Below are positions 1 through 64,000 of a stretch of 64,000 bases of DNA, piece by piece. Under the pieces are notes generated by a model, which worked only from the letters and a program-made list of their open reading frames with translations, had not been told where the DNA came from and did not search any database. The DNA is taken from positions 32,001-96,000 of the forward strand of contig CAVOHZ010000004.1 of NCBI GenBank assembly GCA_963695855.1, in the 5' to 3' direction. The translations under genes were made by a program, and so were the position numbers. Within the stretch, counting starts at the first letter, position 1, and the number at the start of each line of letters is the position of its first letter. Source of the DNA: an uncultured Nitrososphaerales archaeon. Lineage in GTDB: Archaea; Thermoproteota; Nitrososphaeria; Nitrososphaerales; Nitrososphaeraceae.

Positions 1-1086
1 AGTTTGATATTATTAAATAAAGAAAAAAAATAAAAAATAAAAAACAATCATAGTCACCACTATTTTCTAGAATTAAAAATTATAACGAATTGTAGAGTTG
101 GAACAGATATTCCTACACATTTTATCATCACACAAGGAGATAAAACACCAAAGAATGACTTAAATATCAAATATAGTAAAGAATTAGCAAAAAGAAATCA
201 AAATAAAATTGAAAAACACAAATGCCTTAGGAAGAAGAACTTCTTTTTTGTTTATATTTATATTTTTTAGTAATTAAACATCAAAGAAAATATTTGTTAT
301 TATATTCTTTAATTATAATTTCTTATATGTTGTTTTTCCTTTGTTTTTTTTTTTGATGTAGGTTATTATTTTCCTTCAGAATAGGTCTAATTGAAATGGC
401 GATTAACTACTCCGATAAATAAGTAAATAATGAATCCAAGTGAAAACGCAGAAAAAGCCTGATTAATTATTTTTGATTTTATGTTCTTAACTAATTTTAA
501 TCCAATTCTATCATCTGCAAATCTAAATGTTATTCTGGACATATTTAATATTAGTAATTATTAAAAAATCAATATATTATGGATTTTTCCATTTTTTTCT
601 AATTATATATATGTATCTCCTTATATGATACATTTATTCTATACTTTGTATGAATGATGCGAATAAACTTTTCTTGTACAAACATATTTCTTTCTCAGCG
701 ATGTTGATACCATCGATTCCTTTGTGGACTGTTTCAATAAGAATTCTGGTTCATATATGTTTACGAGCCCAGTGTATTTTTGTTTCATCTAATACAAAAT
801 TATTGGAAATAAAATAAAAATGTAAAAACAATCAAAGTATCCTATTTCTAATGAAATCGATCATTTATTAGATTCGAAATTGATAGCTAAGTGAATGTCA
901 TTGAATTAATAGAGACAGAAAATAGTCTCGGCTATCTCAAGAATAAAATAATATTTATAAGATATTTTCGAAAATATTTCCTTCTGTATTTAAGAAGAAT
1001 TTATTAATTTCGGTTTATTACTCTCCGTACCTAACAAAGTCAGAAATTTATAATATAATAAAAATTAAGAAATCTTAAAGTACGTT

Positions 1087-1527
1087 TTAACTGATAGGCT
1101 TTCCGCTTGCGACTATCTTGTAATCACCTAATTTATTAAAGGCAATAACTTCTGTAATATCGAAAGGCACTTGTTTATCCGGTTTTAAAATAGCAGGAGA
1201 AGTAATAAAATGATCGACTTTTTCTAATAAAACTCCATTTTTATCATAATATTCTGCATGAATTTTTATTTCATGTAAATCATCTGTACTATTATTCTTT
1301 ATATCACCCTTTATTTCAACTAAATTAGTTCCGCCTCTATCTACAAGAAGATTTTCAATTGTCACATTTATTTTATCGACTCTTATAGTTGCAGTACTAT
1401 TTTCTGAGGAGGTTTGTGATTCTATGTCCAAACTAAAAAAAGGAAAAGTAAATGAAACCAACGACAATATAGAAATATATCGAATTTTTTGATATTTATA
1501 TGAACTAGACAGTATATTCCTTATCAT
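1087..1527 (-). CDS. Secreted/membrane-anchored FxLYD-type (DUF3426-like) Ig-fold protein
   Basis: N-terminal hydrophobic segment; 'IKGDIKNNS...IHAEYYDKNG..L...LKPDKQVPF' matches the FxLYD pattern. Confidence 0.65.
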   Translation of the reverse strand: MIRNILSSSYKYQKIRYISILSLVSFTFPFFSLDIESQTSSENSTATIRVDKINVTIENLLVDRGGTNLVEIKGDIKNNSTDDLHEIKIHAEYYDKNGVLLEKVDHFITSPAILKPDKQVPFDITEVIAFNKLGDYKIVASGKPIS

Positions 1528-1827
1528 GCTGAATAATTTATGGAAGCAGGCTATTTAAATTAATTGAAAATTAAATGATTGTTTATCATTCTTTGTTTTG
1601 TACTACGCAAGTCATAAAGAATTTTAATGAAAATACTCACAGATAATTTATTATAATTTGTAATGAGTTCAGTTTCTCATGTAATTTTTTATTTGCCATC
1701 TAATTCTCATTTGTATATTCGTAAAAATGATCTGGCTAACAATATATATTACAATATGTTTATTATGCTCTTACGGTAATCATCGATAAAAGATAATCCT
1801 TGTTCAACATTAATACTATAATTATAT

Positions 1828-2991
1828 GAGGCTGGGTCATAATTATTCCATTTTCATAACGAATAAAGCTAGTTTATTGGTGTATGATGTTTTGGTGAAA
1901 AACCATCCAAACAAACAAACTAGCACAGCAGAAGAGATCAACATCTATTCTAATTAGTATTTTGTATTTGATTGGCTTGATTCATTGGCCACATAATAAT
2001 AGAGGAGGAGGACGTGGGAGACCATATGTCTATTCTCCTACTGTTATTTTGAGATGCTTTATAGTGCGTATATGGTTCAGATTAGATTCTAACAGAGCAT
2101 TGTATGAATACCTTGCTATGGAGATGCCATACAACAAAAAGATAATGAAAGGATGTGGATTATCAAGAGTACCTAGTAGAAGAACTTTTGATAGGCGTCT
2201 TGTAACAATATCTAAAGATATTAAAAACAGAATAACTACAATGGGCAAACTTTTTGTACGTGATAAAATAGTTGATCCGCATATTCTTTCAGCAGACAGT
2301 ACACTTATCAAGACTAAAGGCTATGTCTGGCATAAATCATCTATGACTGAAGGAGTAGTACCACGTTCTGGTATTGATACAGATGCAATGTGGGGATTCA
2401 GTCATACAAAGGGTTGGATATTTGGATACAAATTACATTTGATATCCAGTACTGGTTCCATTGTTGTACCTCTGACAGCAGATTTTACTACTGCAAATAT
2501 ACCAGACAACCAGATGTACAGTATATTGACAGCAAGTCCACCTCTTGCAATAATCAGAAGAACATTATACATGTCTGCAGATCCTGGATACGATGATCAT
2601 AAACTTTATGATCTCAGTAGCAGTATGGGATTTCAATTGGTGTGTCCAGTACAGAGATATGAAAATACTCCTGTTGACAGGATAAAATTGGTTGAATTTT
2701 ATGAATCTAATGTTGGACAGGCTATCTATTCGTTGAGAAGTAAATCAATTGAACCGTTGATAGAACATATCAAATCTGTTTTCAGGATAGACCCATTACC
2801 TGTACGAGGATATGATAGGGTTTGTGCTATAGTACTACTATCAGTACTACTATACCAGATACTTGTATACTACAACTGTAAGACAGACAAAGATAATCCT
2901 AGAGCAATCAAATACATGTTAGGAACATAACATTCATTACATAATATTAATAGCGGTATGATGCTTGTTTATAGAATTATGACCCAGCCTC
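1828..2991 (+). mobile_element. Insertion sequence (IS982/IS4-like DDE), 1164 bp, ends intact
   Basis: Perfect 17-bp terminal inverted repeats gaggctgggtcataatt (1828-1844) and aattatgacccagcctc (2975-2991); 8-bp target duplication aattatat at 1820-1827 and 2992-2999; encloses a transposase. Confidence 0.93.
1962..2930 (+). CDS. DDE transposase (DDE_Tnp_1, IS982-like)
   Basis: 'ADSTLI', 'GWIFGYKLH', 'ADPGYD', 'RSKSIEPLIEHIK' catalytic D-D-E motifs; frame is open back to 1899, so the true start is uncertain. Confidence 0.9.
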   Translation: MYLIGLIHWPHNNRGGGRGRPYVYSPTVILRCFIVRIWFRLDSNRALYEYLAMEMPYNKKIMKGCGLSRVPSRRTFDRRLVTISKDIKNRITTMGKLFVRDKIVDPHILSADSTLIKTKGYVWHKSSMTEGVVPRSGIDTDAMWGFSHTKGWIFGYKLHLISSTGSIVVPLTADFTTANIPDNQMYSILTASPPLAIIRRTLYMSADPGYDDHKLYDLSSSMGFQLVCPVQRYENTPVDRIKLVEFYESNVGQAIYSLRSKSIEPLIEHIKSVFRIDPLPVRGYDRVCAIVLLSVLLYQILVYYNCKTDKDNPRAIKYMLGT

Positions 2992-3524
2992 AATTATATA
3001 TCTAGTGGTAGGAGATGCTGTGCTGTAGTTGTTCCCAACATATTTACCAAATCAATTCTAGTCACAATAGGTAAGAAATTAGAAGAATTATAATAAATAT
3101 CTATTTAGGAGAGAAGAAGTATTATTTGATTTTAATGCTATTGATAAATGGGATTATCGATTTTGTTATCAACCTTAAGAATTAAATCCAAACACGTACA
3201 TTTTCTCGTATTACTAGAATAAGCTAAGAATTATACTCACCAATAAAGATTAATTTAAAAATTTTCTCTACAAAAAGGTAAAGTGTCTCTTATCCTTGAA
3301 AATTGATTTGCCATATTTATAGAATATAGCAAAGTAGATAGATTAGAATTCTAGCCAAGAAAGTACAAAAAAATAGAAAGAGCATTTTAGAATTTTGTAT
3401 GTTGTATTTCTGGTAAGTCTGAGTACGATTTCTAGAATAGCAAAATTCACAACAAATATGTCCTTATATAAACATGATTTAATAAGCAGATTTTATTCTA
3501 TATTAATTAATTGTTCTTTCTGGT

Positions 3525-4202
3525 TCAAACTAAAATATCTCTTATTTGTTTAAAAATATTAGTCCACATAGACCAAGTTAATTTTCCTGTGTTGGTATTT
3601 TGTTTGCTTGGATGATATGATACTATTAATATCTTATTATTATCCATATGGTACATTAATCCATGCTTAAATTTTATATTTTTAATTTTATGAATATTAC
3701 AAAATTCATCAAAAGCTAATTTCCCTAAAGTTAGAAATATTTTGCTATTTTTACTTAATAGTTTTAATTCTTTAGTTAAATATTCATTACAGTTGCTAAT
3801 TTCTACTGGCAACGGTTTGTTTTTGGGTGGAGCACATTTTACTATAGAGGTCACATAAACATTGTTTAATACCAATCCATCATTTATATAATTGCTAAAA
3901 GGTTGATTACAAAAATTATATTGGTATAAAACCTTCACAAGCCAGTCTCCAGAACTATCTCCAGTAAACATTCTTCCTGTTCTATTTCCTCCATGCGCAG
4001 CAGGAGCTAGACCGATTATGATTAAACCAGCATTTAGATCTCCGAAACCACATACTGGTTTGCACCAATAATCGAGATTTCTATATCGTTTAACTTTTTT
4101 GTTTTCAACATTTTTGATGTATTGCGCCAACCTCAAACATCTTTTACAATTTATAATTCTTTGATTTACAAGAATTAAATCATTAAAAGAGTCCTCAGAC
4201 AA
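3525..4202 (-). CDS. udgB: Uracil-DNA glycosylase, family 5 (UdgB-type, 4Fe-4S)
   Basis: CxxC at N-terminus, 'GLAPAAHGGNRTGRMFTGDSSG', 'KCAPP', 'YHPS' motifs. Confidence 0.9.
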   Translation of the reverse strand: MSEDSFNDLILVNQRIINCKRCLRLAQYIKNVENKKVKRYRNLDYWCKPVCGFGDLNAGLIIIGLAPAAHGGNRTGRMFTGDSSGDWLVKVLYQYNFCNQPFSNYINDGLVLNNVYVTSIVKCAPPKNKPLPVEISNCNEYLTKELKLLSKNSKIFLTLGKLAFDEFCNIHKIKNIKFKHGLMYHMDNNKILIVSYHPSKQNTNTGKLTWSMWTNIFKQIRDILV

Positions 4203-4271
4203 TAGAAATACATAACATTAATAAAATTTAATCTTATGGACAAACTTAATTGTGAGAAAATATACAAGAAA

Positions 4272-4736
4272 TTAATTAATTTCTATTGCTGAATGTAAGA
4301 ATCTAAACCTCTTATAATCATCTAATATAATTTTTGATAGATGTCTAGTTATATCACTCATACTTAATATTCCTATTACCTTATAATTTTCTTCCATTAC
4401 GGGAAGTCTTTTTATTTTATTTTTATTCATTTTCTTCGTGGCAGAATCTATTGAATCATAGGACATTATTGTGATAATAGGAGAAGTCATTATTTCTTTA
4501 CATTGTATTTTATCTGGAACAAGATTTTTAGCACAAATCTTTCTTACAATATCATGCTCGGTTATAATTCCAACTGGTAGATCCTTGGAATCCAATACTA
4601 TTACAGATCCAACATTCTTTTTTATCATCAATTTAGAAATATGTAATACACTTAAATTTGAATCCAGTTTTACGGTAAGAACGGTCTTATTTGACATTAT
4701 TTCGCTTACTGCACTCATAATTTTATTGTGAATCAA
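4272..4736 (-). CDS. CBS-domain pair protein
   Basis: Two CBS repeats ('VGIITEHDI', 'IKRLPV...GILSMSDI'); likely start ATG at 4718. Confidence 0.9.
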   Translation of the reverse strand: MIHNKIMSAVSEIMSNKTVLTVKLDSNLSVLHISKLMIKKNVGSVIVLDSKDLPVGIITEHDIVRKICAKNLVPDKIQCKEIMTSPIITIMSYDSIDSATKKMNKNKIKRLPVMEENYKVIGILSMSDITRHLSKIILDDYKRFRFLHSAIEIN

Positions 4737-4809
4737 GTCATTTTTTTAGTTAACTAATGTTAATCTCATAAACATACGCGAATAATATGACCTCTAAAAA
4801 AAGATTATG

Positions 4810-5204
4810 TTAGTTAAAAAAATATATTTAGTTTGAAAATCTGAGATAGAAATATAATAGCTGCTACTATGGCCAGAACTATTCCTATTAATTTTTTAAG
4901 ATTTGTCGGACTAAGACGATTCGGATATCTAGCTCCAAGAAACCCACCATTCATTGCGGAAGGTCCTAAAATAATTAAATAAAGTAAATTCACTTCGTTG
5001 CTAACGACATACTACATGACCAATAAATCCGAATGTGCCCATAATTGCTGATGTAGCCATATTAGTGCCAACCGCTATTTTTGGTTCAGTTTTAAGAATT
5101 TTTATCATTATAGGAAGTCTTATACTACCAAGAACAAGACCTACTAATCCATGAATATTATGAAATGGTAGCACCAGTAATAATATTGATAATGAGGTTT
5201 TCAA
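4810..5204 (-). pseudogene. Sulfite exporter TauE/SafE-family half-protein, frameshifted
   Basis: ORF 5001-5204 ('GLVGLVLGSIRLP...AVGTNMA') continues in another frame as 'NEVNLLYLIILGPSAMNGGFLGARYPNRLSPTNLKKLIGIVLAIVA...' to a stop at 4810-4812. Confidence 0.75.
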
Positions 5205-5699
5205 ACAACAGTAAATGTTTATGATAAAAATACAATAATCGAAATATAGTTAATTCAACTGGAAACAATTCCTCTAGTCTTTCCCTTTCCACCAAATTTT
5301 CAAGTTCTGAGATATTAATAAAAATCTGTTAATTAGATGAATGCTACTAGAAAAAATAATACCATCCAAAAAGGAAACCGTGACCGAACTTATATTAAGT
5401 ATATTAGACACATATAATATAATCATTTATCTAAAAAATACCTTCGAATAGTAAAGAGGATATCTGTCAAACAATTATCTATTTTCGTATTGTATCTTAG
5501 ATTCGTCAAGTCAATTTTCAAGTTATCTAATATTCTGTATTTATTTTTTCTAAATACTTGATTTCATACAGAAAGCAGTTATTTCAAGGTATGTCAACCT
5601 CTTCTTTTTCATGAATTGTTATTCCAATTTTCTTGCAGAACCTTGTCATAGACTTTCGACTTCAGGGTTGTGATATTGAAAATATGGTGATAGATTCTA

Positions 5700-6575
5700 C
5701 TACATTGGATATGGTATTACCAGTACTTCTGTATTTTTAAATTTCTTGATGATAGCTGTTCGTATAACTTTAACAATTTCATGACTATCTTTTAGTGTCG
5801 AATTCGGATCTAATTTGATGTGAACTTCAATATCAAAAGAATAACCTAATGGTCTTAACAAAACCTTTGATACAGGAACAGAGAAATTTTTTTCCACAAA
5901 GTTCTTAATATTATCACTTAATTGCGGATTGGCTACTGCATCCAATAATACAAATGTAGATTGCTTCAGTGCCACATAAGCCATAAAAAATATGTATCCT
6001 GCTATTATTATACTTCCAATTGAATCCATATATGGTATCCCAAAATATCCAGCAAGGACACTTCCAAACCCAACAAATGAAACAGATCCATCCTTTATAG
6101 AATTTTTTGCATCCAATTTCAGGGAGATTAAATTATACTTTTTAGCAATCTTGTGTACACGAAATGCTCTATGTAGTGATATGATTCCTGCTGCCAATAG
6201 GATTATCAATGTTATTTCCGGAGATGTAGTCTCGACTGGATGTAGTATTCTCTCATAAGCATTGTAAATAATGAATAGACCCAAGATAATTACTACTACT
6301 GCAACAAATGCGGCAAAACTTTCTACTTTAGCATATCCATATTGGAATAATCTGCTCTTTGGTTTTTGTATCATGTAAATTCCAAATCATACAATAAATG
6401 AGATTAGTGCATCAGCCATGGAGTCCAGACCATCTGCAAAAAGAGTTAGGCTAGATGTATAAAATGAGACAAGTAATTCTGCTATACCTATTCCTAATAG
6501 CGTCCACATCTAGAGCCAAGCTGCATTTCTTCCCTCTTGAAATGCTAAGGTAGGTGACGACGAGGATTCACTCAA
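5700..6575 (-). pseudogene. Cation diffusion facilitator (FieF/CzcD-like) with two in-frame stops
   Basis: Frame of ORF 5700-6374 extends to TTG 6575 with CDF N-terminus 'SLTLFADGLDSMAD'; TAG at 6510-6512 and TGA at 6387-6389 interrupt it; 'FQYGYAKVE' and C-terminal dimerisation domain present. Confidence 0.85.
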
Positions 6576-6757
6576 GAATTAAATAATATTTATTTTATTT
6601 ATGATAATAATAATCTTTATTTTATTATGATTTATAAAAAAATCTATATAGATGTTATCTAAATATCAGGAAAAAGCCATCGATATTTAGAAATTATTTT
6701 GTTCGTAAAAAGAAAAAGAGTATAGTGTATCATCTTCTGTTATATGATGACATACTC

Positions 6758-7672
6758 TTATTGTTTATAGCCACCGTAGGATAATAGAAATACCTGACCT
6801 GTTGTATTGAATTTGTTTTCTGTGTATGCTTTTTCTACCTCTGATAACGTCAAAGGCCTATCCCATACTCTTATTTCGTCGATATCACCTGTAAAGAATT
6901 TGTCTAGATTCAAAGAGTTAGCTCCAATTCTTAATGGTTGAGTACCATTATTATCTATCGTTGTATTATTGGTGGCTAGTTTTCCTATTTCTTTTCCATC
7001 CACATAAAGTGACACAGCTGACCCATTATACGTAACAGCAGCATGATGCCACTTCCCGTCATTATATTTATTTGGTGTCTTTACAAAGAAATTATCTCCT
7101 GACGTTGCTTCAAAACCTCCCTCTACTTCATTACTATCTGTAATCCATAGCCCGTAATTCATGTTCATCCCTGTCTCGTCGGTACCCATTCCTCCTTTGT
7201 TTACCATATGACCAGGTTCAGTATAATTATGAGATGTTTTAAACCAAGTAACTATGCTGAATTTGGTCAATTGTGGCGAAAGGTTAGCTGGAAGATCTTG
7301 AAACTTTGAATCTTTAAGCGTATTAAATGGTTCGTACTGATATTTTCCTGTAATATTCGTTGGCAACACTGCTGTAGCATTCGTTGGCAACACTGCTGTA
7401 GCATTCGTTGGCAACACTGCTGTAGCATTCGTTGGCAACACTGCTGTAGCATTCGTTGGCAACACTGCTGTAGCATTCGTTGGCAACACTGCTGTAGCGT
7501 TTTGTCCATGAACAGGCAATACTGAAAAAGACAGGAAGACCGTTAAAAAAATCGAAGTGACAGCGACTGGAGTCATAGCTAGCAGTACTACATTACTTTT
7601 ATTTTTCATATTCACTAATAGAAATGAGAAAGGTATTATAAAGATAGTGCAAGAAAATACAGATATATTCAT
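6758..7672 (-). CDS. Secreted LamG/concanavalin-A-like domain protein with repeat stalk
   Basis: Signal peptide from probable start MKNKSN (7609); 'DGKWHHAAVTY...LYVDG...IGA...FTGDIDEIRVWDRPLT' is Laminin_G_3. Confidence 0.88.
   Translation of the reverse strand: MNISVFSCTIFIIPFSFLLVNMKNKSNVVLLAMTPVAVTSIFLTVFLSFSVLPVHGQNATAVLPTNATAVLPTNATAVLPTNATAVLPTNATAVLPTNATAVLPTNITGKYQYEPFNTLKDSKFQDLPANLSPQLTKFSIVTWFKTSHNYTEPGHMVNKGGMGTDETGMNMNYGLWITDSNEVEGGFEATSGDNFFVKTPNKYNDGKWHHAAVTYNGSAVSLYVDGKEIGKLATNNTTIDNNGTQPLRIGANSLNLDKFFTGDIDEIRVWDRPLTLSEVEKAYTENKFNTTGQVFLLSYGGYKQ
7355..7498. repeat. Six perfect 24-bp tandem repeats encoding (NATAVLPT)6
   Basis: attcgttggcaacactgctgtagc x6, head-to-tail, no spacers. 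Confidence 0.97.
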
Positions 7673-8033
7673 AGTTTAAAATAGTGGAAAATAATTCTGA
7701 AATTTCTTATAATCATTTTTACAGATTGTAATTTAATATTAATGATTTAATTATTATTTATCAGATTCATAGACTTTTGCACATAATATTCACAGAATGG
7801 TATATTTGTCATTTATTGCTAGATGTTTTCTACGACGCCAATATTCGCAACTTGGCAAAGTATTATTACTGAACGGGGATGAAATAATTTTCTTGAAAAA
7901 AGTAGAGTGGTAAAGCATATCGAAAATGCTACAAATTAATATTCGATCTTTTTATTTGGTATAACAAGAAACATAGCTAAACAAAAATAAATATTATTTA
8001 GGATTTCTTACATAAATGATGTTTTCAGCATCA

Positions 8034-10283
8034 TTATGTTATACTTTTACCGATAAAGCTATCAAGACTAGGTTTTCCAAATCGTTCAGCTATCTTTTCA
8101 TACATACTTATCTCTTGAACAGACAATGGTCTAATTTTTTTCATTGCTTCTTCAAAATGGTGCATTGTTATTTTTAATTCATTCTTTTTATCCTCTGCTT
8201 CTTTTGGATCTTTATACTTTGTTATATGTTCTCTTAATGCCAACATAACTGCAGCTGAGGCCAGAGCAGCAATATCTGCACCTGTATAACCTTTGGTTTT
8301 CTCTACCAAGTCTTTTATATTTACATCATCAGCAAGAGGCTTCTTTTTAGTATGAATTGAAAAAATTTGTGTCCTTGATTCATCATCTGGAGGAGCAACA
8401 TACAGTAATCTGTCAAATCTTCCTGGACGAAGCAATGCTGGATCTATTATATCAGGTCGATTGGTAGATGCGATCACCACAACATTTGTCAATATCTCCA
8501 AACCATCTAGTTCTGTTAATAGCTGACTAATTACACGTTCTGTCACATGAGAATCACTTCCAGATCCTCCCCGTGCTGGGGTAATTGCATCGATTTCATC
8601 AAAAAAGATCATACATGGAGCTGCCTGTCGCGCTTTTCTAAATACTTCTCTTACTCCTTTTTCAGATTCGCCAACCCATTTGGAAAGAAGTTCCGGTCCT
8701 TTTATACTAATGAAGTTAGCTTCGCTTTCATTAGCTGTAGCTTTTGCAATAAGTGTTTTTCCTGTGCCAGGCGGTCCGTATAAAAGAATTCCTTTTGGTG
8801 GAGTTGCATCAGTATGGTTAAAAAGACCTTGATATTTTAGTGGCCATTCTACTGCTTCCTGTAGCTCTTGCTTAATTGTGGTAAGCCCACCTATGTCATC
8901 CCATTTAACATCTGGAACTTCAACAAAAACCTCTCTGAGAGCAGAAGGTTCCATTTCTTTGATCACTTCTAGAAAATCTTGCATGGTCACCACTATTTTC
9001 TTTAAGGTTTCAGAAGGAATGCTTTCAGTTGCAAGGTCTATTTCTGGTAATACCTTTCTCAAAGAGCGCATCGCGGCTTCTTTTGCAAGTGCATGAAGAT
9101 CAGCACCTACAAAACCATGAGACATACTGGCTAACTTTTCAAGGTCTACATCCTTCGAAAGGGGCATTCCCCTGGTATGAATCTGAAGAATTTCAAATCT
9201 CCCTTCTTTATCAGGAACACCGATCTCGATTTCTCTATCAAATCTTCCAGGACGCCTAAGAGCTGGATCTATGGCATTTATCCTGTTCGTTGCCCCTATT
9301 ACAACAACTTTTCCTCTTGAAGACATTCCATCCATCAAGAATAACAGCTGTGCAACAATTCTTCGTTCAACCTCTCCACTGACTTCATCCCTATTTGGTG
9401 CGATAGAATCAATCTCATCAATAAAAATTATTGAAGGTGCATTTTGTTCTGCTTGTTTGAACACATTTCGTAGTTTTTCTTCTGATTCTCCATAAAATTT
9501 GCTCATTATCTCAGGACCACCGATGGTATAATAGCTTGCATTAGTTTCATTTGCAATAGCCTTTGCAAGCAAAGTTTTACCAGTGCCAGGAGGTCCATGT
9601 AATAACACACCTTTTGGTGCTTCTACACCAAGCCGTCTAAACAATTCAGGATGCCTCAATGGAAGTTCTATCATCTCTCTTACCCGGGATACTTGGCCCT
9701 TGATCCCTCCAATATCCTCATATGTTATTGATGGAGCAATTCCTTCTTTGGCAATCTGTACAGCTTTAGCACTTTCTTCTGAAATAATTATTTCGGTTGA
9801 TTCATTAATTAATACCGGACCTGATGGTCTTGTAGATATTACGACCAAATCCACACGTTGACTCATTATAATGAGCGGAATGACATCGCCAGTAGTTACC
9901 AGATTACCAAGTAAATATTCTCCAAGATATTCCTCTGCACCTACAATTCTAAGAGGTTCAGTTGGTGCAAGGGTGATACTTTGAGCATCTTTGGATTCTA
10001 TTTTTTTAAGATCAACAAGATCATTTATACCTACATCAAGTCTATTTCTAATATATCCATCAATCCGTATTAGCCCTTTTCCTCTATCATTTTCTCTTGC
10101 CGGCCAATTTAATACCGTTACTTTTTTACCCAGAGAAGAGACCTCTATAACATCACCTGACGATATTTGTAATTGATGTGCGATATCTGGGTCTATACGT
10201 GCAATTTTTCTTCCCACATCTCTTTGTTCTGCTTCTGCAACTTTGAGACTTGGATTTAATTTATTGTTACCGTTTTGACTCAT
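8034..10283 (-). CDS. cdc48: CDC48/VCP (VAT) family AAA ATPase
   Basis: N-domain plus two AAA modules (GPPGTGKT twice, '[13 protein letters not shown]', '[12 protein letters not shown]'). Confidence 0.97.
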
Positions 10284-10756
10284 ATTTATGTTTATTTATT
10301 GGTTTGTCACCTTATTTAAAGAAATCAGGCTATTACAATAAAAGAAAAGAATTAAAAATTAAATCATATATCGTGTAGCTAATAGATTAAACGAAACTCG
10401 GATATTAAATACAATTATTGAATATTATATTACATAAGATAATATATTCAAACCAATAAAATGAGAAAGCTAGAACAAACAAGGAAGCTAACAAAAACGA
10501 ATTTTACTAAATTAGATGGAGATAAATCAGAGACCATCAAATGATCCAAATTTCTAGATCGTTTTAATGATTACGTAATCACCAAATTTTTTTTCGAAAT
10601 CCACTATATGTATTATTTTAATTGTATCAGATTCTTTATATAAAGCAAAAAAACAGAAGAATTAATATGATAATTAATAGGATTTCTCTTACTGGATAAA
10701 ATGGTTAAATCCCTGAAAACACGGCTATATAAATATATTGGTAACAAAACATGAAA

Positions 10757-10774
10757 TTTTTCGGCGCCGAAAAA
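10757..10774. promoter_or_regulatory. Perfect palindrome TTTTTCGGCGCCGAAAAA, copy 1
   Basis: 18-bp palindrome in the divergent intergenic region between cdc48 and ORF 10865; identical core at 20442 and 51439. Confidence 0.8.
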
Positions 10775-10864
10775 GATTCAGAATCAAAATATGAATTGAC
10801 CTTAACAGCATGAATATCTTTATAGGTATAAATAACGTTAAAAAACTATGGTGAAGAAATTAAA

Positions 10865-11272
10865 GTGATAATAATAGATGAAAAGTTGATAATTGACCAT
10901 GATCAGAATAGAAAACTTGCCAATGTAACTGTTACTGGAGAAATCAGATTTTCACCACAAGAGATGTATCAAATGATTAATTATGAAGAAAAGTTGTTTA
11001 AATTGAAATGTGAATTATGGGGACAGGATATGGTTGGTAAAGACAAGTTATACACATTCAATCCCCTAAAATATTATCCAAGTTATACACCCAACGTCAC
11101 TGAAAGATTTACGTTCAAAGAAATGCTAGGACAAGGAGTTTTAGATGAGGATATAGGAAAAGAACAGATATACGCAAAACTCATTTTGACTAATTTACTT
11201 ACGGGAAATCAAGTTATTGATAAAACTGAAGCTATAAGCTTTGTAAAAAAAATTTATGCCAATTCATTTTGA
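10865..11272 (+). CDS. Hypothetical protein
   Basis: 135-aa ORF with an upstream TATA-like element; 3' end partly duplicated. Confidence 0.7.
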   Translation: MIIIDEKLIIDHDQNRKLANVTVTGEIRFSPQEMYQMINYEEKLFKLKCELWGQDMVGKDKLYTFNPLKYYPSYTPNVTERFTFKEMLGQGVLDEDIGKEQIYAKLILTNLLTGNQVIDKTEAISFVKKIYANSF

Positions 11273-11313
11273 CTAATTTACTTACGGGAAATCAAGTTAT
11301 TGATAAAACTGAA
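11181..11313 (+). repeat. 50-bp direct repeat (11181-11230 and 11264-11313)
   Basis: tcattttgactaatttacttacgggaaatcaagttattgataaaactgaa occurs twice, period 83 bp. Confidence 0.93.
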
Positions 11314-11540
11314 ACGTAAAATGACTTTGTCATTATTAGATAATAAACTAAAACTATTGTTCTGAAACACAGGAACTTCTTAAAATAATAATCCTAGATA
11401 ATATAATATACATTTCTCTAAAATCTATTTTATTTTATTTTATTTTGTTATGGTCATGTAAATTATGTTTATCCTTATTTTTTCTTATCTTGATAGTAAA
11501 TTGTATTATTCTTTCAATTTGAATTTCATTTTCAACCAAC

Positions 11541-11780
11541 TTAAATGTTAAAAAAAATTTTCCCTATATGTTTTCTCACATCTCTGGGCATATTAGGATC
11601 TTCAATTATTTTATGAAGATCGTTTCGTTTAATGCACAAACCATTTTTGTTTATTTTGTAAAACCAATCAATATCCAAAGGACTAATAACAGTAGTATTT
11701 TTGTTGCATCCCTTCATTCCACAAAAAGGTAAGTCATCTTTAGTGAAACAAACATGATCGTCTTGACAGCCATAAATCAT
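11541..11780 (-). CDS. Small Cys/His-rich hypothetical protein
   Basis: 79 aa, 'CQDDHVC...CGMKGC' possible zinc ligands. Confidence 0.65.
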   Translation of the reverse strand: MIYGCQDDHVCFTKDDLPFCGMKGCNKNTTVISPLDIDWFYKINKNGLCIKRNDLHKIIEDPNMPRDVRKHIGKIFFNI

Positions 11781-12174
11781 ATCCTTATTTATATGAAGTT
11801 GATCATAATAAATTTTGGGCTAAAAAACGGCAAAAGTAACAACTAATTATTTTTTAATTTTCCACGATGATCAAATGGCAGGTACAACTTAGTTTACAGA
11901 TCTAATTTGTCATAACAGAAGATATACATAATATATTTATTTTAACACTAGTAAATAGAATCAATATTAATACATTTTGTACAAGAGGTTTTTATATTTG
12001 AACAGATTGGAGATCGGTAGGAAAGAAATTATTATTATATATTATATTAGTATAAACAAAAAATATCATATTAAAACATAAACCAAATCAAAAACATTAC
12101 TTTTTTAATCCATACTAATTGTATTTATTCAAACTAACCAATAAAAAAATTACAATTGTTACGCATCTTTTATA

Positions 12175-12420
12175 TTGATTTGTTTAATAATACAAAGTAT
12201 GGAGCTAACATCTATAAAGAAATTGCAAGATTTAATTGATAATAATTATAAAATCGAAAAAATTTACCCTCCTATTTTTGGATCGGATGCAGAAATTAAC
12301 ATAGTAACTATTACATTAGTTTCCCCTGAGGGAAAAAAAGAAAATTTAAGAGCTTTTAGAGAAGAATCTCATCAGTTAAGAGAATATATTAAAAATAACA
12401 AGCTCTTTCAGCAATATTGA
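12175..12420 (+). CDS. Small hypothetical protein
   Basis: Likely start ATG 12199 (MELTSIKK); globular composition. Confidence 0.65.
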   Translation: MICLIIQSMELTSIKKLQDLIDNNYKIEKIYPPIFGSDAEINIVTITLVSPEGKKENLRAFREESHQLREYIKNNKLFQQY

Positions 12421-12657
12421 GTTGCAAATAACTAGATTTGATTATTAAAAATTAGTTATTTTATGACAACATGCAGTAAAGTATACATCATAAAATCAAA
12501 TGTATCTTTAAATAAATTTTCTCTATATTTTTTGGGGTATGTTAAAATGAAAACCGTTTTAAAATACTAGTATTTGTATATTTGTCCTATTAGTTATGAA
12601 AATGGATGGATAATATAATTTTCAAATATAATTTTAATATGGGAAATAATATGAAAA

Positions 12658-13875
12658 TTATACCCATCCTTTGATTCTAAAATAGACAATCATTCCACCC
12701 CCTACAGCTAATAATAGTCCCAAAGCGTAGTAGTAACCATATGGAGATACTAATTCTGGCATGAATTCAAAATTCATTCCATAAATTCCAGTTATCAAAG
12801 TAAGGGGTAGAACTATGGTTGCTATTACAGTCAAAGTCCTGATTGTTTCATTTAAATTGGAACTTAATGACGAGTTGTATGCTTCGCGTAAGTTAATTAC
12901 CCTATTCTGAATATTTGTTAAATCATTACGCAGATAGTTAATTTTGCCCTTTAACCAATGCATATGTCTAAAAGTCTCGATTGTAAGGATATCTTGTTTA
13001 TCTTTGGTTTTGTTCATGTGAGATTTATTAGAAAAATCTATAGTAAAAATATCATTGTCTATTAGACCGACATCACTTAGAAAATTATCAACAGCCCTTG
13101 ATATCATATCCATGGTTCTTTCAACAGAATTAATCTTCCTTTTCAGTAAAAGGATATCTGTTAATTGATTTCTTGTAACTTTATTTTTTCCCTTATTATA
13201 ATCTAGAATATAGTCTTCGGCCTGTTCAAGATTTTCTCTTATATTATCTAACACAGGATAGTAGGTCGATATCATTTCTTCTAATGCCAGACGAAATACA
13301 ATTTCGTTCATATTTACTATCTGGACTTGTTCAGAAGTTATGATATTATCAGTAGTAGCAGTAGAAGATGAAGAGGATGATGGTGCAGATGATGATGGAA
13401 CAATTAAGGATTGATGAATAATATGTTTGATTCTTTTCTTTATATTTTCTTCAATATCATGATTATGAAAATTTATTGTAATTATCCATCGATGTTCAAG
13501 GAAGATAAATAGATCATCTTCAACAAGTATTTCTTCCCCTTTTTCTATTTTATTTGCATCGTTTTGGGATTTGTACCCGTCTTGATTAGTGTAACTAGCC
13601 TTCTTTTCCTCCTTAATGCCGTCAATTATTGCAAAGATATAATTTTCATAATTTTCGATTTTAGATGGGAGACTGTGATGTATGACAGAGTCTACTTCTA
13701 ATGGATGGAGGTTAAATATGTCTTGAAGTTGAAATATGTCTTGAACTTCAGTGGCATGAACCCATAGACTTTCATTCTGGTTGGATTTCATTTCAGACCT
13801 TATTGATGTGGCCTCAAGTGTAATATTTACTGCTTTTATTGTCTTTGAACTTATGAGATAAGAAGTTATTGTCAA
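12658..13875 (-). CDS. corA: CorA family Mg2+/Co2+ transporter
   Basis: 'LHPL', C-terminal 'PLTLITGIYGMNFEFMPEL' signature plus two TM helices. Confidence 0.93.
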   Translation of the reverse strand: MTITSYLISSKTIKAVNITLEATSIRSEMKSNQNESLWVHATEVQDIFQLQDIFNLHPLEVDSVIHHSLPSKIENYENYIFAIIDGIKEEKKASYTNQDGYKSQNDANKIEKGEEILVEDDLFIFLEHRWIITINFHNHDIEENIKKRIKHIIHQSLIVPSSSAPSSSSSSTATTDNIITSEQVQIVNMNEIVFRLALEEMISTYYPVLDNIRENLEQAEDYILDYNKGKNKVTRNQLTDILLLKRKINSVERTMDMISRAVDNFLSDVGLIDNDIFTIDFSNKSHMNKTKDKQDILTIETFRHMHWLKGKINYLRNDLTNIQNRVINLREAYNSSLSSNLNETIRTLTVIATIVLPLTLITGIYGMNFEFMPELVSPYGYYYALGLLLAVGGGMIVYFRIKGWV

Positions 13876-13989
13876 CTGTTATTCATCTTGAATCAAAATC
13901 ACTTTAATAAATAAAGCTTTCAAATTAAAAAATAAACATGACAGACGGAGATAATGATTTAACATAATCAGAAATATTCAAAAATATAT

Positions 13990-14929
13990 TTATAAATTTG
14001 TATTTTTTATTCTTTCTACGAATCTCAAAACTTGCAATTTAACTTTTGATCGAATTTCTATTGGAGAATGTTCATGAATAGTTTTGTCAAATATGGATAT
14101 GTCAAAAAATCTGTCTACAGATTCAAGAATCGTTTTTTTAAATTCATGTGGAGCTACTGCCGGAAATGCATCTAATTCAATATGCAAATTCTTATTATTT
14201 TTATCCCTAAATGATTTTATGGTGGGATCTATTTTTTTTGATTTACGTAATCTTACTATTTTGTAGCTTTCGGGCAAATCATATTTTTTTATTTGTTCCT
14301 CATTTATAGCAATTCGTTTAAAATCTATATCCAGACCATCTTGTAGAAATTTATTAGTAAATATCTGGCAAATATTTTCAGAGAAAGAATCTAGGTCGCA
14401 AAAATAATTGATATGTACTTTTTTGTCTTGTTCTATATATGATCTAAGTCTTTTAACATTTTCATTTATCAAACTAAAAGGATTAGATCGGTTAATTGGA
14501 ACAATCCTTACTTGCCGTTCCCTTAAAATTGACCTAAAAGTCGGCATTAGTTTTTCTTTTTCAATCCATATTTCTACATAATGACGTTGATTATGCCACC
14601 GTGGTATTGTCCTTGCATAGATGTATGGTATATTCTCCAAGACTGCAATTTCATGATTTATGTATTCAGTCAATGGTACATATCTGTCATCAAGGTCTTG
14701 CACAAAATTTATACCCTGATCTTAAATTTTTAGTAGAAAGCTTACCAGTTTTTTGTGCTCGGGAGATATATTTTCCTAGACGTCGATATTGACTGCAAGA
14801 ATTAGATATGATTCCAAGAGAAACAAGTGTATAAAACAACATAGAAAAAGTTGGAACAATATTATGGTGTTTGTATACCTCTAATCTTTTTTCTATTGTA
14901 TTTCTCAAATCTTTTTTATTCCAATTCAT
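13990..14929 (-). pseudogene. Topo VI-A/DUF2399-like TOPRIM protein split by a frameshift
   Basis: 14690-14929 carries the N-terminal helical part ('LFYTLVSLGIISN..QYRRLGKYISRAQKTG'); 13990-14703 carries TOPRIM motifs 'VEIWIEKE', 'YFCDLD', 'KRIAINEEQI', 'IELDA'; frames join at a T4 run (14704-14707). Confidence 0.7.
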
Positions 14930-15009
14930 CTAATTTTGCAATGGTTAATAACGGTTATAAACATTTCGTAGGCGTTAGATTTATTAATATTTATAACTAT
15001 ATTAGAATA

Positions 15010-15366
15010 TTGCCCCAACCAGGTCAAAAGACGATTACTGTTAGCGGAAAAATACTAAAAAGGCTAGAAGAACTTTATAGTTTAGAAAAAACTAAAAATC
15101 CTAATATTTCATTTTCCTTGTTCGTATCTGAATCAGCGATAATAGAAATAGAGAGGAGACAAATTCTAAAAGAAGCACAGTTAATATCATTAATTAGCCT
15201 AACTGAAGATACAATCATTTTAAAGGATGTAAGAAAAAATAATAGACTTGTAGAAGTACAAATTAGGAACAAAAATTTAAAATGTATTACTGAAGATAAA
15301 TTTGATTGTATTCATGTTGGTTTTGCGTTAGCTCTTCCAGAAGTTAGAAAAGCATTGAATAAGTAA
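15010..15366 (+). CDS. Hypothetical protein, RHH-like N-terminus and C/H-containing C-terminus
   Basis: Probable TTG start at 15010 (MPQPGQKTITVS..) within track ORF 14851-15366; 'KCITEDKFDCIHVGFALALPEV'. Confidence 0.7.
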   Translation: MPQPGQKTITVSGKILKRLEELYSLEKTKNPNISFSLFVSESAIIEIERRQILKEAQLISLISLTEDTIILKDVRKNNRLVEVQIRNKNLKCITEDKFDCIHVGFALALPEVRKALNK

Positions 15367-15914
15367 AATGCAAGAAGACGGATTGAGTGTTGAAGATAAT
15401 AAAAGAATTTTCAATCTCAAAAATATTTTGTAATTGCATCTAAATTATACTTTTAAAGATATCGGAGATTATTTATTTGCAATTTAATATATAGAATTCT
15501 ATTCTTCATAACTGTTGTAAGAATATAAAATGACTTGAATCAAAATATTAAATAAAAGCAATGTAAAGCTAAATATGCAGTTTAACTTATTTAATTTAAA
15601 TTGGGAATTCCATATTTTTTTATCTTTAATATCTAGACTAACTTTAGATCCAAAACTATACTACATAAGAAAAAATATAATGATTGGTCTCAAAAGAAAC
15701 AAACTTGGCAAAAACTAGTATTAACATTATATAGACATAATAAAGGAAGTGAAAACATTTTGTTCAAAAATATAAAATCAATTTATCCTGATAATGGATC
15801 CTAGAATCTTTACTCAAGAAATAAGATTCAGAAGATATAATATAATAACAACAATTTTTGACAGGATTAAATTCTGCAATGATATTAGATCTTTAAATAA
15901 GAAAATTTAAAAGA

Positions 15915-17627
15915 ATGAATAATATTACATTGGATACGAAGGACATTCTAATCTTATCTATCTTAATTCTGTCATTTTTTTATTCACTTTATTTTGATAA
16001 AACTTTCGCAGAATCTCCTTCTTTTATAACCCAGGAAATAGCTGACAGTAACGCGGATTCGACCTTTAAACCAGGTACTAACCATTTATGTAATACAATT
16101 GACGAGTTCATAAAGCCTGCAGAGATCGATTCTGTCAAGTACTATAGTAACGGGAAAGAAATAACCTCACGAATATATCTTTCAAAACCCCTTTATGATC
16201 CTAACCAAATAGCGGAATTTATTAAAATTCCTGAAACAAAAATTACTACTAGTATCCTACTTTCAGAAATCGAAGAAAATTCTTCTTTATTAGACTATTT
16301 AAATATAAAGTTGACACATAATTCAACACATCAACAAAATCCAAGGTCGGGAGAGTACAATATGGAATCCTATAAAATTGGAGGATCCAAAGCTGGATAT
16401 GAAACAGTTTATTATAAAATTGGCAATAAGCTCTTGACATTTAACTATCAGGCACCATTATTTGAATATGCATCATATCATAGTGGATTCAAAAAAGTAA
16501 TTAACAACGTCATCTATAAATTGTCTAATATAACTGCATATAAAAAAACCCTTGATTTTATTAACGAGACCCTATTCATTGATTCGTTTGATCTTAAAAA
16601 ATTAAGGTTGAATTGGAACAATTTACAAAATTCTTTTAATCAGGTTAGTTTTAGTTTTTATCCCTTCAATTACCAATATCAATACTATACTATGAATATA
16701 GATATTAAATCAATTTTTGATCCAGGATCTGACTATAAGCTAAAATATGGTAGAGAAATATACAGGGGAAACAATCAATGGTATAGATCTCTTTACGAAG
16801 TTTCATCCGATCAACAAGGAATCCTTATTACCAATAATCCCGTTGATCCCTTTTTGAATTCTAGTGGAATGAATTATTTTCCATTAGAGTTAGATCCCTT
16901 TTCGAATTCTAGTGGAATGAATTATTTTCCCTTAGAGTTAGATCTTGGATTATTACACTATCCCAGTGAATATAACGTAAATATTATATTTGAATTTGGA
17001 ATCAGGGGTTTTGTTAATGGAACGGAAATTTCTTGTGACAAGTTTGATACCTTACAGTGGCTTTCAGTTCCACCACCTAATATGGATATTAGTCTATCTA
17101 AATATTCTGTCAATCTCAGGCCTGGAGAAACAGAGGATATAAAACTGAAAATTAAAAACGATGCAAATCTTCAAACCACAATCATTCCCAAGGTGTTGGA
17201 TTCCAAAGATCTAGTTCTGAAGTTCGAACATCCTAAAATTTCCATTCCAAAATCTACAAACGGAACTCTCACATTTTCTGTCACCGCACCAGACACATCA
17301 CAAAAGAAAACGGTTACAGTTCCTATAGTATCTCAGATAGAGTTTCCACAAAACGAAACAATATACGGATCGAAAAGTAAGGAAAATGTGAAACTGCAGC
17401 CACCAATAACATTGACAGAGTATCTTACTGTAACTACTTTATCACATTTTACATTTGATGAGCAGCTTGCTAATTTTGTAGAAAAGTATATCACACCTGT
17501 AAATAGTCTTTGGACATTTTTTATTGGGGTAGCAGCAGTCCTTTCTCCAAAAATAATTCAAGCAATTAGGAGGTTATTATCTAGTAAAAGTAAGAAAGAT
17601 GATTTAGAAGTAGAAGATAGTAAATAG
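15915..17627 (+). CDS. Secreted, C-terminally anchored surface protein with Ig-like domain
   Basis: N-terminal signal; 'VNLRPGETEDIKLKIKN' Ig-like segment; C-terminal TM plus basic tail. Confidence 0.75.
   Translation: MNNITLDTKDILILSILILSFFYSLYFDKTFAESPSFITQEIADSNADSTFKPGTNHLCNTIDEFIKPAEIDSVKYYSNGKEITSRIYLSKPLYDPNQIAEFIKIPETKITTSILLSEIEENSSLLDYLNIKLTHNSTHQQNPRSGEYNMESYKIGGSKAGYETVYYKIGNKLLTFNYQAPLFEYASYHSGFKKVINNVIYKLSNITAYKKTLDFINETLFIDSFDLKKLRLNWNNLQNSFNQVSFSFYPFNYQYQYYTMNIDIKSIFDPGSDYKLKYGREIYRGNNQWYRSLYEVSSDQQGILITNNPVDPFLNSSGMNYFPLELDPFSNSSGMNYFPLELDLGLLHYPSEYNVNIIFEFGIRGFVNGTEISCDKFDTLQWLSVPPPNMDISLSKYSVNLRPGETEDIKLKIKNDANLQTTIIPKVLDSKDLVLKFEHPKISIPKSTNGTLTFSVTAPDTSQKKTVTVPIVSQIEFPQNETIYGSKSKENVKLQPPITLTEYLTVTTLSHFTFDEQLANFVEKYITPVNSLWTFFIGVAAVLSPKIIQAIRRLLSSKSKKDDLEVEDSK
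16845..16944 (+). repeat. In-frame 48-bp tandem duplication (DPF[L/S]NSSGMNYFPLEL x2)
   Basis: Copies start at 16845 and 16893; 2 mismatches. Confidence 0.92.
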
Positions 17628-18226
17628 ATATGTTAAGAAAGAAATATTGTATCTTTATTTTACAAGTAACATAACCTAAAAAATAATTATCAATACAGGC
17701 ATATACATAAATTTAAAAAAATAACCATATTAAAACTTTAAATTTGATTTTTGTTTAGAATTACATTTAAAAGTTGTATAATTTTTTAACAAATACTGGT
17801 ATAATATTTTCAATAATATGTTTCACTTTATCATTATTTATTCTGGTTTCTTTATGTTCTTTTTCAAGAGATCGTATTCATTGGTCATTTAATTTTCTTT
17901 GATCTCATTTCTTTTTCAGACAACATTATTTTTAACAATTTTATGTTACTTTCTATGCGTGCGGTTGTATGTAGATAATATTTTATCTTTGCCATCCAGC
18001 CTTAGCAATATGCTTAGACCGGTCCAGAAATATAAAGGGAACAATTACTATAAAAAAAATGCAAACACTCTGCAAGATGAGTTCAGAGATATTAAAATTG
18101 TAGCTAAAATATACCAATACCAATTAGCATAACGATACATACAATTACTATCGTTATTGAAGCCGTAATTATTATAATTTTGTCATTGAACTTTTGCTAA
18201 CTGGTATAGGATATTGAAATTGACAA

Positions 18227-19654
18227 TCAAGAAATTTTATTGGCTGTTTCTGATAACCATATTCTCTCGAATAAATTAGTATAAATTAGTATTTGTGATT
18301 TATTGTCTGTAGATGTTACATCGTAATCATTTTCACTATTTATATTATTTGATTCTGTAGAAATAATAAATAATAATGTATTATCAACAATAAAAAAAAT
18401 AGCATCAAAATGTATATTTCTCTCAAAGTACTTGATTAGAATATTGTCACTTTTTTCTGAAAATATAATATTACTATCTCTATTTTTTAGCAATGTTCCT
18501 CTATTTTTCAGAACTGGTGCTAGGATCCTAATATTTATTCGATTCTGTTTATTAGATATTATATTTAAAAAGTTAATAAACTCATCCATGTAACTAATCA
18601 GTAAAAGTGATTCCTTCGTAAATAGTACATCAATTTCTCTTTCTGCTTTTTTGAGTATATTTACTGTAGTTTCGAAGGTCTCTTTTTTATCTTTGAAATT
18701 TTTCTTAATTTCTCTTTTATGATCAAAGCCATCAAAATGAGAAAAATCGTATTTACTCAGATTTTTGTGAAAATTGCAGGTATTCTGTAAAATATTTTCA
18801 ATCTCTTCATCGTATAATATACTTTTAATTTTTCCATACCAAAAAATACCTGCTATTATTAACATATCCGCAATTGCATATAAAATATTCCAGAAGGAAT
18901 GTGTTTGTAATATCAATTGCTCGCTTATTTGTGCTGAGTATGTATATCCAAGGTCGGCAACTGTTAGAAATGTTATTCCCAATGTCAATGATAGCCAATG
19001 AAAAATAAGTACATTGTTTTTCTTTATAGTAATGATAATAACAACGGAAGAAACCAATAAGAAAATATCTTCTACATAATAAAGAATATCAGTCAAAAAA
19101 TAAATAGGATCAGTAGTGATACTTATATCTGAAATATATATTAGATTGAAAACAAAGTATAGCGGAACGATAGAAACTGCTACACTGATCAGGAAAATAT
19201 TCATCAATTGTATATTGCCTTCTTTTTTCAAGGAAACAAGATTAGTTAACAAATGATATCCAAGAAATAAATAGGCAGATAAATATCCGATATCGGAAAT
19301 AGATGGATAAGGTACTGAAATTGATAAGACAGATTGTTGATAAGCATATATAAATTCAGCAATAAAGCTGATTAATAAGTATAAAGATATTGCCATAAAT
19401 TTTTTAATTTCATGTCTTTCAAGTACGCCACGAAAAAGCACCATTATTGAAATTACTAGACCAATTCCAAGAATCGATACAGTGGGAAATGAATTATAAC
19501 TTAATGTATTATCCCGGTCAGCAAAGGAGATTATTATATAAACAAATATAATGATAGAAGTTGTAGGAAGTAAAATGCTGGATATGAAATTTCGGAATTC
19601 ACTGCTTGTTTTGGCAAGTAATTTGTCTGTGACTATATTCGTTTTCCTTCCCAT
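18227..19654 (-). CDS. Multi-TM membrane sensor with C-terminal PLD/TrmB-like domain and no kinase domain
   Basis: About 8 TMs incl. 'PYPSISDIGY', 'TVADLGYTYS'; C-terminal 'AEREIDVLF..INIRILAP..FERIWL'; paralog of 49853-51250. Confidence 0.75.
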   Translation of the reverse strand: MGRKTNIVTDKLLAKTSSEFRNFISSILLPTTSIIIFVYIIISFADRDNTLSYNSFPTVSILGIGLVISIMVLFRGVLERHEIKKFMAISLYLLISFIAEFIYAYQQSVLSISVPYPSISDIGYLSAYLFLGYHLLTNLVSLKKEGNIQLMNIFLISVAVSIVPLYFVFNLIYISDISITTDPIYFLTDILYYVEDIFLLVSSVVIIITIKKNNVLIFHWLSLTLGITFLTVADLGYTYSAQISEQLILQTHSFWNILYAIADMLIIAGIFWYGKIKSILYDEEIENILQNTCNFHKNLSKYDFSHFDGFDHKREIKKNFKDKKETFETTVNILKKAEREIDVLFTKESLLLISYMDEFINFLNIISNKQNRINIRILAPVLKNRGTLLKNRDSNIIFSEKSDNILIKYFERNIHFDAIFFIVDNTLLFIISTESNNINSENDYDVTSTDNKSQILIYTNLFERIWLSETANKIS

Positions 19655-19900
19655 GGTCTTCTGATCTTCGTTTGATTTTATATTGCAAATAAGTCTTTTT
19701 GCTGCTCATTAGGAAATTTCATGAGGTTTAGTATTATTGATCTGTTTTTGATTTAATTATCTGTAAACATAACATTATCAACAGTCAGAAAAAGAAAATA
19801 TAAAGTTTATATAGAAAATAAATTTGTTAGAAGTAAATTTTAACATATCTCCAAAAATTATAAATAAATTAAATGAGATAATTAATATAAAAGAGAGAAA

Positions 19901-20038
19901 ATGCGAATCAAAAAATGTCAAAAATGTGGTAATAAAATAAATGAGCTAGTGACGATAAACGTTGGTAAAAATATTTTTCTTTATTGGTGCAAAAATTGTG
20001 TATTTGTAGAAATGGAAAAAAGAATAGGAAGGATTTAA
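19901..20038 (+). CDS. Zinc-ribbon microprotein (45 aa, not in ORF track)
   Basis: MRIKKCQKCGNKINELVTINVGKNIFLYWCKNCVFVEMEKRIGRI*, two CxxC motifs. Confidence 0.65.
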   Translation: MRIKKCQKCGNKINELVTINVGKNIFLYWCKNCVFVEMEKRIGRI

Positions 20039-20058
20039 GGTCATTTTTCATTCTTTTC

Positions 20059-20211
20059 CTAGTTTAGTCTTTTAGAGGCTTTGATTATTCTTGGATATTC
20101 GTTATACGTTATATTGCAAAACAAACAAGAATAAATTTCCATTCTTAAATGATCGTCCCTTTCTTTGCTAACAACATACTTTAAATCATTTTGACAAAAT
20201 GAGCACTTCAT
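20059..20211 (-). CDS. Zinc-ribbon microprotein
   Basis: MKCSFCQND...YSCLFCNITY, two CxxC motifs; ATG at 20211 within track ORF 20059-20247. Confidence 0.65.
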   Translation of the reverse strand: MKCSFCQNDLKYVVSKERDDHLRMEIYSCLFCNITYNEYPRIIKASKRLN

Positions 20212-20439
20212 CTTGTAAATCTTATCAATCTCGATGAATTGTTTCAATTAAAATTCAACTCTGTTAACATCTATTAACAGAGTTATTAAATTAATTGTAT
20301 CAAAAAAATGAAAAAGATAGTTTATTAAAAAGGACAAAACAATTTTACAAGATAAACAGTTGATTTTGAAATAGTTGATCTAGATATCAAAAGACAAGAA
20401 TACCGAAAAAGGAATAATTTTTTAATCGCTAATATTCGT

Positions 20440-20461
20440 AATTTTTCGGCGCCGAAAAATT
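20440..20461. promoter_or_regulatory. Perfect palindrome AATTTTTCGGCGCCGAAAAATT, copy 2
   Basis: 22-bp palindrome in a roughly 1-kb intergenic region. Confidence 0.8.
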
Positions 20462-21244
20462 TCAGACTTATTTATAAAAATAGATTTAAAATAACTCTTT
20501 TAACAAATCATTTCAGTTTTTTATATCAAGACATAATTGATAAAGTCTAACAATATATTTTTACGACCATTTCCTGATTTGTCAAATAATTATAAATAGA
20601 CTCATTCGTGTTGCAGAAGAAACTTCAATTCCTAATTTATTTGAAACTATGAAAAAATGACTGCCATATTCTATGGAGATATCATGTGTTACTTGGGTAT
20701 TATCAACTTTTTTTAACAATTATTTAGCTTGAAAGAAAAAATAATGGAATACAAGCATACGAGGAGGAAAAGGTCTGATTGAGGGGTTTCTCGTATTCAC
20801 AAGATAAAATAGAATTACTAGGTAAAGTAATAATATACAATCAAATAACGATATTTGAATTTCAAAGGAAATAAGACTCATAAATAGCAAATAAATTTTC
20901 TCTGCAATAAGGAACTAAAATTGAATTATGGAAAGTATTTGGTTTTGTTATAAATAAAGATTGATCACATTTATGATTCACGAAATTCATAATGACATAT
21001 CTATAGTTTAGTGTCAAGGAATTTTTTACGGATAGAGGATAGTAGAGATATAGAATCTAGATACCAAATCTTTTTTATAATTAGTTTAGAATACAATATT
21101 ATGAGTATTCTTACTATAGATATAGTATTCTTAGGTTATAGTTATTTGGCAAATTATGTTTTTTCGAAAAATAATGAATACAAATTTTTCAATTTAGTAG
21201 AAAGACATATTTTTTCAATTAAAGGAGGACATTAATAGAGAAAC

Positions 21245-22363
21245 ATGAGATTTTTTGGTTCGAAAGGAGTCAGATTTTCAGAGAGCAATATAAAATGTTG
21301 TATATGTTTTATTGATCTTGTAGATTCAACAAAAAATACTTTAAAATTTAGTAATTCAAGTGATACAAGAGAATATTACTCGACATTTATTAACGCGATA
21401 TATGAAATAGTAAAAAAGAATAATGCAAAGGTTGTAAAAAATATTGGTGATTCATTACTATTTTATTTTCCTAATACATCCGATACTACAAATATTTCCG
21501 GTTTTCAGAAGGTTATAGAATGTGGTTTGGAAATATTGGAAAACCGAGAAAATATTAACCAGAAAATGTCAAGTGAAAACTTTCCGCCATTCAATTATAG
21601 AATTAGTATAGATTATGGGGTGGTTGAATTAGCCTTGTCTGGAGAGTACAATCAATTAGATATTTTTGGATCCGCGGTAAATATATGTGCCAAAATTAAT
21701 GTGTTATCTAAACCAAATGAATTAGTAATAGGGGATAATTTCTATAGAATACTAAAAGCCTATTCAGCATTTTTTGAAAAGCATTACCTGTTTGATTTAT
21801 CTGGAGAGTATAAGATACTGGAAGATAGTACATATTCTGCCTACGTCATTAAAAAGAAATCCACTGAAGATACGTTACTCAATAGTCGGGATATCACATA
21901 CAGCTCAAATAACGGAGCTACCTCTGTCGGTTCTATTTCACTAAATAAGCATCAAATTGAACAAGAGACAAGTCACAGAATTTATGACAGTAAGAAAAAA
22001 ATTATTCTGATAGATGATGATCCTGATGTGTTATACAGTTTAGAATTATTTTTGAGTGAATGTAAGTACAATGTTATTTCCTTTACAGATTGCAGATTTG
22101 CTCTAGAATATATGAGGTCAAATCCATTCTACCACAATCTCTTGATAATAGCAGATATTAGGTTAAAAAAAATGAATGGACTGCAACTTTACCTACAAGT
22201 AAAAAGCATAGATCCAACTATAAAATTTCTTTTTATTACGGCCCTAGATATTGTGGATGAGGTAACATCTGTAATACCTGGATTGGATAAGAGTCACATA
22301 ATTAGGAAACCTATAGAAAAAAATGTATTTGTAAATAAAATAAAGACACTATTACCTATGTAA
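21245..22363 (+). CDS. Class III adenylate/guanylate cyclase fused to a C-terminal receiver domain
   Basis: 'FIDLVDST', 'VKNIGDSLL', 'DIFGSAVNICAKI'; REC 'IDDD..ADIRLKKMNG..ITA..KP'. Confidence 0.9.
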   Translation: MRFFGSKGVRFSESNIKCCICFIDLVDSTKNTLKFSNSSDTREYYSTFINAIYEIVKKNNAKVVKNIGDSLLFYFPNTSDTTNISGFQKVIECGLEILENRENINQKMSSENFPPFNYRISIDYGVVELALSGEYNQLDIFGSAVNICAKINVLSKPNELVIGDNFYRILKAYSAFFEKHYLFDLSGEYKILEDSTYSAYVIKKKSTEDTLLNSRDITYSSNNGATSVGSISLNKHQIEQETSHRIYDSKKKIILIDDDPDVLYSLELFLSECKYNVISFTDCRFALEYMRSNPFYHNLLIIADIRLKKMNGLQLYLQVKSIDPTIKFLFITALDIVDEVTSVIPGLDKSHIIRKPIEKNVFVNKIKTLLPM

Positions 22364-22833
22364 TCATTTACATTTTGAAGTTGCTTTTATAAAAAAGGAA
22401 ATATAAATATTGATATTGTACAAATGTGAAAGATTAATGAGATGTAGATTGTGAATTTTGCAGAAATAGAATTATCATCTCTTGATTGGTCAAAGTAGTA
22501 TATTTCTTTTGTAACCAATAGATTTCATCTTGTTATATATAATTCTAAATTTTCAAAATTATAGATTTAATTAATTCAATTCTACGGGTCTTTTTAACGG
22601 GGTAAAAATCGTGAAAGATAATAAATATTAAGGATTTGAAATTTTGGATCAACCTGATTTAGTATATGAGAAATTAAATATAGATGAAATTGTTTAATAT
22701 GTTTCTCTTATCGATAATATGTGTTAGCTATTAACATAAGAATATCGCTGAGTTTAGCAAGTTTTGTAATTTTTTAGTTAATATTTAAGTAACCGAAGAT
22801 TTTAAATATATTATAAACATGAAATAATACAAA

Positions 22834-23703
22834 ATGACCGAAATTACATTAGAAAAAATTAATGAAGCAATAAAAAATTCAAACGCTAAATGGAAAACCA
22901 GAGACCATCCACTGTTAAGGGCATCTCCCACCGAAAAGAAAAGGTCGCTAGGATTGAGAATAAATGAGAGTCAATTGAAATCACTTAGAGCAAAAGCTGC
23001 CCTAGATATCAAAACAGTTATAGAAGATTTTGGCAGACAGGTAAAAAGATTAAATGAAGTAGATTGGAGAAATAATGAAAATAAAAATTATGTAACTTCA
23101 ATAAAAAATCAAAAAAATTGCGGTTCTTGTGTGGGTTTTGGGGTTACAGCAACTCTAGAATCTATGGTACTTTTAGAACAGGGTAAAGAATGTGATCTTT
23201 CAGAGTCTGAATTATTCTTTTGTGGAGGTAAGGATGATGCAAGTTGCTCTAATGGGTGGTGGCCGAGTAGGGCTATACCATATTTGGTCGATAAAGGTCT
23301 ATCACCAGAAGAATGCTTTCCGTATGATGACAATGATATTCCTTGTATCACTTGTCAGGAGCGTGACAATCAGGCAATAAGGATAAGTAAACATGTAGAG
23401 ATAATGAATGTAGAGGATAGAAAAGTATATTTGTCTAGTGTTGGTCCACTTATAGGTGGAATGAGGGTGTTTTCAGACTTTATGTCATATGGTGAAGGAA
23501 TATATTCCCACGTCACTGGAGAAGAAGAAGGAGGACATTGTATACAAATAGTAGGTTTTAGCGATATGGAAAAATGCTGGATATGCAAAAATAGTTGGGG
23601 TCCAAATTGGGGAGAAAATGGATTCTTTAGAATAGAATACAATCAATGTGGACTTGATACTGAATTCCCAATGTGGGGGATAGCTAAAACTCAAATCCAA
23701 TAA
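22834..23703 (+). CDS. Papain-like cysteine protease (C1A) with propeptide, no signal peptide
   Basis: 'NQKNCGSC' (oxyanion Q, catalytic C), 'LSE', 'GGHCIQIVG', 'KNSWG..WGENGFFRI'. Confidence 0.93.
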   Translation: MTEITLEKINEAIKNSNAKWKTRDHPLLRASPTEKKRSLGLRINESQLKSLRAKAALDIKTVIEDFGRQVKRLNEVDWRNNENKNYVTSIKNQKNCGSCVGFGVTATLESMVLLEQGKECDLSESELFFCGGKDDASCSNGWWPSRAIPYLVDKGLSPEECFPYDDNDIPCITCQERDNQAIRISKHVEIMNVEDRKVYLSSVGPLIGGMRVFSDFMSYGEGIYSHVTGEEEGGHCIQIVGFSDMEKCWICKNSWGPNWGENGFFRIEYNQCGLDTEFPMWGIAKTQIQ

Positions 23704-23782
23704 AAAGAATGTATAAAAATTTCTTTTTTTTAAAAAAAATATCGTGAGACAATTATCTGCAAAAAGATAAGATAATAGATAA

Positions 23783-24106
23783 TCAAGATTTAATAATATT
23801 TAAAATAAATTCTTTTTCTTCTTTTATCTCTTTTTCCCATGTCTGTTTATATATAAATTTAATTTTGGTTTTCCCTACCTTTATAGTTCTAAACTTTATA
23901 GATTGAATTGAACTACTGCCCATAGTGGTAGTAGCATCTGTGGATTTTTCGTTTTTATCAGAAATTAATTCTAAAAATTCATTGTCAAATATGTAAGTCC
24001 ATCGATAACCGGCAGTTCCTCTTTTTTCGAGTCGGATATCAAAATCCTGGCCCAGAATTACTGAAAATTCATCTGGACCATGATTTGATACCGATCTGTA
24101 ATTCAT
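23783..24106 (-). CDS. Chagasin-family cysteine protease inhibitor (I42)
   Basis: 'RGTAGYRW' (NPTTGYxW-like), 'MGSS', 'FIYKQTWE' (RPW-like). Confidence 0.88.
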   Translation of the reverse strand: MNYRSVSNHGPDEFSVILGQDFDIRLEKRGTAGYRWTYIFDNEFLELISDKNEKSTDATTTMGSSSIQSIKFRTIKVGKTKIKFIYKQTWEKEIKEEKEFILNIIKS

Positions 24107-24130
24107 GATATTTTCATTTATATCATATCT

Positions 24131-25042
24131 TTATAATATTATATCACTTGCATTACCTATAGTTACAATTGGAGTCTTCATAGTTGTCATAGGATCAAAT
24201 TTACTGAGAATTCCAAAATCTAGATCAGTAAGAGATGCTATCGTTTTTATTTGAACTTGATATGTTTCATATTTGCCATATACAAATTTTAGTCCATCAA
24301 TCAATTTTTTTTGAGTTTGAATATATGCAGTGGCCGAAATATTTCTATCTTTCTTTATGATTGTGACTACTTTCCAAAAATCTGCAGGAATAAGGAAACG
24401 ATCTTTATAGAGTAGGTCATCTTTTCGAAAAACTGGACCAGTGAAAACATTGACTTTAAGATCATAAAGATCGGCATTTTCTAATATATAATCTTCTAAT
24501 TTTAGCCATGTTTTTTGATTAAGATCTTTGTGTTGTGGTGAACAGTTAGTAAAATGAAATGTATCTTCATTTGCATTCACATAATTATCTCCCCAAACAG
24601 GATCCAATCTACGAACCAGATGACCTCTGTCAAGATCATTTTTTGAATAGACTTCTGGTCCATATTGATACTTTTTATCAATTCTAGGATCAAAATACCA
24701 TATGTCTTTTTCTCTATCTAATTTCTTTAACTTTGAACCATCAATATTTACAGCAGTAAAGAACGCAAGACACCTAGATTTACTCATAACTACGGAAAAA
24801 TTGGCATATTTTAGTTCATGATCATCATTTTTTCTCAATTTTACACAATCTACAATCATAGGATCAGATAAATTGGGTAAAGGAATGGTCTCTTCTAAAA
24901 AATCCAAGTTATAGCCTTCGCGATTGTTATAGAGACTAGGATCTTTTTCAATAATATTCATCTGTTCAAATGGAAGATTTCCTGACATTGGATATTTATG
25001 ATTTATAATATTTTTAAATATTCTCATTCCTCTCTTAAACAA
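24131..25042 (-). CDS. DNA/RNA non-specific endonuclease (NucA/EndA, betabeta-alpha-Me)
   Basis: 'LDRGHLVRR', 'TFHFTNCSPQH..LNQKTWLKLE', 'TGPVF', 'IPADFWKV'; no signal peptide; likely start MSGNLPFE. Confidence 0.92.
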   Translation of the reverse strand: MFKRGMRIFKNIINHKYPMSGNLPFEQMNIIEKDPSLYNNREGYNLDFLEETIPLPNLSDPMIVDCVKLRKNDDHELKYANFSVVMSKSRCLAFFTAVNIDGSKLKKLDREKDIWYFDPRIDKKYQYGPEVYSKNDLDRGHLVRRLDPVWGDNYVNANEDTFHFTNCSPQHKDLNQKTWLKLEDYILENADLYDLKVNVFTGPVFRKDDLLYKDRFLIPADFWKVVTIIKKDRNISATAYIQTQKKLIDGLKFVYGKYETYQVQIKTIASLTDLDFGILSKFDPMTTMKTPIVTIGNASDIIL

Positions 25043-25368
25043 ACTGTTGATTATATTTCAACTTCTTTGGTTTTTACATAATTCAGAAAACTAAAATTTT
25101 CATAATAAGAATATTTCGACATATTTTATTTCAAAGATAATTAATAAATATTTAGAGAACAATAAGATCAAGTTATCCTTAAAGAGACCATTATCGATAA
25201 TCTTTTTAATTGTAATTAACCAATAAAACAACTATACAATATTATACATTAAAATGCAGATAATATAATAGATAAGATCCAAATGTGATTAATTAAATTA
25301 TGGACTTATGTAAATATGAAATTCTTGAAATCTAAAAAATTTAAATACAATTGTTTTAAACAACTAAC

Positions 25369-26229
25369 ATGACAATCGGATTATCGTTAAACATTGGATT
25401 AAATAAAGTAGATCCAAATCATTATGAAGGATGGGATGGTCAATTAAGCGCTTGTGAGTTTGATGCAGATGATATGGCTGAAATAGCTAGAGCAGAAGGT
25501 TTTGAGATACAAAAGCTTATTACGACAGATGCAACTGTAAAAAATGTTGTAAAAAATATCACAGATGCTTCTGAAAAGTTAGAATCAGGAGACATATTCC
25601 TTTTAACATATTCAGGTCATGGGGGAAAATTAAAAGATTTAAATAGAGACGAAAAAGATTTTGAGGATGAAACTTGGTGTCTGTATGATAGACAGTTTGT
25701 AGATGATGAGTTAAATGACTGTCTTTCAAAATTCAAAGAGGGTGTACGTATCTTTGTACTATCAGATAGCTGTCATAGTGGTACAGTAATAAGAGAAATT
25801 AATGGAACATTTATACAAGTTAATCCTCAGTATGAAAAAATTGATGTCAGAAATACTAATGTGGATAAGAACGGAGTCAAGTATAGATTTGTTCCTGATG
25901 CCGTACTAAATAGAGTTTATAGTCGTCATAAAGGACTATATGATCAAATCCTTTCCGATAAAAATTTAAAAGAGTCAGAAGATAAAGTTAAAGCCTCAGC
26001 GATTTTGATTTCAGGATGTCAGGATAATCAATTTTCACAAGATGGGACATATAATGGACTTTTTACAGCTAATCTGCTAAATGTTTGGGACGATGGACAA
26101 TTTAAGGATTCATATAAAACCTTTCATAAAAGAATCGTAAGTCAAATGCCATCAGAGCAGACTCCAAATTATTATGTAATTGGTAAACCTAACCTGGATT
26201 TCGAGAAGAAAATTCCCTTTAAAATATAG
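25369..26229 (+). CDS. Metacaspase/caspase-family peptidase C14
   Basis: 'YSGHGG' and 'SDSCHSG' His-Cys dyad, 'DETWCLYD', 'ISGCQDNQFS'. Confidence 0.93.
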   Translation: MTIGLSLNIGLNKVDPNHYEGWDGQLSACEFDADDMAEIARAEGFEIQKLITTDATVKNVVKNITDASEKLESGDIFLLTYSGHGGKLKDLNRDEKDFEDETWCLYDRQFVDDELNDCLSKFKEGVRIFVLSDSCHSGTVIREINGTFIQVNPQYEKIDVRNTNVDKNGVKYRFVPDAVLNRVYSRHKGLYDQILSDKNLKESEDKVKASAILISGCQDNQFSQDGTYNGLFTANLLNVWDDGQFKDSYKTFHKRIVSQMPSEQTPNYYVIGKPNLDFEKKIPFKI

Positions 26230-26358
26230 TAATCGACTGAAATTTTTCAGTTTTTATAATTTTTTTATTTTTTATTTCAAAAATATATGATATTTCTTGA
26301 TAATTAAACATACGCATGACAACAATCTCTTTATACAAGAATTTCAATTGAAAACATA

Positions 26359-27828
26359 TTGGTCCTGAGAACAAAAATATTGTTTGTTTCATCGGTACCA
26401 GAAGATAAAAATTATATCGATGTTGGTCAAGAGAGCGATATAATATCTGAAGTTCTTGGAATAATGAAGCAAGATAGCAAATTTCAGTTTATTCATAAAC
26501 ATGGCATAATCAGGGGAAAATTTCGAGAAATTCTACAAGATTATAAACCAGATATAATTCATTTTTCAGGACACGGAGGAGAAAAAGAAGGTCTTGTATT
26601 TCAAGATAATGAAGAAATTTCAAAGGAGATGTTAAGAGATATTTTTGATGGTTTACATAATGTACAATTAATTTATCTAAATGCATGTTATTCAGCAAAA
26701 CAGACAGATGCAATCAAAAATTTAACTAATGTCAAAAATATTATTGGGATGAATAAATCAATAGCTGATTATATTGCTATTCAATTTTCTACAAATTTTT
26801 ATAAAAATTATAAAAGAATCGAAATGATAAAAGAATCTTTCAGAGACACGTTTAACAATTTTAGACAAGAATATCCAGATATAGTTAATTTACCTGAACT
26901 AGTTAAAATAGATGAAAAAATAGAGATCAACGATTCTTTGGATAATCAAGATGAAATTGATCTCAAGAAAAAAAGTTCAAGAAGATTGGTTCAGAATCGG
27001 CAAATTTCTATAGACCTTTTATCACAAATTGATCAATCAATAAAAATATTTGATGAAAAAGTTGTTAAAAATGAAGTTGAACCAGAAAAGTTCTGGAAAG
27101 GAGAAACTTCTGTTAACCTCTCAAAAATTTTAATTATATTAGATTCATATTCAGAAGAATATGGTCTTTCCGATATTGAATTAAAAATAGTGAGAGGCAA
27201 TTTTAGAACAGCTGAAACCTTATTTCATACACTTACTTTTAAATCGAATTCAACAGAACTTGCAAGTAAAGAAATAATGCAAAGAAAGATGATAAAATGT
27301 TATGAGGAAATTATAAAAGTGTTAAGAAAATTACTTTTTAATTATAAACTTGATTCTATTCAAAAAATTCAACCCCTTTTCCCACAGGATTCTAGCAGGA
27401 ATATGTTATCTGATACATTATACAAGATTCAATCTTTATCTATTTCGTTAAATACTCTAAAGAATAAAATATTACAATCTATCTTAAGAAATGACGATCC
27501 ACTTGTTCAATCTAATTCTAAGGCCGAATATTTTAATATTTTATTTCATTTAAAGATAGAATATAATAATTTTATAAAATTTATGGAAAAAGAATTTGAT
27601 CCGAACATAGTAGAGAGGAATGTGAATGTCACGAACCTATTTTCAAACCTGAATGATAAATTAATCCTCGAACGAATAAATACAATAGGACTCTATGAAA
27701 GTTTAACCAATATTTATGATATTCAAGATGAATTAGGAAAAATTTTTGAAACATGTGTAGTATTTTTGGATAATATTAACAGAAAGATGAAGTCTGGGAT
27801 ATCGAACTATGAACCAGGAAACAGATAA
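26359..27828 (+). CDS. CHAT-domain (caspase HetF-associated) protein with helical C-terminus
   Basis: 'PDIIHFSGHG' and 'YLNACYS' intact dyad, 'IIGM..I.D..AIQFSTNFY'. Confidence 0.88.
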   Translation: MVLRTKILFVSSVPEDKNYIDVGQESDIISEVLGIMKQDSKFQFIHKHGIIRGKFREILQDYKPDIIHFSGHGGEKEGLVFQDNEEISKEMLRDIFDGLHNVQLIYLNACYSAKQTDAIKNLTNVKNIIGMNKSIADYIAIQFSTNFYKNYKRIEMIKESFRDTFNNFRQEYPDIVNLPELVKIDEKIEINDSLDNQDEIDLKKKSSRRLVQNRQISIDLLSQIDQSIKIFDEKVVKNEVEPEKFWKGETSVNLSKILIILDSYSEEYGLSDIELKIVRGNFRTAETLFHTLTFKSNSTELASKEIMQRKMIKCYEEIIKVLRKLLFNYKLDSIQKIQPLFPQDSSRNMLSDTLYKIQSLSISLNTLKNKILQSILRNDDPLVQSNSKAEYFNILFHLKIEYNNFIKFMEKEFDPNIVERNVNVTNLFSNLNDKLILERINTIGLYESLTNIYDIQDELGKIFETCVVFLDNINRKMKSGISNYEPGNR

Positions 27829-29428
27829 TTATATTAAAAAAGGTTCTCAAGATACCCAATCTTTAGAATCAGAAAGGGAGGAATTTAATAAAGAATTATT
27901 AGAGCTTTTGAAAAAGATAGATATTGACCAAAAAGATCCTCTAGTAATTAATCAACTATTTGTAGAAATAACAAAAAAAGTCAATGAAATTTGTGAAGTC
28001 TATTACGAATATGAGGAATATGAGAAGATTCTTTCTTATTATAATGCAGTATATGAGAAATATTTAGTGGCATTAGATTCACTGGAGGATTCAGAGGCAC
28101 AATATGGATATTATCTTCCAATAATAAGAGAATCATTTGAATACTGGAAGACAAGAATCCACTGGCTAAAAAAGGAACATACAAGAAAAACTATCAATAA
28201 TGGGAACCTGTTCTTGATCGAAGGCAAATTTGAGAGTGCTTTATATAACTTTGATCACGCATTGAAATATGATAGAAATAATCAGGAATTATTAAACAAA
28301 AAAGGCATTTCGCTATTTTTTCTTGAAAAATATAATGAATCATTAAAATGTTTTGAGGATGCATCAAGGTTATCAGAAAATCGTATACATATATTATATA
28401 ATATAGCTCTTACAAATGAACAATTAAAAAACATTTCAAAAGCTATTGAATTTTATAATAAGATATTAGAGGTTGACGAAAATAATCCATATGCGATGAC
28501 ATCGTTGGGTATTCTTTACTATGAAGAAGAAAATTATAAACTGGCTAAAGAGTACATCCAAAGGGCTTACCAAATTCAAAAGAATGATTGGAGGATCCCT
28601 CTTGCACTAGGATGTATATTAAGTGAAGGATTTGCAGAATATAATAGTGCAAAGAAATATTTTGAAACAGCCATTATGTTGAATCCCAATTCATCCTTAA
28701 TAAAATTGAATTTGGCAAATGTATTGCTCCTTCTTGGAGAATACAACAAAAGTGTAGAGATTTTGAAGAATGTTTCAATAGGAATGGAAAATGTCGAAGA
28801 CAGGTCAAGAGCAATAATATTGAGAATACTACAAATATGCACCAATTACCTCCTCAAAAAAGAAATATCAAATGATCTAATTGAAGAATTGGTCAAATAT
28901 TGCAATTTAAAAGATTTGAATCTTGTTAGCTGGAATTTTAAGAATCTAAAAAATTATGTTTTGAAAATAAATATGGAGTCGAAAACAAAAGACATATTAT
29001 GTTCTATCCTTTCTATTTCAGAGTTAGATGAAAACAGTAAAAAAATTTATTTAGATAGAATCCTTGCAGATTCAGAGAGTATTTTACTTCAAAAAAATAA
29101 TGTAACAAATGTGGATCAGGTAAAAGAGATTTTATTTATAGATCCGGAACAAATAGAGATATCACAAGACACAGAGCCAAACATAATAGAAAAAGGTTCG
29201 TATAATTGGAGACTTTATGTAAAAGCACCTGAACATATATTGTCTTTATTTGAATCTGTTGAATATATTTTAGATCCTAACTATTCAAAAAATATTCAAA
29301 GTGCATTTTCCAAAGATAATGGATTTGCGATCGAGGGAACTGGAAGATTTAATTCTAATGTTGAGATCAAAATAATGATGAAAGACAAATCAATCATCAA
29401 GAAATATATAAAATTGAAGTTCTCGTAA
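27809..29428 (+). CDS. TPR-repeat protein with C-terminal prokaryotic YEATS-like domain
   Basis: About 6 TPRs; C-terminus 'YNWRLYV...ESVEYILDPNY....SKDNGFAIEGTG' fits the pYEATS pattern; overlaps the CHAT gene by 20 nt. Confidence 0.8.
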   Translation: MNQETDNYIKKGSQDTQSLESEREEFNKELLELLKKIDIDQKDPLVINQLFVEITKKVNEICEVYYEYEEYEKILSYYNAVYEKYLVALDSLEDSEAQYGYYLPIIRESFEYWKTRIHWLKKEHTRKTINNGNLFLIEGKFESALYNFDHALKYDRNNQELLNKKGISLFFLEKYNESLKCFEDASRLSENRIHILYNIALTNEQLKNISKAIEFYNKILEVDENNPYAMTSLGILYYEEENYKLAKEYIQRAYQIQKNDWRIPLALGCILSEGFAEYNSAKKYFETAIMLNPNSSLIKLNLANVLLLLGEYNKSVEILKNVSIGMENVEDRSRAIILRILQICTNYLLKKEISNDLIEELVKYCNLKDLNLVSWNFKNLKNYVLKINMESKTKDILCSILSISELDENSKKIYLDRILADSESILLQKNNVTNVDQVKEILFIDPEQIEISQDTEPNIIEKGSYNWRLYVKAPEHILSLFESVEYILDPNYSKNIQSAFSKDNGFAIEGTGRFNSNVEIKIMMKDKSIIKKYIKLKFS

Positions 29429-29959
29429 AACGATATTTGAAACCATGACTAAAAATAAAAATTTAAATTGATATTTTCAATTCTATTTTTTGAATCAAAT
29501 TAAAAACATTCATTCGTAAATTGTGGATTCAATAAATTTGTCAAACCCTAAATAGAAATTATATTACAGAATTACTTTGATATGACACAATAATTTGAAA
29601 AATAATAATAAAATATTTTTTTAAAATATTTTTTTAATTAATATGTCGTGTCTATTATTATAAAAAAATTCAGGTATTCATCTGTTTCTATACACTGCCT
29701 GAGATACTAGATATGACGAATAGTACTATAATAATAAAAGAACATAAAATAAAAATTGTTTATTTTTAAATCATTATTCGCAATGTAATTAGTATCCTTA
29801 ATATAATTAATATTTAGTTTTATCTGTTTTATAGAAATAATAGTCTTTCAATATATAAATAACGTAAAACTATGAATCTTGTATTACCTTTGATTATTTG
29901 AATTGAGTTATCAAATTATAAAAATGTTAATAATATGTTTGTTTTGAATAAAGTAAAGC

Positions 29960-31048
29960 ATGAGATATAAAAAAATAACTAACTCGAATTTGATAACAGA
30001 TTACAAATGTTTTTGTTCCTACATACCTATTTCGGTACTTGAAAATTTAGCACGTGCAGGAGTAAAAGAAGCGTTACTAAGTATTAATCAAAGTAAAATT
30101 TATCGTGAAAAAAGAGATTTGAAGGATGTAAAAATAGAAAATTTTATGAAAGAATTTACCTCAACAAAAATGGTAGGAAATGCATCAAGAAGTGTCTATG
30201 ACTGTAACAAATGGGAACAGAGAGTATGAAAGCCGGTTAGAAAAGAGAACGGAGGACCCAGTTCAGACGAAACAGTAAATACAGTTTATGATTATGCGGG
30301 AAAAGTTAGAGATTATTTTCTAGAGAAACACAATAATAGAAAATCAATAGATGATGCCAATATGAATCTGTTACTAAATGTCCATTATGGGGAAAAGTAT
30401 CAGAATGCATACTGGGATGGTGATGAAATGACTTTTGGAGATGGAGACGGCGAAATATTTTTGGATTTTGCCAATTCACTAGATGTTATTGCTCATGAAC
30501 TGACACACGGTATAACACAATCGGAAGCCAATCTAGAATATAAAGGTCAATCAGGTGCATTGAATGAACATTTTTCTGATGTATTCGGTACGGTAATAAC
30601 GCAATTTGTTGAGGGACATACAGCAGAAACTGCAGATTGGCTAATAGGCGATGAAATAATGGGTCCTAAACTACGCGGTGAGGCTTTACGGTCTATGATC
30701 GAACCTGGAACTGCATATGATAACAACCTTATGGGAAAGGATCCTCAACCTTCGCATATGAAAGATTATTACAGTGGTGAGGAAGACAATTTTGGTGTTC
30801 ATATTAATAGCGGAATATTGAACAAGACATTCTATCTAGTAGCAAAGGAGATGGAATTAGGTACGAGTACCTCTGCCATCATTTGGTATGATGCATTAGA
30901 AAACCTTTGGCCAACTGCAAAGTTCAATGATGCGGTAAAAGTTATTGTTAGATCGGCACAAACACTGACTGAAAAGAAGAAGGTTCCGAAAGGTTCTGCT
31001 CAAAAAATACGTGCAGCTTTTAGAGAGGTTGGACTTCCCTCTTTATAA
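29960..31048 (+). pseudogene. Protealysin-like M4 metalloprotease interrupted by one in-frame TGA (30227-30229)
   Basis: ORFs 29960-30229 and 30362-31048 share a frame and the gap reads 'KPVRKENGGPSSDETVNTVYDY..RKSIDD'; propeptide 'SYIPISVL', 'NAYWDG', 'AHELTHG', 'GALNEHFSD', 'GVHINSG'. Confidence 0.9.
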
Positions 31049-31137
31049 GATACTAAGACTATACAATGATTTTGATAGTTTTTTATTTCTTGACGATAAC
31101 AAAATATATTTGAAATTTATCTGGATATCATCGATAA

Positions 31138-31460
31138 ATGATAGAAATAGATTTTTCTTTTTCTGGTGGATATGCGAATCTGAGAGGTTCTTTTAAAGGA
31201 AAAATAGAAAATTTACCAGACAACATCACCAGTGAGATAAATAAGATTTTGGAAGAATCTAAAATATTTGATTCAGATTTTGAACCGAAACAACAAAAAA
31301 ATTCATCGTGTCCTCCAGATGTATCTTCATATACGCTTGTCCTAAATAAGAACAGGGAAAAAAAGGAACTATCTTTTAATGACACACAATTCCTAAAGCT
31401 TTACATCCATTAATAGCTCATTTAAGAGAATTCACACTACATAAAAAAAGTTTCCGTTAG
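31138..31460 (+). pseudogene. Emfourin (M4in) protealysin inhibitor with C-terminal frameshift
   Basis: 'SGGYANL', 'PDVSSYTL'; expected C-terminal helix 'PKALHPLIAHLREF' lies in another frame from 31392 to a stop at 31460; directly follows the M4 gene. Confidence 0.75.
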
Positions 31461-31876
31461 ATAATCATAAAAATATGTATTGCGTATCTAAATTTTATGA
31501 TAATATAGTATAGTTTCCTATTTTTAGGATTATATTTCTTGTATCTGTATAAATTAATTTCAACAATATTGAATTAAAAATAGTTCAAACAATGAGTAAC
31601 CAAATAATTCAATGTTTTTTGGTAAAATATTTACGTGATCAGTACAACATCATATTTAAAATCCTTAATATATTCTTTAAAGTGGATATAGCAGAATCCC
31701 TAAAGATTTGAACAAAAAGATATTAATTTGGAAATAATCGTAACTACACAAAACCTTTATTTTTGATATAACCCAAATTAGAAAATAATATGAATTTATG
31801 TTAGTTAATACTGGCTATGATTTTGTGATTCTCATACATTAGAAACATTATTCTAATATGTTTTAATTCAAAAATT

Positions 31877-32707
31877 TTACATCCTCTTACTAACAGTAAT
31901 AATATTTGGGGTACTATTATCATATGGTTTGAAAGTATTCATATCTCTAAAACTTTTTAAATACTTCCAACCAGATTTTTTTAACATATTCTTTAATTCG
32001 TGTAATGAATACAATCTTAAAGTAGTTTTTATTTTCAGACTAAGACGAAAAAATTTTTCTTTTTTTTCATAAAAAGTAGATTCACTCTCTGATACGGAAG
32101 TCTCAAAATTAAATCGCCATTTTTCGTATATTTTTATATTTTTAGCTTTAAAAAATGTCAAAGGTTCAAAATTTGCAATTCTCCAATCCCTGTTTTCAGT
32201 TTCCATAACAAGAATACAATTTTTTGAAGAAACTTTATAAATTTCTTTAAGCATATGAACATCATCTGCATCACTTTTGTATCCAAAAGAATTGTCCATA
32301 ATTATCACAGCATCGAAATTTCCGTTATTAGTATTGGAAAGAATTTTTGATGCACTATACGGATTTCCGTTAATAAATTTTATTCTTGGAGTCAGACAAC
32401 TTATCTCTTCAGAGGCAAGTTCTTTAGCTTTTTCTAGATAGAACTTAGATGGATCGTAACCTATAATATCGTAACCGTCATTAGCCAATGGTATTGCATG
32501 TCTTCCTATCCCACATGAAAAATCTAGGATTTTAGAATCTTTTGATATATTAAATTCATTGAATAATTTATGAAGACCATTAATTTCATCTTCTGTATTT
32601 CTTCTTTTAAGATCTTCTATTACTGGTAAAAATAGATGACCATACTCTACAAATAACTTATGAGACCAATCATCTTGTTTTTTCAAAGAATCGCGTATTT
32701 TCAACAC
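31877..32707 (-). CDS. Class I SAM-dependent methyltransferase
   Basis: 'ILDFSCGIGRH', 'FDAVI..NSFGY', 'LRLYSLHELKNML'. Confidence 0.9.
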   Translation of the reverse strand: MLKIRDSLKKQDDWSHKLFVEYGHLFLPVIEDLKRRNTEDEINGLHKLFNEFNISKDSKILDFSCGIGRHAIPLANDGYDIIGYDPSKFYLEKAKELASEEISCLTPRIKFINGNPYSASKILSNTNNGNFDAVIIMDNSFGYKSDADDVHMLKEIYKVSSKNCILVMETENRDWRIANFEPLTFFKAKNIKIYEKWRFNFETSVSESESTFYEKKEKFFRLSLKIKTTLRLYSLHELKNMLKKSGWKYLKSFRDMNTFKPYDNSTPNIITVSKRM

Positions 32708-33009
32708 TAGGTATAATTAAAATTGGTTCTTTATATCTAGCATTGAATAGTTTTTCTATAATAACTGGTATCTGTTTTAACAAGTTAATTATTTTTCTGA
32801 ATCATAACATAATCTAATCATCAAAAGTAGCAGACAAATTATTGGAGAATGGGATATTCTACACCAATTAGCCTATATTGTTTGATCAGATTTTATTATT
32901 ATCATATATAGTAAAGATTGAATGCTATTAGTCATCATGTTTATTCTCTGTAGTATCATTACTTTAATACGAAGAATGAACTGATTAGATTATATAAGTT
33001 AACCAGTTT

Positions 33010-33215
33010 CACGGTAAAGAAAAGATTTCTTCTTGCATCAAACTAGAATATGATGATTTCCTTCCTGCTTAGGTGGCTAATGAAATAGATGAATTAGTCG
33101 TTGGACATTATACTGGTTATAGAGGTAGAGAAAGAGAACATAAAAGGATTAAAAACAGACCAAAAAAATGGTAGATAATCAGATATACCAGAAGGCATAG
33201 TATATCATGTAAAAA
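33010..33215 (+). mobile_element. Degraded IS630-like transposase HTH remnant
   Basis: Frame-hopping translation 'RFLL..KLEYDDFLPA*VANE..SRWTLYWL*R..GLKNRPK.GR*SDIPEGIVY' resembles the IS630 'WxxRy..eG..GLxdrprsGRP' motif. Confidence 0.5.
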
Positions 33216-33289
33216 CTAACTTTGTGTTAGTAAATAAAATTAGAATACAAGACAGAATTTGATTTGTGATTTTTGTACAAGAAAGCTAA

Positions 33290-33800
33290 ATGAATAGTAT
33301 AATCCAATTGTATACATGGTGTAAATTATATTTAATATTTAGCACATGAATAGTAATTATCAAATGATTCAGTTCCATCTTTGAGATACTGCGTTACATT
33401 CTCGATAAGGCTTTCTCCAACGGTAAACATATGCTATTTTTTTGATATAGGAAGGTACGCGCTTTAGGATATCAAGTCAGTCACCTCTGTAATATCATAA
33501 TACTTATCGAGTTTGCATGAATACAATTTTCAGCGCAATACATGTTTTCTTCTTCTGAAAGACACTTCTATCACAGATTTCTGAATTAGTTAAATAAGTA
33601 CGTATAAGAGGAGGTAATAGCTTTTATTATTCTGAATATTAGTTTTTATCATTTATGAATACAACAATTCTTCTTCTATCTTTGTTAACGATGTAAGAAC
33701 CGTCACGTTATCTTGTTTCATAGCAGTGTGTCTTTTTTTTGGTCATTAGATCGTTACACCACTGCCTTTGGCGTATTTCCTAGAATTGGATCATAAGAAA
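33290..33800 (-). mobile_element. Degraded IS6-like transposase remnant
   Basis: Fragments 'SEEENMYCAE', 'SLIENVTQYLKDGTESFDNYYSC', 'HVYNWIILF' resemble thaumarchaeal IS6-type DDE C-termini; many stops and frameshifts. Confidence 0.55.
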
Positions 33801-33982
33801 GTACAAATATAACGAATGTTACAATACAACTGAATGACCTTCCTCGAAAAATTTGGCTAAAATGATGAATAGAAAATTCCTAGCTAAATCTATTTCACTA
33901 AATTAACAGATTCTATTTTCCTTTCTGATTTTGTAATATATTTTTCTTTTTAGTACATGCCTTATTTACACAATGACTTATT

Positions 33983-35356
33983 TTATGTCCTTTTAGAATT
34001 CTTGTGAACTTCAGCTAGTACGTCGTTTATAATTTTTTTTACGTTTTCTGAACTAAGATCATAATTTTGTTCATTGTCTGGTTCTTTTTCTTTGATCCTT
34101 TTGGTAATTTTTCTATATTGTCTTTCGACTTCAACTTCCATTTGAGAAATTCCAAGTGTCTTTAGTAATTTAAAATCCTCTTCCATACTTTTATAGATCT
34201 CTCTACGAAGTACAGTATTATTTGAGATATTTATTGCAGTATTAAAAATACCTACTGTTAACATATATGTTCCAAGTACCACAAACGGGATTGCTAAGAT
34301 TCCATGGGGTGGAACAGCAGTCAATATTAATGTATAAATTCCACTTGAACTGTATAAAAAAATTATACCTGCGCATGTTGTCAACATGTTTTTTTTAAAT
34401 TTTGCATCATTAATCCTAGAAGCAATAATCCAAAAAACCAATCCAAAAAATATTCCACCCATCTGCTTCGGAAATCCGAAAAGAATATCTATGATGTCAA
34501 TAGGAATAAAGGCGCCAATATTTGACTCAAGAAGAAAGCCATAAAATGAAATATGTTTACCAATAATATAGCTAATAAGTAACTCGTATGAAAAAAAAAG
34601 GTAAATTAATGGTAAAAATATCAAAAACCAATATGCAATCTTTCCAATTTTTTTAGTGTACTGTTTTAGCATTATGACAGTAGTTATCCAAGTCAACAGA
34701 AATGATAAAATAAACGAAGAATCAAACAAAGTACTTAAAAAAGATGTGAGAGGAAAATTAATAGTATAAATATAGGAGAATAACAAACGTGCAGGAAGAG
34801 GCTTTATAAGTTCATTTTTATAAGACAATTCAGTATGAAGATAAATTAAGCCAGCTAGTATATGAATAGAAAATATTAAGAATGTAAAAGCGTAAAACAA
34901 AATAATTTTATTTTTATTGTGCTTGTACCAGTTGAATAAATGATATATGTTAACTGTTAAAAAAAAGAAGGATATTATAAAACTTGAATAGGTCATTAAA
35001 GTCAAATATATTTTTTGATAATTATGGAATGTCATAATTTGATATAGTAATAAGAACAATAATACAAAAAAAATAATTTGATTAATTAAAAAAACTGCAA
35101 AAAATATTTTTGACTGTTTGATATATCTTTTATCAATATCTTGATAATTAAAATAAAGAAATCTTATGAGAAATATATTGACAAATAGTGAGAATCCGCT
35201 AAGAAAGGAAAATATGGTAGCTTTTGAAAATAATGGCAAATTCATTAAATCTAGCCTGGTAAATGATGAGTCTAATACGATTATAACAACAGATAGAGAA
35301 ATGAGAATAAGCATATATTTTGAATATGAGATATTAGCAAAAATTATTTGTCTCAA
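33983..35356 (-). CDS. Polytopic membrane protein (about 11 TM) with cytoplasmic helical tail
   Basis: Hydrophobicity pattern; 'GGIFFGLVFW', 'PPHG', tail 'LRREIYKS...LGISQMEVE'. Confidence 0.8.
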   Translation of the reverse strand: MRQIIFANISYSKYMLILISLSVVIIVLDSSFTRLDLMNLPLFSKATIFSFLSGFSLFVNIFLIRFLYFNYQDIDKRYIKQSKIFFAVFLINQIIFFVLLFLLLYQIMTFHNYQKIYLTLMTYSSFIISFFFLTVNIYHLFNWYKHNKNKIILFYAFTFLIFSIHILAGLIYLHTELSYKNELIKPLPARLLFSYIYTINFPLTSFLSTLFDSSFILSFLLTWITTVIMLKQYTKKIGKIAYWFLIFLPLIYLFFSYELLISYIIGKHISFYGFLLESNIGAFIPIDIIDILFGFPKQMGGIFFGLVFWIIASRINDAKFKKNMLTTCAGIIFLYSSSGIYTLILTAVPPHGILAIPFVVLGTYMLTVGIFNTAINISNNTVLRREIYKSMEEDFKLLKTLGISQMEVEVERQYRKITKRIKEKEPDNEQNYDLSSENVKKIINDVLAEVHKNSKRT

Positions 35357-35414
35357 GGTTTAACTCTTTTCATATTATAAAAAAGTCGGTAAATGTTTTT
35401 TGTCCCAGATATAT

Positions 35415-36143
35415 CTATTTCACTACTACATCATATAATATGTTATTAGCTCCACCAGACCAGCCACCTTGTGTACTCAGTCCCCTTGTACCACTAACTG
35501 TTTGAGTGTATTCTAATGTATGATTACCTGGAGAAAGTTTATCTAATTTGGCAAAGAAACCATGTGCATGTGCTAGGTATGTTCCTGATCCTGACTGGTA
35601 AGCATCAATCCATTCACTATCTTCAGGAACATACACCTCAAAAAGATCCTTAGTTTGAACTTCTATAAAATTAGGCTGACCTGGATTATTACCAACTGAT
35701 ACATCTTTAACATCAACAATTTTTTTCCCATCTAGAGATAATGTAAAATCAAGAAATCCTACATCTGCTTCAAGAGCACAATTTAATATTTCTTCTGACG
35801 TAGCACTTTTTCCTAGTTCACTGCCAGTATCGCATTCGCCAGTATAAGCAGGGATTAAAAATTCTCTATCTGATGGTAAAGTGCAATTTTGTTTTTTGTA
35901 ACCAACTTCAAAGGGATCGAGCAACATAATAGGTAGTGAAATATTTGATGGCATGTTAATTAAACACAGATTACCTTCTTCTACAGTTTCATCCTTAGAT
36001 ATTTGAAGTGCAAATCTCCAATATTCTTTCAGCCATTCTTCATATTTGTCCGATGACTCTTTTGCTTGTATTTGAAAAGGTTTTAATGAGCAAATAATAA
36101 GCAAAACACTTAATGTTAAAAAAACAGCAAATTTTTTTTTCAT
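35415..36143 (-). CDS. Secreted protein of uncharacterised family (paralog of 38084)
   Basis: Signal peptide; 'WLKEYWRFALQI', 'CTLPSDREFLIP', 'AHAHGFFAKLDKLSPGNHTLEY'. Confidence 0.8.
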   Translation of the reverse strand: MKKKFAVFLTLSVLLIICSLKPFQIQAKESSDKYEEWLKEYWRFALQISKDETVEEGNLCLINMPSNISLPIMLLDPFEVGYKKQNCTLPSDREFLIPAYTGECDTGSELGKSATSEEILNCALEADVGFLDFTLSLDGKKIVDVKDVSVGNNPGQPNFIEVQTKDLFEVYVPEDSEWIDAYQSGSGTYLAHAHGFFAKLDKLSPGNHTLEYTQTVSGTRGLSTQGGWSGGANNILYDVVVK

Positions 36144-36372
36144 TTTATGTTTTAGGATATTTAAAATTAATATTTATTATTTGCTATTTAAATGGTTGAA
36201 TATCTGAATGCTCGAGTCATTCGAAAACATATACGTATCCTTAAGATTAGGATTCATAAAAATTATCACAAAATAAAAAATAACGAAGGATTTTACTAAA
36301 ACTAAAATCAATTCTGAAGCAATAAATATTTCAGTGGGATTGTTGACTTTAGTACTATTTTTTACTGGTTGT

Positions 36373-37215
36373 TTACCGGACCATTCCACTGATTTGTATT
36401 TTTGCACTTATGCGATAATTGATAGAGTTTACTTTGAACTCTAAAAGATGATCTCCTTGGTTAATATATTCGGGTTTTAGCGCTAATCCTTGCCACAAAT
36501 AAATTTGGTCTATTGTGTTATTACTTTTTAGATTTTGTGGCTTTACATTCATTATATTTCTGTGTGGAATATTCGCTGTCGATTGAAACTCGTTTCTTAT
36601 CACTGTGCAACCATTGATGGGTTCGTCATCAAAGTATGCTTCAATTTCGTATATTCCTGCTGTATCTCTTAATATAAACTCAAGTAGTTGTTTCTCTGTA
36701 TATTGAGGTTTTTTAATATAAAATTGTGGAGATTCCATAGACATAAATGTTGCTACTAAAAGACCATCGTTATCCTCTGTGAGATTAATATCCCTAAAGT
36801 CTGCCGGCTCCTGAAATGGAGCCACTGTAGCAAAATAAAGATTAGTACCTTCATGTTTAAAAAGGAATGAATTCTCATCATTATATGGACCTATATTAGT
36901 AAATGAACTTGTAGATTTCTCATTTCTGGCAATCCAATCCATATAGTGTCCAACGGCTATGTCGCATGTTATTCCTCCCTTTCCTATAGGTTCATTATGA
37001 CCGTACACCTTTGTATGCTCTTGGTCATGTTTGTACCATTGCTTAATTTTATCTAACCTTTCATCTGTAAGATCATGTTCTGGACGAGCTAGATTTTTTC
37101 GCGTCTTAAACCTTAAATCTAATAATTTCTCTATTTCTTCTGCATTGAAAAAACCCTTAGGAGCTGACTTATGATCATGCTTATGGCTGAGTTTAGTACT
37201 CATGACTTGAGGCAT
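36373..37215 (-). CDS. Hypothetical protein, probable distant member of the same family
   Basis: 'HYMDWIA', 'NIPHRNIMNV', 'QGDHLLEFK' align loosely with 35415 and 38084. Confidence 0.7.
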   Translation of the reverse strand: MPQVMSTKLSHKHDHKSAPKGFFNAEEIEKLLDLRFKTRKNLARPEHDLTDERLDKIKQWYKHDQEHTKVYGHNEPIGKGGITCDIAVGHYMDWIARNEKSTSSFTNIGPYNDENSFLFKHEGTNLYFATVAPFQEPADFRDINLTEDNDGLLVATFMSMESPQFYIKKPQYTEKQLLEFILRDTAGIYEIEAYFDDEPINGCTVIRNEFQSTANIPHRNIMNVKPQNLKSNNTIDQIYLWQGLALKPEYINQGDHLLEFKVNSINYRISAKIQISGMVR

Positions 37216-37784
37216 TAGACATAATATATAAAATTTTCTATAAAAAAACTATAAATTCCGTTCGCACGAGGTTTTACAAATTACATAGTTTTCAATGGCT
37301 ATAAATTCGATGGAAATAACTATAACATACAAAACCTGATAATATTATGCTGAATGGAAATACCAACTTAAAAGAGCAACGATAAGAAGATTTTAATAAA
37401 TGTAATCAATAACATAAATAAATGAACAGAGATTTATATAAAATAAAAAATATAATACGAGGACTACTTTCAAGAGATCTAGTATTAGAATTTAATTACA
37501 GAAGAGATGTCAAACATAATTAAAAATTACTTTAAATTACAATTTTTTTAAATTTTTTTCAACCTATTTTGTCAGTTACTTTATTACCCTAATATATGAC
37601 ATGTACCAATATCCAAGTTAAAAGTTAAGTTATTTATAAAAAGAATGATTTAGTAATAATTACTAACCAATATTTCGAAGAGTCCAACTATTCAGAAAAT
37701 CTTGTTGACATGATCCATTAGTCCTTTTATAATTGGAAGCTTAAAGATATACTCCCTCCTACAGCACAATTCCTTATAGATCAT

Positions 37785-37980
37785 CTACAATATGATAGAT
37801 TATCTAAAAAGCCGTTATCATTCAGGTCATTTACTGGATTGCAATCGTGAATTTTATTCTATTTGCAATGAAATAGAACCAAAATATCCAAGGGATGAGA
37901 TAACACGTTTGTCTAAACAAAACAGAAGAACAAGATCGATAGCTGGAAGATGACATTTCAAACATTCAGTAAAAAGTCAA
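37785..37980 (+). mobile_element. Degraded IS5-like (DDE_Tnp_4) transposase N-terminal remnant
   Basis: 'LQYDRLSKKPLSFRSFTGL' then 'EFYSICNEIEPKYPRDEITRLSKQNRRTRSIAGR*HFK' in shifted frames. Confidence 0.55.
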
Positions 37981-38083
37981 ATCTATAGTACTTCATGGCT
38001 TACAAATTTAATTTATTCCTATGAACGTAGTAAAAATGCAGAATAACTTTATAAATTGTTAAATTCTTTTTTACTTGTGACAA

Positions 38084-38695
38084 ATGGAAACGGAAATAAC
38101 CTGTTTCACTCATGATTCTGAAATTTTTAATAAATCCTATGGACAATGGACAGTAGATTGGTGGAAATGGGCACTATCCACTCCTAGATTGCAAAACCCA
38201 GTTTTAGATAAGAATGGTGAAAATCATTACGTAAATCAACCGTCGTCCCGAGTATGGTTTTTAGCTGGTGTATTTGGCGATGAAGAAAAATATCATCCAA
38301 CTCGGAGAATAAAATTACCAGAAGGTTTGTCTATATTGTTTCCTGTCTTGAATTGTGAGGCGAATAGTATAGAATATCCACATTTAAAAAATGACATGGA
38401 TTTAATCGAACATGTTTCTAATGATGTAGAATCGGTAGTTAAAAAAGATTGTTTTGTAAATGATATAATATTAATTCCTGAACGTGTGCCATCTGATCCA
38501 AAAATATTCGAATTTATTATTCCAAAGGATAATATTCTTGGTGTGGAAGGTGGTAAGGTGATTCGAGCTTGCGCTGATGGTTATTGGATTTTTTTACGCG
38601 CGCTTCCAAAAGGTGATTATATAATAGATTTTGAAGGTTCTTGTGAATACGGAAGACTTAGCTCTGGAGCAAAGTATGAACTGAAAATAATATAG
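38084..38695 (+). CDS. Uncharacterised-family protein without signal peptide
   Basis: 'YGQWTVDWWKWALSTP..NPVLD.NG', 'VWFLAG', 'ILFPVLNCE', 'ADGYWIFLRALPKGDY'. Confidence 0.85.
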   Translation: METEITCFTHDSEIFNKSYGQWTVDWWKWALSTPRLQNPVLDKNGENHYVNQPSSRVWFLAGVFGDEEKYHPTRRIKLPEGLSILFPVLNCEANSIEYPHLKNDMDLIEHVSNDVESVVKKDCFVNDIILIPERVPSDPKIFEFIIPKDNILGVEGGKVIRACADGYWIFLRALPKGDYIIDFEGSCEYGRLSSGAKYELKII

Positions 38696-38856
38696 TTGTC
38701 TAACTATAGATCAAGTATTTCGCTTTATGTCATCTCTCTTTAGGCATCAAGGTGTAAATTGTCAAATAGATAAAGATTGAGACATTCATAATATGGATAG
38801 CTATATGTATCGTGATTCTTATGAATTGAATCTAACAGTTGTACAGAAGACTCTAA

Positions 38857-39255
38857 GGAGATTTATGAAATATACTACACACAACAGACATTATCGCAGA
38901 TCAATGGCAATACTTCCAGAAGAGCGTGGTAGAACTATTCCGTATATTTAAAACGAACACGATTTCAGTATCAGGTCCGTCCGAAGATGAGTATCCACAT
39001 CCCTACAGATGGAAATGGGATATCTAGAATAAATAAAACGGGGTAGTACACAATCCCGTATAATAGATATATACAGACACATCACACTCTACTTTTTAAT
39101 GATCCCGATATTTTTTGGTTATGTGAAAAATACTTGGAGCCTGAGGTCGCTGGGAAAATATCTTCTTAAAGAAAAACTTGATATACCGATTAGTTCCAGA
39201 CATTTTCAAAGGATACTAAGAGACGCATATTGGAAGAAATATAAATGTCTAAACT
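38857..39255 (+). mobile_element. Degraded IS630-like transposase remnant
   Basis: 'HYRRSMAIL..GRTIPYI*..SIRSVRR*' and 'FGYVKNTWSLRSLGKYLLKEKLDIPISSRHFQRIL' resemble IS630 HTH and winged-HTH segments. Confidence 0.6.
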
Positions 39256-39975
39256 AACAGTAATAGTATTACAAACTTTATCAACATATTCAACAAATTT
39301 CAGATAACCTTCAGAGACAGAAGATCCACAGCTGCTATTTTAGCAGATGGAATATCAAAACATCTCGGTACTAACAAAAAGAATATTATTGTATTAGGAA
39401 TTCCACGTGGAGGTGTAGTTATTGGAGATATAATTGCTAGGAAACTAAAAGCTTCTGATTTTGATTTAGTCATACCAAGAAAAATGTTAAATCCACAAAC
39501 CGAAGAGAATGGTTTTGGAGCTATTATGGAAGATGGAAGTACATACATTGATTTTCGTATCACTAAGAGATTGTCTATATCATTTGATCATATAAAAGAG
39601 GAAAAGGAGAAACAATTATCTGAGGTTAAACGTAGATCAATTTTATATAGAAATTCTCCAAAATTATTAGATTATCATTTTAAAATAAATGACACTGATA
39701 GAACGGTAATATTAGTAGATGATGGAGCAGCAACCGGATCTACACTAATATCCGTGGCGAGATGGGTAAAAGATAGAAAGGAACATAAATTCAAGGAATT
39801 AATTATTGCCATACCTGTCGCACCAAAGGAAACCATTAAGATTTTGAAAAACGAATGTGATTATCTTGAAGCAATATTTCAACCATCAGAATTTACAACG
39901 GTAAGTCAATTTTTTAAACACTTTTTACCAGTAACTGATCAAGAAGTTATAGACATTTTATCAAAATGGAAATAA
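39253..39975 (+). CDS. Phosphoribosyltransferase (type I PRT) with lost or non-canonical start
   Basis: Frame of 39484 is open from 39253 with 'FRDRRS...VLGIPRGGVVIG'; PRPP motif 'ILVDDGAATGST'; nearest ATG (39245) is out of frame. Confidence 0.8.
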   Translation, partial: TNSNSITNFINIFNKFQITFRDRRSTAAILADGISKHLGTNKKNIIVLGIPRGGVVIGDIIARKLKASDFDLVIPRKMLNPQTEENGFGAIMEDGSTYIDFRITKRLSISFDHIKEEKEKQLSEVKRRSILYRNSPKLLDYHFKINDTDRTVILVDDGAATGSTLISVARWVKDRKEHKFKELIIAIPVAPKETIKILKNECDYLEAIFQPSEFTTVSQFFKHFLPVTDQEVIDILSKWK

Positions 39976-40020
39976 TTATGATAGCGACATTTATAGGCTA
40001 TCATTATAAAATTATACCGT

Positions 40021-40965
40021 ATGATGGTTTCAGAAAATAAAAAAATAGTTTCATTTTTACCTAGTGCTACTGAAATACTTTATGACATACAGGCTGGCTC
40101 CCAAGTATTAGGTGTTACACATGAATGTAATTATCCTGAAGATGCGAAGATCAAACCCAAGGTAATAAATTCTTCCTTTGACGCGTCACATATGACAAGT
40201 AAGGAAATAGATAACAAAATTGTGGAATTATTTAGCAAAGGAATGGATATATATATTGTGGATGATAAGATATTAAATGATATAAAACCAGATCTTATAG
40301 TAGCACAGGGAATTTGTGAAGTATGTTCTCCATTTACAAAAGAGATCAACCGTGCAATCGCAGTACTAGGATATTATCCTGAAATACTGATTCTCGATCC
40401 TCACAACCTAAAAGATATTTTGACAAATATTGAAGAGATATCCAAAAAGGTAGATAAAGTGAAGGAAGGTCAAAAATTGATAGAATTTCTTACAAAAAAG
40501 GTGAAGTCAATACAGAAAATAACTGAAATGAAGAACAATGGAAAATTACAGAGAGTTATATGCTTAGACTGGATTGATCCGTTTTTTACTGCAGGTCACT
40601 GGGTCCCGGAAATGATAGAAATAGCTGGGGGAATAAATGGTTTAAGTAAAACGGGCGAACAATCAAGACGTACTACAAAAGAAGAGATAGAAGATTTTGA
40701 TCCCTATAAAATTATTCTCATGCCATGTGGATTTAACATAGATAGAACTTTAATAGAATACAACAGAACATTAAAAAATGATGTAGAATGGAACTCATTG
40801 ACGGCAGTAAAGAATGGTGAGATATATGCTGTAGATGCAGGATCATATTTTAGTAAGCCAGGACCAAGAACTTTTTCTGGAGTCGAGATCTTGGCAAAGA
40901 TAATTAATCCACGTGACAGTAATCACATTATGGTTCCTTCTAATTCATTTCTGAAGATTGAGTAA
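40021..40965 (+). CDS. BtuF-like cobalamin/Fe-siderophore-binding protein without signal peptide
   Basis: 'IVSFLPSATE', 'GVTHECNYP', 'PDLIVAQGICEVC', 'GHWVPEM', 'YFSKPGPR'. Confidence 0.88.
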   Translation: MMVSENKKIVSFLPSATEILYDIQAGSQVLGVTHECNYPEDAKIKPKVINSSFDASHMTSKEIDNKIVELFSKGMDIYIVDDKILNDIKPDLIVAQGICEVCSPFTKEINRAIAVLGYYPEILILDPHNLKDILTNIEEISKKVDKVKEGQKLIEFLTKKVKSIQKITEMKNNGKLQRVICLDWIDPFFTAGHWVPEMIEIAGGINGLSKTGEQSRRTTKEEIEDFDPYKIILMPCGFNIDRTLIEYNRTLKNDVEWNSLTAVKNGEIYAVDAGSYFSKPGPRTFSGVEILAKIINPRDSNHIMVPSNSFLKIE

Positions 40966-41100
40966 CCATATAAGATATTTCTATTAACATCACATCATTG
41001 TGTTTCCAAACAACGGTAATATAAAATGGATTGCAACAAATAAATCGTATATTATTAAAGATTTCCTTTTCTAACCTGTCAAATCACAATTTACAATCTA

Positions 41101-41835
41101 TTATGATCTGATTGAATATTTCTTCTTTATTTTTTTGTACTTTTCTAGGTCATCATAAGTATTGATATATCTTGATGCGTTTATTACATCCCGCACATTC
41201 CTAGATCCCAATTCATCCCAAATGGCACTAATTATTTTCTGTTTCAAATCACGATCTTTTACTTTTACTACTCTGTTACAAATACTGTTAAAATCCTCAA
41301 ATGTATATTGTGGCAACTCATATCTATCAAACCTATCTCGTAATGGCTCTATCAATTTTGAAAGCTCGTTACAAGTAGCAAATACTTTCAGAAAACTGAA
41401 TTTTATCTCCCTGTGATTTCCTGACCTCGTATCAATTATCCTACCATCCTGCAGCAAGTTTAGCAATATCTCCTGATCAATCTTTTTTAACCTGGATATT
41501 TCGTCTAACAATAATATCTTTAGTCGATTTCTATATTCAAACAAAAGATCTCGCAATCCTGCCTTGGTCATCAAGCTACAATCCAAATAAATACAATGTT
41601 TATGATAACTACTCTCTATACATTTAAGAAATAGCGATTTTCCCATTCCTGGCTTTCCAGATAATAATATTGATGTAGAATATTCCGATAATAACGCAAG
41701 TTCTAAAAGATCTTTAATATCTGGATAACCCACAATCTGGCTAAATATATCATTATTATTTTCCTTCTTTTGGAGTGAACCGACTGCAACTGAATGTATT
41801 TTATTTACAAAAAATAATCTACCTAATTGAAACAT
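41101..41835 (-). CDS. AAA+ ATPase (MoxR/RuvB/MCM-like single domain)
   Basis: Walker A 'GKPGMGKS', Walker B 'LLLDE', sensor 'ATCN', Arg finger 'PLRDRF'. Confidence 0.85.
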   Translation of the reverse strand: MFQLGRLFFVNKIHSVAVGSLQKKENNNDIFSQIVGYPDIKDLLELALLSEYSTSILLSGKPGMGKSLFLKCIESSYHKHCIYLDCSLMTKAGLRDLLFEYRNRLKILLLDEISRLKKIDQEILLNLLQDGRIIDTRSGNHREIKFSFLKVFATCNELSKLIEPLRDRFDRYELPQYTFEDFNSICNRVVKVKDRDLKQKIISAIWDELGSRNVRDVINASRYINTYDDLEKYKKIKKKYSIRS

Positions 41836-41973
41836 TATATCATATATCTTGTAAATTATAATAAAAATATTTTCAAAAAAATTTTTCTGAAAACTTTTCT
41901 TTTTTTATTCATTCAAAATCCATAAAGAAAACTGTTTTACAAGCTACAAATCTGCTCAAACGTAAAATTAAAA

Positions 41974-42624
41974 TTATAAAAATGCGTTTACCAACAAATA
42001 TAACCCAAATATTCCTATAACGGTACTAAAAAATAAGAGTAGGAACCTGTAAACTTTTTCTTTGACTATTGATCTTCCTTTAGATGACATAAAGGATGTA
42101 ATCCATAACCAAAAATAATCCATCCATATATGTGAAAAGAAAAGCAAGATTATACCATTTAGATAACCAAAATTTTCTACTGAATCAGAGACAAGTTTCA
42201 ACCCGATAGTAGACCACCAAACAAGGAAAAATGGATTGAGGCCTGTGAAAATCATTCCAACCAATATAGCGTTTTTGATTGCATATTTGGAATATTGATT
42301 ATTTGTTTCCAAAGATTTATTTTTTATTACAGGATAAATCTGCAAAAACGAGAAAAATATCATGAAGACACCTCCGACTATTCCTATTATTTTCAAAATA
42401 TCAGAATCAGATACAGAGACGGCAGAAAATTTGCTTACTCCATAAAATAACAATACTAGTAATGGAAATTCCACAAATGTATGTCCTATAGCAATTTTTA
42501 TCCCCATTAAGGAACCATATTTACTACCATAAAATAGATTCACAAAAAATAAAGGTCCAGGAGAGAAGACTCCAGACGTAGAAACAAGAATAACATAAAA
42601 GAAAAATTCTAATGGAGAAGACAT
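41974..42624 (-). CDS. LysE family translocator
   Basis: 'SPGP', 'GHTFVE', 'NPFFLVWW'. Confidence 0.9.
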   Translation of the reverse strand: MSSPLEFFFYVILVSTSGVFSPGPLFFVNLFYGSKYGSLMGIKIAIGHTFVEFPLLVLLFYGVSKFSAVSVSDSDILKIIGIVGGVFMIFFSFLQIYPVIKNKSLETNNQYSKYAIKNAILVGMIFTGLNPFFLVWWSTIGLKLVSDSVENFGYLNGIILLFFSHIWMDYFWLWITSFMSSKGRSIVKEKVYRFLLLFFSTVIGIFGLYLLVNAFL

Positions 42625-42718
42625 TCGATTTAACTTATCAACAATAATGAATAACTATATAACTTGTCATCTTTGTCATACAAAATTTAATTCTAAGACC
42701 GATCGATGTTATTTTCAA

Positions 42719-43285
42719 TTAATGACTTTTCCATCTGCTCTTTAATTTTGACAGTGTAATTTTAAAGTGACTCAATGTTTCATTATCTAGAATGCAAAAT
42801 TCTACAGTATCAAGAGAGGTTTTAGAGTTTAACAAAAATTTTTCAGTTTCATTTAAAAGAATATCTGCACATCTATGTTTGGGAAAACCGAAAATACCGG
42901 AACTGATTGCAGGTATGGAAATAGTTTTGAATTCTTTCTTCGTTGCAAGCTGCAACGTATTGAAAATAGATTGTGACAATTTATTATCTTCATCGCCTTC
43001 TCCCATTCTTGGTCCAACTGTATGAATTATTGCAGAACATGGCAGGTTTCCAGAGCAGGTAATAACTGAATTTCCTACGGGAACAAATCCTATCCTGTCA
43101 CTTTCGATCTGGATTATCCTTCCACCCTTCCTTACTATTGCACTAGCTACACCACCACCATGTTTTAAATAAGAATTTGCAGCATTGACAATTACATCTA
43201 CTTTTCTTTCAGTTATATCTCCCTGTACTATTGTGATTTTCTTAATATTTGAAAAGCTAAATTCATCTATTAATTGACCAATCAT
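42719..43285 (-). CDS. Macro domain protein (O-acetyl-ADP-ribose deacetylase, YmdB-like)
   Basis: 'GDIT..DVIVNAAN..HGGGVA', 'IHTVGP', 'PAISSGIFGFP'. Confidence 0.93.
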   Translation of the reverse strand: MIGQLIDEFSFSNIKKITIVQGDITERKVDVIVNAANSYLKHGGGVASAIVRKGGRIIQIESDRIGFVPVGNSVITCSGNLPCSAIIHTVGPRMGEGDEDNKLSQSIFNTLQLATKKEFKTISIPAISSGIFGFPKHRCADILLNETEKFLLNSKTSLDTVEFCILDNETLSHFKITLSKLKSRWKSH

Positions 43286-43396
43286 AAATTAAAAATAAAG
43301 ATTGTTTAATAAATAAATATTTAATTTATTTGCATACGAATAAAGCTCTTAACAATAATAGAAATTCTTCAATATTTATAATAGATCCATATACAA

Positions 43397-44134
43397 TCAA
43401 AGATTTCTTATCATTGACAATATCTGAGGCAGCATTTCAGTCGCCTTTCCCCTAAAGGAAAAATCCATTAAATTATTAAAAATAGTAGGTTCAGGATTTA
43501 CTTCTACTAGAGTTGCACCATTTCTTTTAGCATTCAGAGGTAATGTATTCACGGGACCTACGTTCAATGATGTTCCCACGATAAACATTACACTACAATT
43601 CCCTGAAGATTCCTCTGCTATTTTCCACCTTTGTTGATCTAATGGTTCTCCAAAGAGGACGATTTCGGGTCTTAAAATATTTTTACATGATTTACAAATT
43701 GGTGGCAAATATTGAATATCTTTTATATTTTGTTGTTCAAGTTCACCTTTAAAATTGCAGCCAGTACATTTTATTCTCATTATATTTCCATGAAGTTCAA
43801 CAATATTTTTGCTCCCGGCCCTCTTATGCAGTCCATCTATATTTTGTGTCAAAATCGTAGTATTTTTTAACTTTTCAATTTCTGCTATTGTTAAATGTCC
43901 CATGTTGGGTTTGCAACCTGAAATAAGGTTTTGTCTATCCTGATAAAATTCCCATACTAGTTTGGGATCTTCATAAAAGCCGGATATAGATGCAAGTTTC
44001 ATTGGATCGTATTTTTTCCATAGACCGCCCGGACCTCTAAAGGTTGGTATACCACTTTCTTCTGATATGCCTGCTCCAGTCAGAAAAACAAAATTATCTG
44101 AATTTTTCAGGATGGATTTTAAAGATTCTTGCAT
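43397..44134 (-). CDS. cobB: NAD-dependent protein deacylase, Sir2/CobB
   Basis: 'TGAGISEESGIPTFRG', 'TQNIDGLH', 'HG..C..C..C..C', 'GTSL'. Confidence 0.93.
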   Translation of the reverse strand: MQESLKSILKNSDNFVFLTGAGISEESGIPTFRGPGGLWKKYDPMKLASISGFYEDPKLVWEFYQDRQNLISGCKPNMGHLTIAEIEKLKNTTILTQNIDGLHKRAGSKNIVELHGNIMRIKCTGCNFKGELEQQNIKDIQYLPPICKSCKNILRPEIVLFGEPLDQQRWKIAEESSGNCSVMFIVGTSLNVGPVNTLPLNAKRNGATLVEVNPEPTIFNNLMDFSFRGKATEMLPQILSMIRNL

Positions 44135-44401
44135 GATTTAATTAATATTTCACCTACAAATATTTATTTTAGCTTCCTCTGCTGGGATATTATAATACTT
44201 TCTTCAGATAAGATTCAGATCAAATATGAGATGGTCTCATTTTTTTATTTTTATGAAAAATTATCTCTTATAATATCAAATTTTTTTTATAGTATAAGTA
44301 AATTGATCAAATTATTTTATAAACAATACATTCAATTCATATTATGAATATAGTTTTAGCTACATATCTGTAATATATAAAATCTTTATTAACAGAATGC
44401 A

Positions 44402-44836
44402 TTATTTCATGTTTTCTTTTATCCTATCGACAATTTCTCTCATCATATTACTATCTAGATGTGGTCTATTTTTTTTAAACAATGAATGAATAGGACCCCC
44501 TCCATCCCCATATGATCTTGGGACGACATGAATATGAACATGAGGTACCTCCTGTCCTGCCTCTCTTCCATTATGAATTGCTATGGTAGAACTATTTACT
44601 TTCAAGGATTTTTCTAATGGTTCAGTTACTTTCAACAATAGATCAAATAACCCTACAGAACATGCTTTGTCCATCTCATTAATTTTTGAATAGTGAGTTT
44701 TTGGGATTATTAGAGTATGACCTAGTGCTAGTGGATATGCATCAAGAAATGCTAAAGCTTGGTCATTTTCAGTGATAAAATTGGCTGAGATCTCTTTTCT
44801 GACAATCTTACAAAAGATACATGATTGCTCATACAT
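44402..44836 (-). CDS. hit: HIT family nucleotide hydrolase
   Basis: 'CIFCKI', 'GHTLIIPK', 'QEVPHVHIHVVP'. Confidence 0.93.
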   Translation of the reverse strand: MYEQSCIFCKIVRKEISANFITENDQALAFLDAYPLALGHTLIIPKTHYSKINEMDKACSVGLFDLLLKVTEPLEKSLKVNSSTIAIHNGREAGQEVPHVHIHVVPRSYGDGGGPIHSLFKKNRPHLDSNMMREIVDRIKENMK

Positions 44837-45088
44837 ATCAAATTTATCAAAACCAAATAGTATAAAATCATTTATTATTCTAAAAATATTCAGATGACAG
44901 ACGACTAGCCCGAATTCTGCATCTATTTGACTCTTCTTTTACCTTCTGTGTTCAACTTTATGTGGATTTTTCGAATTTAACAATAAATTCAACAGCATGA
45001 TCTATATCATTTTTTTTTATCTTACTATATGTAATATCTAGTGAGATATTTTTTGAGCACGATAGAAAATAGATGGTAACAATGGCTA

Positions 45089-45179
45089 CAAGGTGGTAAC
45101 AAACAAGAGCAAGGTGGTAACAAACAAGAGCAAGGTGGTAACAAACAAGAGCAAGGTGGTAACAAACAAGAGCAAGGTG
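45089..45179 (+). repeat. 21-bp tandem repeat, 4 perfect copies plus partial, non-coding
   Basis: caaggtggtaacaaacaagag at 45089, 45110, 45131, 45152, partial at 45173; directly upstream of a TATA-like tatttaaa and ORF 45223. Confidence 0.95.
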
Positions 45180-45222
45180 AAAACAATAAAAGTATTTAAA
45201 CTCCTTTTATAATGCATTTTAA

Positions 45223-45825
45223 ATGAGTGAAAGAACAATATTAAACAAATTTGAAAAGGAAAAACGTGTTGTACAATTACATATAGAAGGAAAAACAATT
45301 CGCGAAATATCAGAACGAGTTCACATGTCATTTCGAGATATATCAAAAATAATTAAAGCGTATGACAAAAAATCAAGTTTGGAAAGTGTCATTGAAAATG
45401 ATGAAATTAAGAAAAATCAGCGTATTAAAAAATTGTCCACAAGTACTAGGGCCTTCAAATTATTCCTAAAAGGAAAGAAACCAGTTGAAGTATTAATAGA
45501 ATTGAATATCTTTTATCCAGAGGTTGACAAATACTGGTCGCAATTTTTGAAATTAGAAAAACAGTATGAAGCTTATGAATTCTATGAGAATTTCCGTTAT
45601 GAGATGCCAGAATTATTATCTATAAGTGGCTTTATTAGAAGGAATAAGATAGATATATCAAATATTTCAAATATTTTGAAATATGCTTACAACCTATCGA
45701 ATTTACAATCATATGGTAACAGACTTCAAAATCAAATAGCGGAATGGGAAAGAGAGAAAAAACTTTATATCGCTCCTCAAAATATTCAATTACCTCCATT
45801 CAGACCCATGCCAAATTATCGGTAG
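45223..45825 (+). CDS. HTH-domain protein (two HTH-like segments)
   Basis: 'EGKTIREISERVHMSFRDISKII' and 'AFKLFLKGKKPVEVLIEL'. Confidence 0.75.
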   Translation: MSERTILNKFEKEKRVVQLHIEGKTIREISERVHMSFRDISKIIKAYDKKSSLESVIENDEIKKNQRIKKLSTSTRAFKLFLKGKKPVEVLIELNIFYPEVDKYWSQFLKLEKQYEAYEFYENFRYEMPELLSISGFIRRNKIDISNISNILKYAYNLSNLQSYGNRLQNQIAEWEREKKLYIAPQNIQLPPFRPMPNYR

Positions 45826-46574
45826 TTGATATTATTAAAGAAATATTCGTTTCTTGAATTTGGATAAAAAACCGCCTACTATTTCAAGCATATATAGATT
45901 TCATCAGGAATTGTATTCTGCACTTGTCTAGTTCTACGACTAGAATAAAGATATAGTTGTTCAGAAAACTAGTAAACAAGTGATTTTTGATTGTATTTTT
46001 ATCAAAGTAAATCTTTTGTAATACACCAGATCTATTCTTTTATGGATCCCTATATTAGTGATTTATTTGGTATTAATACTTGAATCCCCATTAGAGAGAT
46101 GTCCTGTTAAACATTCGGATAAATTTCTATGTCTATTCCTCTTCCATATTATATTCTTCTCTCAATCTTAGATTTTTTTTGATCTATGGAAAACTTCGCT
46201 TAGGTAACTGGTCCAGAGCAAAACCTGCAACAATATTTAGACATGAACACGAACAAGCACACATATCTTTTATAATAATTCAAAATAATAGAACACATTC
46301 TATAAAAATAATGAACATATAATTCAATTTGCATTATGCACAATAAATGAACGATACCAATTTAATCGATTACAACTAATTATCTCTCTATACCAGATTT
46401 GATATATCTTAAATGTTTAGATTTTATTGATATAAAACCAATTCTGTTTTTTAAGAACTAATATGCATTAATCTATATTGATTTTTTAATTTTTAATCTA
46501 CAAAATTCATTAATAGTTATAAATAAACCTTGATTAATATAACCTATTTCTAATATAAAATATATATTAAAAAT

Positions 46575-46868
46575 ATGAGAAGAGACAGGAACTACTCTAG
46601 TTCAGCTAATAGTGGTCTACTAATTCGATTACTAGGATATGTTTTAACTACCTTTATTATTCCTCTTATCATTCTACTAACGCGAGTATTAGCATGTGCC
46701 TTAATTACATTTATTATTCCCTTTGTCATTAATATTATAAAAACAAAACTAGGTAATCAACAACGCCTTTTATGTACTAAATGTCACGGAAAATTAGAAG
46801 TAATTGATAAGAACAATCTTTATTGCAGAAATTGCAAAATAATTAAATTTGAACCTGATCCCTATTAA
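46575..46868 (+). CDS. Small membrane protein with C-terminal zinc ribbon
   Basis: Internally duplicated hydrophobic segment ('TTFIIPLII', 'ITFIIPFVI') plus 'CTKC...CRNC'. Confidence 0.65.
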   Translation: MRRDRNYSSSANSGLLIRLLGYVLTTFIIPLIILLTRVLACALITFIIPFVINIIKTKLGNQQRLLCTKCHGKLEVIDKNNLYCRNCKIIKFEPDPY

Positions 46869-47361
46869 TTAGCAGAAACTTTAATACCATTAATTTTATT
46901 AACCGAAAACATTTTAATTTCTCTACAGAAATGTTGACATCTACTTACTAGAAATAATAATGTTAATCTGAATCATAATATTAATTAAGATTAACTAAAA
47001 AATAGTGTTACTGATGCTTAATTGTATAATTTATTATGTTCTCAAATCAAAGTTGTGATTCAAAATTTGTTTTGGCGTAAGTGTACATAATAAAAAACTT
47101 TTAATTAGTGATTGTAAATATAAAAAATTGTAGAATTAAAAACCTAATAGACATAAAGAAATTTAACAAATATTCTTGATATAGTAATAAAAGTCATTAT
47201 AGTATCAATAATGAAATACATCAGAACAAACAGACTTGCAAAGATTTCATATACTCATTTTCGTTAGATCGCAATTTTTGATATTTAATTTTCTTATTTA
47301 CCACATTTTTTACTTCATTTTCTTTTTTTGTTCCATTTATACAATAAAATAAATATCACAA

Positions 47362-47550
47362 CTACGTCATCTTATTAAAATTATTTCCATAAAAATGATT
47401 GAATCTCTTGAAAATAACAAGACATTGCTTATTATCAAAATAATAATTTGATCCTGAAATATATTCGATAATAATATCTTTATCGTCAGTTGATGCTAGT
47501 GGTTTGCCACATAAGGAACAGACTGATTCAGAAAGATTTGTAATACTCAT
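47362..47550 (-). CDS. Stand-alone TRASH/YHS-like metal-binding microprotein
   Basis: 'CSLCGK...ISGSNYYFDNKQC..FKRF' closely matches the N-terminus of kinase 54005-55474. Confidence 0.75.
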   Translation of the reverse strand: MSITNLSESVCSLCGKPLASTDDKDIIIEYISGSNYYFDNKQCLVIFKRFNHFYGNNFNKMT

Positions 47551-47806
47551 ATCCCTGTTTTGCTCTTATATAAAAAAACGAGAATCATCACAATCGCCAT
47601 TATCATGATATTTGTGAATATATCGGTAGTCGAAGGATATTGCCATCTTGTTCCTTTCCTTTCCTTTCATGACTTCAAAATCTAAAGTTTTCCATCTCCT
47701 TCCTTCCAAGAAATTCTGCTTGGCTAATTGCATATACTACTATTGACATACTAAAATATAAAGCCTATTATATTTTTGGTTAACATATGATAAATAAATC
47801 ACCTGA

Positions 47807-48397
47807 TCAGTTAACGTACATTAAGTCAACTATATGATATTGCCATAAAAAAAAGGTTAATTTGTATTTAGATACATTATTCAATACAAAGCTTACTACG
47901 GTATCTTTACAATTTCCAAAAACATAAACGTCAGCTACTGATTCTTCTGTCAAGACACCATCATCTTTTCTTTCACATAATAACATCTTCTTCCCTGCCA
48001 AAAAGATTTCATTATCACCTTCATCATACAAAACATTATTTCCTATATTTCCAATTAAATGATCTTCAAAAAAATATTCTATCGATACATCATTATCCGA
48101 ATTTCCAACGAGTTGATCATTTGCAAAATACCCGTAAACCGTGGCATTTCCAGATTTTCCATATAAATGCTCTTTTCCTTTTTCACCACATACACAATCA
48201 TCTAACATCGTTCCGATAAAATTTTCTTTATCCAAAGTAACATTTTTCATGTTATTGCATCTCATATTTTCCACGATATCTGACACATCGCCATAACCTT
48301 TGTTGTTAAACAAGGTAATAACAGAAGTGACCATGGTTAATATTACATTCAAATACAAAAAATCTCGCTGGTTGATGAAGGCCTTTTGTGCGATCAC
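47807..48397 (-). CDS. Degenerate RTX/hemolysin-type Ca-binding repeat protein (possibly decaying)
   Basis: Nonamer periodicity 'GKEHLYGKS GNATVYGYF ANDQLVGNS..GNNVLYDEG', eroded from the GGxGxDxLx consensus. Confidence 0.55.
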   Translation of the reverse strand: MIAQKAFINQRDFLYLNVILTMVTSVITLFNNKGYGDVSDIVENMRCNNMKNVTLDKENFIGTMLDDCVCGEKGKEHLYGKSGNATVYGYFANDQLVGNSDNDVSIEYFFEDHLIGNIGNNVLYDEGDNEIFLAGKKMLLCERKDDGVLTEESVADVYVFGNCKDTVVSFVLNNVSKYKLTFFLWQYHIVDLMYVN

Positions 48398-48477
48398 GTC
48401 GTTAATGATATGTTATCATTATTAAGATTTTTTATCAAAAAAATATATGCCCTTTTTTTATGGCACTATTTGAACAA

Positions 48478-49575
48478 TTAACCACCCATTACAGGTGGTT
48501 GTCGTAATAGCCATAGCTTCTTCTGATCACAAAATGACATTTGTTTTTCATCGCACTTATCTGAATTGAGATCGTAGTCTGCATGTATAGATAAAATTAT
48601 AGGCGATCGAGACAAGCCTGATTCTCCTGGAGTAGCATAGAGTATAGAGTCTCCATCGTTTCCACAAACAAAGAGCCCTGAATTTGACGTCCAGAATATC
48701 CTAGGACTAATAACTATATCATATAATGGATGTTTTTTGTATTTAGAACCTGTTATTGTAGGTGAACAGTTATTAGTTTCTTTTAACGCAGTAAATTTTA
48801 GAATTTCCGACGTAATTAGATAACTCTTTGAAATATTTATTCGCGCAGGATTGTTAAAAGCTCTAAAAAGTATTCTTAAATTACAGATATCACAACTTTT
48901 TTGTGTTTTTATTGACACAAGATTACCATATCTTTCACCAATTAACAATTGATTATTTTCGTTCTCAAAATTATCATCGGTTGTGGACGATAAACATAAA
49001 TCATTTTTTTTAGAAGGGTAGGAATCTTCTTTTTGTAATGAGATCCTAGCTTTGAATGAACTTTTTAGAAATTTTTTGAAAATTGTTATTTCTATATTTA
49101 TTAGAAATTTGTACTGTCTTTTCCCCCTGAAAGATTTTAGTCCGATTTGATTGGCAGTTAAAAAAATTTTGATATTTTTCCTGGCTTGATTGTTTTTGAT
49201 ATCATTTAACTGAGGATAGAAAAGCATACAGTTTCCAGTATCCCTTGTCATATACTCTGCATCCATACCATATCCAATTTTAAAAGCGCCGTTTTCCTTA
49301 CCTTCTTGTTCTATCTTCCAATCTATTTTAGAGGCCACTGGCAACTGAAAAATATGACTTTGTTGATGTCTGCATAATGCTTTTATGATGACATAGCTTT
49401 TTACATCCAATTTAATTGGAATAGCATCTCTGATTCCAAAACTGATTTCATTAATTGGAAATGCAATATCTACGTCACAATAACGATGAATTTCGTAATC
49501 AACAGTGGAAAGAAAATTTGAATCACTAATCTCATCATCTTTACCATCATCATAATGTGGTATATTAGTAAACAT
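48478..49575 (-). CDS. Hypothetical protein
   Basis: 365-aa ORF, no recognised motif. Confidence 0.6.
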   Translation of the reverse strand: MFTNIPHYDDGKDDEISDSNFLSTVDYEIHRYCDVDIAFPINEISFGIRDAIPIKLDVKSYVIIKALCRHQQSHIFQLPVASKIDWKIEQEGKENGAFKIGYGMDAEYMTRDTGNCMLFYPQLNDIKNNQARKNIKIFLTANQIGLKSFRGKRQYKFLINIEITIFKKFLKSSFKARISLQKEDSYPSKKNDLCLSSTTDDNFENENNQLLIGERYGNLVSIKTQKSCDICNLRILFRAFNNPARINISKSYLITSEILKFTALKETNNCSPTITGSKYKKHPLYDIVISPRIFWTSNSGLFVCGNDGDSILYATPGESGLSRSPIILSIHADYDLNSDKCDEKQMSFCDQKKLWLLRQPPVMGG

Positions 49576-49852
49576 TAGATTATTGAATACAGAATATTAT
49601 TAATTAAGTATAGCTATGTTGTTTATCTCAGTAACCAAAATCAAGTTGGTAATTTAATAAAATTCCTTTTTTTTATTATTAAAGATTGCTGTTTTATAAC
49701 GTTTGAGGTATTCAGATCTTTTAAAATCAATAGCAGAATACAATTATGACATTTACCTTGTATGTAAAAGATATCGAAATACTGAATTCATGTCTGAAAG
49801 ATAAGCGAAATTGACCGATCACCCGATAAAAAGAACGCAGCAATACATTTCT

Positions 49853-51250
49853 CTACTCTATATTACATGTGACGACTTTCTCAAGTAACCATATTTTCTC
49901 AAAAGAGCCAACATATGTAAGTATAGTTTCTTCTTTATTAGTATAAACTGCAAAATGTTTCTCTGTATCTTGTGCAGAATCTTTTTTTGTATCCAATACT
50001 ATAGCTTTTCGTAAGTCTACTAGCAATATCATAGCATCTGATGTCAAAGTTTTTCCAAAGTATCTAAGATTGATATTTGAATTTTTAAATATTGATTTCT
50101 CTAAATTATTGTTTGTAATAAAAGCAGATACATGCATCAAAATTCTAACTAGTATTCCCTCATTAGCTTTTTTATTAACAAGATCCAAAACATCTTTTAT
50201 TTCTGGCACTTCCAACCATCTAGGTGCACAGAACAGGATACTTATTTCACTATTTGCATAATTTATCAATTCATAAAGGAGAGTGTAAATTCTTTTTTCA
50301 TCTTCTATATTTTCAATAAATGGTTTTTTTTCGTCTAAAAATTCTTTAAAATTTCCTTTGAGTGAGATTATCTGTCTATTGTATTCATCTGCATTAAATG
50401 TATCATCAAGATCTTTATTTAGTAATTGACTGAGCTTGTAGTACCAAATTAAAGCTGCACTTAGAAACAAATACGAAAATGCATAGACCACATTCCATAG
50501 CCACTCAGTAACCAAAATAAGTTCTTCGCTGATTGTGGACGTATATGTGTATCCAAAATCTGCTAATGTCAGCAATGCCATTGAAATACAGAATAACATC
50601 CAATGATAAACGAAAGGATCTTTTTTTGGTAATTTGTAAATAATAAGAAGTGCAGAAACAAGCAATATTGTATCCAATATATAGTACAAGATATTGATAG
50701 TGAGGTCTAATAACTGAGAACTGAAATCAATTCCACTGATTATCATATGAACGGTCGTTAATACGGGAATTAAAGAAACTACAAAAGATACAAAAATAAT
50801 GGTGCCACGAGAGATAGATTTATTCTTATTAACGACAGTAAAAGATTTATAAATATGATAAATTAGGAAACCGTATCCGATAAAATAAAACAATTCTGCA
50901 ATAGATGGATAAGGAACAGGAATATTCAGCATAAATTGATAGAACATGTATGTAGCTTCCCCCATAAACCAAAAAACTACTCCGATAAAAACAGCTTTGA
51001 ACTTTCTAACCTCCATTTTTTTAATACGAGTAGTCATTAAAAGTACAGATATCCCAGTACATATACCTAAAAAGATTAATGTGACCATACTATTATATTT
51101 ATTAGTTTTTTCTATATCCATCAAGTAGATCATTAAATAGATAAAAAATGTGCTTATAGAAGCAGTCAGTAAAAAACCAGAAAACAGATACTTTAATTCA
51201 TATCTCACTCTGAATAGAACATCTGTTTTTGGACTTTCTGCATTATACAA
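49853..51250 (-). CDS. Multi-TM membrane sensor with C-terminal PLD/TrmB-like domain and no kinase domain
   Basis: 'PYPSIAELFY', 'TLADFGYTYT', C-terminal 'ANSEISILF..VRILM..YTNKEETILTYVGSFEKIW'; paralog of 18227. Confidence 0.78.
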   Translation of the reverse strand: MYNAESPKTDVLFRVRYELKYLFSGFLLTASISTFFIYLMIYLMDIEKTNKYNSMVTLIFLGICTGISVLLMTTRIKKMEVRKFKAVFIGVVFWFMGEATYMFYQFMLNIPVPYPSIAELFYFIGYGFLIYHIYKSFTVVNKNKSISRGTIIFVSFVVSLIPVLTTVHMIISGIDFSSQLLDLTINILYYILDTILLVSALLIIYKLPKKDPFVYHWMLFCISMALLTLADFGYTYTSTISEELILVTEWLWNVVYAFSYLFLSAALIWYYKLSQLLNKDLDDTFNADEYNRQIISLKGNFKEFLDEKKPFIENIEDEKRIYTLLYELINYANSEISILFCAPRWLEVPEIKDVLDLVNKKANEGILVRILMHVSAFITNNNLEKSIFKNSNINLRYFGKTLTSDAMILLVDLRKAIVLDTKKDSAQDTEKHFAVYTNKEETILTYVGSFEKIWLLEKVVTCNIE

Positions 51251-51435
51251 CTAGTTGTTATATAATACCAATCTAATAGTAATTATATCTATTCTTTTTA
51301 TTAAACGATGGTTCATTTATTTATGATTTTCTATGTTTATTTTTTCTACCAAAAGATATATTCGATATCTACTTACTACATCATAACTATTTACTGTCAT
51401 TTTTTGTTATTCATAAGAACAAAATTTTATATAAA

Positions 51436-51459
51436 AAATTTTTCGGCGCCGAAAAATTT
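51436..51459. promoter_or_regulatory. Perfect palindrome AAATTTTTCGGCGCCGAAAAATTT, copy 3 (candidate parS)
   Basis: 24-bp palindrome about 120 bp downstream of the parB stop; followed by atttgtgcattt x2. Confidence 0.8.
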
Positions 51460-51576
51460 GTGCATTTATTTGTGCATTTTAAAAAAATTACACATCATGA
51501 AGTAAAATAATAGGAAAAATAAACAAAAAATGAAAATAAAAATAATGGTAATGAAAATAATGGAAACGGAAAAAAT

Positions 51577-52440
51577 CTAGATTTTCTTTTTCTCTTTTAG
51601 CAGGATGTCTATCTGACTATGAAGCATGTTTTTGTGCTGCATCAATATCTCATACACGGTCCAGTTATCCTCAACATCTTCAATTATGGAGGCCAGTTTA
51701 TTCATGGCTACTCTCACTGCAATGATAGCCTTATCAAAAGATTTCTGAGTCCTTGCATCGATATCAACTATCTTGGTTGTAAAGTCAAATATTTCTTCAG
51801 GATGCTCTGAGTTTTTCATCTCATCTTTTAACATACGTACCTGTCTTGAAGAAAGCTTTCTCTTTTTAATCAATTCAGCCAATTTTGATTGATGTTCTTC
51901 GTCTTTTATCGGAAGCAATTCCTCTGCAAGACTTGGTTTTATCTCGTTGTTTGAGATTGACTGAATTATAGTATCCGGAAAAGTCAACATCCTTATACGT
52001 TTATCGATATAACTTGCACTTTTACCCAGTTTTGTAGCAAGTTCGGATATTCCACCCCACCCGTAAGTAGATACATAATCTTTGAATGCACGTGCTTCAT
52101 CTATTGGATTTAGATTTTTAGAGTGAATATTTTCCATCAGTGATACTTCGAAAGCATCCTTGTCATCAAGCTCTACAACATGACAGAGAATTTTACGCCA
52201 TCCGAGCATTTTACAAGCATTGTATCTTCTTGTACCTGCAACAATTTCGTATTTTAAATCATCAGTCATCCTTACAATTATAGGTTGAAGAAGACCTTTT
52301 TCCTTTATAGAATAACATAATTCATGTATATCCTCATGTAGATTATTTCTGTAATAGTACTTGAATAGTTTAATCTTTGAGATATCTACATTCTCTAGGA
52401 CTCCAATTACACTATTTGAAGTGGAATGTATTTTTTGCAT
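51577..52440 (-). CDS. parB: ParB/Spo0J family partition protein (CTPase domain plus HTH)
   Basis: Box I 'ELCYSIKEKGLLQPIIVR', Box II 'AGTRRYNA', 'ENIHSKNLNPIDEARA', HTH 'ISELATKLGKSASYIDKRIRML'. Confidence 0.92.
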   Translation of the reverse strand: MQKIHSTSNSVIGVLENVDISKIKLFKYYYRNNLHEDIHELCYSIKEKGLLQPIIVRMTDDLKYEIVAGTRRYNACKMLGWRKILCHVVELDDKDAFEVSLMENIHSKNLNPIDEARAFKDYVSTYGWGGISELATKLGKSASYIDKRIRMLTFPDTIIQSISNNEIKPSLAEELLPIKDEEHQSKLAELIKKRKLSSRQVRMLKDEMKNSEHPEEIFDFTTKIVDIDARTQKSFDKAIIAVRVAMNKLASIIEDVEDNWTVYEILMQHKNMLHSQIDILLKEKKKI

Positions 52441-52516
52441 GTGAAATATTCAGTTACAGACTATATAACCTTGTTGGACCTGTATAACAACTATAAAAAG
52501 AATTACTTTTTATTTT

Positions 52517-53383
52517 CTAGCTATTTGTTTCTAGTTTTTCTATAAGTGCGTAAATCTTGCTTGCAAATGGATGTTCAGGATATAGCAAACTGGTAAGAAA
52601 TTCTTTTTGACTAAACTGGATATCACAATAACATGGTATTTCTGAAATAATATCCAGATCTATGTCACGGGATAATTTTTGCAATGTACTTTGTTGAGTT
52701 TGTTGAGGAGAAAAAGAAGACCCATCTTTTCCCTTATTATCTAATGTTATCAATGGATGATGCTGCTCTGGAGGAATGGTACAGTAACCTGAACCTCTAT
52801 TTAGTAAAAGATAACACATTGTTCCAAATTTAGTAAATGAGCCATAAATCTCACTAGCCATTCTTTTGGTACCATCAACATCAAGGTCACCCATTTTCAA
52901 TGTCAAAAGAACGACGTCTGAAACAGCAAGAGCGTTGATGGACCAATATCTAACTCCTGGACTTGTATCGATGACGATAAAATCAGCATTTTTTTTCATT
53001 ATCAGTTCTTCTCTTAATAGTATAAAGTTTCTAAGGAATTGCATTTGAGAACCTTGTTTAGATATGTTTCCGTCCAGTTTGTAAATTTCTTCCTTATTGG
53101 AGTTTGCCATACTTACAAATAACTTGCCTTTTATATCAGAGGAAATTGTTTTAGTAATATCAACGCAAATGTCATCAACTGATGCAGTACCGAAAAGAAA
53201 ATCGTTTATCCATTTTTTTGGGTCTTTTAAGTCAAAATAGGAACCCAAGCTTGGAGCATAAACATCTAGATCTAAAAGAAATACCCTATATCCTTTCTTT
53301 GCCAATAGTACACTGAGATTGGTTGCTATTGTTGTCTTGCCTGTTCCACCTTTGTAAGAGTGAAAAGCAATGCATCTAGTCAT
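52517..53383 (-). CDS. parA: ParA/MinD family ATPase
   Basis: Deviant Walker A 'KGGTGKTT', 'LDLD', 'IDTSPG'. Confidence 0.88.
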   Translation of the reverse strand: MTRCIAFHSYKGGTGKTTIATNLSVLLAKKGYRVFLLDLDVYAPSLGSYFDLKDPKKWINDFLFGTASVDDICVDITKTISSDIKGKLFVSMANSNKEEIYKLDGNISKQGSQMQFLRNFILLREELIMKKNADFIVIDTSPGVRYWSINALAVSDVVLLTLKMGDLDVDGTKRMASEIYGSFTKFGTMCYLLLNRGSGYCTIPPEQHHPLITLDNKGKDGSSFSPQQTQQSTLQKLSRDIDLDIISEIPCYCDIQFSQKEFLTSLLYPEHPFASKIYALIEKLETNS

Positions 53384-53458
53384 TTCCTTACAAAAAAAGG
53401 TGCCATAAACCCACTAATAAACTTGTGAGAGGTATATTTGGATGATAGATTTGTTTTT

Positions 53459-53827
53459 TCATACTATTGCTTTTTCGATATGTTTCAAGAGCTCTTCTAT
53501 TGAGATAGGCTTTTGTATAAAGCACTTATGATCCATATTGGGGTATTCCTCTAATAGCCCTTCATAATATGCCTTAAATGAAGTTATGAAACAGACTCTC
53601 AGATTGGTATCTATTTTTTTTAATTCCTGAACTAGTTCAAATCCATTCATTCCCTGCATTCTGATATCTATAAGAGATAAATCGTAAATTCCAGGTTTAA
53701 AATTATTTAAAGCAATTTCAGGATCATTAAAGGTATCAACGTTATAACCACTGTTTTCTAATCCTAACTTGAAGGATAAAGTAGTACCTTGATCATCGTC
53801 AACAATAAGGATCTTCTTTTTTTCCAT
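53459..53827 (-). CDS. Stand-alone response regulator receiver (CheY-like)
   Basis: 'IVDDD', 'LIDIRMQGMNG', 'ITS', 'QKP'. Confidence 0.93.
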   Translation of the reverse strand: MEKKKILIVDDDQGTTLSFKLGLENSGYNVDTFNDPEIALNNFKPGIYDLSLIDIRMQGMNGFELVQELKKIDTNLRVCFITSFKAYYEGLLEEYPNMDHKCFIQKPISIEELLKHIEKAIV

Positions 53828-54004
53828 AATAAAAACTCGTTTACAAAATTTAATAATGATTATATATAAAAATATTTACTACAAAAAAATATAGAATTGT
53901 AACTAGGAAGTTTCAAAGGAATTGGAAACTGGCTGGCTGGCTAACTGAGGATGGAAAAAAGAAACTGGAGATTGCACCAAACGTAGAAAGATGATTAAAG
54001 AAAG

Positions 54005-55474
54005 CTATTTTTCTGTTTTTATAGGTACGGTAAAACTAAATGTCGCACCTTTGTCTTGATTATTCTCTGCCCATATCTTTCCGCCATGTTTTTCTATTAT
54101 ATTTTTGCAAATATATAGTCCCAGCCCTGTTCCTGATTTTGAACCTGTCACAAACTTTGTAAATAGCTTATCTTTTATCTTTGATGGAATACCAGGCCCG
54201 TTATCTGAGAACTTTACAAGGACATCGTTATTTTGTCTCTGTACAGATACAATTACTTGGCCTTCTTCTAAAATCTTTATAGCATTATTGATTATATTTA
54301 AAAAAACTTGGTTTACACGTAATTTGTCCGCAACCAGTCTAACTGACTTTTCTTTACTCTTTAAAACTAAACTAATATTTTTCCCTTTGGTTTGATTTTC
54401 CAACTCCCTTAATAGATCTCTTACAGATTCCATTAAATCAAATTCTTCAAGATTAAGAGTTAAAAGCTCACCATCTATACGAGCCACATCTAAAAGATTA
54501 TCCGTAAGAAACTGAAGTTTTTTAGCATTGCTGACAATTATCCTAAGTAAATCCTCCTTCTTATCAGGATCAAGGTTCTTGTTAGAAAGCATAACTTCGG
54601 CAAGACCTAAAATAGGCTGAATTGGATTTCGTATCTCGTGTGCTGCTTCATTAATAAATTGTCTTTGTGTCTGACTTGTCTCTTTTAATTGCTGGTAGAG
54701 GTCATCTGCTTTTTTATAGATATCCGCCTGTTTCCACAAATTCTCAAATATAGATACATAATATAATACTGTTGACTTGCTATTTGAATACGTAGACAAT
54801 CCCATCGCATCAATAGAATCTTCCGCTGAATCTTTTTGTAATTCAACCGCAAGAGAGAATCTTCTGTCAATTATCAAAATAGTGATGTTGAGGTGCAATG
54901 GTTCTGGTAGATACTGTACGCCTATTGCATAATCATTTTTCAAATTATCAACGGTTGTTTGTAGCTTTTCATCGAAAGGAGTTAGAATTCTAATATTAAC
55001 ATTTTTTGATGGATCCTCTTTTATCTTTTTTATAATTGCAAATCCGTCTGCATGATTTATTCGCCTGTAAAAGGCATTTGCAGAAGAAAAAAGTAATAGA
55101 ATTTCTTGTTCTGCGGATCCAACCAGTTTAATAGCCGTTGCTAGTGCCTCTTGAGGATTCTTGATTACTTCGATATAATGATCTTTTGATTCAATATCTA
55201 TTTCTCTTATTTCGTCATATGACGGTACAACTTTGTTCCAAAAAGGATCTGAAATAATTTCTGTATTTCCTGTAAAACTTGTAATATTTTTTCCATAAAA
55301 ATGGTCAAGTCTTTTGAACATGGTGACACATTGATTTGTATCAAAAAAATACTTCGATCCAGAAATAGATTCTTGAATAATTTCGTTAGGGTCCCTATTT
55401 ATCAGAGATTTGCCACACAGGGAACATTTGAATTCAGTTTTGTTATTTGAAGTATTTATATGATTACTCATCAT
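54005..55474 (-). CDS. Cytoplasmic sensor histidine kinase: TRASH-like, PLD/TrmB-like, HisKA, HATPase domains
   Basis: H-box 'AAHEIRNPIQPI', N-box 'NIINNAIK', 'DNGPGI', 'GTGLGL'; N-terminal 'CSLCGK..YFFDTNQC'. Confidence 0.93.
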   Translation of the reverse strand: MMSNHINTSNNKTEFKCSLCGKSLINRDPNEIIQESISGSKYFFDTNQCVTMFKRLDHFYGKNITSFTGNTEIISDPFWNKVVPSYDEIREIDIESKDHYIEVIKNPQEALATAIKLVGSAEQEILLLFSSANAFYRRINHADGFAIIKKIKEDPSKNVNIRILTPFDEKLQTTVDNLKNDYAIGVQYLPEPLHLNITILIIDRRFSLAVELQKDSAEDSIDAMGLSTYSNSKSTVLYYVSIFENLWKQADIYKKADDLYQQLKETSQTQRQFINEAAHEIRNPIQPILGLAEVMLSNKNLDPDKKEDLLRIIVSNAKKLQFLTDNLLDVARIDGELLTLNLEEFDLMESVRDLLRELENQTKGKNISLVLKSKEKSVRLVADKLRVNQVFLNIINNAIKILEEGQVIVSVQRQNNDVLVKFSDNGPGIPSKIKDKLFTKFVTGSKSGTGLGLYICKNIIEKHGGKIWAENNQDKGATFSFTVPIKTEK

Positions 55475-55554
55475 TTTCCACGAGGTACTATATTAAATAT
55501 GTATAATTTTTATCTTTTTTAAACTATTTGAATTATAAAGTAAATTTGATATTG

Positions 55555-55765
55555 CTAATGAGACGAGGTTACCAGATCCATGCAGAATTCATTGCCATAA
55601 ATTCCTGAAAATCTTTCAAAGAGAATTTTACAATTTTTTTTATCAAAAAGAAACTCGTATGTAGTATCGTTTATGGATCTGATGGTTTTTATCAGGGTAT
55701 CAGTATTTTCTATTGTACAACCACATAAACTACATTTTAATTTCAGGATAATATATTATGCTCAT
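55555..55765 (-). pseudogene. Third TRASH-like microprotein, frameshifted near its start
   Basis: MSIIYYPEIK then +1 shift at an A4 run (55735-55738) into 'CSLCGCTIE..YEFLFDKKNCKILFERFSGIYGNEF...*'. Confidence 0.65.
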
Positions 55766-55944
55766 TAACAGATATAAAGGCTAGTATAAATTTTTATTTA
55801 TATCATAATTAAAAACTCAATTTACCATATGTCTTACTTTATGATCATAGATAACAATATTATTGTATTTTTTTCATATAGTTATTATCAGTCGAAACAG
55901 CAATTAATAAAAAAAGAAGCCTATTAAAGTAAATGAATGATGTT

Positions 55945-56808
55945 TCATAACTTCTTTGAACAAACAATTCCATAACGTAATAATCCGTTATTAAGACAGT
56001 TACATTCTAAAATATTTCTATCTTGTTCTTCATCAATATGTATCCTTAAAATTGGATCGCTGATATCTTCATGTAATCTATCCAATCGTATTATTCCCTC
56101 CTCATAAGATTTTTTTACATTCAGACTGACATCTTTGGTAATGACATCACCATAGCCAGCCAGTTGTAAGAGTAGACTGATTTGATCCAGTGAGCAAAGA
56201 TCGATACAAGATTTTTTGCAGATCTTAGTTAATAGGTTGTTTTCATAACTAGAAATGTAACCATTTCTAGAAAAATAATCAGATATTACTAGTCGTCCAC
56301 CTTTTTTAAGAACTCGAAAGGCTTCTTTCAAGAAATTGTTCTTATCAATGGCATAACAAAAACTTTCGATAGCTATCACAACATCAAAGGATTCTTTGTC
56401 AAATTTTAGATCAGTAATATCCATTGTTTCAAAAGTTACCATACTATCTATTTTTTTATCTCCTGAAAGTTTTTTTGCCAGAAAGATCTCATTGTCAACT
56501 AAAGAAACACCTTTGACTTTACATCCTCTATTCTGTGCCCACCAGATGGAGCTTCCTCCTACTCCACATCCAGCATCTAAAACTAGATCACCTTCCTGAA
56601 GTTTAGCTGCATCTGAAACAATTTCATTCATTTTCAATAGTGATTCTTCATGAGAAATTTCCTTTTCATTGTCTTCGTAATATCCCATGTGTAGAGCAAG
56701 GTTATCATAATCTCCCCAAATATCAAGATACAGTTTATGATATGTCTCATAAAATTTGTAAACTTCATCTATCCTATTTTCATGAGTATATTCCAAATTA
56801 TATACCAC
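55945..56808 (-). CDS. SAM-dependent methyltransferase (tocopherol/sterol/RebM-like)
   Basis: 'LHMGYY', 'VLDAGCGVGGS', 'FDVVIAIESFCY', 'RVLKKGGRLVISD'. Confidence 0.9.
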   Translation of the reverse strand: MVYNLEYTHENRIDEVYKFYETYHKLYLDIWGDYDNLALHMGYYEDNEKEISHEESLLKMNEIVSDAAKLQEGDLVLDAGCGVGGSSIWWAQNRGCKVKGVSLVDNEIFLAKKLSGDKKIDSMVTFETMDITDLKFDKESFDVVIAIESFCYAIDKNNFLKEAFRVLKKGGRLVISDYFSRNGYISSYENNLLTKICKKSCIDLCSLDQISLLLQLAGYGDVITKDVSLNVKKSYEEGIIRLDRLHEDISDPILRIHIDEEQDRNILECNCLNNGLLRYGIVCSKKL

Positions 56809-56926
56809 GATAGTTTTCCTCCACTAGGTTCAAGAATAAAATCATATTCTGTACTAAAACCTATTATAAAAATATGATGGGATTATTATCGCTAGGTGTA
56901 TTGTTACTAACCTATAATAATATCTT

Positions 56927-57889
56927 TTATTTTTTTCTTGAACTGATATAAAAATAAGTATGCATGTGTATTATAAAAATTCCAAAAATTCCCAAAATAC
57001 CTCCAAATAATGCCAGTATCACGTTATCTGGGAGAGTATTTTGAATTGCCAAACGAGTTAGAAGAATTTGAATAATCAATGTTAACAATATTCGTGATGA
57101 AGCAATTGTGGACGTTAAAGAAGCACCAATCCTCTTCAAGCCTTCGACATATAAAATCGTTCCTAGTAATGGTAACAGAGAAAAAATAAAAAATATATAC
57201 CAATAAGATACAAGTAATTGAAACGATAATTCCGGCGAGAAGATTATCATGATTACAATCAATATTGATCCCGATATCAGTAGACACATTCCAGAAATTT
57301 CTATTGGAGAGTGTCTTGTTGACAACCTCGTCAAAAAGAAGACTGCAAGTGCAAAGAAGATTGCTGAAAAAACTGCTTCTATATCACCAAATTCAATAGA
57401 AAATTGAAATAGATCAAAATTAACACTTAAAATTGGAACACCTATACTATTATCAACTATACTATTGTCACTTAATAGTACTATGACAAATCCAGTAATA
57501 GCTACTGCTACTCCAGTAAATTGTACTTTATTCAGTCTTTCATGTAAAAACAATCTTGCTAAGAGCAATATTGTTATTGTTTCCATTGGACCAGACAAAA
57601 GACTTTCTTTTGAAGCTCCGATTCTACTTACTGCATCATACCATGTAAAAATACCTATTGAAAGAAAGATGGAGGCAGGAATGAAATCCTTCCAGGATTT
57701 AAAAATCGAAAATTTCTTCTTTGTAAAGATAATTGACAATAAAAGAAGTATTGTTCCTGACATAGCAATACTAAAAGCCGAAATTGACAAGGGGGATATT
57801 CCTAGTAAGCGAGTAAGATACTCTATGAGGATAGATTCTATTGATAAAACAAATGCAAATAAAAAAACTATCCACGATCTTTTAATCAA
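56927..57889 (-). CDS. DMT/EamA family transporter
   Basis: About 10 TM, duplicated EamA halves ('RIGAS' twice, 'LFLHERL'). Confidence 0.88.
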   Translation of the reverse strand: MIKRSWIVFLFAFVLSIESILIEYLTRLLGISPLSISAFSIAMSGTILLLLSIIFTKKKFSIFKSWKDFIPASIFLSIGIFTWYDAVSRIGASKESLLSGPMETITILLLARLFLHERLNKVQFTGVAVAITGFVIVLLSDNSIVDNSIGVPILSVNFDLFQFSIEFGDIEAVFSAIFFALAVFFLTRLSTRHSPIEISGMCLLISGSILIVIMIIFSPELSFQLLVSYWYIFFIFSLLPLLGTILYVEGLKRIGASLTSTIASSRILLTLIIQILLTRLAIQNTLPDNVILALFGGILGIFGIFIIHMHTYFYISSRKK

Positions 57890-58145
57890 TACTAATTACT
57901 ACTAGTCTACATTTCCATCTAAAAATAAACCTTCCTAAGGAAAAAAATTGTCTATGGACTATACATAGTACCATAAATTTTATAATGTGACAAACCAATT
58001 TTGTAGTTGAATGACAGATATATTATATAATATCCGCATTGAAAATAGTATATTGATTACAATAACATATTCATCAAGGGAAAACTGTATGTTTCTAAAG
58101 GCGAGACATATATAATATAAATAACTTCTAAATTAGAAAAAATCC

Positions 58146-59027
58146 CTAAGGCATATTCATATTCATATTTGACTGTCCATCCATCATATTCATATTCATA
58201 TTCATATTCATATTCGTTCTAGTTTTCAAATTGAAGGCATCTTGCAATTCTGGATGTATAGTAAGGTGCACCAACCTCATCAGATCGCTAGCAGATCCAA
58301 CATTTAATAAAATACTATGCAAATTGTCTATGTTCTTTTCCAATTTATCTAACAACAAAGAATCAGTTTTGGATTCACCAGAAAGCGAGTTTGTGGATTT
58401 TAAATAATTAAATATATTTTTCACCTCCATGGTCAATGCAAGAGCTGTCTCATAATTATCATAATTGAAAATTGTATTATTTGTTGAAATGAGTTTTTGA
58501 TATTGCTTATAGTTAGGACTGGAGTAATTGATAGGAATATTAGAATTTATAGATTTTTTAAAATGATCCAAAACGCCCAAGTTAGACATATTGGTCAAAT
58601 CAACATCCAAAATGATTGCTGAGGCGTATTCACGTAGAATTTGATCAATTAGATCAGCTGTTACTAAAGAGTGAATAGTACTGTTTTTACTAGATATCTC
58701 CTTGTTGTATCTTTTAATAAAATCATTATCATCAACTATATCATCGTCAACGTAATAGACATCATTTACTAGCCTTGCAGCATTGTCAGAGTGATCCATT
58801 GATAGTGTTATATTTACTGGAAAATTCTTCTTTGCAAGTTCTAGCTGAATAGCTGCTTGTTTTGACATCGCAAGAAATGTTACAGAATCATCAGAAGTAA
58901 AACTATGACCAAATGCATAGTTGTCAGTATTAGTATTTGAAATACTATTCAAAGAGAAAATCAAACCCATTCCAAATAAAATGGATAAAAGTGAGATATT
59001 ATGATGGGTATAATAATGGCTACTCAT
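58146..59027 (-). CDS. Secreted helical protein with predicted mature N-terminal His and Met/Asn-rich tail
   Basis: Signal peptide ending 'YAFG|HSF'; 'HLTIHPEL'; (ATGAAT)n tail 'MNMNMNMNMMDGQSNMNMNMP'. Confidence 0.75.
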   Translation of the reverse strand: MSSHYYTHHNISLLSILFGMGLIFSLNSISNTNTDNYAFGHSFTSDDSVTFLAMSKQAAIQLELAKKNFPVNITLSMDHSDNAARLVNDVYYVDDDIVDDNDFIKRYNKEISSKNSTIHSLVTADLIDQILREYASAIILDVDLTNMSNLGVLDHFKKSINSNIPINYSSPNYKQYQKLISTNNTIFNYDNYETALALTMEVKNIFNYLKSTNSLSGESKTDSLLLDKLEKNIDNLHSILLNVGSASDLMRLVHLTIHPELQDAFNLKTRTNMNMNMNMNMMDGQSNMNMNMP

Positions 59028-59164
59028 AAACTACGAACTAAAAATTAATTTTCTCTAATAAAACTATTTTGAAATAAAATTTGTTTGATATCTTCCAAGG
59101 CAGTTTATTAAACGAAATAAACATAGTGTTTAAATTTATTTATATGATTTGTTTATAAAAAAAT

Positions 59165-59350
59165 ATGCCAGTAATTCAAATTACTATGAACGAGGGAAGG
59201 AGTATTGAACAAAAAAGAGAATTGGTAAAGGTTTTAACAAGGGAAACAGCTCGCATATTACAAGCTAAAGAAGAAAACATGAGAATACTAATTTATGAGA
59301 TATCAAAAGAGAATTGGGGCAACGGTGGAATTCTAGGATCTGACTTGTAA
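59165..59350 (+). CDS. 4-oxalocrotonate tautomerase family protein
   Basis: Catalytic Pro1 'MPVIQI', 'GRSIEQKREL', 'ENWGNGG'. Confidence 0.93.
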   Translation: MPVIQITMNEGRSIEQKRELVKVLTRETARILQAKEENMRILIYEISKENWGNGGILGSDL

Positions 59351-59564
59351 CTTTAAATCTAAAAGATCGCTTAAAATTTTCTTATTTTATGCCTAAATTA
59401 CATATACAAAAATTGGGTGAGGACAAAGTATAAATCTACTAGAGAAAATTATACCAACCAAAAATTTTTCATATACATCTACTGATAAAATTATTTAATA
59501 TTATTTATTTATAAAATTCAAATGTTTGTCTTTATTCATACCGACAATAATAAAAACCAAGTAA

Positions 59565-59786
59565 CTACACATGCACAATACGTGTAAATTCCTTTTTTGT
59601 CTCGGTAAAAATAATCTTTCCTACATATTCATCTATTCCTAGATCTTGTGCTATCTTTGAGGGTTCGTTATCTAATATCGATTCAATTGTGAATCCTGCA
59701 TTATTTAACGCATCTTTTAAGCCTCGAGATATTTTTATCAGACTGATTCTGTTGTAGTTAGTCATTACCTGTTTATTTATGAGCAT
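59565..59786 (-). CDS. Small helix-hairpin-helix-like protein
   Basis: 'LNNAGFTIESI...IAQDLGIDEYVGKII' resembles the RadA N-terminal HhH domain. Confidence 0.6.
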   Translation of the reverse strand: MLINKQVMTNYNRISLIKISRGLKDALNNAGFTIESILDNEPSKIAQDLGIDEYVGKIIFTETKKEFTRIVHV

Positions 59787-59910
59787 CGTACAACAAAAAT
59801 TTATCCTATATACTATTTTTAAAATACTTAGATCTATATATCATGAAATATAATACGTAAAACAACAGCATAAAACATATGTTGGTTGTCATTTAAGATT
59901 AAAATGCAAT

Positions 59911-60315
59911 TTGAACGATATATTAGATGTATATTTTGACGATTTGAATAAGAAAATCTATATCCGTTTAGATTGTTCATGGTCTCCAGAAACTGTAAAG
60001 AAAATTGTTATGAATTTACCTATTAAAACGTACATGAACCAATGGGGAGAAGAACTCTATAGCGATGATACAAAAATCGATGTCAAATACGAAAATCCGA
60101 AAAAAGAAGTAGAAATTTTTGATGTTGCTTTCTGGCCTGAAGGAAAAGCAATTTGCTTATTTTTTGGTCCTACGCCAATAAGCAAAATTGACAAGATATT
60201 ACCTTATTCACCGGTAAATGTTATTGGAAGAGTAATTAATCCCGATCAAAATATTATAGAAGTTTTAAAACACAAAAACAGAACACACGTGACTATTAGC
60301 AAAAGTTCACAATAA
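59911..60315 (+). CDS. Cyclophilin-like fold protein (DUF369/TM1367)
   Basis: 'WGEELY', 'DVAFWPEGKAICLFFGPTP', 'SPVNVIG'. Confidence 0.88.
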   Translation: MNDILDVYFDDLNKKIYIRLDCSWSPETVKKIVMNLPIKTYMNQWGEELYSDDTKIDVKYENPKKEVEIFDVAFWPEGKAICLFFGPTPISKIDKILPYSPVNVIGRVINPDQNIIEVLKHKNRTHVTISKSSQ

Positions 60316-60397
60316 CATGATATTTCATTACCATTTCAAAACATTTTTTGAAGAGATGATTCAAGCAATAATAAAATACAGTAGAATTGGCTTTAAG

Positions 60398-61033
60398 ATG
60401 TTGTTACATTTGAAAGGAATAATTTTTGATATGGATGGAGTATTGGTTGATTCTATGCCATCGCATTCTCGGGCATGGCAATTGGCTTTTGAAAATGTAG
60501 CAAATATTCAAGTTGAAAGTAAACTCATATACAAAAATGAGGGAAGAAGAGGGATGGAATTAGTAAGAGAGATACTTGCTACTAAAAGTATTTATGTTAC
60601 AGATATATCCATCATAGAGAAAATAGTTAGAAAAAAAAGTGAGATTTTTAAGAATATAGGTAGTTTCAAGTTATTTCCAGGTGTTAAAAAGGTAATATCT
60701 AGTTTACCTTGTAGAAAGGCAGTAGTTAGCGGGTCTACAAAGTCTGACGTTTTTAATATCATAAATCATAGCTTTGGAAATAAGATATTTGATGTCGTGA
60801 TGACTGCAGATGATATTGCCAATGGAAAACCAAGTCCTATGCCGTTTATCAAAGCTTTACAAGAACTAGATTTAGAACCTGAAAATACTCTTGTAGTTGA
60901 AAATGCACCATTAGGGGTACTGGCTTCAATAAATGCAGGAATAGAATGTATTGTGACATTAACCTGTATTTTGTGCAAAAGATACTTTTTTACCTTGAAA
61001 TTTTGGATCAAACCAGCGAGGTTCAATCTTTGA
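60398..61033 (+). CDS. HAD-superfamily phosphatase (beta-PGM/CbbY-like), C-terminus possibly truncated
   Basis: 'IFDMDGVLVDS', 'VSG', 'GKPSP', 'VENAPLG'; last 75 nt overlap the convergent gene. Confidence 0.85.
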   Translation: MLLHLKGIIFDMDGVLVDSMPSHSRAWQLAFENVANIQVESKLIYKNEGRRGMELVREILATKSIYVTDISIIEKIVRKKSEIFKNIGSFKLFPGVKKVISSLPCRKAVVSGSTKSDVFNIINHSFGNKIFDVVMTADDIANGKPSPMPFIKALQELDLEPENTLVVENAPLGVLASINAGIECIVTLTCILCKRYFFTLKFWIKPARFNL

Positions 61034-62101
61034 GAAGATTAGAGAGCCTATCACACCCATTACAGCACCTATAACTATCGTAAAAAAAGATAGTGGCACA
61101 AGGGTATTCAGAAAGGTTGGTAATACCCCAGTAATTGAATCTAAATTGGCATTTAATGCATTTCCATAGGTCCATGTAATCATAGGGTAATTGAAAAAAT
61201 AAAAAACCGATCCCATTATTGCTCCCACCGCCAGTTTATTATACTTAAATTTTAATTCATTTTTGAACAATCTAGAATTTAATATAATATCCGAAAGAAG
61301 AGATGCACTTAATATAGTAACAATGTACCACGGCAAAACAGGTGACAATAGACCCTTAGCAGGGATTATGTCTGCAAAAATATTAATAACAAGCAATAGT
61401 GAAGCAATAACAAATCCACTGCCAAAACTATTATTTAACGCTCTAGAGGAACTTAAAAATATTATAGAATTGATTAATGGAAGGGATATGCTGGCAATTA
61501 TTGTCGCACTATAAGAATCGAGATTAAAGTTAAAAAAATCGGAATCAGAAAATGGTAATACAAACATGAAAGTATACCATATAGATGTATACCACAATGA
61601 TGTAAGCGAAGGAATTAGAAAGAATTGTATTAAACGCTTTCTTTTCGGGATATAACTCATTAATCTATATAATCCCATGAATACTGCGACGGAATTTACT
61701 AACATTCCCGTAACCAAAGTAGCATGTGATGGACTCAAAAGACCGTCAAAGCCAAAGGTGTTATGCCATAGAAAATCAGAAGGACCTGCAATAACAGCCA
61801 ACAAAGATCCTATTACCAAAAGCTTGAATGCTCCTGCAACAGATGTATTTTTTATTTCCTGGCTTCTCATTAAGATACAACCCAATAGAGCAGAAAGTGA
61901 GATTAGACCAACTCCAGTATATAGCATAGTATGAGATGGTGTAAAGAATGATTCTGGTTCTTGTAGAATATGGGATGTTACATCCCAACTACCTCCACTA
62001 ATTTGTACAAGAGAACTGATTGAAGATACAATTAGAATAAAAAGAGATATTTCAAAACGAGAGTGCGACAGAAAAACAGATTTTGCACTGCTAATATTCA
62101 T
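60959..62101 (-). CDS. Polytopic membrane protein with two D-x3-H-x12-H motifs
   Basis: 'WDVTSHILQEPESFFTPSH' and 'SDFLWHNTFGFDGLLSPSH'; about 10 TM. Confidence 0.8.
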   Translation of the reverse strand: MNISSAKSVFLSHSRFEISLFILIVSSISSLVQISGGSWDVTSHILQEPESFFTPSHTMLYTGVGLISLSALLGCILMRSQEIKNTSVAGAFKLLVIGSLLAVIAGPSDFLWHNTFGFDGLLSPSHATLVTGMLVNSVAVFMGLYRLMSYIPKRKRLIQFFLIPSLTSLWYTSIWYTFMFVLPFSDSDFFNFNLDSYSATIIASISLPLINSIIFLSSSRALNNSFGSGFVIASLLLVINIFADIIPAKGLLSPVLPWYIVTILSASLLSDIILNSRLFKNELKFKYNKLAVGAIMGSVFYFFNYPMITWTYGNALNANLDSITGVLPTFLNTLVPLSFFTIVIGAVMGVIGSLIFSKIEPRWFDPKFQGKKVSFAQNTG

Positions 62102-62439
62102 AACAAATCTAATTTGATAGAACTAATAAGGATAACTAAAAGAGTATGACGAGATTTTTTATATAGATGGATACTTTTAATATTTAAAATGACAATAACA
62201 ACCTCTAATAGTAAAAGTAAAAGTTAATAGTTAGTTAAAAATATTTCAAAATTTTAGTCCTAGTGGTCGGACCGTAAAAAAATTTAGTATCACTTTTCTG
62301 ATATGCCAAATAACAAAAAGCATGTTTGAAAGATAACCTGTCGACAGATGTTTGTCCAAATATATAATTCATAGGATAATACCAGTAATTTTGATTATAA
62401 AAGAAACATATAGAAACAACAATAATAATTATTTTATGG

Positions 62440-63552
62440 ATGGCAAAAATCGTCAATCATGCTATTATTTTTGTTGTGATGTCAATATTTTTTGTTACAT
62501 GCACGTTGGGATCTGTAAATGCTCAAAGCTCTAACATTACAGAAAAAGAGGATTTATCCCTTAACGACTTGTTTGACATAGTTGAAAATTCTGTTGTACA
62601 GATAACTAAAACAATACCCTCTGAAAATCCATTTGGTCCAAACAACGAGAATAGTACTTCTCTAGGATCAGGATTCATTTACAGCAATGATGGACATATA
62701 GTTACAAATAATCACGTAGTAGAACACGCAAAATCTGTAGATGTAACTTTCATTAACGGTGATAGATATACTGCTAATGTAACTGGGACGGATGTTTTTA
62801 GCGATCTAGCTGTAATCAAGATTAATGAAAATGTTACAAAATTACCCTTGGTGCTAACTCTTGGAAATTCATCTCAGCTTAAGGTCGGAGATCAAGTAGT
62901 TGCAATAGGAAATCCATTTGGATTAGAAGGATCGATGACAACAGGTATCGTAAGTCAAATAGGCAGGCTTTTGTCTGTTGATGACAAAGGATTTTCAATT
63001 CCAAATGCAATTCAGACTGATGCATCTATTAATCCAGGCAACTCTGGAGGGCCATTATTAGATATGAAAGGTCAGGTAATAGGGGTAAATACTGCTGGAA
63101 TTTTTCCAGGAGGAATCGGACTTGCTGTTCCTTCCAATACTGTAGCGCGCATAATTCCAGTACTTATTGAACATGCAAATTATACCCATCCATGGCTTGG
63201 AATAACAGGAACCACGCTTACATCAGACCTCGCCAAGAGAGAACACTTGGATAGAAGTCAAAAAGGTGTTATACTTGACACTATAGTAAAGGCAAGTCCT
63301 GCTGATTTGGCCGGATTAAACGGAAGTATGGTGAATCAATATGGTGAAAAGAGAGGAGGAGATCTGATTACTGCTATAGATGGAAAGCCAATATTAAAAA
63401 TTGAAGACTTGATTTCTTACTTGGAGATCAATAAAGCTGTAAACGAGAATGCCACCTTATCTATATATAGAGATGGAGAGATTTTGGAAAAAGAGATCAT
63501 GTTGAAGAGTAGACCAGTACCCACACCACCTATCAATCAAACGAAGAGTTAG
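62440..63552 (+). CDS. htrA: HtrA/DegP-like trypsin serine protease with PDZ domain
   Basis: 'GSGF', 'TNNHVV', 'DLAVIK', 'INPGNSGGPL', C-terminal PDZ; signal peptide. Confidence 0.95.
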   Translation: MAKIVNHAIIFVVMSIFFVTCTLGSVNAQSSNITEKEDLSLNDLFDIVENSVVQITKTIPSENPFGPNNENSTSLGSGFIYSNDGHIVTNNHVVEHAKSVDVTFINGDRYTANVTGTDVFSDLAVIKINENVTKLPLVLTLGNSSQLKVGDQVVAIGNPFGLEGSMTTGIVSQIGRLLSVDDKGFSIPNAIQTDASINPGNSGGPLLDMKGQVIGVNTAGIFPGGIGLAVPSNTVARIIPVLIEHANYTHPWLGITGTTLTSDLAKREHLDRSQKGVILDTIVKASPADLAGLNGSMVNQYGEKRGGDLITAIDGKPILKIEDLISYLEINKAVNENATLSIYRDGEILEKEIMLKSRPVPTPPINQTKS

Positions 63553-63727
63553 AAAATCCTTATTTTCCTATCTTCATTTTATATTGAATTTCTAATTTTT
63601 TCGTTTATTAACTATCGAGTATTAGAATTATTATAATAAAATTTAAATCCATACAAATATAATTCCATTCGTTATATTTGTTAGATGAGGCTAACATTTA
63701 TTTATGCACGAAAGCTATTATATTTGT

Positions 63728-64000
63728 ATGAAATTATCTAAATCGCTTATCTTTCTTTTCTCTTTAGCATTCATTTTTATAGTTTATACCGGTATCAAAT
63801 TAGTTAATCCAAATACATCATCTCACTCTCAAGAAGAAAAGGTACAAAGAATAATTGGAGGTCACACCCCAGGATATAGCACTTCAACAACAAATAGGGA
63901 ACTTATTGATCCAATTTCTCAAAAGATACCAATTGAAGATGCAGTAATAGATCCTGATAAATACTTGAGAGATTTTAATTATGGAAGAGTATCAGTCTCA
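63728..64000 (+). CDS. Secreted protein, probably multicopper oxidase N-terminus (truncated by window end)
   Basis: MKLSKSLIFLFSLAFIFIV... signal; 'DPDKYLRDFNYGRVS' resembles the pre-domain motif of two-domain multicopper oxidases; Cu ligands would lie beyond the window. Confidence 0.55.
   Translation, partial: MKLSKSLIFLFSLAFIFIVYTGIKLVNPNTSSHSQEEKVQRIIGGHTPGYSTSTTNRELIDPISQKIPIEDAVIDPDKYLRDFNYGRVSVS

Follow-up and report, generated by a model that had tools for sequence, protein, structure and literature searches.

A mosaic island of hydrolase genes around a conserved C14, CHAT and TPR-pYEATS module in a Nitrososphaerales archaeon

Genes of the island

The window (the whole stretch of 64,000 nucleotides that was analysed, from an uncultured Nitrososphaerales archaeon) contains an 8.6-kb island of eight consecutive genes for peptidases, inhibitors, a nuclease and a TPR-pYEATS protein (Table 1). 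Four peptidase genes occur in the island versus one among the other 39 window ORFs of at least 90 aa, a clustering above chance. The eight ORFs and their domains (Pfam) are those of the first-pass annotation, with two corrections in the M4 and emfourin genes. The absence of signal peptides it had noted is borne out: no island protein has a hydrophobic segment in its first 70 residues, where the Kyte–Doolittle 15-residue maximum (a crude export test, different from a signal-peptide predictor) is at most 1.26 in all of them versus 2.3–2.7 in two exported controls of the window. Alignments and orthologue invariance likewise agree with it that the catalytic residues of the C1A, NucA, C14 and CHAT proteins are intact.

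Table 1. Features of the island and its flanks
Feature	Position	Strand	Basis
Cyclase and receiver protein	21245..22363	+	Pfam Guanylate_cyc 50.4 bits, Response_reg 48.9 bits
C1A papain-like cysteine peptidase	22834-23703	+	Pfam 152.6 bits
I42 chagasin-family inhibitor	23783-24106	-	Pfam 64.1 bits
NucA-type Endonuclease_NS non-specific nuclease	24131-25042	-	Pfam 168 bits
C14 stand-alone caspase-fold peptidase, GSU0716 type	25369-26229	+	Pfam 85.1 bits
CHAT-helical protein, putative first half of split sensor-protease	26359-27828	+	Pfam CHAT 30.8 bits (cut-off 24)
TPR and pYEATS protein, putative second half of split sensor-protease	27809-29428	+	Pfam TPR families; pYEATS 27.2 bits (marginal; cut-off 26.9)
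Protealysin-like M4 metallopeptidase gene, interrupted	29960..31048	+	Pfam 166.8 and 72.9 bits
Emfourin-like inhibitor	31138-31413	+	Pfam 25.2 bits (below cut-off 27)
Membrane protein, about 9 TM segments	33983-35356	-	No Pfam family; hydropathy
Protein with signal-peptide-like N-terminus	35415-36143	-	No Pfam family; hydropathy
Soluble 280-aa protein	36373-37215	-	No Pfam family

The gene on the left, for an adenylate/guanylate cyclase with a receiver domain, is collinear with that of the closest relative (G012; 57% aa identity) and is the left anchor of an indel described below. With at least 12 full-length paralogues of its protein in the same genome, the adjacency is of little weight, and the gene is probably outside the protease system.

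The C1A peptidase, encoded by a single-copy gene, has an N-terminal extension of roughly 74 aa without a signal peptide (hydropathy), and its catalytic Cys, His and Asn match those of cathepsin H in alignment. The I42 protein is its presumed cognate inhibitor. The known targets of I42 proteins are clan CA enzymes, and they are not known to inhibit caspase-fold enzymes. The I42 gene lies 24 nt downstream of the NucA gene with both on the minus strand, and thus runs with NucA and converges on C1A. In NucA, the N-terminal extension is conserved, the assigned start (TTG at 25042) is uncertain, with orthologues aligning from residue ∼26, and the DRGH histidine and the metal-binding Asn match those of Anabaena NucA in alignment.

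The C14 protein matches PDB 3bij by sequence over its full length (residues 3–285, E 3.2e-83), with H84 and C135 invariant in 14/14 orthologues; it is presumed to be the second (executioner) protease. The CHAT protein consists of a caspase-fold domain (∼1–185), a disordered linker and a helical region (218–478) ending in a four-helix bundle (AlphaFold model, pLDDT 71.9). The Pfam match covers residues 53–164 only; H72 and C110 are invariant in 11/11 sequences. The best structural match of the CHAT domain is the SAVED-CHAT structure 8tl0 (Foldseek E 6.3e-07; VIA Z 19.8, rmsd 2.6, 180 residues), with other caspases at Z 11–13. The nearest relatives by sequence are cyanobacterial proteins in which CHAT is fused to a bacterial Death-like domain 3 (bDLD3), NB-ARC-WD40, TIR, CVNH or EAD11. 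The helical region is family-specific and present in about 12 of the 150 best clusters of a search among 1.84 billion representatives. The TPR-pYEATS gene has a 20-nt overlap with the CHAT gene and encodes a helical N-terminal region, a TPR solenoid and a C-terminal pYEATS β-sandwich (pLDDT 80.1; helices 2–426, strands 450–535). W467, V484, Y486 and D489 are invariant in 7/7 sequences.

The protealysin M4 of the first-pass annotation stands as a domain and not as an intact gene. The frame contains a TGA at 30227–30229; G012 has GAT there, and its 358-aa gene is intact (74% and 81% identical to the island M4). TGA is an ordinary stop here (it ends 8/47 ORFs), and the HExxH motif lies in the downstream part. 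The island M4 is probably a recent pseudogene. The emfourin call is below cut-off by its own score, and the G012 orthologue (59.5% identical) reaches 40.3 bits with Pfam; the protein is the predicted partner inhibitor of M4. The last three genes of Table 1 lie beyond the coordinates first annotated. Their homologues are beside M4 in G012, in G003 and in 5/5 examined loci of two other genera, and they are conserved companions of M4–emfourin.

The core module and its neighbors in relatives

In other Nitrososphaeraceae, CHAT and TPR-pYEATS occur in one polypeptide of 1033–1127 aa in at least six loci, either as single ORFs (G003, 1033 aa; G216, 1118 aa; L151, 1117 aa; L153, 1066 aa; L154, 1127 aa) or as an open frame of 1108 aa (G189); by locus, the fused gene is that of L012, L112, L151, L153 and L154. 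The split form occurs in G000, G004, G022 and the L140–L150 lineage. The two island genes are the halves of what is one protein in the fused forms. The C14 gene adjoins the CHAT gene in 16/18 loci with a readable flank, either upstream in the same direction or downstream in convergent orientation. The linkage of the three genes, as first annotated, therefore holds beyond this genome, and C14, CHAT-helical and TPR-pYEATS form the core module. In the nine examined loci of genus g29, C14 orthologues (52–56% identical) are solitary, with housekeeping genes around them (Lhr helicase, CDC48, HSP20, aconitase, rhomboid); C14 thus needs no CHAT partner.

The distribution of the core is patchy, with a full-length CHAT-helical protein in 6/238 family genomes. 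In the same genome pairs, identity is 27–39% for the sensor halves and 52–65% for C14. Some copies have decayed, with a CHAT remnant and a transposase in G010, stops in G072 and the TGA in the island M4. Patchiness, fast divergence of the sensor halves, decay and CHAT relatives in Death-like, TIR and STAND architectures together fit conflict genes better than housekeeping genes.

The co-occurrence of NucA with caspase, CHAT and TPR-pYEATS, for which the first-pass annotation suggested a gene-neighbourhood search, is found with four different arrangements (G000, G189, L148 and L156; the orthologues of G189, L148 and L156 are 57–65% identical). Of the hydrolases recruited in this genome, NucA has the firmest tie to the core. 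Around the core elsewhere, the peptidases without signal peptide are M14, trypsin-like, astacin-like, M28, M43 and M36; none of the neighbor peptidases checked has a hydrophobic N-terminus. Peptidase ORFs make up 13/55 non-core neighbors versus 2/61 controls (one-sided Fisher p ∼0.001, over loci that are related and so not independent). Orthologues of M14, of the astacin-like peptidase and of a 285-aa protein are beside the core in both split and fused lineages. This genome has none of the companions that are usual at other loci (M14, trypsin-like, astacin-like). BLASTP of the N-terminal extensions of the different peptidases gave no common adaptor domain through which effectors might be recruited.

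The two protease–inhibitor pairs follow other trends. An I42 homologue lies within ∼1 kb of a close C1A type in 4/5 other loci, as in the island, and the examined stretches of 4/5 loci have the pair without any other island gene. M4 and emfourin are neighbors in G012, G057, G223 and G240, and the pair belongs to a separate conserved cluster that includes the membrane protein. Each pair is self-contained and at most an optional effector of the core. Compared with G012, the other six genes form a clean 7.5-kb indel, with M4–emfourin kept at the site. An M28–105aa–M43 block follows M4–emfourin in G012 and adjoins the core in L145 and L149, so that the modules share a network of neighborhoods. We did not observe the eight-gene combination at any other locus compared. 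The island is thus a mosaic of hydrolases around one conserved module and not one fixed eight-gene system, as it had first been taken to be.

Possible functions

In this soil ammonia-oxidising archaeon, the conserved pair of caspase-like proteases with its repeat-and-reader sensor, always found amid further intracellular digestive enzymes, has the look of a cascade for self-destruction or defence of a kind not yet described. We tentatively favor a mosaic around a core acting as a proteolytic cascade in conflict or cell death, with swappable hydrolase effectors, and give this reading somewhat less than even confidence. The TPR-pYEATS part would detect a trigger (a foreign or modified protein, or a small ligand). 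By analogy with SAVED-CHAT, the trigger would release or assemble the CHAT protease, and CHAT could then cleave and activate the neighboring C14 peptidase. C14, in turn, might cut many proteins, among them pro-forms of the co-located hydrolases. A PADLOC run, one of the checks first suggested, gave no known defence system on the island and weak domain-level matches only.

The island could instead serve ordinary physiology, either by degrading protein in bulk under control and recycling nucleic acids when cells starve or are stressed, or through autolysis in aggregates; C14 and CHAT would then regulate protein turnover. The chaperone and quality-control neighbors of C14 in g29 (CDC48, HSP20, rhomboid) suit this, as do carboxy- and aminopeptidase neighbors (M14, M28) for full digestion to amino acids; no restriction, CRISPR or other recognised defence genes adjoin the core, whose neighbors are hydrolases. 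A sensor-protease confined to so few genomes of the family, with fast-diverging halves, often decayed copies and relatives in Death-like, TIR and STAND architectures, argues otherwise, and we consider this reading unlikely.

Rather less probable is one integrated cascade of all eight genes, which would run from the TPR sensor through CHAT and caspase to the nuclease and two zymogens (C1A and M4) and have its safety catches in I42 and emfourin. In its favor, the genes are contiguous, the genome has a single copy of each, all peptidases are without export signal, and a distant C1 peptidase is the divergent neighbor of a C14 orthologue in G072 and G090. The M28–105aa–M43 block also links M4–emfourin with the core, and in G057 trypsin, NucA, M28 and M4–emfourin lie within 12 kb. 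Against this stand the uniqueness of the combination among the loci compared, C1A–I42 alone at most of its other loci, the ties of M4–emfourin to other genes and its persistence in G012 without the six, the premature stop in M4, and an I42 gene running with NucA and not with C1A.

The core with swappable effectors also accounts better for the sensor-protease and its C14 tie than would extracellular weapons against competitors or prey, leaving by a non-classical exit with the inhibitors as immunity proteins. For such weapons speak the two protease–inhibitor pairs, the membrane and signal-peptide-like proteins conserved beside M4–emfourin, and the Serratia protealysin–emfourin proposal (an intracellular protease, an operon-mate inhibitor and a toxin–immunity role, in the accessible part of PMC9505478). 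We found neither a secretion system nor an export signal in the island (Pfam, hydropathy), NucA has no recognisable inhibitor gene, and the reading is improbable. It is equally improbable that clustering outside the three-gene core is a functionless by-product of a variable region collecting accessory genes, as the clean indel, whole or fragmentary transposase genes in the equivalent regions of G012, G010 and G022, and both pairs alone elsewhere might suggest, given the roughly nine-fold excess of core-flanking peptidase ORFs despite differing gene orders, the four NucA–core arrangements, and the M14, astacin-like and 285-aa orthologues shared by split and fused lineages.

Comparison with known systems

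As in known pairs of chagasin (I42) and papain-family proteins, the I42 gene lies close to C1A, here and in 4/5 related loci; the direction shared with NucA is the difference. GSU0716 of Geobacter sulfurreducens, the full-length match of the island C14, was entered by its depositors as an "uncharacterized protein", without stated function (PDB 3bij). Craspase (gRAMP with the TPR-CHAT protein Csx29, 7zoq) also has TPR repeats and a CHAT protease in one protein (7zoq_A versus the island CHAT domain, Z 11.3). The domain order is reversed relative to the island sensor-protease, with the TPR first in Csx29. Craspase requires an RNA-guided Cas effector, and none is present among the ORFs of the window.

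The protealysin of Serratia proteamaculans is intracellular, encoded in the same operon as its inhibitor, and has been proposed to form a toxin–immunity pair (accessible part of PMC9505478); protealysin-like proteases occur in certain archaea (accessible part of PMC6778150). The island likewise has an M4 without signal peptide followed by an emfourin-family gene, whereas its M4 frame is interrupted and the archaeal pair sits in a conserved cluster with a membrane protein.

The bDLD3, NB-ARC-WD40, TIR, CVNH and EAD11 fusions are architectures of predicted conflict systems in the accessible part of Kaur et al. (2021, PMC8195603). The island protein shares with these STAND, Death-like and EAD caspase-CHAT systems the CHAT sequence relatives and an N-terminal effector followed by C-terminal repeats. 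Compared with the systems as given there, it has no NTPase between protease and repeats, and no Death-like or EAD domain but the family-specific helical region.

In "System 3" of Kaur, Burroughs, Iyer and Aravind (2020, PMC7159879), multiple peptidase domains are coupled to a NucA-like endonuclease. According to the accessible part of that paper, a predicted proteolytic cascade deploys NucA, papain-like and other effectors can be added, and NucA with a trypsin-like peptidase is what defines the system; most cases are alphaproteobacterial, and TM segments or EAD1 are often present. On that description, the island is alike in combining NucA with several peptidases, and two relatives (G019 and G057) have a trypsin-like gene beside the NucA orthologue. 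It differs in its core of C14 and CHAT-TPR-pYEATS; in the window, no trypsin-like gene is by NucA and no EAD was detected.

The closest parallel in structure is the type III-B CRISPR-CBASS hybrid of Haliangium ochraceum (Steens et al., bioRxiv 10.1101/2023.06.23.546230). In the accessible part of the preprint, the fused sensor activates CHAT, which cleaves and activates a second caspase-like protease (PCaspase) that cuts many proteins, including its own inhibitor, and leads to abortive infection. The island has no SAVED domain and no CRISPR or cyclic-oligonucleotide synthase gene; its sensor is a C-terminal TPR and pYEATS, its second protease a GSU0716-type C14, its host an archaeon, and its cascade a predicted one. 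Both have adjacent genes for two caspase-fold proteases, and the CHAT-to-caspase parallel first drawn for this island finds support in the structural match of its CHAT domain to SAVED-CHAT, the initiator of a proven cascade.

Gene content and active sites of the island

The window belongs to contig C4 of a 3.55-Mb genome (11 contigs, ~31% G+C). Archaeal amoA is present in this genome and its relatives are Nitrososphaeraceae, so the DNA comes from an ammonia-oxidising archaeon, in keeping with the assumption of the first-pass annotation. Twenty sequencing runs, most of them with soil-metagenome labels, each contain 5-41% of the words sampled, a range uninformative on habitat and expression.

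The same annotation read eight consecutive genes here, from the C1A peptidase to emfourin. The Pfam calls (table) bear out the domains, except that emfourin falls under its cut-off and the M4 frame is interrupted. The emfourin orthologue of G012 reaches 40.3 bits with Pfam, which rescues the sub-threshold call (G-numbers designate Nitrososphaeraceae genomes, G000 being the window's own and G012 its closest syntenic relative; L-numbers designate loci in other genomes or metagenomes). The pYEATS assignment passes by a narrow margin in the window, with 31-32 bits in orthologues and strands in the structural model at 450-535.

Features of the window and of related loci, with positions
Feature	Sequence	Position	Strand	Score or remark
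DDE transposase gene	window	1962-2930
CDC48-type AAA ATPase	window	8034-10283		in a stretch of raised G+C (0.39 vs ~0.29)
Cyclase + receiver-domain gene	window	21245-22363
C1 papain (C1A)	window	22834-23703	+	Pfam 152.6 bits
I42 chagasin	window	23783-24106	-	Pfam 64.1 bits
Endonuclease_NS (NucA)	window	24131-25042	-	Pfam 168 bits
C14	window	25369-26229	+	Pfam 85.1 bits (cut-off 21.4)
CHAT	window	26359-27828	+	Pfam 30.8 bits (cut-off 24), match confined to residues 53-164
TPR + pYEATS	window	27809-29428	+	pYEATS 27.2 bits (cut-off 26.9)
M4	window	29960-31048	+	Pfam 166.8 and 72.9 bits
TGA in M4 frame	window	30227-30229		in-frame, after codon 89
Emfourin	window	31138-31413	+	25.2 bits, under Pfam cut-off 27
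M4 companions: membrane protein (~9 TM), signal-peptide-like protein, soluble 280-aa protein	window	33983-37215		no Pfam family
203-aa protein	window	38084-38695		resembles 242-aa M4-companion protein by eye
Macro-domain, SIR2, HIT genes	window	42719-44836	-	side by side
ParB, ParA-like ATPase, receiver-domain, histidine-kinase genes	window	51577-55474	-	in a row
HtrA-type gene	window	62440-63552		sole trypsin-like gene of the window, outside the island
Caspase-TPR fusion, cyclase-receiver, M4, emfourin, 105-aa gene, M43, M28, NucA fragment, IS240-type transposase pieces	G012			island at the corresponding site
C14 caspase-TPR fusion, 726 aa	L017 (G012:C16)	5277-7457		just upstream of cyclase-receiver gene
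285-aa protein	L013	8400-9257
NigD_C-like protein	L013	7909-8301
285-aa and NigD_C-like proteins	L149	1750-3101
Stretch upstream of CHAT domain	L025 (G189:C42)	~860-1223
TIR-SIR2 protein, nSTAND1 NTPase with beta-propeller, 330-aa CHAT protein, MAP3K_TRAF_bd/TPR-S protein	L114 (G019:C48)	2551-12059		conflict-type cluster

Each of the eight genes is single-copy in its own genome. A gap of 24 nt separates NucA from the I42 gene downstream of it, which is convergent with C1A; the genes for CHAT and TPR-pYEATS share 20 nt. The HtrA-type enzyme is the one peptidase among the other 39 ORFs (>=90 aa) of the window. By a crude hydropathy test, a hydrophobic N-terminal stretch is present in both exported controls of the window and in none of the island proteins. 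The active site of C1A is intact by alignment with cathepsin H, and in NucA the DRGH motif and the metal-binding Asn match those of Anabaena NucA. The His-Cys dyads are invariant, H84/C135 in 14/14 orthologues of C14 and H72/C110 in 11/11 orthologues of CHAT. The lack of evident signal peptides and the intact catalytic residues of these four enzymes, both noticed earlier, are confirmed at this level.

A small sensor-protease family with C14 as neighbor

In the models, the CHAT protein has a ~185-residue caspase-fold domain, followed by a disordered linker and then helices (pLDDT 71.9), and the TPR-pYEATS protein has helices, then TPR, then a beta-sandwich at 450-535 (pLDDT 80.1). The CHAT-helical and TPR-pYEATS parts form a single polypeptide in G003 (1033 aa), in G216 (1118 aa) and in the metagenome loci L151 (1117 aa), L153 (1066 aa) and L154 (1127 aa); they are separate genes in G000, G004, G022 and the L140-L150 lineage. 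In G189, the fused frame is open for 1108 aa, and no canonical start (ATG, GTG or TTG) is seen in the stretch upstream of the CHAT domain.

The CHAT-helical family is small. Full-length members occur in 6/238 family genomes (this tally and one other across family genomes each take in one unpublished genome, G171 or G232, on which no specific claim rests), and G227 has a form without the CHAT domain. Across 1.84 billion representatives scanned, 12 of the best 150 matches extend past profile position 310; the CHAT domain alone has 9,208 matches there at E <= 1e-10. Among one-genome-per-species contigs, the helical region is covered in 4 of the 63 confirmed loci, all four from Nitrososphaeraceae or Nitrososphaerales MAGs. 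A word-based homologue search with the CHAT protein gave 5 matches, and the ESM Atlas gave no usable match for the helical region.

C14 is the adjacent gene in 16 of the 18 loci with a readable flank, a count that leaves out seven metagenome contigs ending too early. The 16 are G000, G003, G004, G010 (decayed), G189, G216 and ten metagenome loci; because several of the latter are near-duplicates (L142/L143 at 99.7%, L145/L149 at 99.9% and L152/L153 at 97.7%), the independent number is smaller. The exceptions are G022, with C14 on another short contig, and G227. Two gene orders of C14 relative to the sensor-protease occur. Between genomes, the sensor halves are 27-39% identical, whereas C14 is 52-65% identical. 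The complex predicted for C14 and TPR-pYEATS scores 0.01 (mark 0.32), which speaks neither for nor against binding. Some copies are decayed: the CHAT remnant of G010, beside a transposase, has two stops, and in G072 C14 has one TAA and C1 one TGA.

Other observations argue against a tight system. In genus g29 (9 fetched loci, 6 genomes), C14 is sited among housekeeping genes, and no CHAT, TPR-pYEATS, NucA or peptidase homologue is near it in the 9 loci; in one g29 genome it is paired with a different CHAT protein bearing HYR and PKD domains. In G072 and G090, its only partner is a distant C1 peptidase. The most faithful companions of the core elsewhere (M14, trypsin-like and astacin-like peptidases) are absent from the window's own genome. 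A g29 C14 orthologue directly adjoins a CDC48 gene; the window has a CDC48-type gene at some distance from the island (table).

Variable hydrolases and neighboring modules

The hydrolases around the core vary with the locus. A trypsin-like gene is the neighbor in G003 and L154, M36 and M28 in G022, and a broken M14 in G010. In G004 and L149, the core is surrounded by M14, a trypsin-like gene, a small NigD_C-like protein, a 285-aa protein and an astacin-like peptidase; L145 and L149 also hold M28, a 105-aa gene and M43, orthologues of the G012 block. G216 and L151 share M14, the astacin-like peptidase and the 285-aa protein, with a trypsin-like gene and a DUF900 hydrolase in addition in L151. 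NucA is beside the core in G189 (with S41 further on), L148 and L156; counting the window, this makes four loci with NucA orthologues (57-65% identical) beside the core, no two of them alike in arrangement. Pfam peptidases make up 13/55 non-core ORFs on core-bearing contigs vs 2/61 ORFs in the controls (the rest of the window and five C14-only loci). The one-sided Fisher p is ~0.001, and still ~0.001 without the window itself, a value that overstates the case because the loci are related.

None of the hydrolases examined has a hydrophobic N-terminus. BLASTP of their N-terminal extensions gave orthologue pairs only, with no cross-class similarity indicating a shared adaptor domain. The 285-aa protein, which matches no Pfam family, is invariably found with the short astacin-like peptidase (G004, G216, L149 and L151), and the NigD_C-like protein (130-133 aa) separates it from the trypsin-like gene; both are possible regulators or inhibitors. 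NucA orthologues also occur without the core, in G019 (astacin, YscW-like, trypsin-like, NucA, matrixin) and in G057 (patatin, trypsin-like, NucA, M28, emfourin, M4). G019, a congener, also has a conflict-type cluster on contig C48 (table).

The island is a mosaic of modules. The window and G012 are collinear for the cyclase-receiver gene, M4 and emfourin, and between these anchors there are 170 nt in G012 vs 7,664 nt in the window, the latter being the block of C1A, I42, NucA, C14, CHAT and TPR-pYEATS. No convincing flanking repeats, as signs of a mobile element, are seen at this 7.5-kb block of AT-rich sequence, and neither integrase nor tRNA is present in the window. With its 726-aa protein, G012 has another, distinct caspase-TPR design at this site.

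Judged by gene neighborhoods, C1A-I42 is a pair that stands on its own. An I42 homologue lies within ~1 kb of the close C1A type in 4/5 other loci, with no other island gene in the fetched stretches of those four. Both members of the chagasin-papain pair are recognized by profile, and the inhibition is putative. Because the genome contains at least 12 full-length paralogues of the cyclase-receiver gene, dispersed and 46-66% identical, the adjacency of this gene means little; despite weak PADLOC PycC matches, it was rejected as a weak candidate for the signaling part of the system.

Since TGA is an ordinary stop here (it terminates 8/47 ORFs of the window) and the G012 orthologue of M4 is intact (358 aa, 74% and 81% identical to the two halves) with GAT (Asp) at the site, M4 is most likely a recent pseudogene and an active enzyme is doubtful. 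Recoding of TGA, as selenocysteine or in a variant code, was set aside on the same two grounds. Homologues of the M4-emfourin companions (table) adjoin M4 in G012, in G003 and in 5/5 fetched loci of two other genera (at least three genera in all), often accompanied by a distant C1 peptidase; from this gene order, M4-emfourin is assigned to a separate conserved cluster, not to the core. The ESM Atlas gave no usable match for the 280-aa companion. Several paralogues of the ~9-TM companion exist in the window's own genome, and a second M4 copy in G227 holds five stops. In G096 (L134), the M4 gene adjoins ParB and receiver genes, with NucA-like and LodA (lysine oxidase) genes within the same 20 kb.

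The first-pass annotation had taken the eight genes as one inhibitor-buffered TPR-CHAT-caspase cascade. Co-occurrence across loci supports a conserved unit of C14 with the sensor-protease, and NucA recurs beside the core, but C1A-I42 and M4-emfourin recur without it.

Proposed working and comparison with known systems

The best-supported reading is a sensor-triggered CHAT-to-C14 cascade of the conflict or cell-death kind, in which cytoplasmic hydrolases are interchangeable effectors. It rests on the observed domain architecture, on active sites that are intact, on the fusion of CHAT with TPR-pYEATS in relatives, and on neighborhoods that are conserved or recur. TPR-pYEATS-guided sensing would switch on the CHAT initiator, CHAT would activate C14, in a presumed order of cleavage, and C14 may then release exchangeable cytoplasmic hydrolases with presumed substrates and biological role. 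In the window's own genome, NucA is the effector most firmly linked to the core; C1A-I42 and M4-emfourin are neighbors of uncertain involvement. A more far-reaching proposal is that soil ammonia-oxidising archaea possess a modular executioner system, in which TPR-pYEATS-guided CHAT acts on C14 and C14 on exchangeable cytoplasmic pro-hydrolases (NucA and papain-, thermolysin-, carboxypeptidase-, trypsin- and astacin-type peptidases), some of them held by inhibitors. We consider it unlikely; if true, the system would parallel, in archaea, the apoptotic caspase cascade, and its effectors would be swapped from one lineage to another.

Ammonia-oxidising archaea are of major importance for the soil nitrogen cycle and, to our knowledge, almost nothing is known of how they resist viruses or undergo cell death. 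Caspase-to-caspase cascades of a comparable kind are predictions of comparative genomics, chiefly for multicellular bacteria, apart from the one bacterial case described below. The same cascade logic appears here in ammonia-oxidising archaea, with a TPR and pYEATS sensor and without NTPase or nucleotide signal, and around the core there is an unusually wide and exchangeable range of enzymes from normally secreted families, here in cytoplasmic versions. If the cascade is real, it offers a tractable three-protein system for a YEATS-like reader triggering a protease, suggests the wiring of protease zymogens and inhibitors into prokaryotic cell death, and adds an archaeal data point on the origin of eukaryotic caspase cascades. 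If it is not, recurrent peptidase islands without signal peptides in Nitrososphaeraceae still need explaining. As the annotation had supposed, no description of this combination in an ammonia-oxidising archaeon was found in the literature outside the supplementary tables of comparative-genomics papers, which may already include caspase-TPR-pYEATS architectures, archaeal ones among them; the literature searched had nothing on a metacaspase in Nitrosocosmicus or a CHAT domain in Nitrososphaeraceae.

With PADLOC-DB 2.0.0, a library dating from 2023, the matches are weak and at domain level only (caspase 1.2e-05, BovA 1.6e-05, PycC for the cyclase), with none for the fused CHAT-TPR-pYEATS proteins; no catalogued anti-phage system is recognized. 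In Craspase (type III-E), a gRAMP/Cas7-11 effector stands beside TPR-CHAT, whereas neither such a gene nor any Cas family is found among the window ORFs >=90 aa. The layout of a protealysin-emfourin operon, an M4 gene without signal peptide (by hydropathy) followed by emfourin, is present, with the difference that the M4 frame is broken by its TGA. The NucA-among-peptidases sets of G019 and G057 recall System 3 as described by Kaur et al. (2020, PMC7159879): the NucA active site is intact by sequence in the island, and the trypsin-like partner is missing from the island and present in G019 and G057.

Along its whole length, C14 matches the uncharacterised protein GSU0716 (PDB 3bij; E 3.2e-83). 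A fold search with the whole TPR-pYEATS model returns TPR proteins only, and the C-terminal four-helix bundle of the CHAT protein returns only generic helical bundles (Z 11-14), which is uninformative. A 2026 preprint cites pYEATS among the domains that bind ligands in conflict systems. By sequence, the CHAT domain has its nearest relatives in heterocystous cyanobacteria, where it is fused to bDLD3, NB-ARC-WD40, CVNH, TIR or EAD11, architectures treated as conflict systems by Kaur et al. (2021, PMC8195603).

By structure, the CHAT domain matches the SAVED-CHAT filament 8tl0 best (Foldseek E 6.3e-07; in VIA, Z 19.8 and rmsd 2.6 over 180 residues, vs Z 11-13 for other caspase-fold proteins). In that bacterial CRISPR-linked system, the one for which Steens et al. 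(10.1101/2023.06.23.546230) report a caspase-to-caspase cascade, SAVED-CHAT is activated by its own sensor domain and in turn cuts and activates another caspase-like protease, whose many protein targets include its own inhibitor, with abortive infection as the result. There the SAVED sensor is fused to CHAT and goes with a source of cyclic oligoadenylate (type III CRISPR or CD-NTase), whereas here the C-terminal partner is TPR-pYEATS, and no SAVED, Cas10 or CD-NTase Pfam match occurs among the island or window ORFs. The activation of a second protease by CHAT belongs to SAVED-CHAT; here C14, a conserved neighbor (16/18 loci), would be the protease activated. CHAT-to-caspase cascades and NucA-peptidase conflict systems are already known; what is new is the sensor architecture, in an archaeal host.

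Follow-up and report, generated by a model that had tools for sequence, protein, structure and literature searches.

Does the chromosome of a soil ammonia-oxidising archaeon of the Nitrososphaerales carry a bacterial-style pairing of ParB with a parS-like site, and would such a pairing serve chromosome partition? The question arises from one window, by which we mean the whole 64,000-nt stretch of DNA analysed, where a sequence-only reading had proposed a CTP-clamp ParABS system with a new centromere. The pairing of ParB with the palindrome at the heart of that proposal is strongly supported, because the adjacency of the two is conserved, the palindrome is kept exactly throughout the genus and symmetric half-site variants stand beside the ParBs of other genera, whereas a canonical Soj-type ParA, the LG(R/K)GL motif and proximity to the origin were not supported. 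As far as sequence comparison can tell, ParB probably binds the adjoining palindrome, which makes that palindrome a candidate parS-like site. That the system is a true chromosome-partition machine is a considerably more doubtful proposition, which we rate as less likely than not.

The palindrome TTTTTCGGCGCCGAAAAA matches exactly at 10757-10774, 20442-20459 and 51439-51456, the three places where it had been reported, and the window holds no further match at up to two mismatches; none of 100 dinucleotide shuffles of the window contained any match. The reported lengths were likewise right, the symmetry spanning 18 bp at 10757, 22 bp (AA...TT) at 20442 and 24 bp (AAA...TTT) at 51439. Across the 3.55-Mb genome, the 18-mer has 15 exact copies against 2.9e-5 expected from composition, in keeping with the claim that it lies far beyond chance, and the 28% GC estimated by eye was close to the actual values (31% genome-wide, 29.7% on the contig). 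All 15 copies are intergenic, lying outside open reading frames of at least 80 aa, as had been said of the three in the window, and 15 of the 19 genomic occurrences of the octamer CGGCGCCG fall inside the 18-mer. Over the genome, the 15 sites show mild clustering only (P about 0.03-0.05). We dropped a reading in terms of restriction-site avoidance at GGCGCC, since the hexamer occurs 68 times and the signal belongs to the full 18-mer.

Two of the window copies, neither assigned to a strand, separate divergent genes: the one at 10757..10774 lies between a CDC48-type ATPase gene (minus strand) and a 135-aa ORF (plus), and the one at 20442..20459 occupies a 1.6-kb gap between the genes of a 475-aa membrane protein (minus) and a cyclase-like plus receiver protein (plus). 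Many sites in the genome are 100-400 bp from gene starts. Three (C2:124279, C4:53245 and C10:337601) are upstream of paralogous cyclase-like plus REC genes, further ones are upstream of two membrane-protein paralogues in the window, and the copy at C10:897638 follows the stop of a thioredoxin-like gene by 15 bp. Five of the 15 copies form the exact left boundary of a repeated cassette of about 555 bp, of a small-gene type with the palindrome at its head, so part of the copy number reflects cassette duplication; one of these cassettes has a 1-mismatch copy bounding its other side. The other 10 copies have no cassette, and their flanks are unrelated. Cassette copies with the palindrome are also present in genomes G014, G019 and G012, and an Rfam scan of the five cassette copies returned just two sub-threshold chance matches to a mammalian element.

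The parB-proximal copy (51439..51456, unstranded, 24 bp with flanks) sits 120 bp past the parB stop codon (51577-51579), the spacing first given, and 189-306 bp upstream of the next minus-strand gene. The parB gene itself (51577..52440, minus strand) encodes 287 aa; the domain at its N-terminus has the CTPase fold, an HTH follows, and two long helices make up the C-terminus, as assigned from Pfam, TIGR00180, the PDB and AF2/Foldseek. PF02195 (ParB_N) scores 80.4 bits against a cut-off of 26.3, TIGR00180 scores 131 against 58.45, which places the protein in that family, and PF17762 (HTH_ParB) scores 68.8 against 22.6, in agreement with the central HTH proposed earlier. A PDB search reached Spo0J (1vz0, E 7e-27); residues 35-208 align to Spo0J and Noc, and identity to solved ParB, Noc and Spo0J proteins is about 30-35% over roughly 190 residues. 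The AF2 model (pLDDT 85.9, above 90 in the HTH domain, with residues 1-9 at low confidence) matched Noc, ParB, Spo0J and KorB in Foldseek, and its HTH superposes on the DNA-binding domains of ParB and Noc. Set against the nucleotide-binding patterns GLLQP..VR and GxxRxxA, Box I reads LLQPIIVR and Box II AGTRRYNA, and the GxRR motif that had suggested CTP binding is indeed there, with G69, R71 and R72 (and also A75) invariant in 21 homologues. Box III, whose family pattern is of ENLQR type, keeps an invariant E103-N104, and its Q-R is replaced by H-S in 19 of 19 in-genus sequences, giving ENIHS(K/R) in the genus (ENIHSKN here); out-of-genus homologues retain ENIQR. Judged by its N-domain, Box I and Box II, the E-N of Box III and its HTH, the protein is a canonical-type ParB. 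In a preprint, LG(R/K)GL is defined as the N-terminal ParA-activating peptide of ParB, and the nucleotide specificity of the ParB fold is described as not predictable from sequence or AlphaFold3. The LG(R/K)GL motif is absent anywhere in the present ParB, whose N-terminus is MQKIHSTSNSVIGVLENV...

Motif and ParB were also found together among relatives, as the earlier proposal had anticipated. The exact 18-mer occurs in all 24 further genomes from the genus, at 1-12 copies per genome, in none of the 12 other genera of the family and in one of 24 genomes of other families, where it adjoins a ParB homologue; a reversed-pattern control gave 0 matches in every genome of the same comparison. The parB-proximal position is kept in 17 of 19 assessable in-genus loci: among 21 loci, 13 carry the exact 18-mer, the distance from the stop to its central GGCGCC being 18-127 bp, three carry palindromes with one or two mismatches at the equivalent place, one contig ends inside the motif and two contigs are too short to assess, leaving L027 and L030 with no such palindrome within 1 kb. 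An inverted-repeat search in L027, L030, L033 and L037-L040, all of them loci without the motif, found just AT-rich or 6-bp palindromes downstream of parB. Six palindrome sites have orthologs in other species, conservation there being confined to the motif. The 20442 site has an ortholog with diverged flanks in G014; the 10757 site has orthologs in G014 and G019, where 18 of 18 palindrome columns are identical as compared with 225 of 331 in the flanks; and the site at C6:73706, followed over four species, is identical in 18 of 18 columns, with 160 of 346 flanking columns identical. As read from these alignments, such footprints show selection on the palindrome. Several metagenome contigs break off at the motif, and when viral contigs were scanned once for the 18-mer, the sole match was an unrelated, GC-rich contig that carries it in an ORF.

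Beyond the genus, sites beside ParB homologues take related forms. In G054, the sole non-family genome with the 18-mer, the copy starts 1 nt after the stop of the homologue (47-49% identity); it lies among phage-tail-like genes. The parB stop is followed after 7 nt by TTTTGCGGCGCCGCAAAA in G039 and after 14 nt by TTTCGGTACCGAAA in G027, and in the complete genome G025 the one match to TTKCGRYRYCGMAA comes some 30 bp after the parB stop. A variant centred on GAC(A/G)TC is present seven times in G029 and once more beside parB, where the contig end cuts it, and G025, G039 and G054 have just one site each, adjoining parB. Of 55 loci sampled outside the genus, 13 have a TTCG-N4-CGAA-type palindrome no more than 300 bp after the parB stop, 10 have one in the 1 kb upstream of parB, 5-6 have one within the gene itself, and about half lack one within 1 kb of parB; the density of the loose motif is 31 matches per 23.5 kb in downstream windows versus 42 per 394 kb elsewhere. 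The variants alter both half-sites jointly (centres GGCGCC, GGTACC and GACGTC; arms TTTTTCG and TTTTGCG), which fits a site read by a symmetric dimer. We sought a recognition-helix code relating K-R-x-x-L-L residues to the type of centre, found no clean rule linking residues to site variants, and saw the helix KRLSLL with both GACGTC and GGCGCC centres. Outside the genus, ParB is encoded as an orphan with no ATPase gene beside it and is often paired with a gene for a receiver domain; L109, L119 and L123 have the site some 100 bp upstream of an operon of REC and parB.

Immediately upstream of parB in the window is the gene for a ParA/MinD-superfamily ATPase (52517..53383, minus strand; Pfam AAA_31 and CbiA, with fold matches), and the deviant Walker A that had been noted there is present as K11-G-G-T-G-K-T17 (KGGTGKT). 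An assignment as a canonical Soj-type ParA is not supported: the ATPase falls under every NCBIfam cut-off (ParA, MinD and RepA; best score 67.7 bits versus 90), and its sequence is closer to archaeal MinD than to Soj. Its model matches the folds of archaeal MinD, PF-32, McdA and Soj, and a Protein Atlas search returned generic MinD/ParA labels only. The ATPase family is confined to the archaeal family of the host and comprises 2-3 paralogues (two unlinked), of which the parB-linked one is genus-specific; its adjacency to parB is limited to the host genus and stable across 17 in-genus loci. A complex prediction of two ATPase chains with ParB, run on alignments of 13 and 21 rows with controls not run, scored 0.00 and is evidence neither way.

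Two signalling genes precede the ATPase gene. A stand-alone response-regulator receiver (REC) gene (53459..53827, minus strand; Pfam Response_reg) lies 75 bp upstream of it and adjoins it in 17 in-genus loci, and REC homologues also adjoin many out-of-genus ParB genes. A sensor histidine kinase gene (54005..55474, minus strand; NCBIfam histidine-kinase models) heads the cluster and is found upstream in 16 of the 17 ATPase-carrying in-genus loci, the contig of the 17th ending inside REC. The in-genus order is kinase, receiver, ParA-like ATPase and ParB, with the palindrome as the closing element, and the cluster has no further conserved gene for a DNA-binding protein. Its setting is chromosomal and archaeal: the neighbours in the window are of CDC48, CorA, Sir2 and HtrA type, with no ICE or virus genes among them, and the ParB homologues are named as Nitrososphaeraceae proteins, some on contigs of more than 1 Mb.

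Clustering near the origin, which the ParABS proposal had led one to look for, was not found: with orc1/cdc6 as the origin proxy, neither parB nor the sites lie near it where this can be judged. G025 is a 2.84-Mb circle with a single Cdc6_C gene, and 964 kb (34% of its length) separate that gene from parB and its site; in the host genome (G000), where the other contigs are unplaced, the contig with orc1/cdc6 has no site closer to it than 471 kb. A Cdc6_C search of five genomes chosen by way of their ParB loci gave two plausible same-contig cases, both with 39%-identity ParB homologues without an adjacent site and with an uncertain match between contig and locus.

We propose that a ParB dimer would read the two half-sites (TTTTTCGGC) with its pair of HTH domains. 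If it behaves as bacterial ParB, Noc and KorB do, binding of a nucleotide in the Box I and Box II pocket of the N-terminal domain could then close the dimer into a clamp, which may leave the palindrome and slide, so that loading would mark 1-15 chromosomal positions per genome. That the palindrome is the specific binding or loading site of ParB, combined with this clamp type of action, is a reading that we favour with some confidence. Because the in-genus site closes the kinase-receiver-ATPase-ParB cluster, the likely next step would be for the ATPase to position or segregate the DNA marked by ParB, with a phosphorelay controlling this. A broader scenario, in which the ammonia-oxidising Nitrososphaerales inherited a chromosomal ParB-parS pair with an undescribed centromere-like palindrome vertically and one genus recruited a ParA/MinD-type ATPase, the system being wired to a histidine kinase and receiver, is speculative and, taken whole, on the unlikely side.

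The most substantial rival accepts that ParB binds the palindrome and casts ParB as a regulator or nucleoid organiser in the manner of KorB, Noc or VirB, not a segregation machine, silencing or insulating promoters near dispersed intergenic sites, its own operon included, with the ATPase as a late genus-specific addition. The orphaned ParBs outside the genus, the three sites upstream of REC-parB operons, the dispersal of the sites with none seen near orc1/cdc6, the position of several upstream of paralogous signalling genes (cyclase-like plus REC; membrane-protein paralogues), the small-gene cassette headed by the palindrome at five sites, the presence of KorB among the sequence and fold matches and the missing ParA-binding motif would all suit such a regulator. 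In plasmid partition loci such as P1 and F, however, the order is parA-parB-centromere, and the in-genus site matches it, lying at the parB 3' end and not in the operon promoter; moreover, 17 in-genus loci keep the ATPase gene in tight, stable linkage, and the single parB-adjoining site of G025, G039 and G054 suits a centromere or self-marking better than a regulon. We regard the regulator as unlikely, if well short of negligible. Far less probable still is that the palindrome is the operator of another transcription factor and its proximity to parB incidental. A perfect intergenic palindrome often 100-400 bp from gene starts, at times beside paralogous genes, might look like such an operator, but the palindrome adjoins parB in 17 in-genus loci and does so again, independently, in at least four other genera or families, there as the only or nearly only genomic copy, the site falls inside parB in some clades and the cluster offers no other conserved DNA-binding gene.

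There are two further readings. As the end or recombination site of a small mobile or duplicating element, the palindrome would spread with that element, and its place at the cassette boundary (with the 1-mismatch copy opposite in one case), the palindrome-bearing cassettes of other genomes and the contigs that terminate at the motif could be understood in this way. This is very improbable given the 10 cassette-free copies with unrelated flanks, the six orthologous sites where conservation is limited to the motif, the parB-adjoining copy kept across genera without a cassette and the one unrelated match of the viral-contig scan. As for a bidirectional transcription terminator or an RNA or DNA hairpin, T5 runs on both strands surround a GC stem, two sites come soon after stops (120 bp for parB and 15 bp for the thioredoxin-like gene) and a hairpin, too, would be preserved by symmetric changes; yet 3 of the 10 sites outside cassettes are flanked by diverging gene starts, with nothing to terminate, which rules out a pure terminator role. 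The strictly conserved central GGCGCC would be a loop that a hairpin does not need, sites inside the parB ORFs of other clades are incompatible with termination, and a 3.55-Mb genome expected to hold an estimated several thousand genes has just 15 copies, so that we give this last reading hardly any weight.

Set beside known machinery, the preferred reading of ParB loading at its own palindrome stands close to bacterial chromosomal ParABS (Soj/ParA, Spo0J/ParB and parS), with which the locus shares a ParB of N-terminal Box I/II fold and central HTH, a deviant-Walker-A ATPase gene immediately upstream of parB and a short perfect palindrome beside or within parB in few to about 15 chromosomal copies. 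The palindrome is likely a new parS-like site relative to bacterial parS, judging by its sequence (TTTTTCGGCGCCGAAAAA here versus the TGTTNCACGTGAAACA quoted in the sequence-only reading). Unlike its bacterial counterparts, ParB here lacks the LG(R/K)GL peptide, has a changed Box III in the genus and carries a C-terminal long-helix pair without a PDB match; the ATPase is nearer archaeal MinD than Soj, proximity to the origin is not observed, a histidine kinase and receiver stand at the head of the cluster and the host is an archaeon.

Archaeal partition systems, as described in accounts of SegAB, pNOB8 AspA-ParB-ParA and Haloferax HpaAB, likewise combine a ParA-type ATPase with a partner that binds palindromic or short repeated sites. 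In these accounts, the site readers are non-ParB proteins (AspA, or the RHH-type SegB and HpaB), and pNOB8 ParB is an adaptor without a parS-binding HTH, whereas the candidate site reader here is a bacterial-type ParB with its own HTH. A large 2025 preprint survey of the ParB fold calls archaeal parAB pairs 'likely contamination' and describes chromosomal ParABS as generally absent in Archaea. Our data run counter to that view: a ParB of canonical type is kept across an entire archaeal order, both on long contigs and in a complete genome, accompanied by a candidate cognate site that varies symmetrically among genera and, in one genus, by a stable kinase-receiver-ATPase-ParB-site cluster. If our reading is right, archaea would possess a bacterial-style ParB-parS pair where surveys report none, and potentially a ParABS-like machine, gated by signals, that segregates or positions chromosomes, in which the two-component link, if functional, would be a new mode of ParB control. 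Chromosome segregation and organisation in most archaea is an open question, and a defined 18-bp probe together with a defined protein makes it directly testable.

Noc and KorB offer further comparisons. Noc of the Firmicutes differs in that TIGR04285, although the top NCBIfam model for our ParB, scores 160 bits, far under its cut-off of 315, in that no N-terminal amphipathic membrane helix is evident (residues 1-9 being of low confidence in the model) and in that the palindrome copy number is far below the roughly 70 NBS sites of Noc; the two agree in dispersed palindromic sites, and Noc is among the top structural matches. KorB, the CTP-dependent clamp regulator of plasmid RK2, differs in its plasmid setting, our system being chromosomal with no KorA-like partner seen, and PF08535 scores 17.7 bits on ParB, below the cut-off of 22.3. 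KorB is alike in being a ParB-family protein with an HTH, matches our ParB in sequence (E 1.7e-7) and in Foldseek, and acts on RK2 through OB operators, AT-flanked and GC-centred palindromes present in about a dozen copies in intergenic and promoter regions, much like the sites described here.

The 18-bp palindrome TTTTTCGGCGCCGAAAAA is quite probably the cognate parS-type site of the ParB family whose gene it adjoins, which is the best-supported reading of our data. A pattern scan of the window found exact copies at 10757, 20442 and 51439. Allowing up to two mismatches added no further match, and 100 shuffles of the window that preserved dinucleotides had none; with symmetric flanking bases counted, the palindrome measures 22 bp at 20442 and 24 bp at 51439. 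The 51439 copy lies 120 bp past the stop codon of a minus-strand parB gene (51577–52440; 287 aa, Pfam ParB_N and HTH_ParB), which is preceded on the same strand by genes for a deviant-Walker-A ATPase (52517–53383; 288 aa), a stand-alone receiver (REC; 53459–53827) and, at the head of the cluster, a histidine kinase (54005–55474). The sequence-only reading had described the three sites, their extensions, the ParB and the upstream ATPase, correctly in all details that we checked. Abutting the parB-proximal palindrome is a tandem direct repeat of two ~11-bp, TTTGTGCATTT-like units (51457–51480); conservation of this repeat does not extend to the close relatives G014 and G019.

Across the whole assembly of the window archaeon (G000; 11 contigs, 3.55 Mb, 31% GC; coordinates such as C6:73706 give contig and position in it), 15 copies of the 18-mer were counted where base composition would give 2.9e-5, and 15 of the 19 CGGCGCCG octamers lie inside it. 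One variant has a single mismatch and nine have two or three. All 15 copies fall outside open reading frames of at least 80 aa, and their flanks are unrelated, apart from five copies at the boundary of a repeated cassette. Because divergently transcribed genes flank three of the ten non-cassette sites, a terminator is ruled out as the general explanation of the palindrome. Six of the 15 sites occupy orthologous positions in G014, G019 and/or G012. At C6:73706, aligned across four species, 18 of 18 palindrome columns are identical versus 160 of 346 flanking columns; the palindrome is likewise invariant (18/18) at window 10757 (flanks 225/331), C10:897653 (206/327) and window 20442 (243/311). 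Just upstream of C6:73706, ~85 bp (C6:73556–73640) are unusually conserved for intergenic DNA in G000, G014, G019 and G012 and could be a small RNA or regulatory element.

The exact 18-mer is present in all 24 other genomes of the genus (1–12 copies each), in none of 12 genomes from the family's other genera and in one of 24 genomes from other families, and a reversed-pattern control had no matches in all 61 genomes. Orthologues of parB with at least 70% identity defined 21 in-genus loci. At thirteen the exact 18-mer is present and its GGCGCC centre lies 18–127 bp downstream of the parB stop, three (L025, L026 and L029) have a version with one or two mismatches in the same place, and at L016 the contig end falls inside the motif. 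Leaving out L028 and L036, whose contigs end at or before the parB stop, the palindrome adjoins parB at 17 of 19 assessable loci, counting L016; at L027 and L030 no such palindrome follows parB, and an inverted-repeat search there gave only AT-rich palindromes. The DNA between stop and palindrome is unconserved and of variable length, with the motif itself kept. These counts bear out the proposal that the motif accompanies this ParB clade. Three in-genus genomes have the motif and no full parB orthologue in the assembly: in G008 and G023 the linked ATPase gene is at a contig end, and in G006 (73% complete) neither parB nor the linked ATPase gene was found. Several metagenome-assembled contigs of this genus begin or end in or at the palindrome (G020:C185:2–19, G022:C359:1–18, G013:C58:2–19, G024:C143:26–43 and the end of L016), suggesting that assemblers break there and that fragmented genomes under-count parB–site adjacency.

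Outside the genus, G054 is the sole other-family genome with the exact 18-mer, which begins one base past the stop of a ParB homologue (47–49% identity). Related palindromes stand beside other homologues: TTTTGCGGCGCCGCAAAA begins 7 nt past the stop in G039 (50% identity) and TTTCGGTACCGAAA 14 nt past it in G027 (45%); the G029 contig terminates in TTTTTCGACGTCG beside parB (57%), with seven more GAC(A/G)(T/C)C-centred copies elsewhere in that genome; and the complete 2.84-Mb genome G025 has its sole match to TTKCGRYRYCGMAA ~30 bp past the parB stop. No palindrome of the type lies beside parB in G028, G056, G050, G043 or G053. A ParB-alignment scan of one-genome-per-species contigs gave a wider sample of 80 loci, 55 of them out-of-genus; its in-genus loci are no independent sample, since they come largely from genomes already counted, both genome collections being species-representative. 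A TTCG-N4-CGAA-type palindrome occurs in the 300 bp after the parB stop at 13 of the 55 out-of-genus loci, within 1 kb upstream at 10 (three in the order site, REC, parB) and inside parB at five or six; the remainder have none within 1 kb. The loose motif has 31 matches in 23.5 kb of downstream windows versus 42 in the other 394 kb of these loci. Variants alter both half-sites together (centres GGCGCC, GGTACC and GACGTC; arms TTTTTCG and TTTTGCG), as expected if a symmetric dimer reads the site.

The G054 locus (L074, C12:166000–177000 of that genome; 47.5% GC) places ParB and site amid phage-tail/baseplate- and PAAR-like genes, as read from translations alone. Some horizontal movement of ParB–site modules is therefore likely, with hints that phage-tail-like elements carried them. 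The intragenic palindromes (12–18 bp; L145, L146, L147 and L154, also L152 and L153; ParB 39–43% identity) cover codons for (I/M)-R-R-R-I directly after the HTH and are kept by differing synonymous arginine codons (CGA CGT CGA; CGG CGC CGA; CGC CGG CGC). They may be ParB sites within the gene or may be a coincidence of CGN codons.

The protein itself is a clear ParB relative, scoring 131 bits against the TIGR00180 cut-off of 58 and aligning to Thermus Spo0J (E 7e-27) and Noc across residues 35–208. It retains Box I (LLQPIIVR) and Box II (GTRRYNA). In Box III the E-N pair is kept, and H-S stands in place of Q-R in 19 of 19 in-genus sequences, a change that out-of-genus homologues do not share. 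In a confident AF2 model (pLDDT 85.9) the N-domain and HTH are matched by structures of Noc, ParB, Spo0J and KorB, and the C-terminus is modelled as two long helices (224–255 and 260–286) with no PDB match. By analogy with bacterial ParB, Noc and KorB, a ParB dimer would sit on the palindrome, could form a nucleotide-gated clamp and might slide along DNA. The defined protein and 18-bp probe make the ParB–site pairing directly testable. A second, solitary ParB paralogue (C10:878169–879011, locus L002; 37% identity) is encoded downstream of a metal ABC-transporter operon, has a canonical ENIQR Box III and represents the form found widely across the order; its 3.3-kb locus holds no palindrome of the studied type, a copy at C10:897653 being 19 kb off.

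Chromosome partition as the outcome is a separate matter, which we regard as possible and rather doubtful; the main rival is that this ParB is a KorB/Noc-like organiser or regulator. Partition is favoured by the parA–parB–site order of genes and by how stably the genus keeps it: REC, ATPase and parB follow one another at 17 of 21 loci (at three others no ATPase gene lies within 1.5 kb, and the remaining locus is cut). It is disfavoured because the ATPase is non-canonical, the ParA-binding peptide absent and Box III altered. The ATPase has a ParA/MinD fold that is matched best by archaeal MinD, Borrelia PF-32, McdA and Soj (model of only moderate confidence, pLDDT 68.7), and it falls under every curated NCBIfam cut-off; it has two unlinked paralogues in G000 (C3:303312 and C10:104413), and members of its protein family were found in 34 of 36 genomes from the archaeal family, plus one weak case among 24 genomes outside it. 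No LG(R/K)GL ParA-binding motif, as given in the available text of a survey (bioRxiv 10.1101/2025.10.10.680097), is found in this ParB.

Two further points against partition are that out-of-genus ParBs are orphans, with no ATPase gene adjoining parB, and that origin proximity is lacking. With orc1/cdc6 as proxy for the origin, the anticipated clustering near oriC/cdc6 did not appear: orc1/cdc6 lies at C10:1713624 with the nearest site on that contig 471 kb off (the parAB contig is unplaced relative to it), and in G025 parB and its site are 964 kb (34% of the circle) from the sole Cdc6_C gene. Clustering among the sites is mild, with eight same-contig pairs within 60 kb versus 3.3 under random placement (P 0.025; P 0.053 for the ten non-cassette sites alone). 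The sequence-only proposal of a CTP-clamp ParABS with a new centromere is partly supported: the ParB–site pairing stands as likely, from adjacency and symmetric variants, and the CTP clamp and partition stay putative.

The two-component genes are a conserved part of the cluster. Histidine kinase and REC lie directly upstream of ATPase and parB across the genus (window 53459–55474; L081–L100 and L114), with the kinase at 16 of 17 ATPase-bearing loci of the 80-locus scan and the 17th contig ending in REC; a REC homologue also adjoins ~15 out-of-genus ParB genes, on the same strand or divergent. Within the literature accessible to our search, we found no ParB family coupled to a two-component system, and in one library's full-text coverage nothing that describes a parS-type site of a thaumarchaeal ParB. 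The known archaeal systems AspA-ParBA, SegAB and HpaAB are all described with non-ParB site readers in the accessible parts of PMC7333895 and PMC13722703. According to the available text of the survey, 4.8% of archaeal parB genes are near a parA, and the words Thaumarchaeota and Nitrososphaer- do not occur in its main text as available (bioRxiv 10.1101/2025.10.10.680097). Excerpts of other reports describe ParB-like genes with TFIIB on thaumarchaeal integrative-conjugative elements (PMC6563490) and Spo0J/COG1475 enrichment in sponge Thaumarchaeota (PMC9289680).

The setting is archaeal and chromosomal: the window encodes CDC48, CorA, Sir2, HtrA-type and similar proteins and has no conjugation or virus genes, and ParB homologues, labelled Nitrososphaeraceae ParB-family proteins by their sources, are also encoded in a closed genome and on contigs >1 Mb. 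When viral contigs were scanned once for the 18-mer, only an unrelated hit came back.

Five palindrome copies outside the window (C6:109444; C8:213677, 265582 and 311457; C10:1242525; loci L076–L080) form the exact left boundary of a ~555-bp repeated cassette (C8:213677–214230 in one copy), with mean column identity of 78% across the five. The cassette, also present in G014, G019 and G012, holds a hairpin with a 12-bp stem (RNA fold z −2.7), a hydrophobic 41-aa ORF whose start is 15 bp past the palindrome and, convergent with it, a hydrophobic 34-aa ORF with a CRWC end. An Rfam scan gave nothing credible; the cassette might, for example, carry a pair of small toxin-like or membrane-peptide genes. 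At C10, a 1-mismatch palindrome marks the far side of the cassette.

The palindrome also lies upstream of two paralogous minus-strand genes for multi-pass membrane proteins (465–475 aa, no Pfam family), by 788 bp at 18227–19654 and by 189–306 bp at 49853–51250; part of their C-terminal region weakly resembles the N-terminal half of the cluster kinase in some relatives (tblastn 24–29% identity). Elsewhere in the window, 22834–31410 encodes protease and protease-inhibitor pairs (papain-type peptidase with chagasin-type inhibitor; thermolysin-type peptidase with emfourin) together with a non-specific endonuclease, a caspase-like peptidase, a CHAT-domain protein and a TPR and prokaryotic YEATS protein, possibly a defence-like set.
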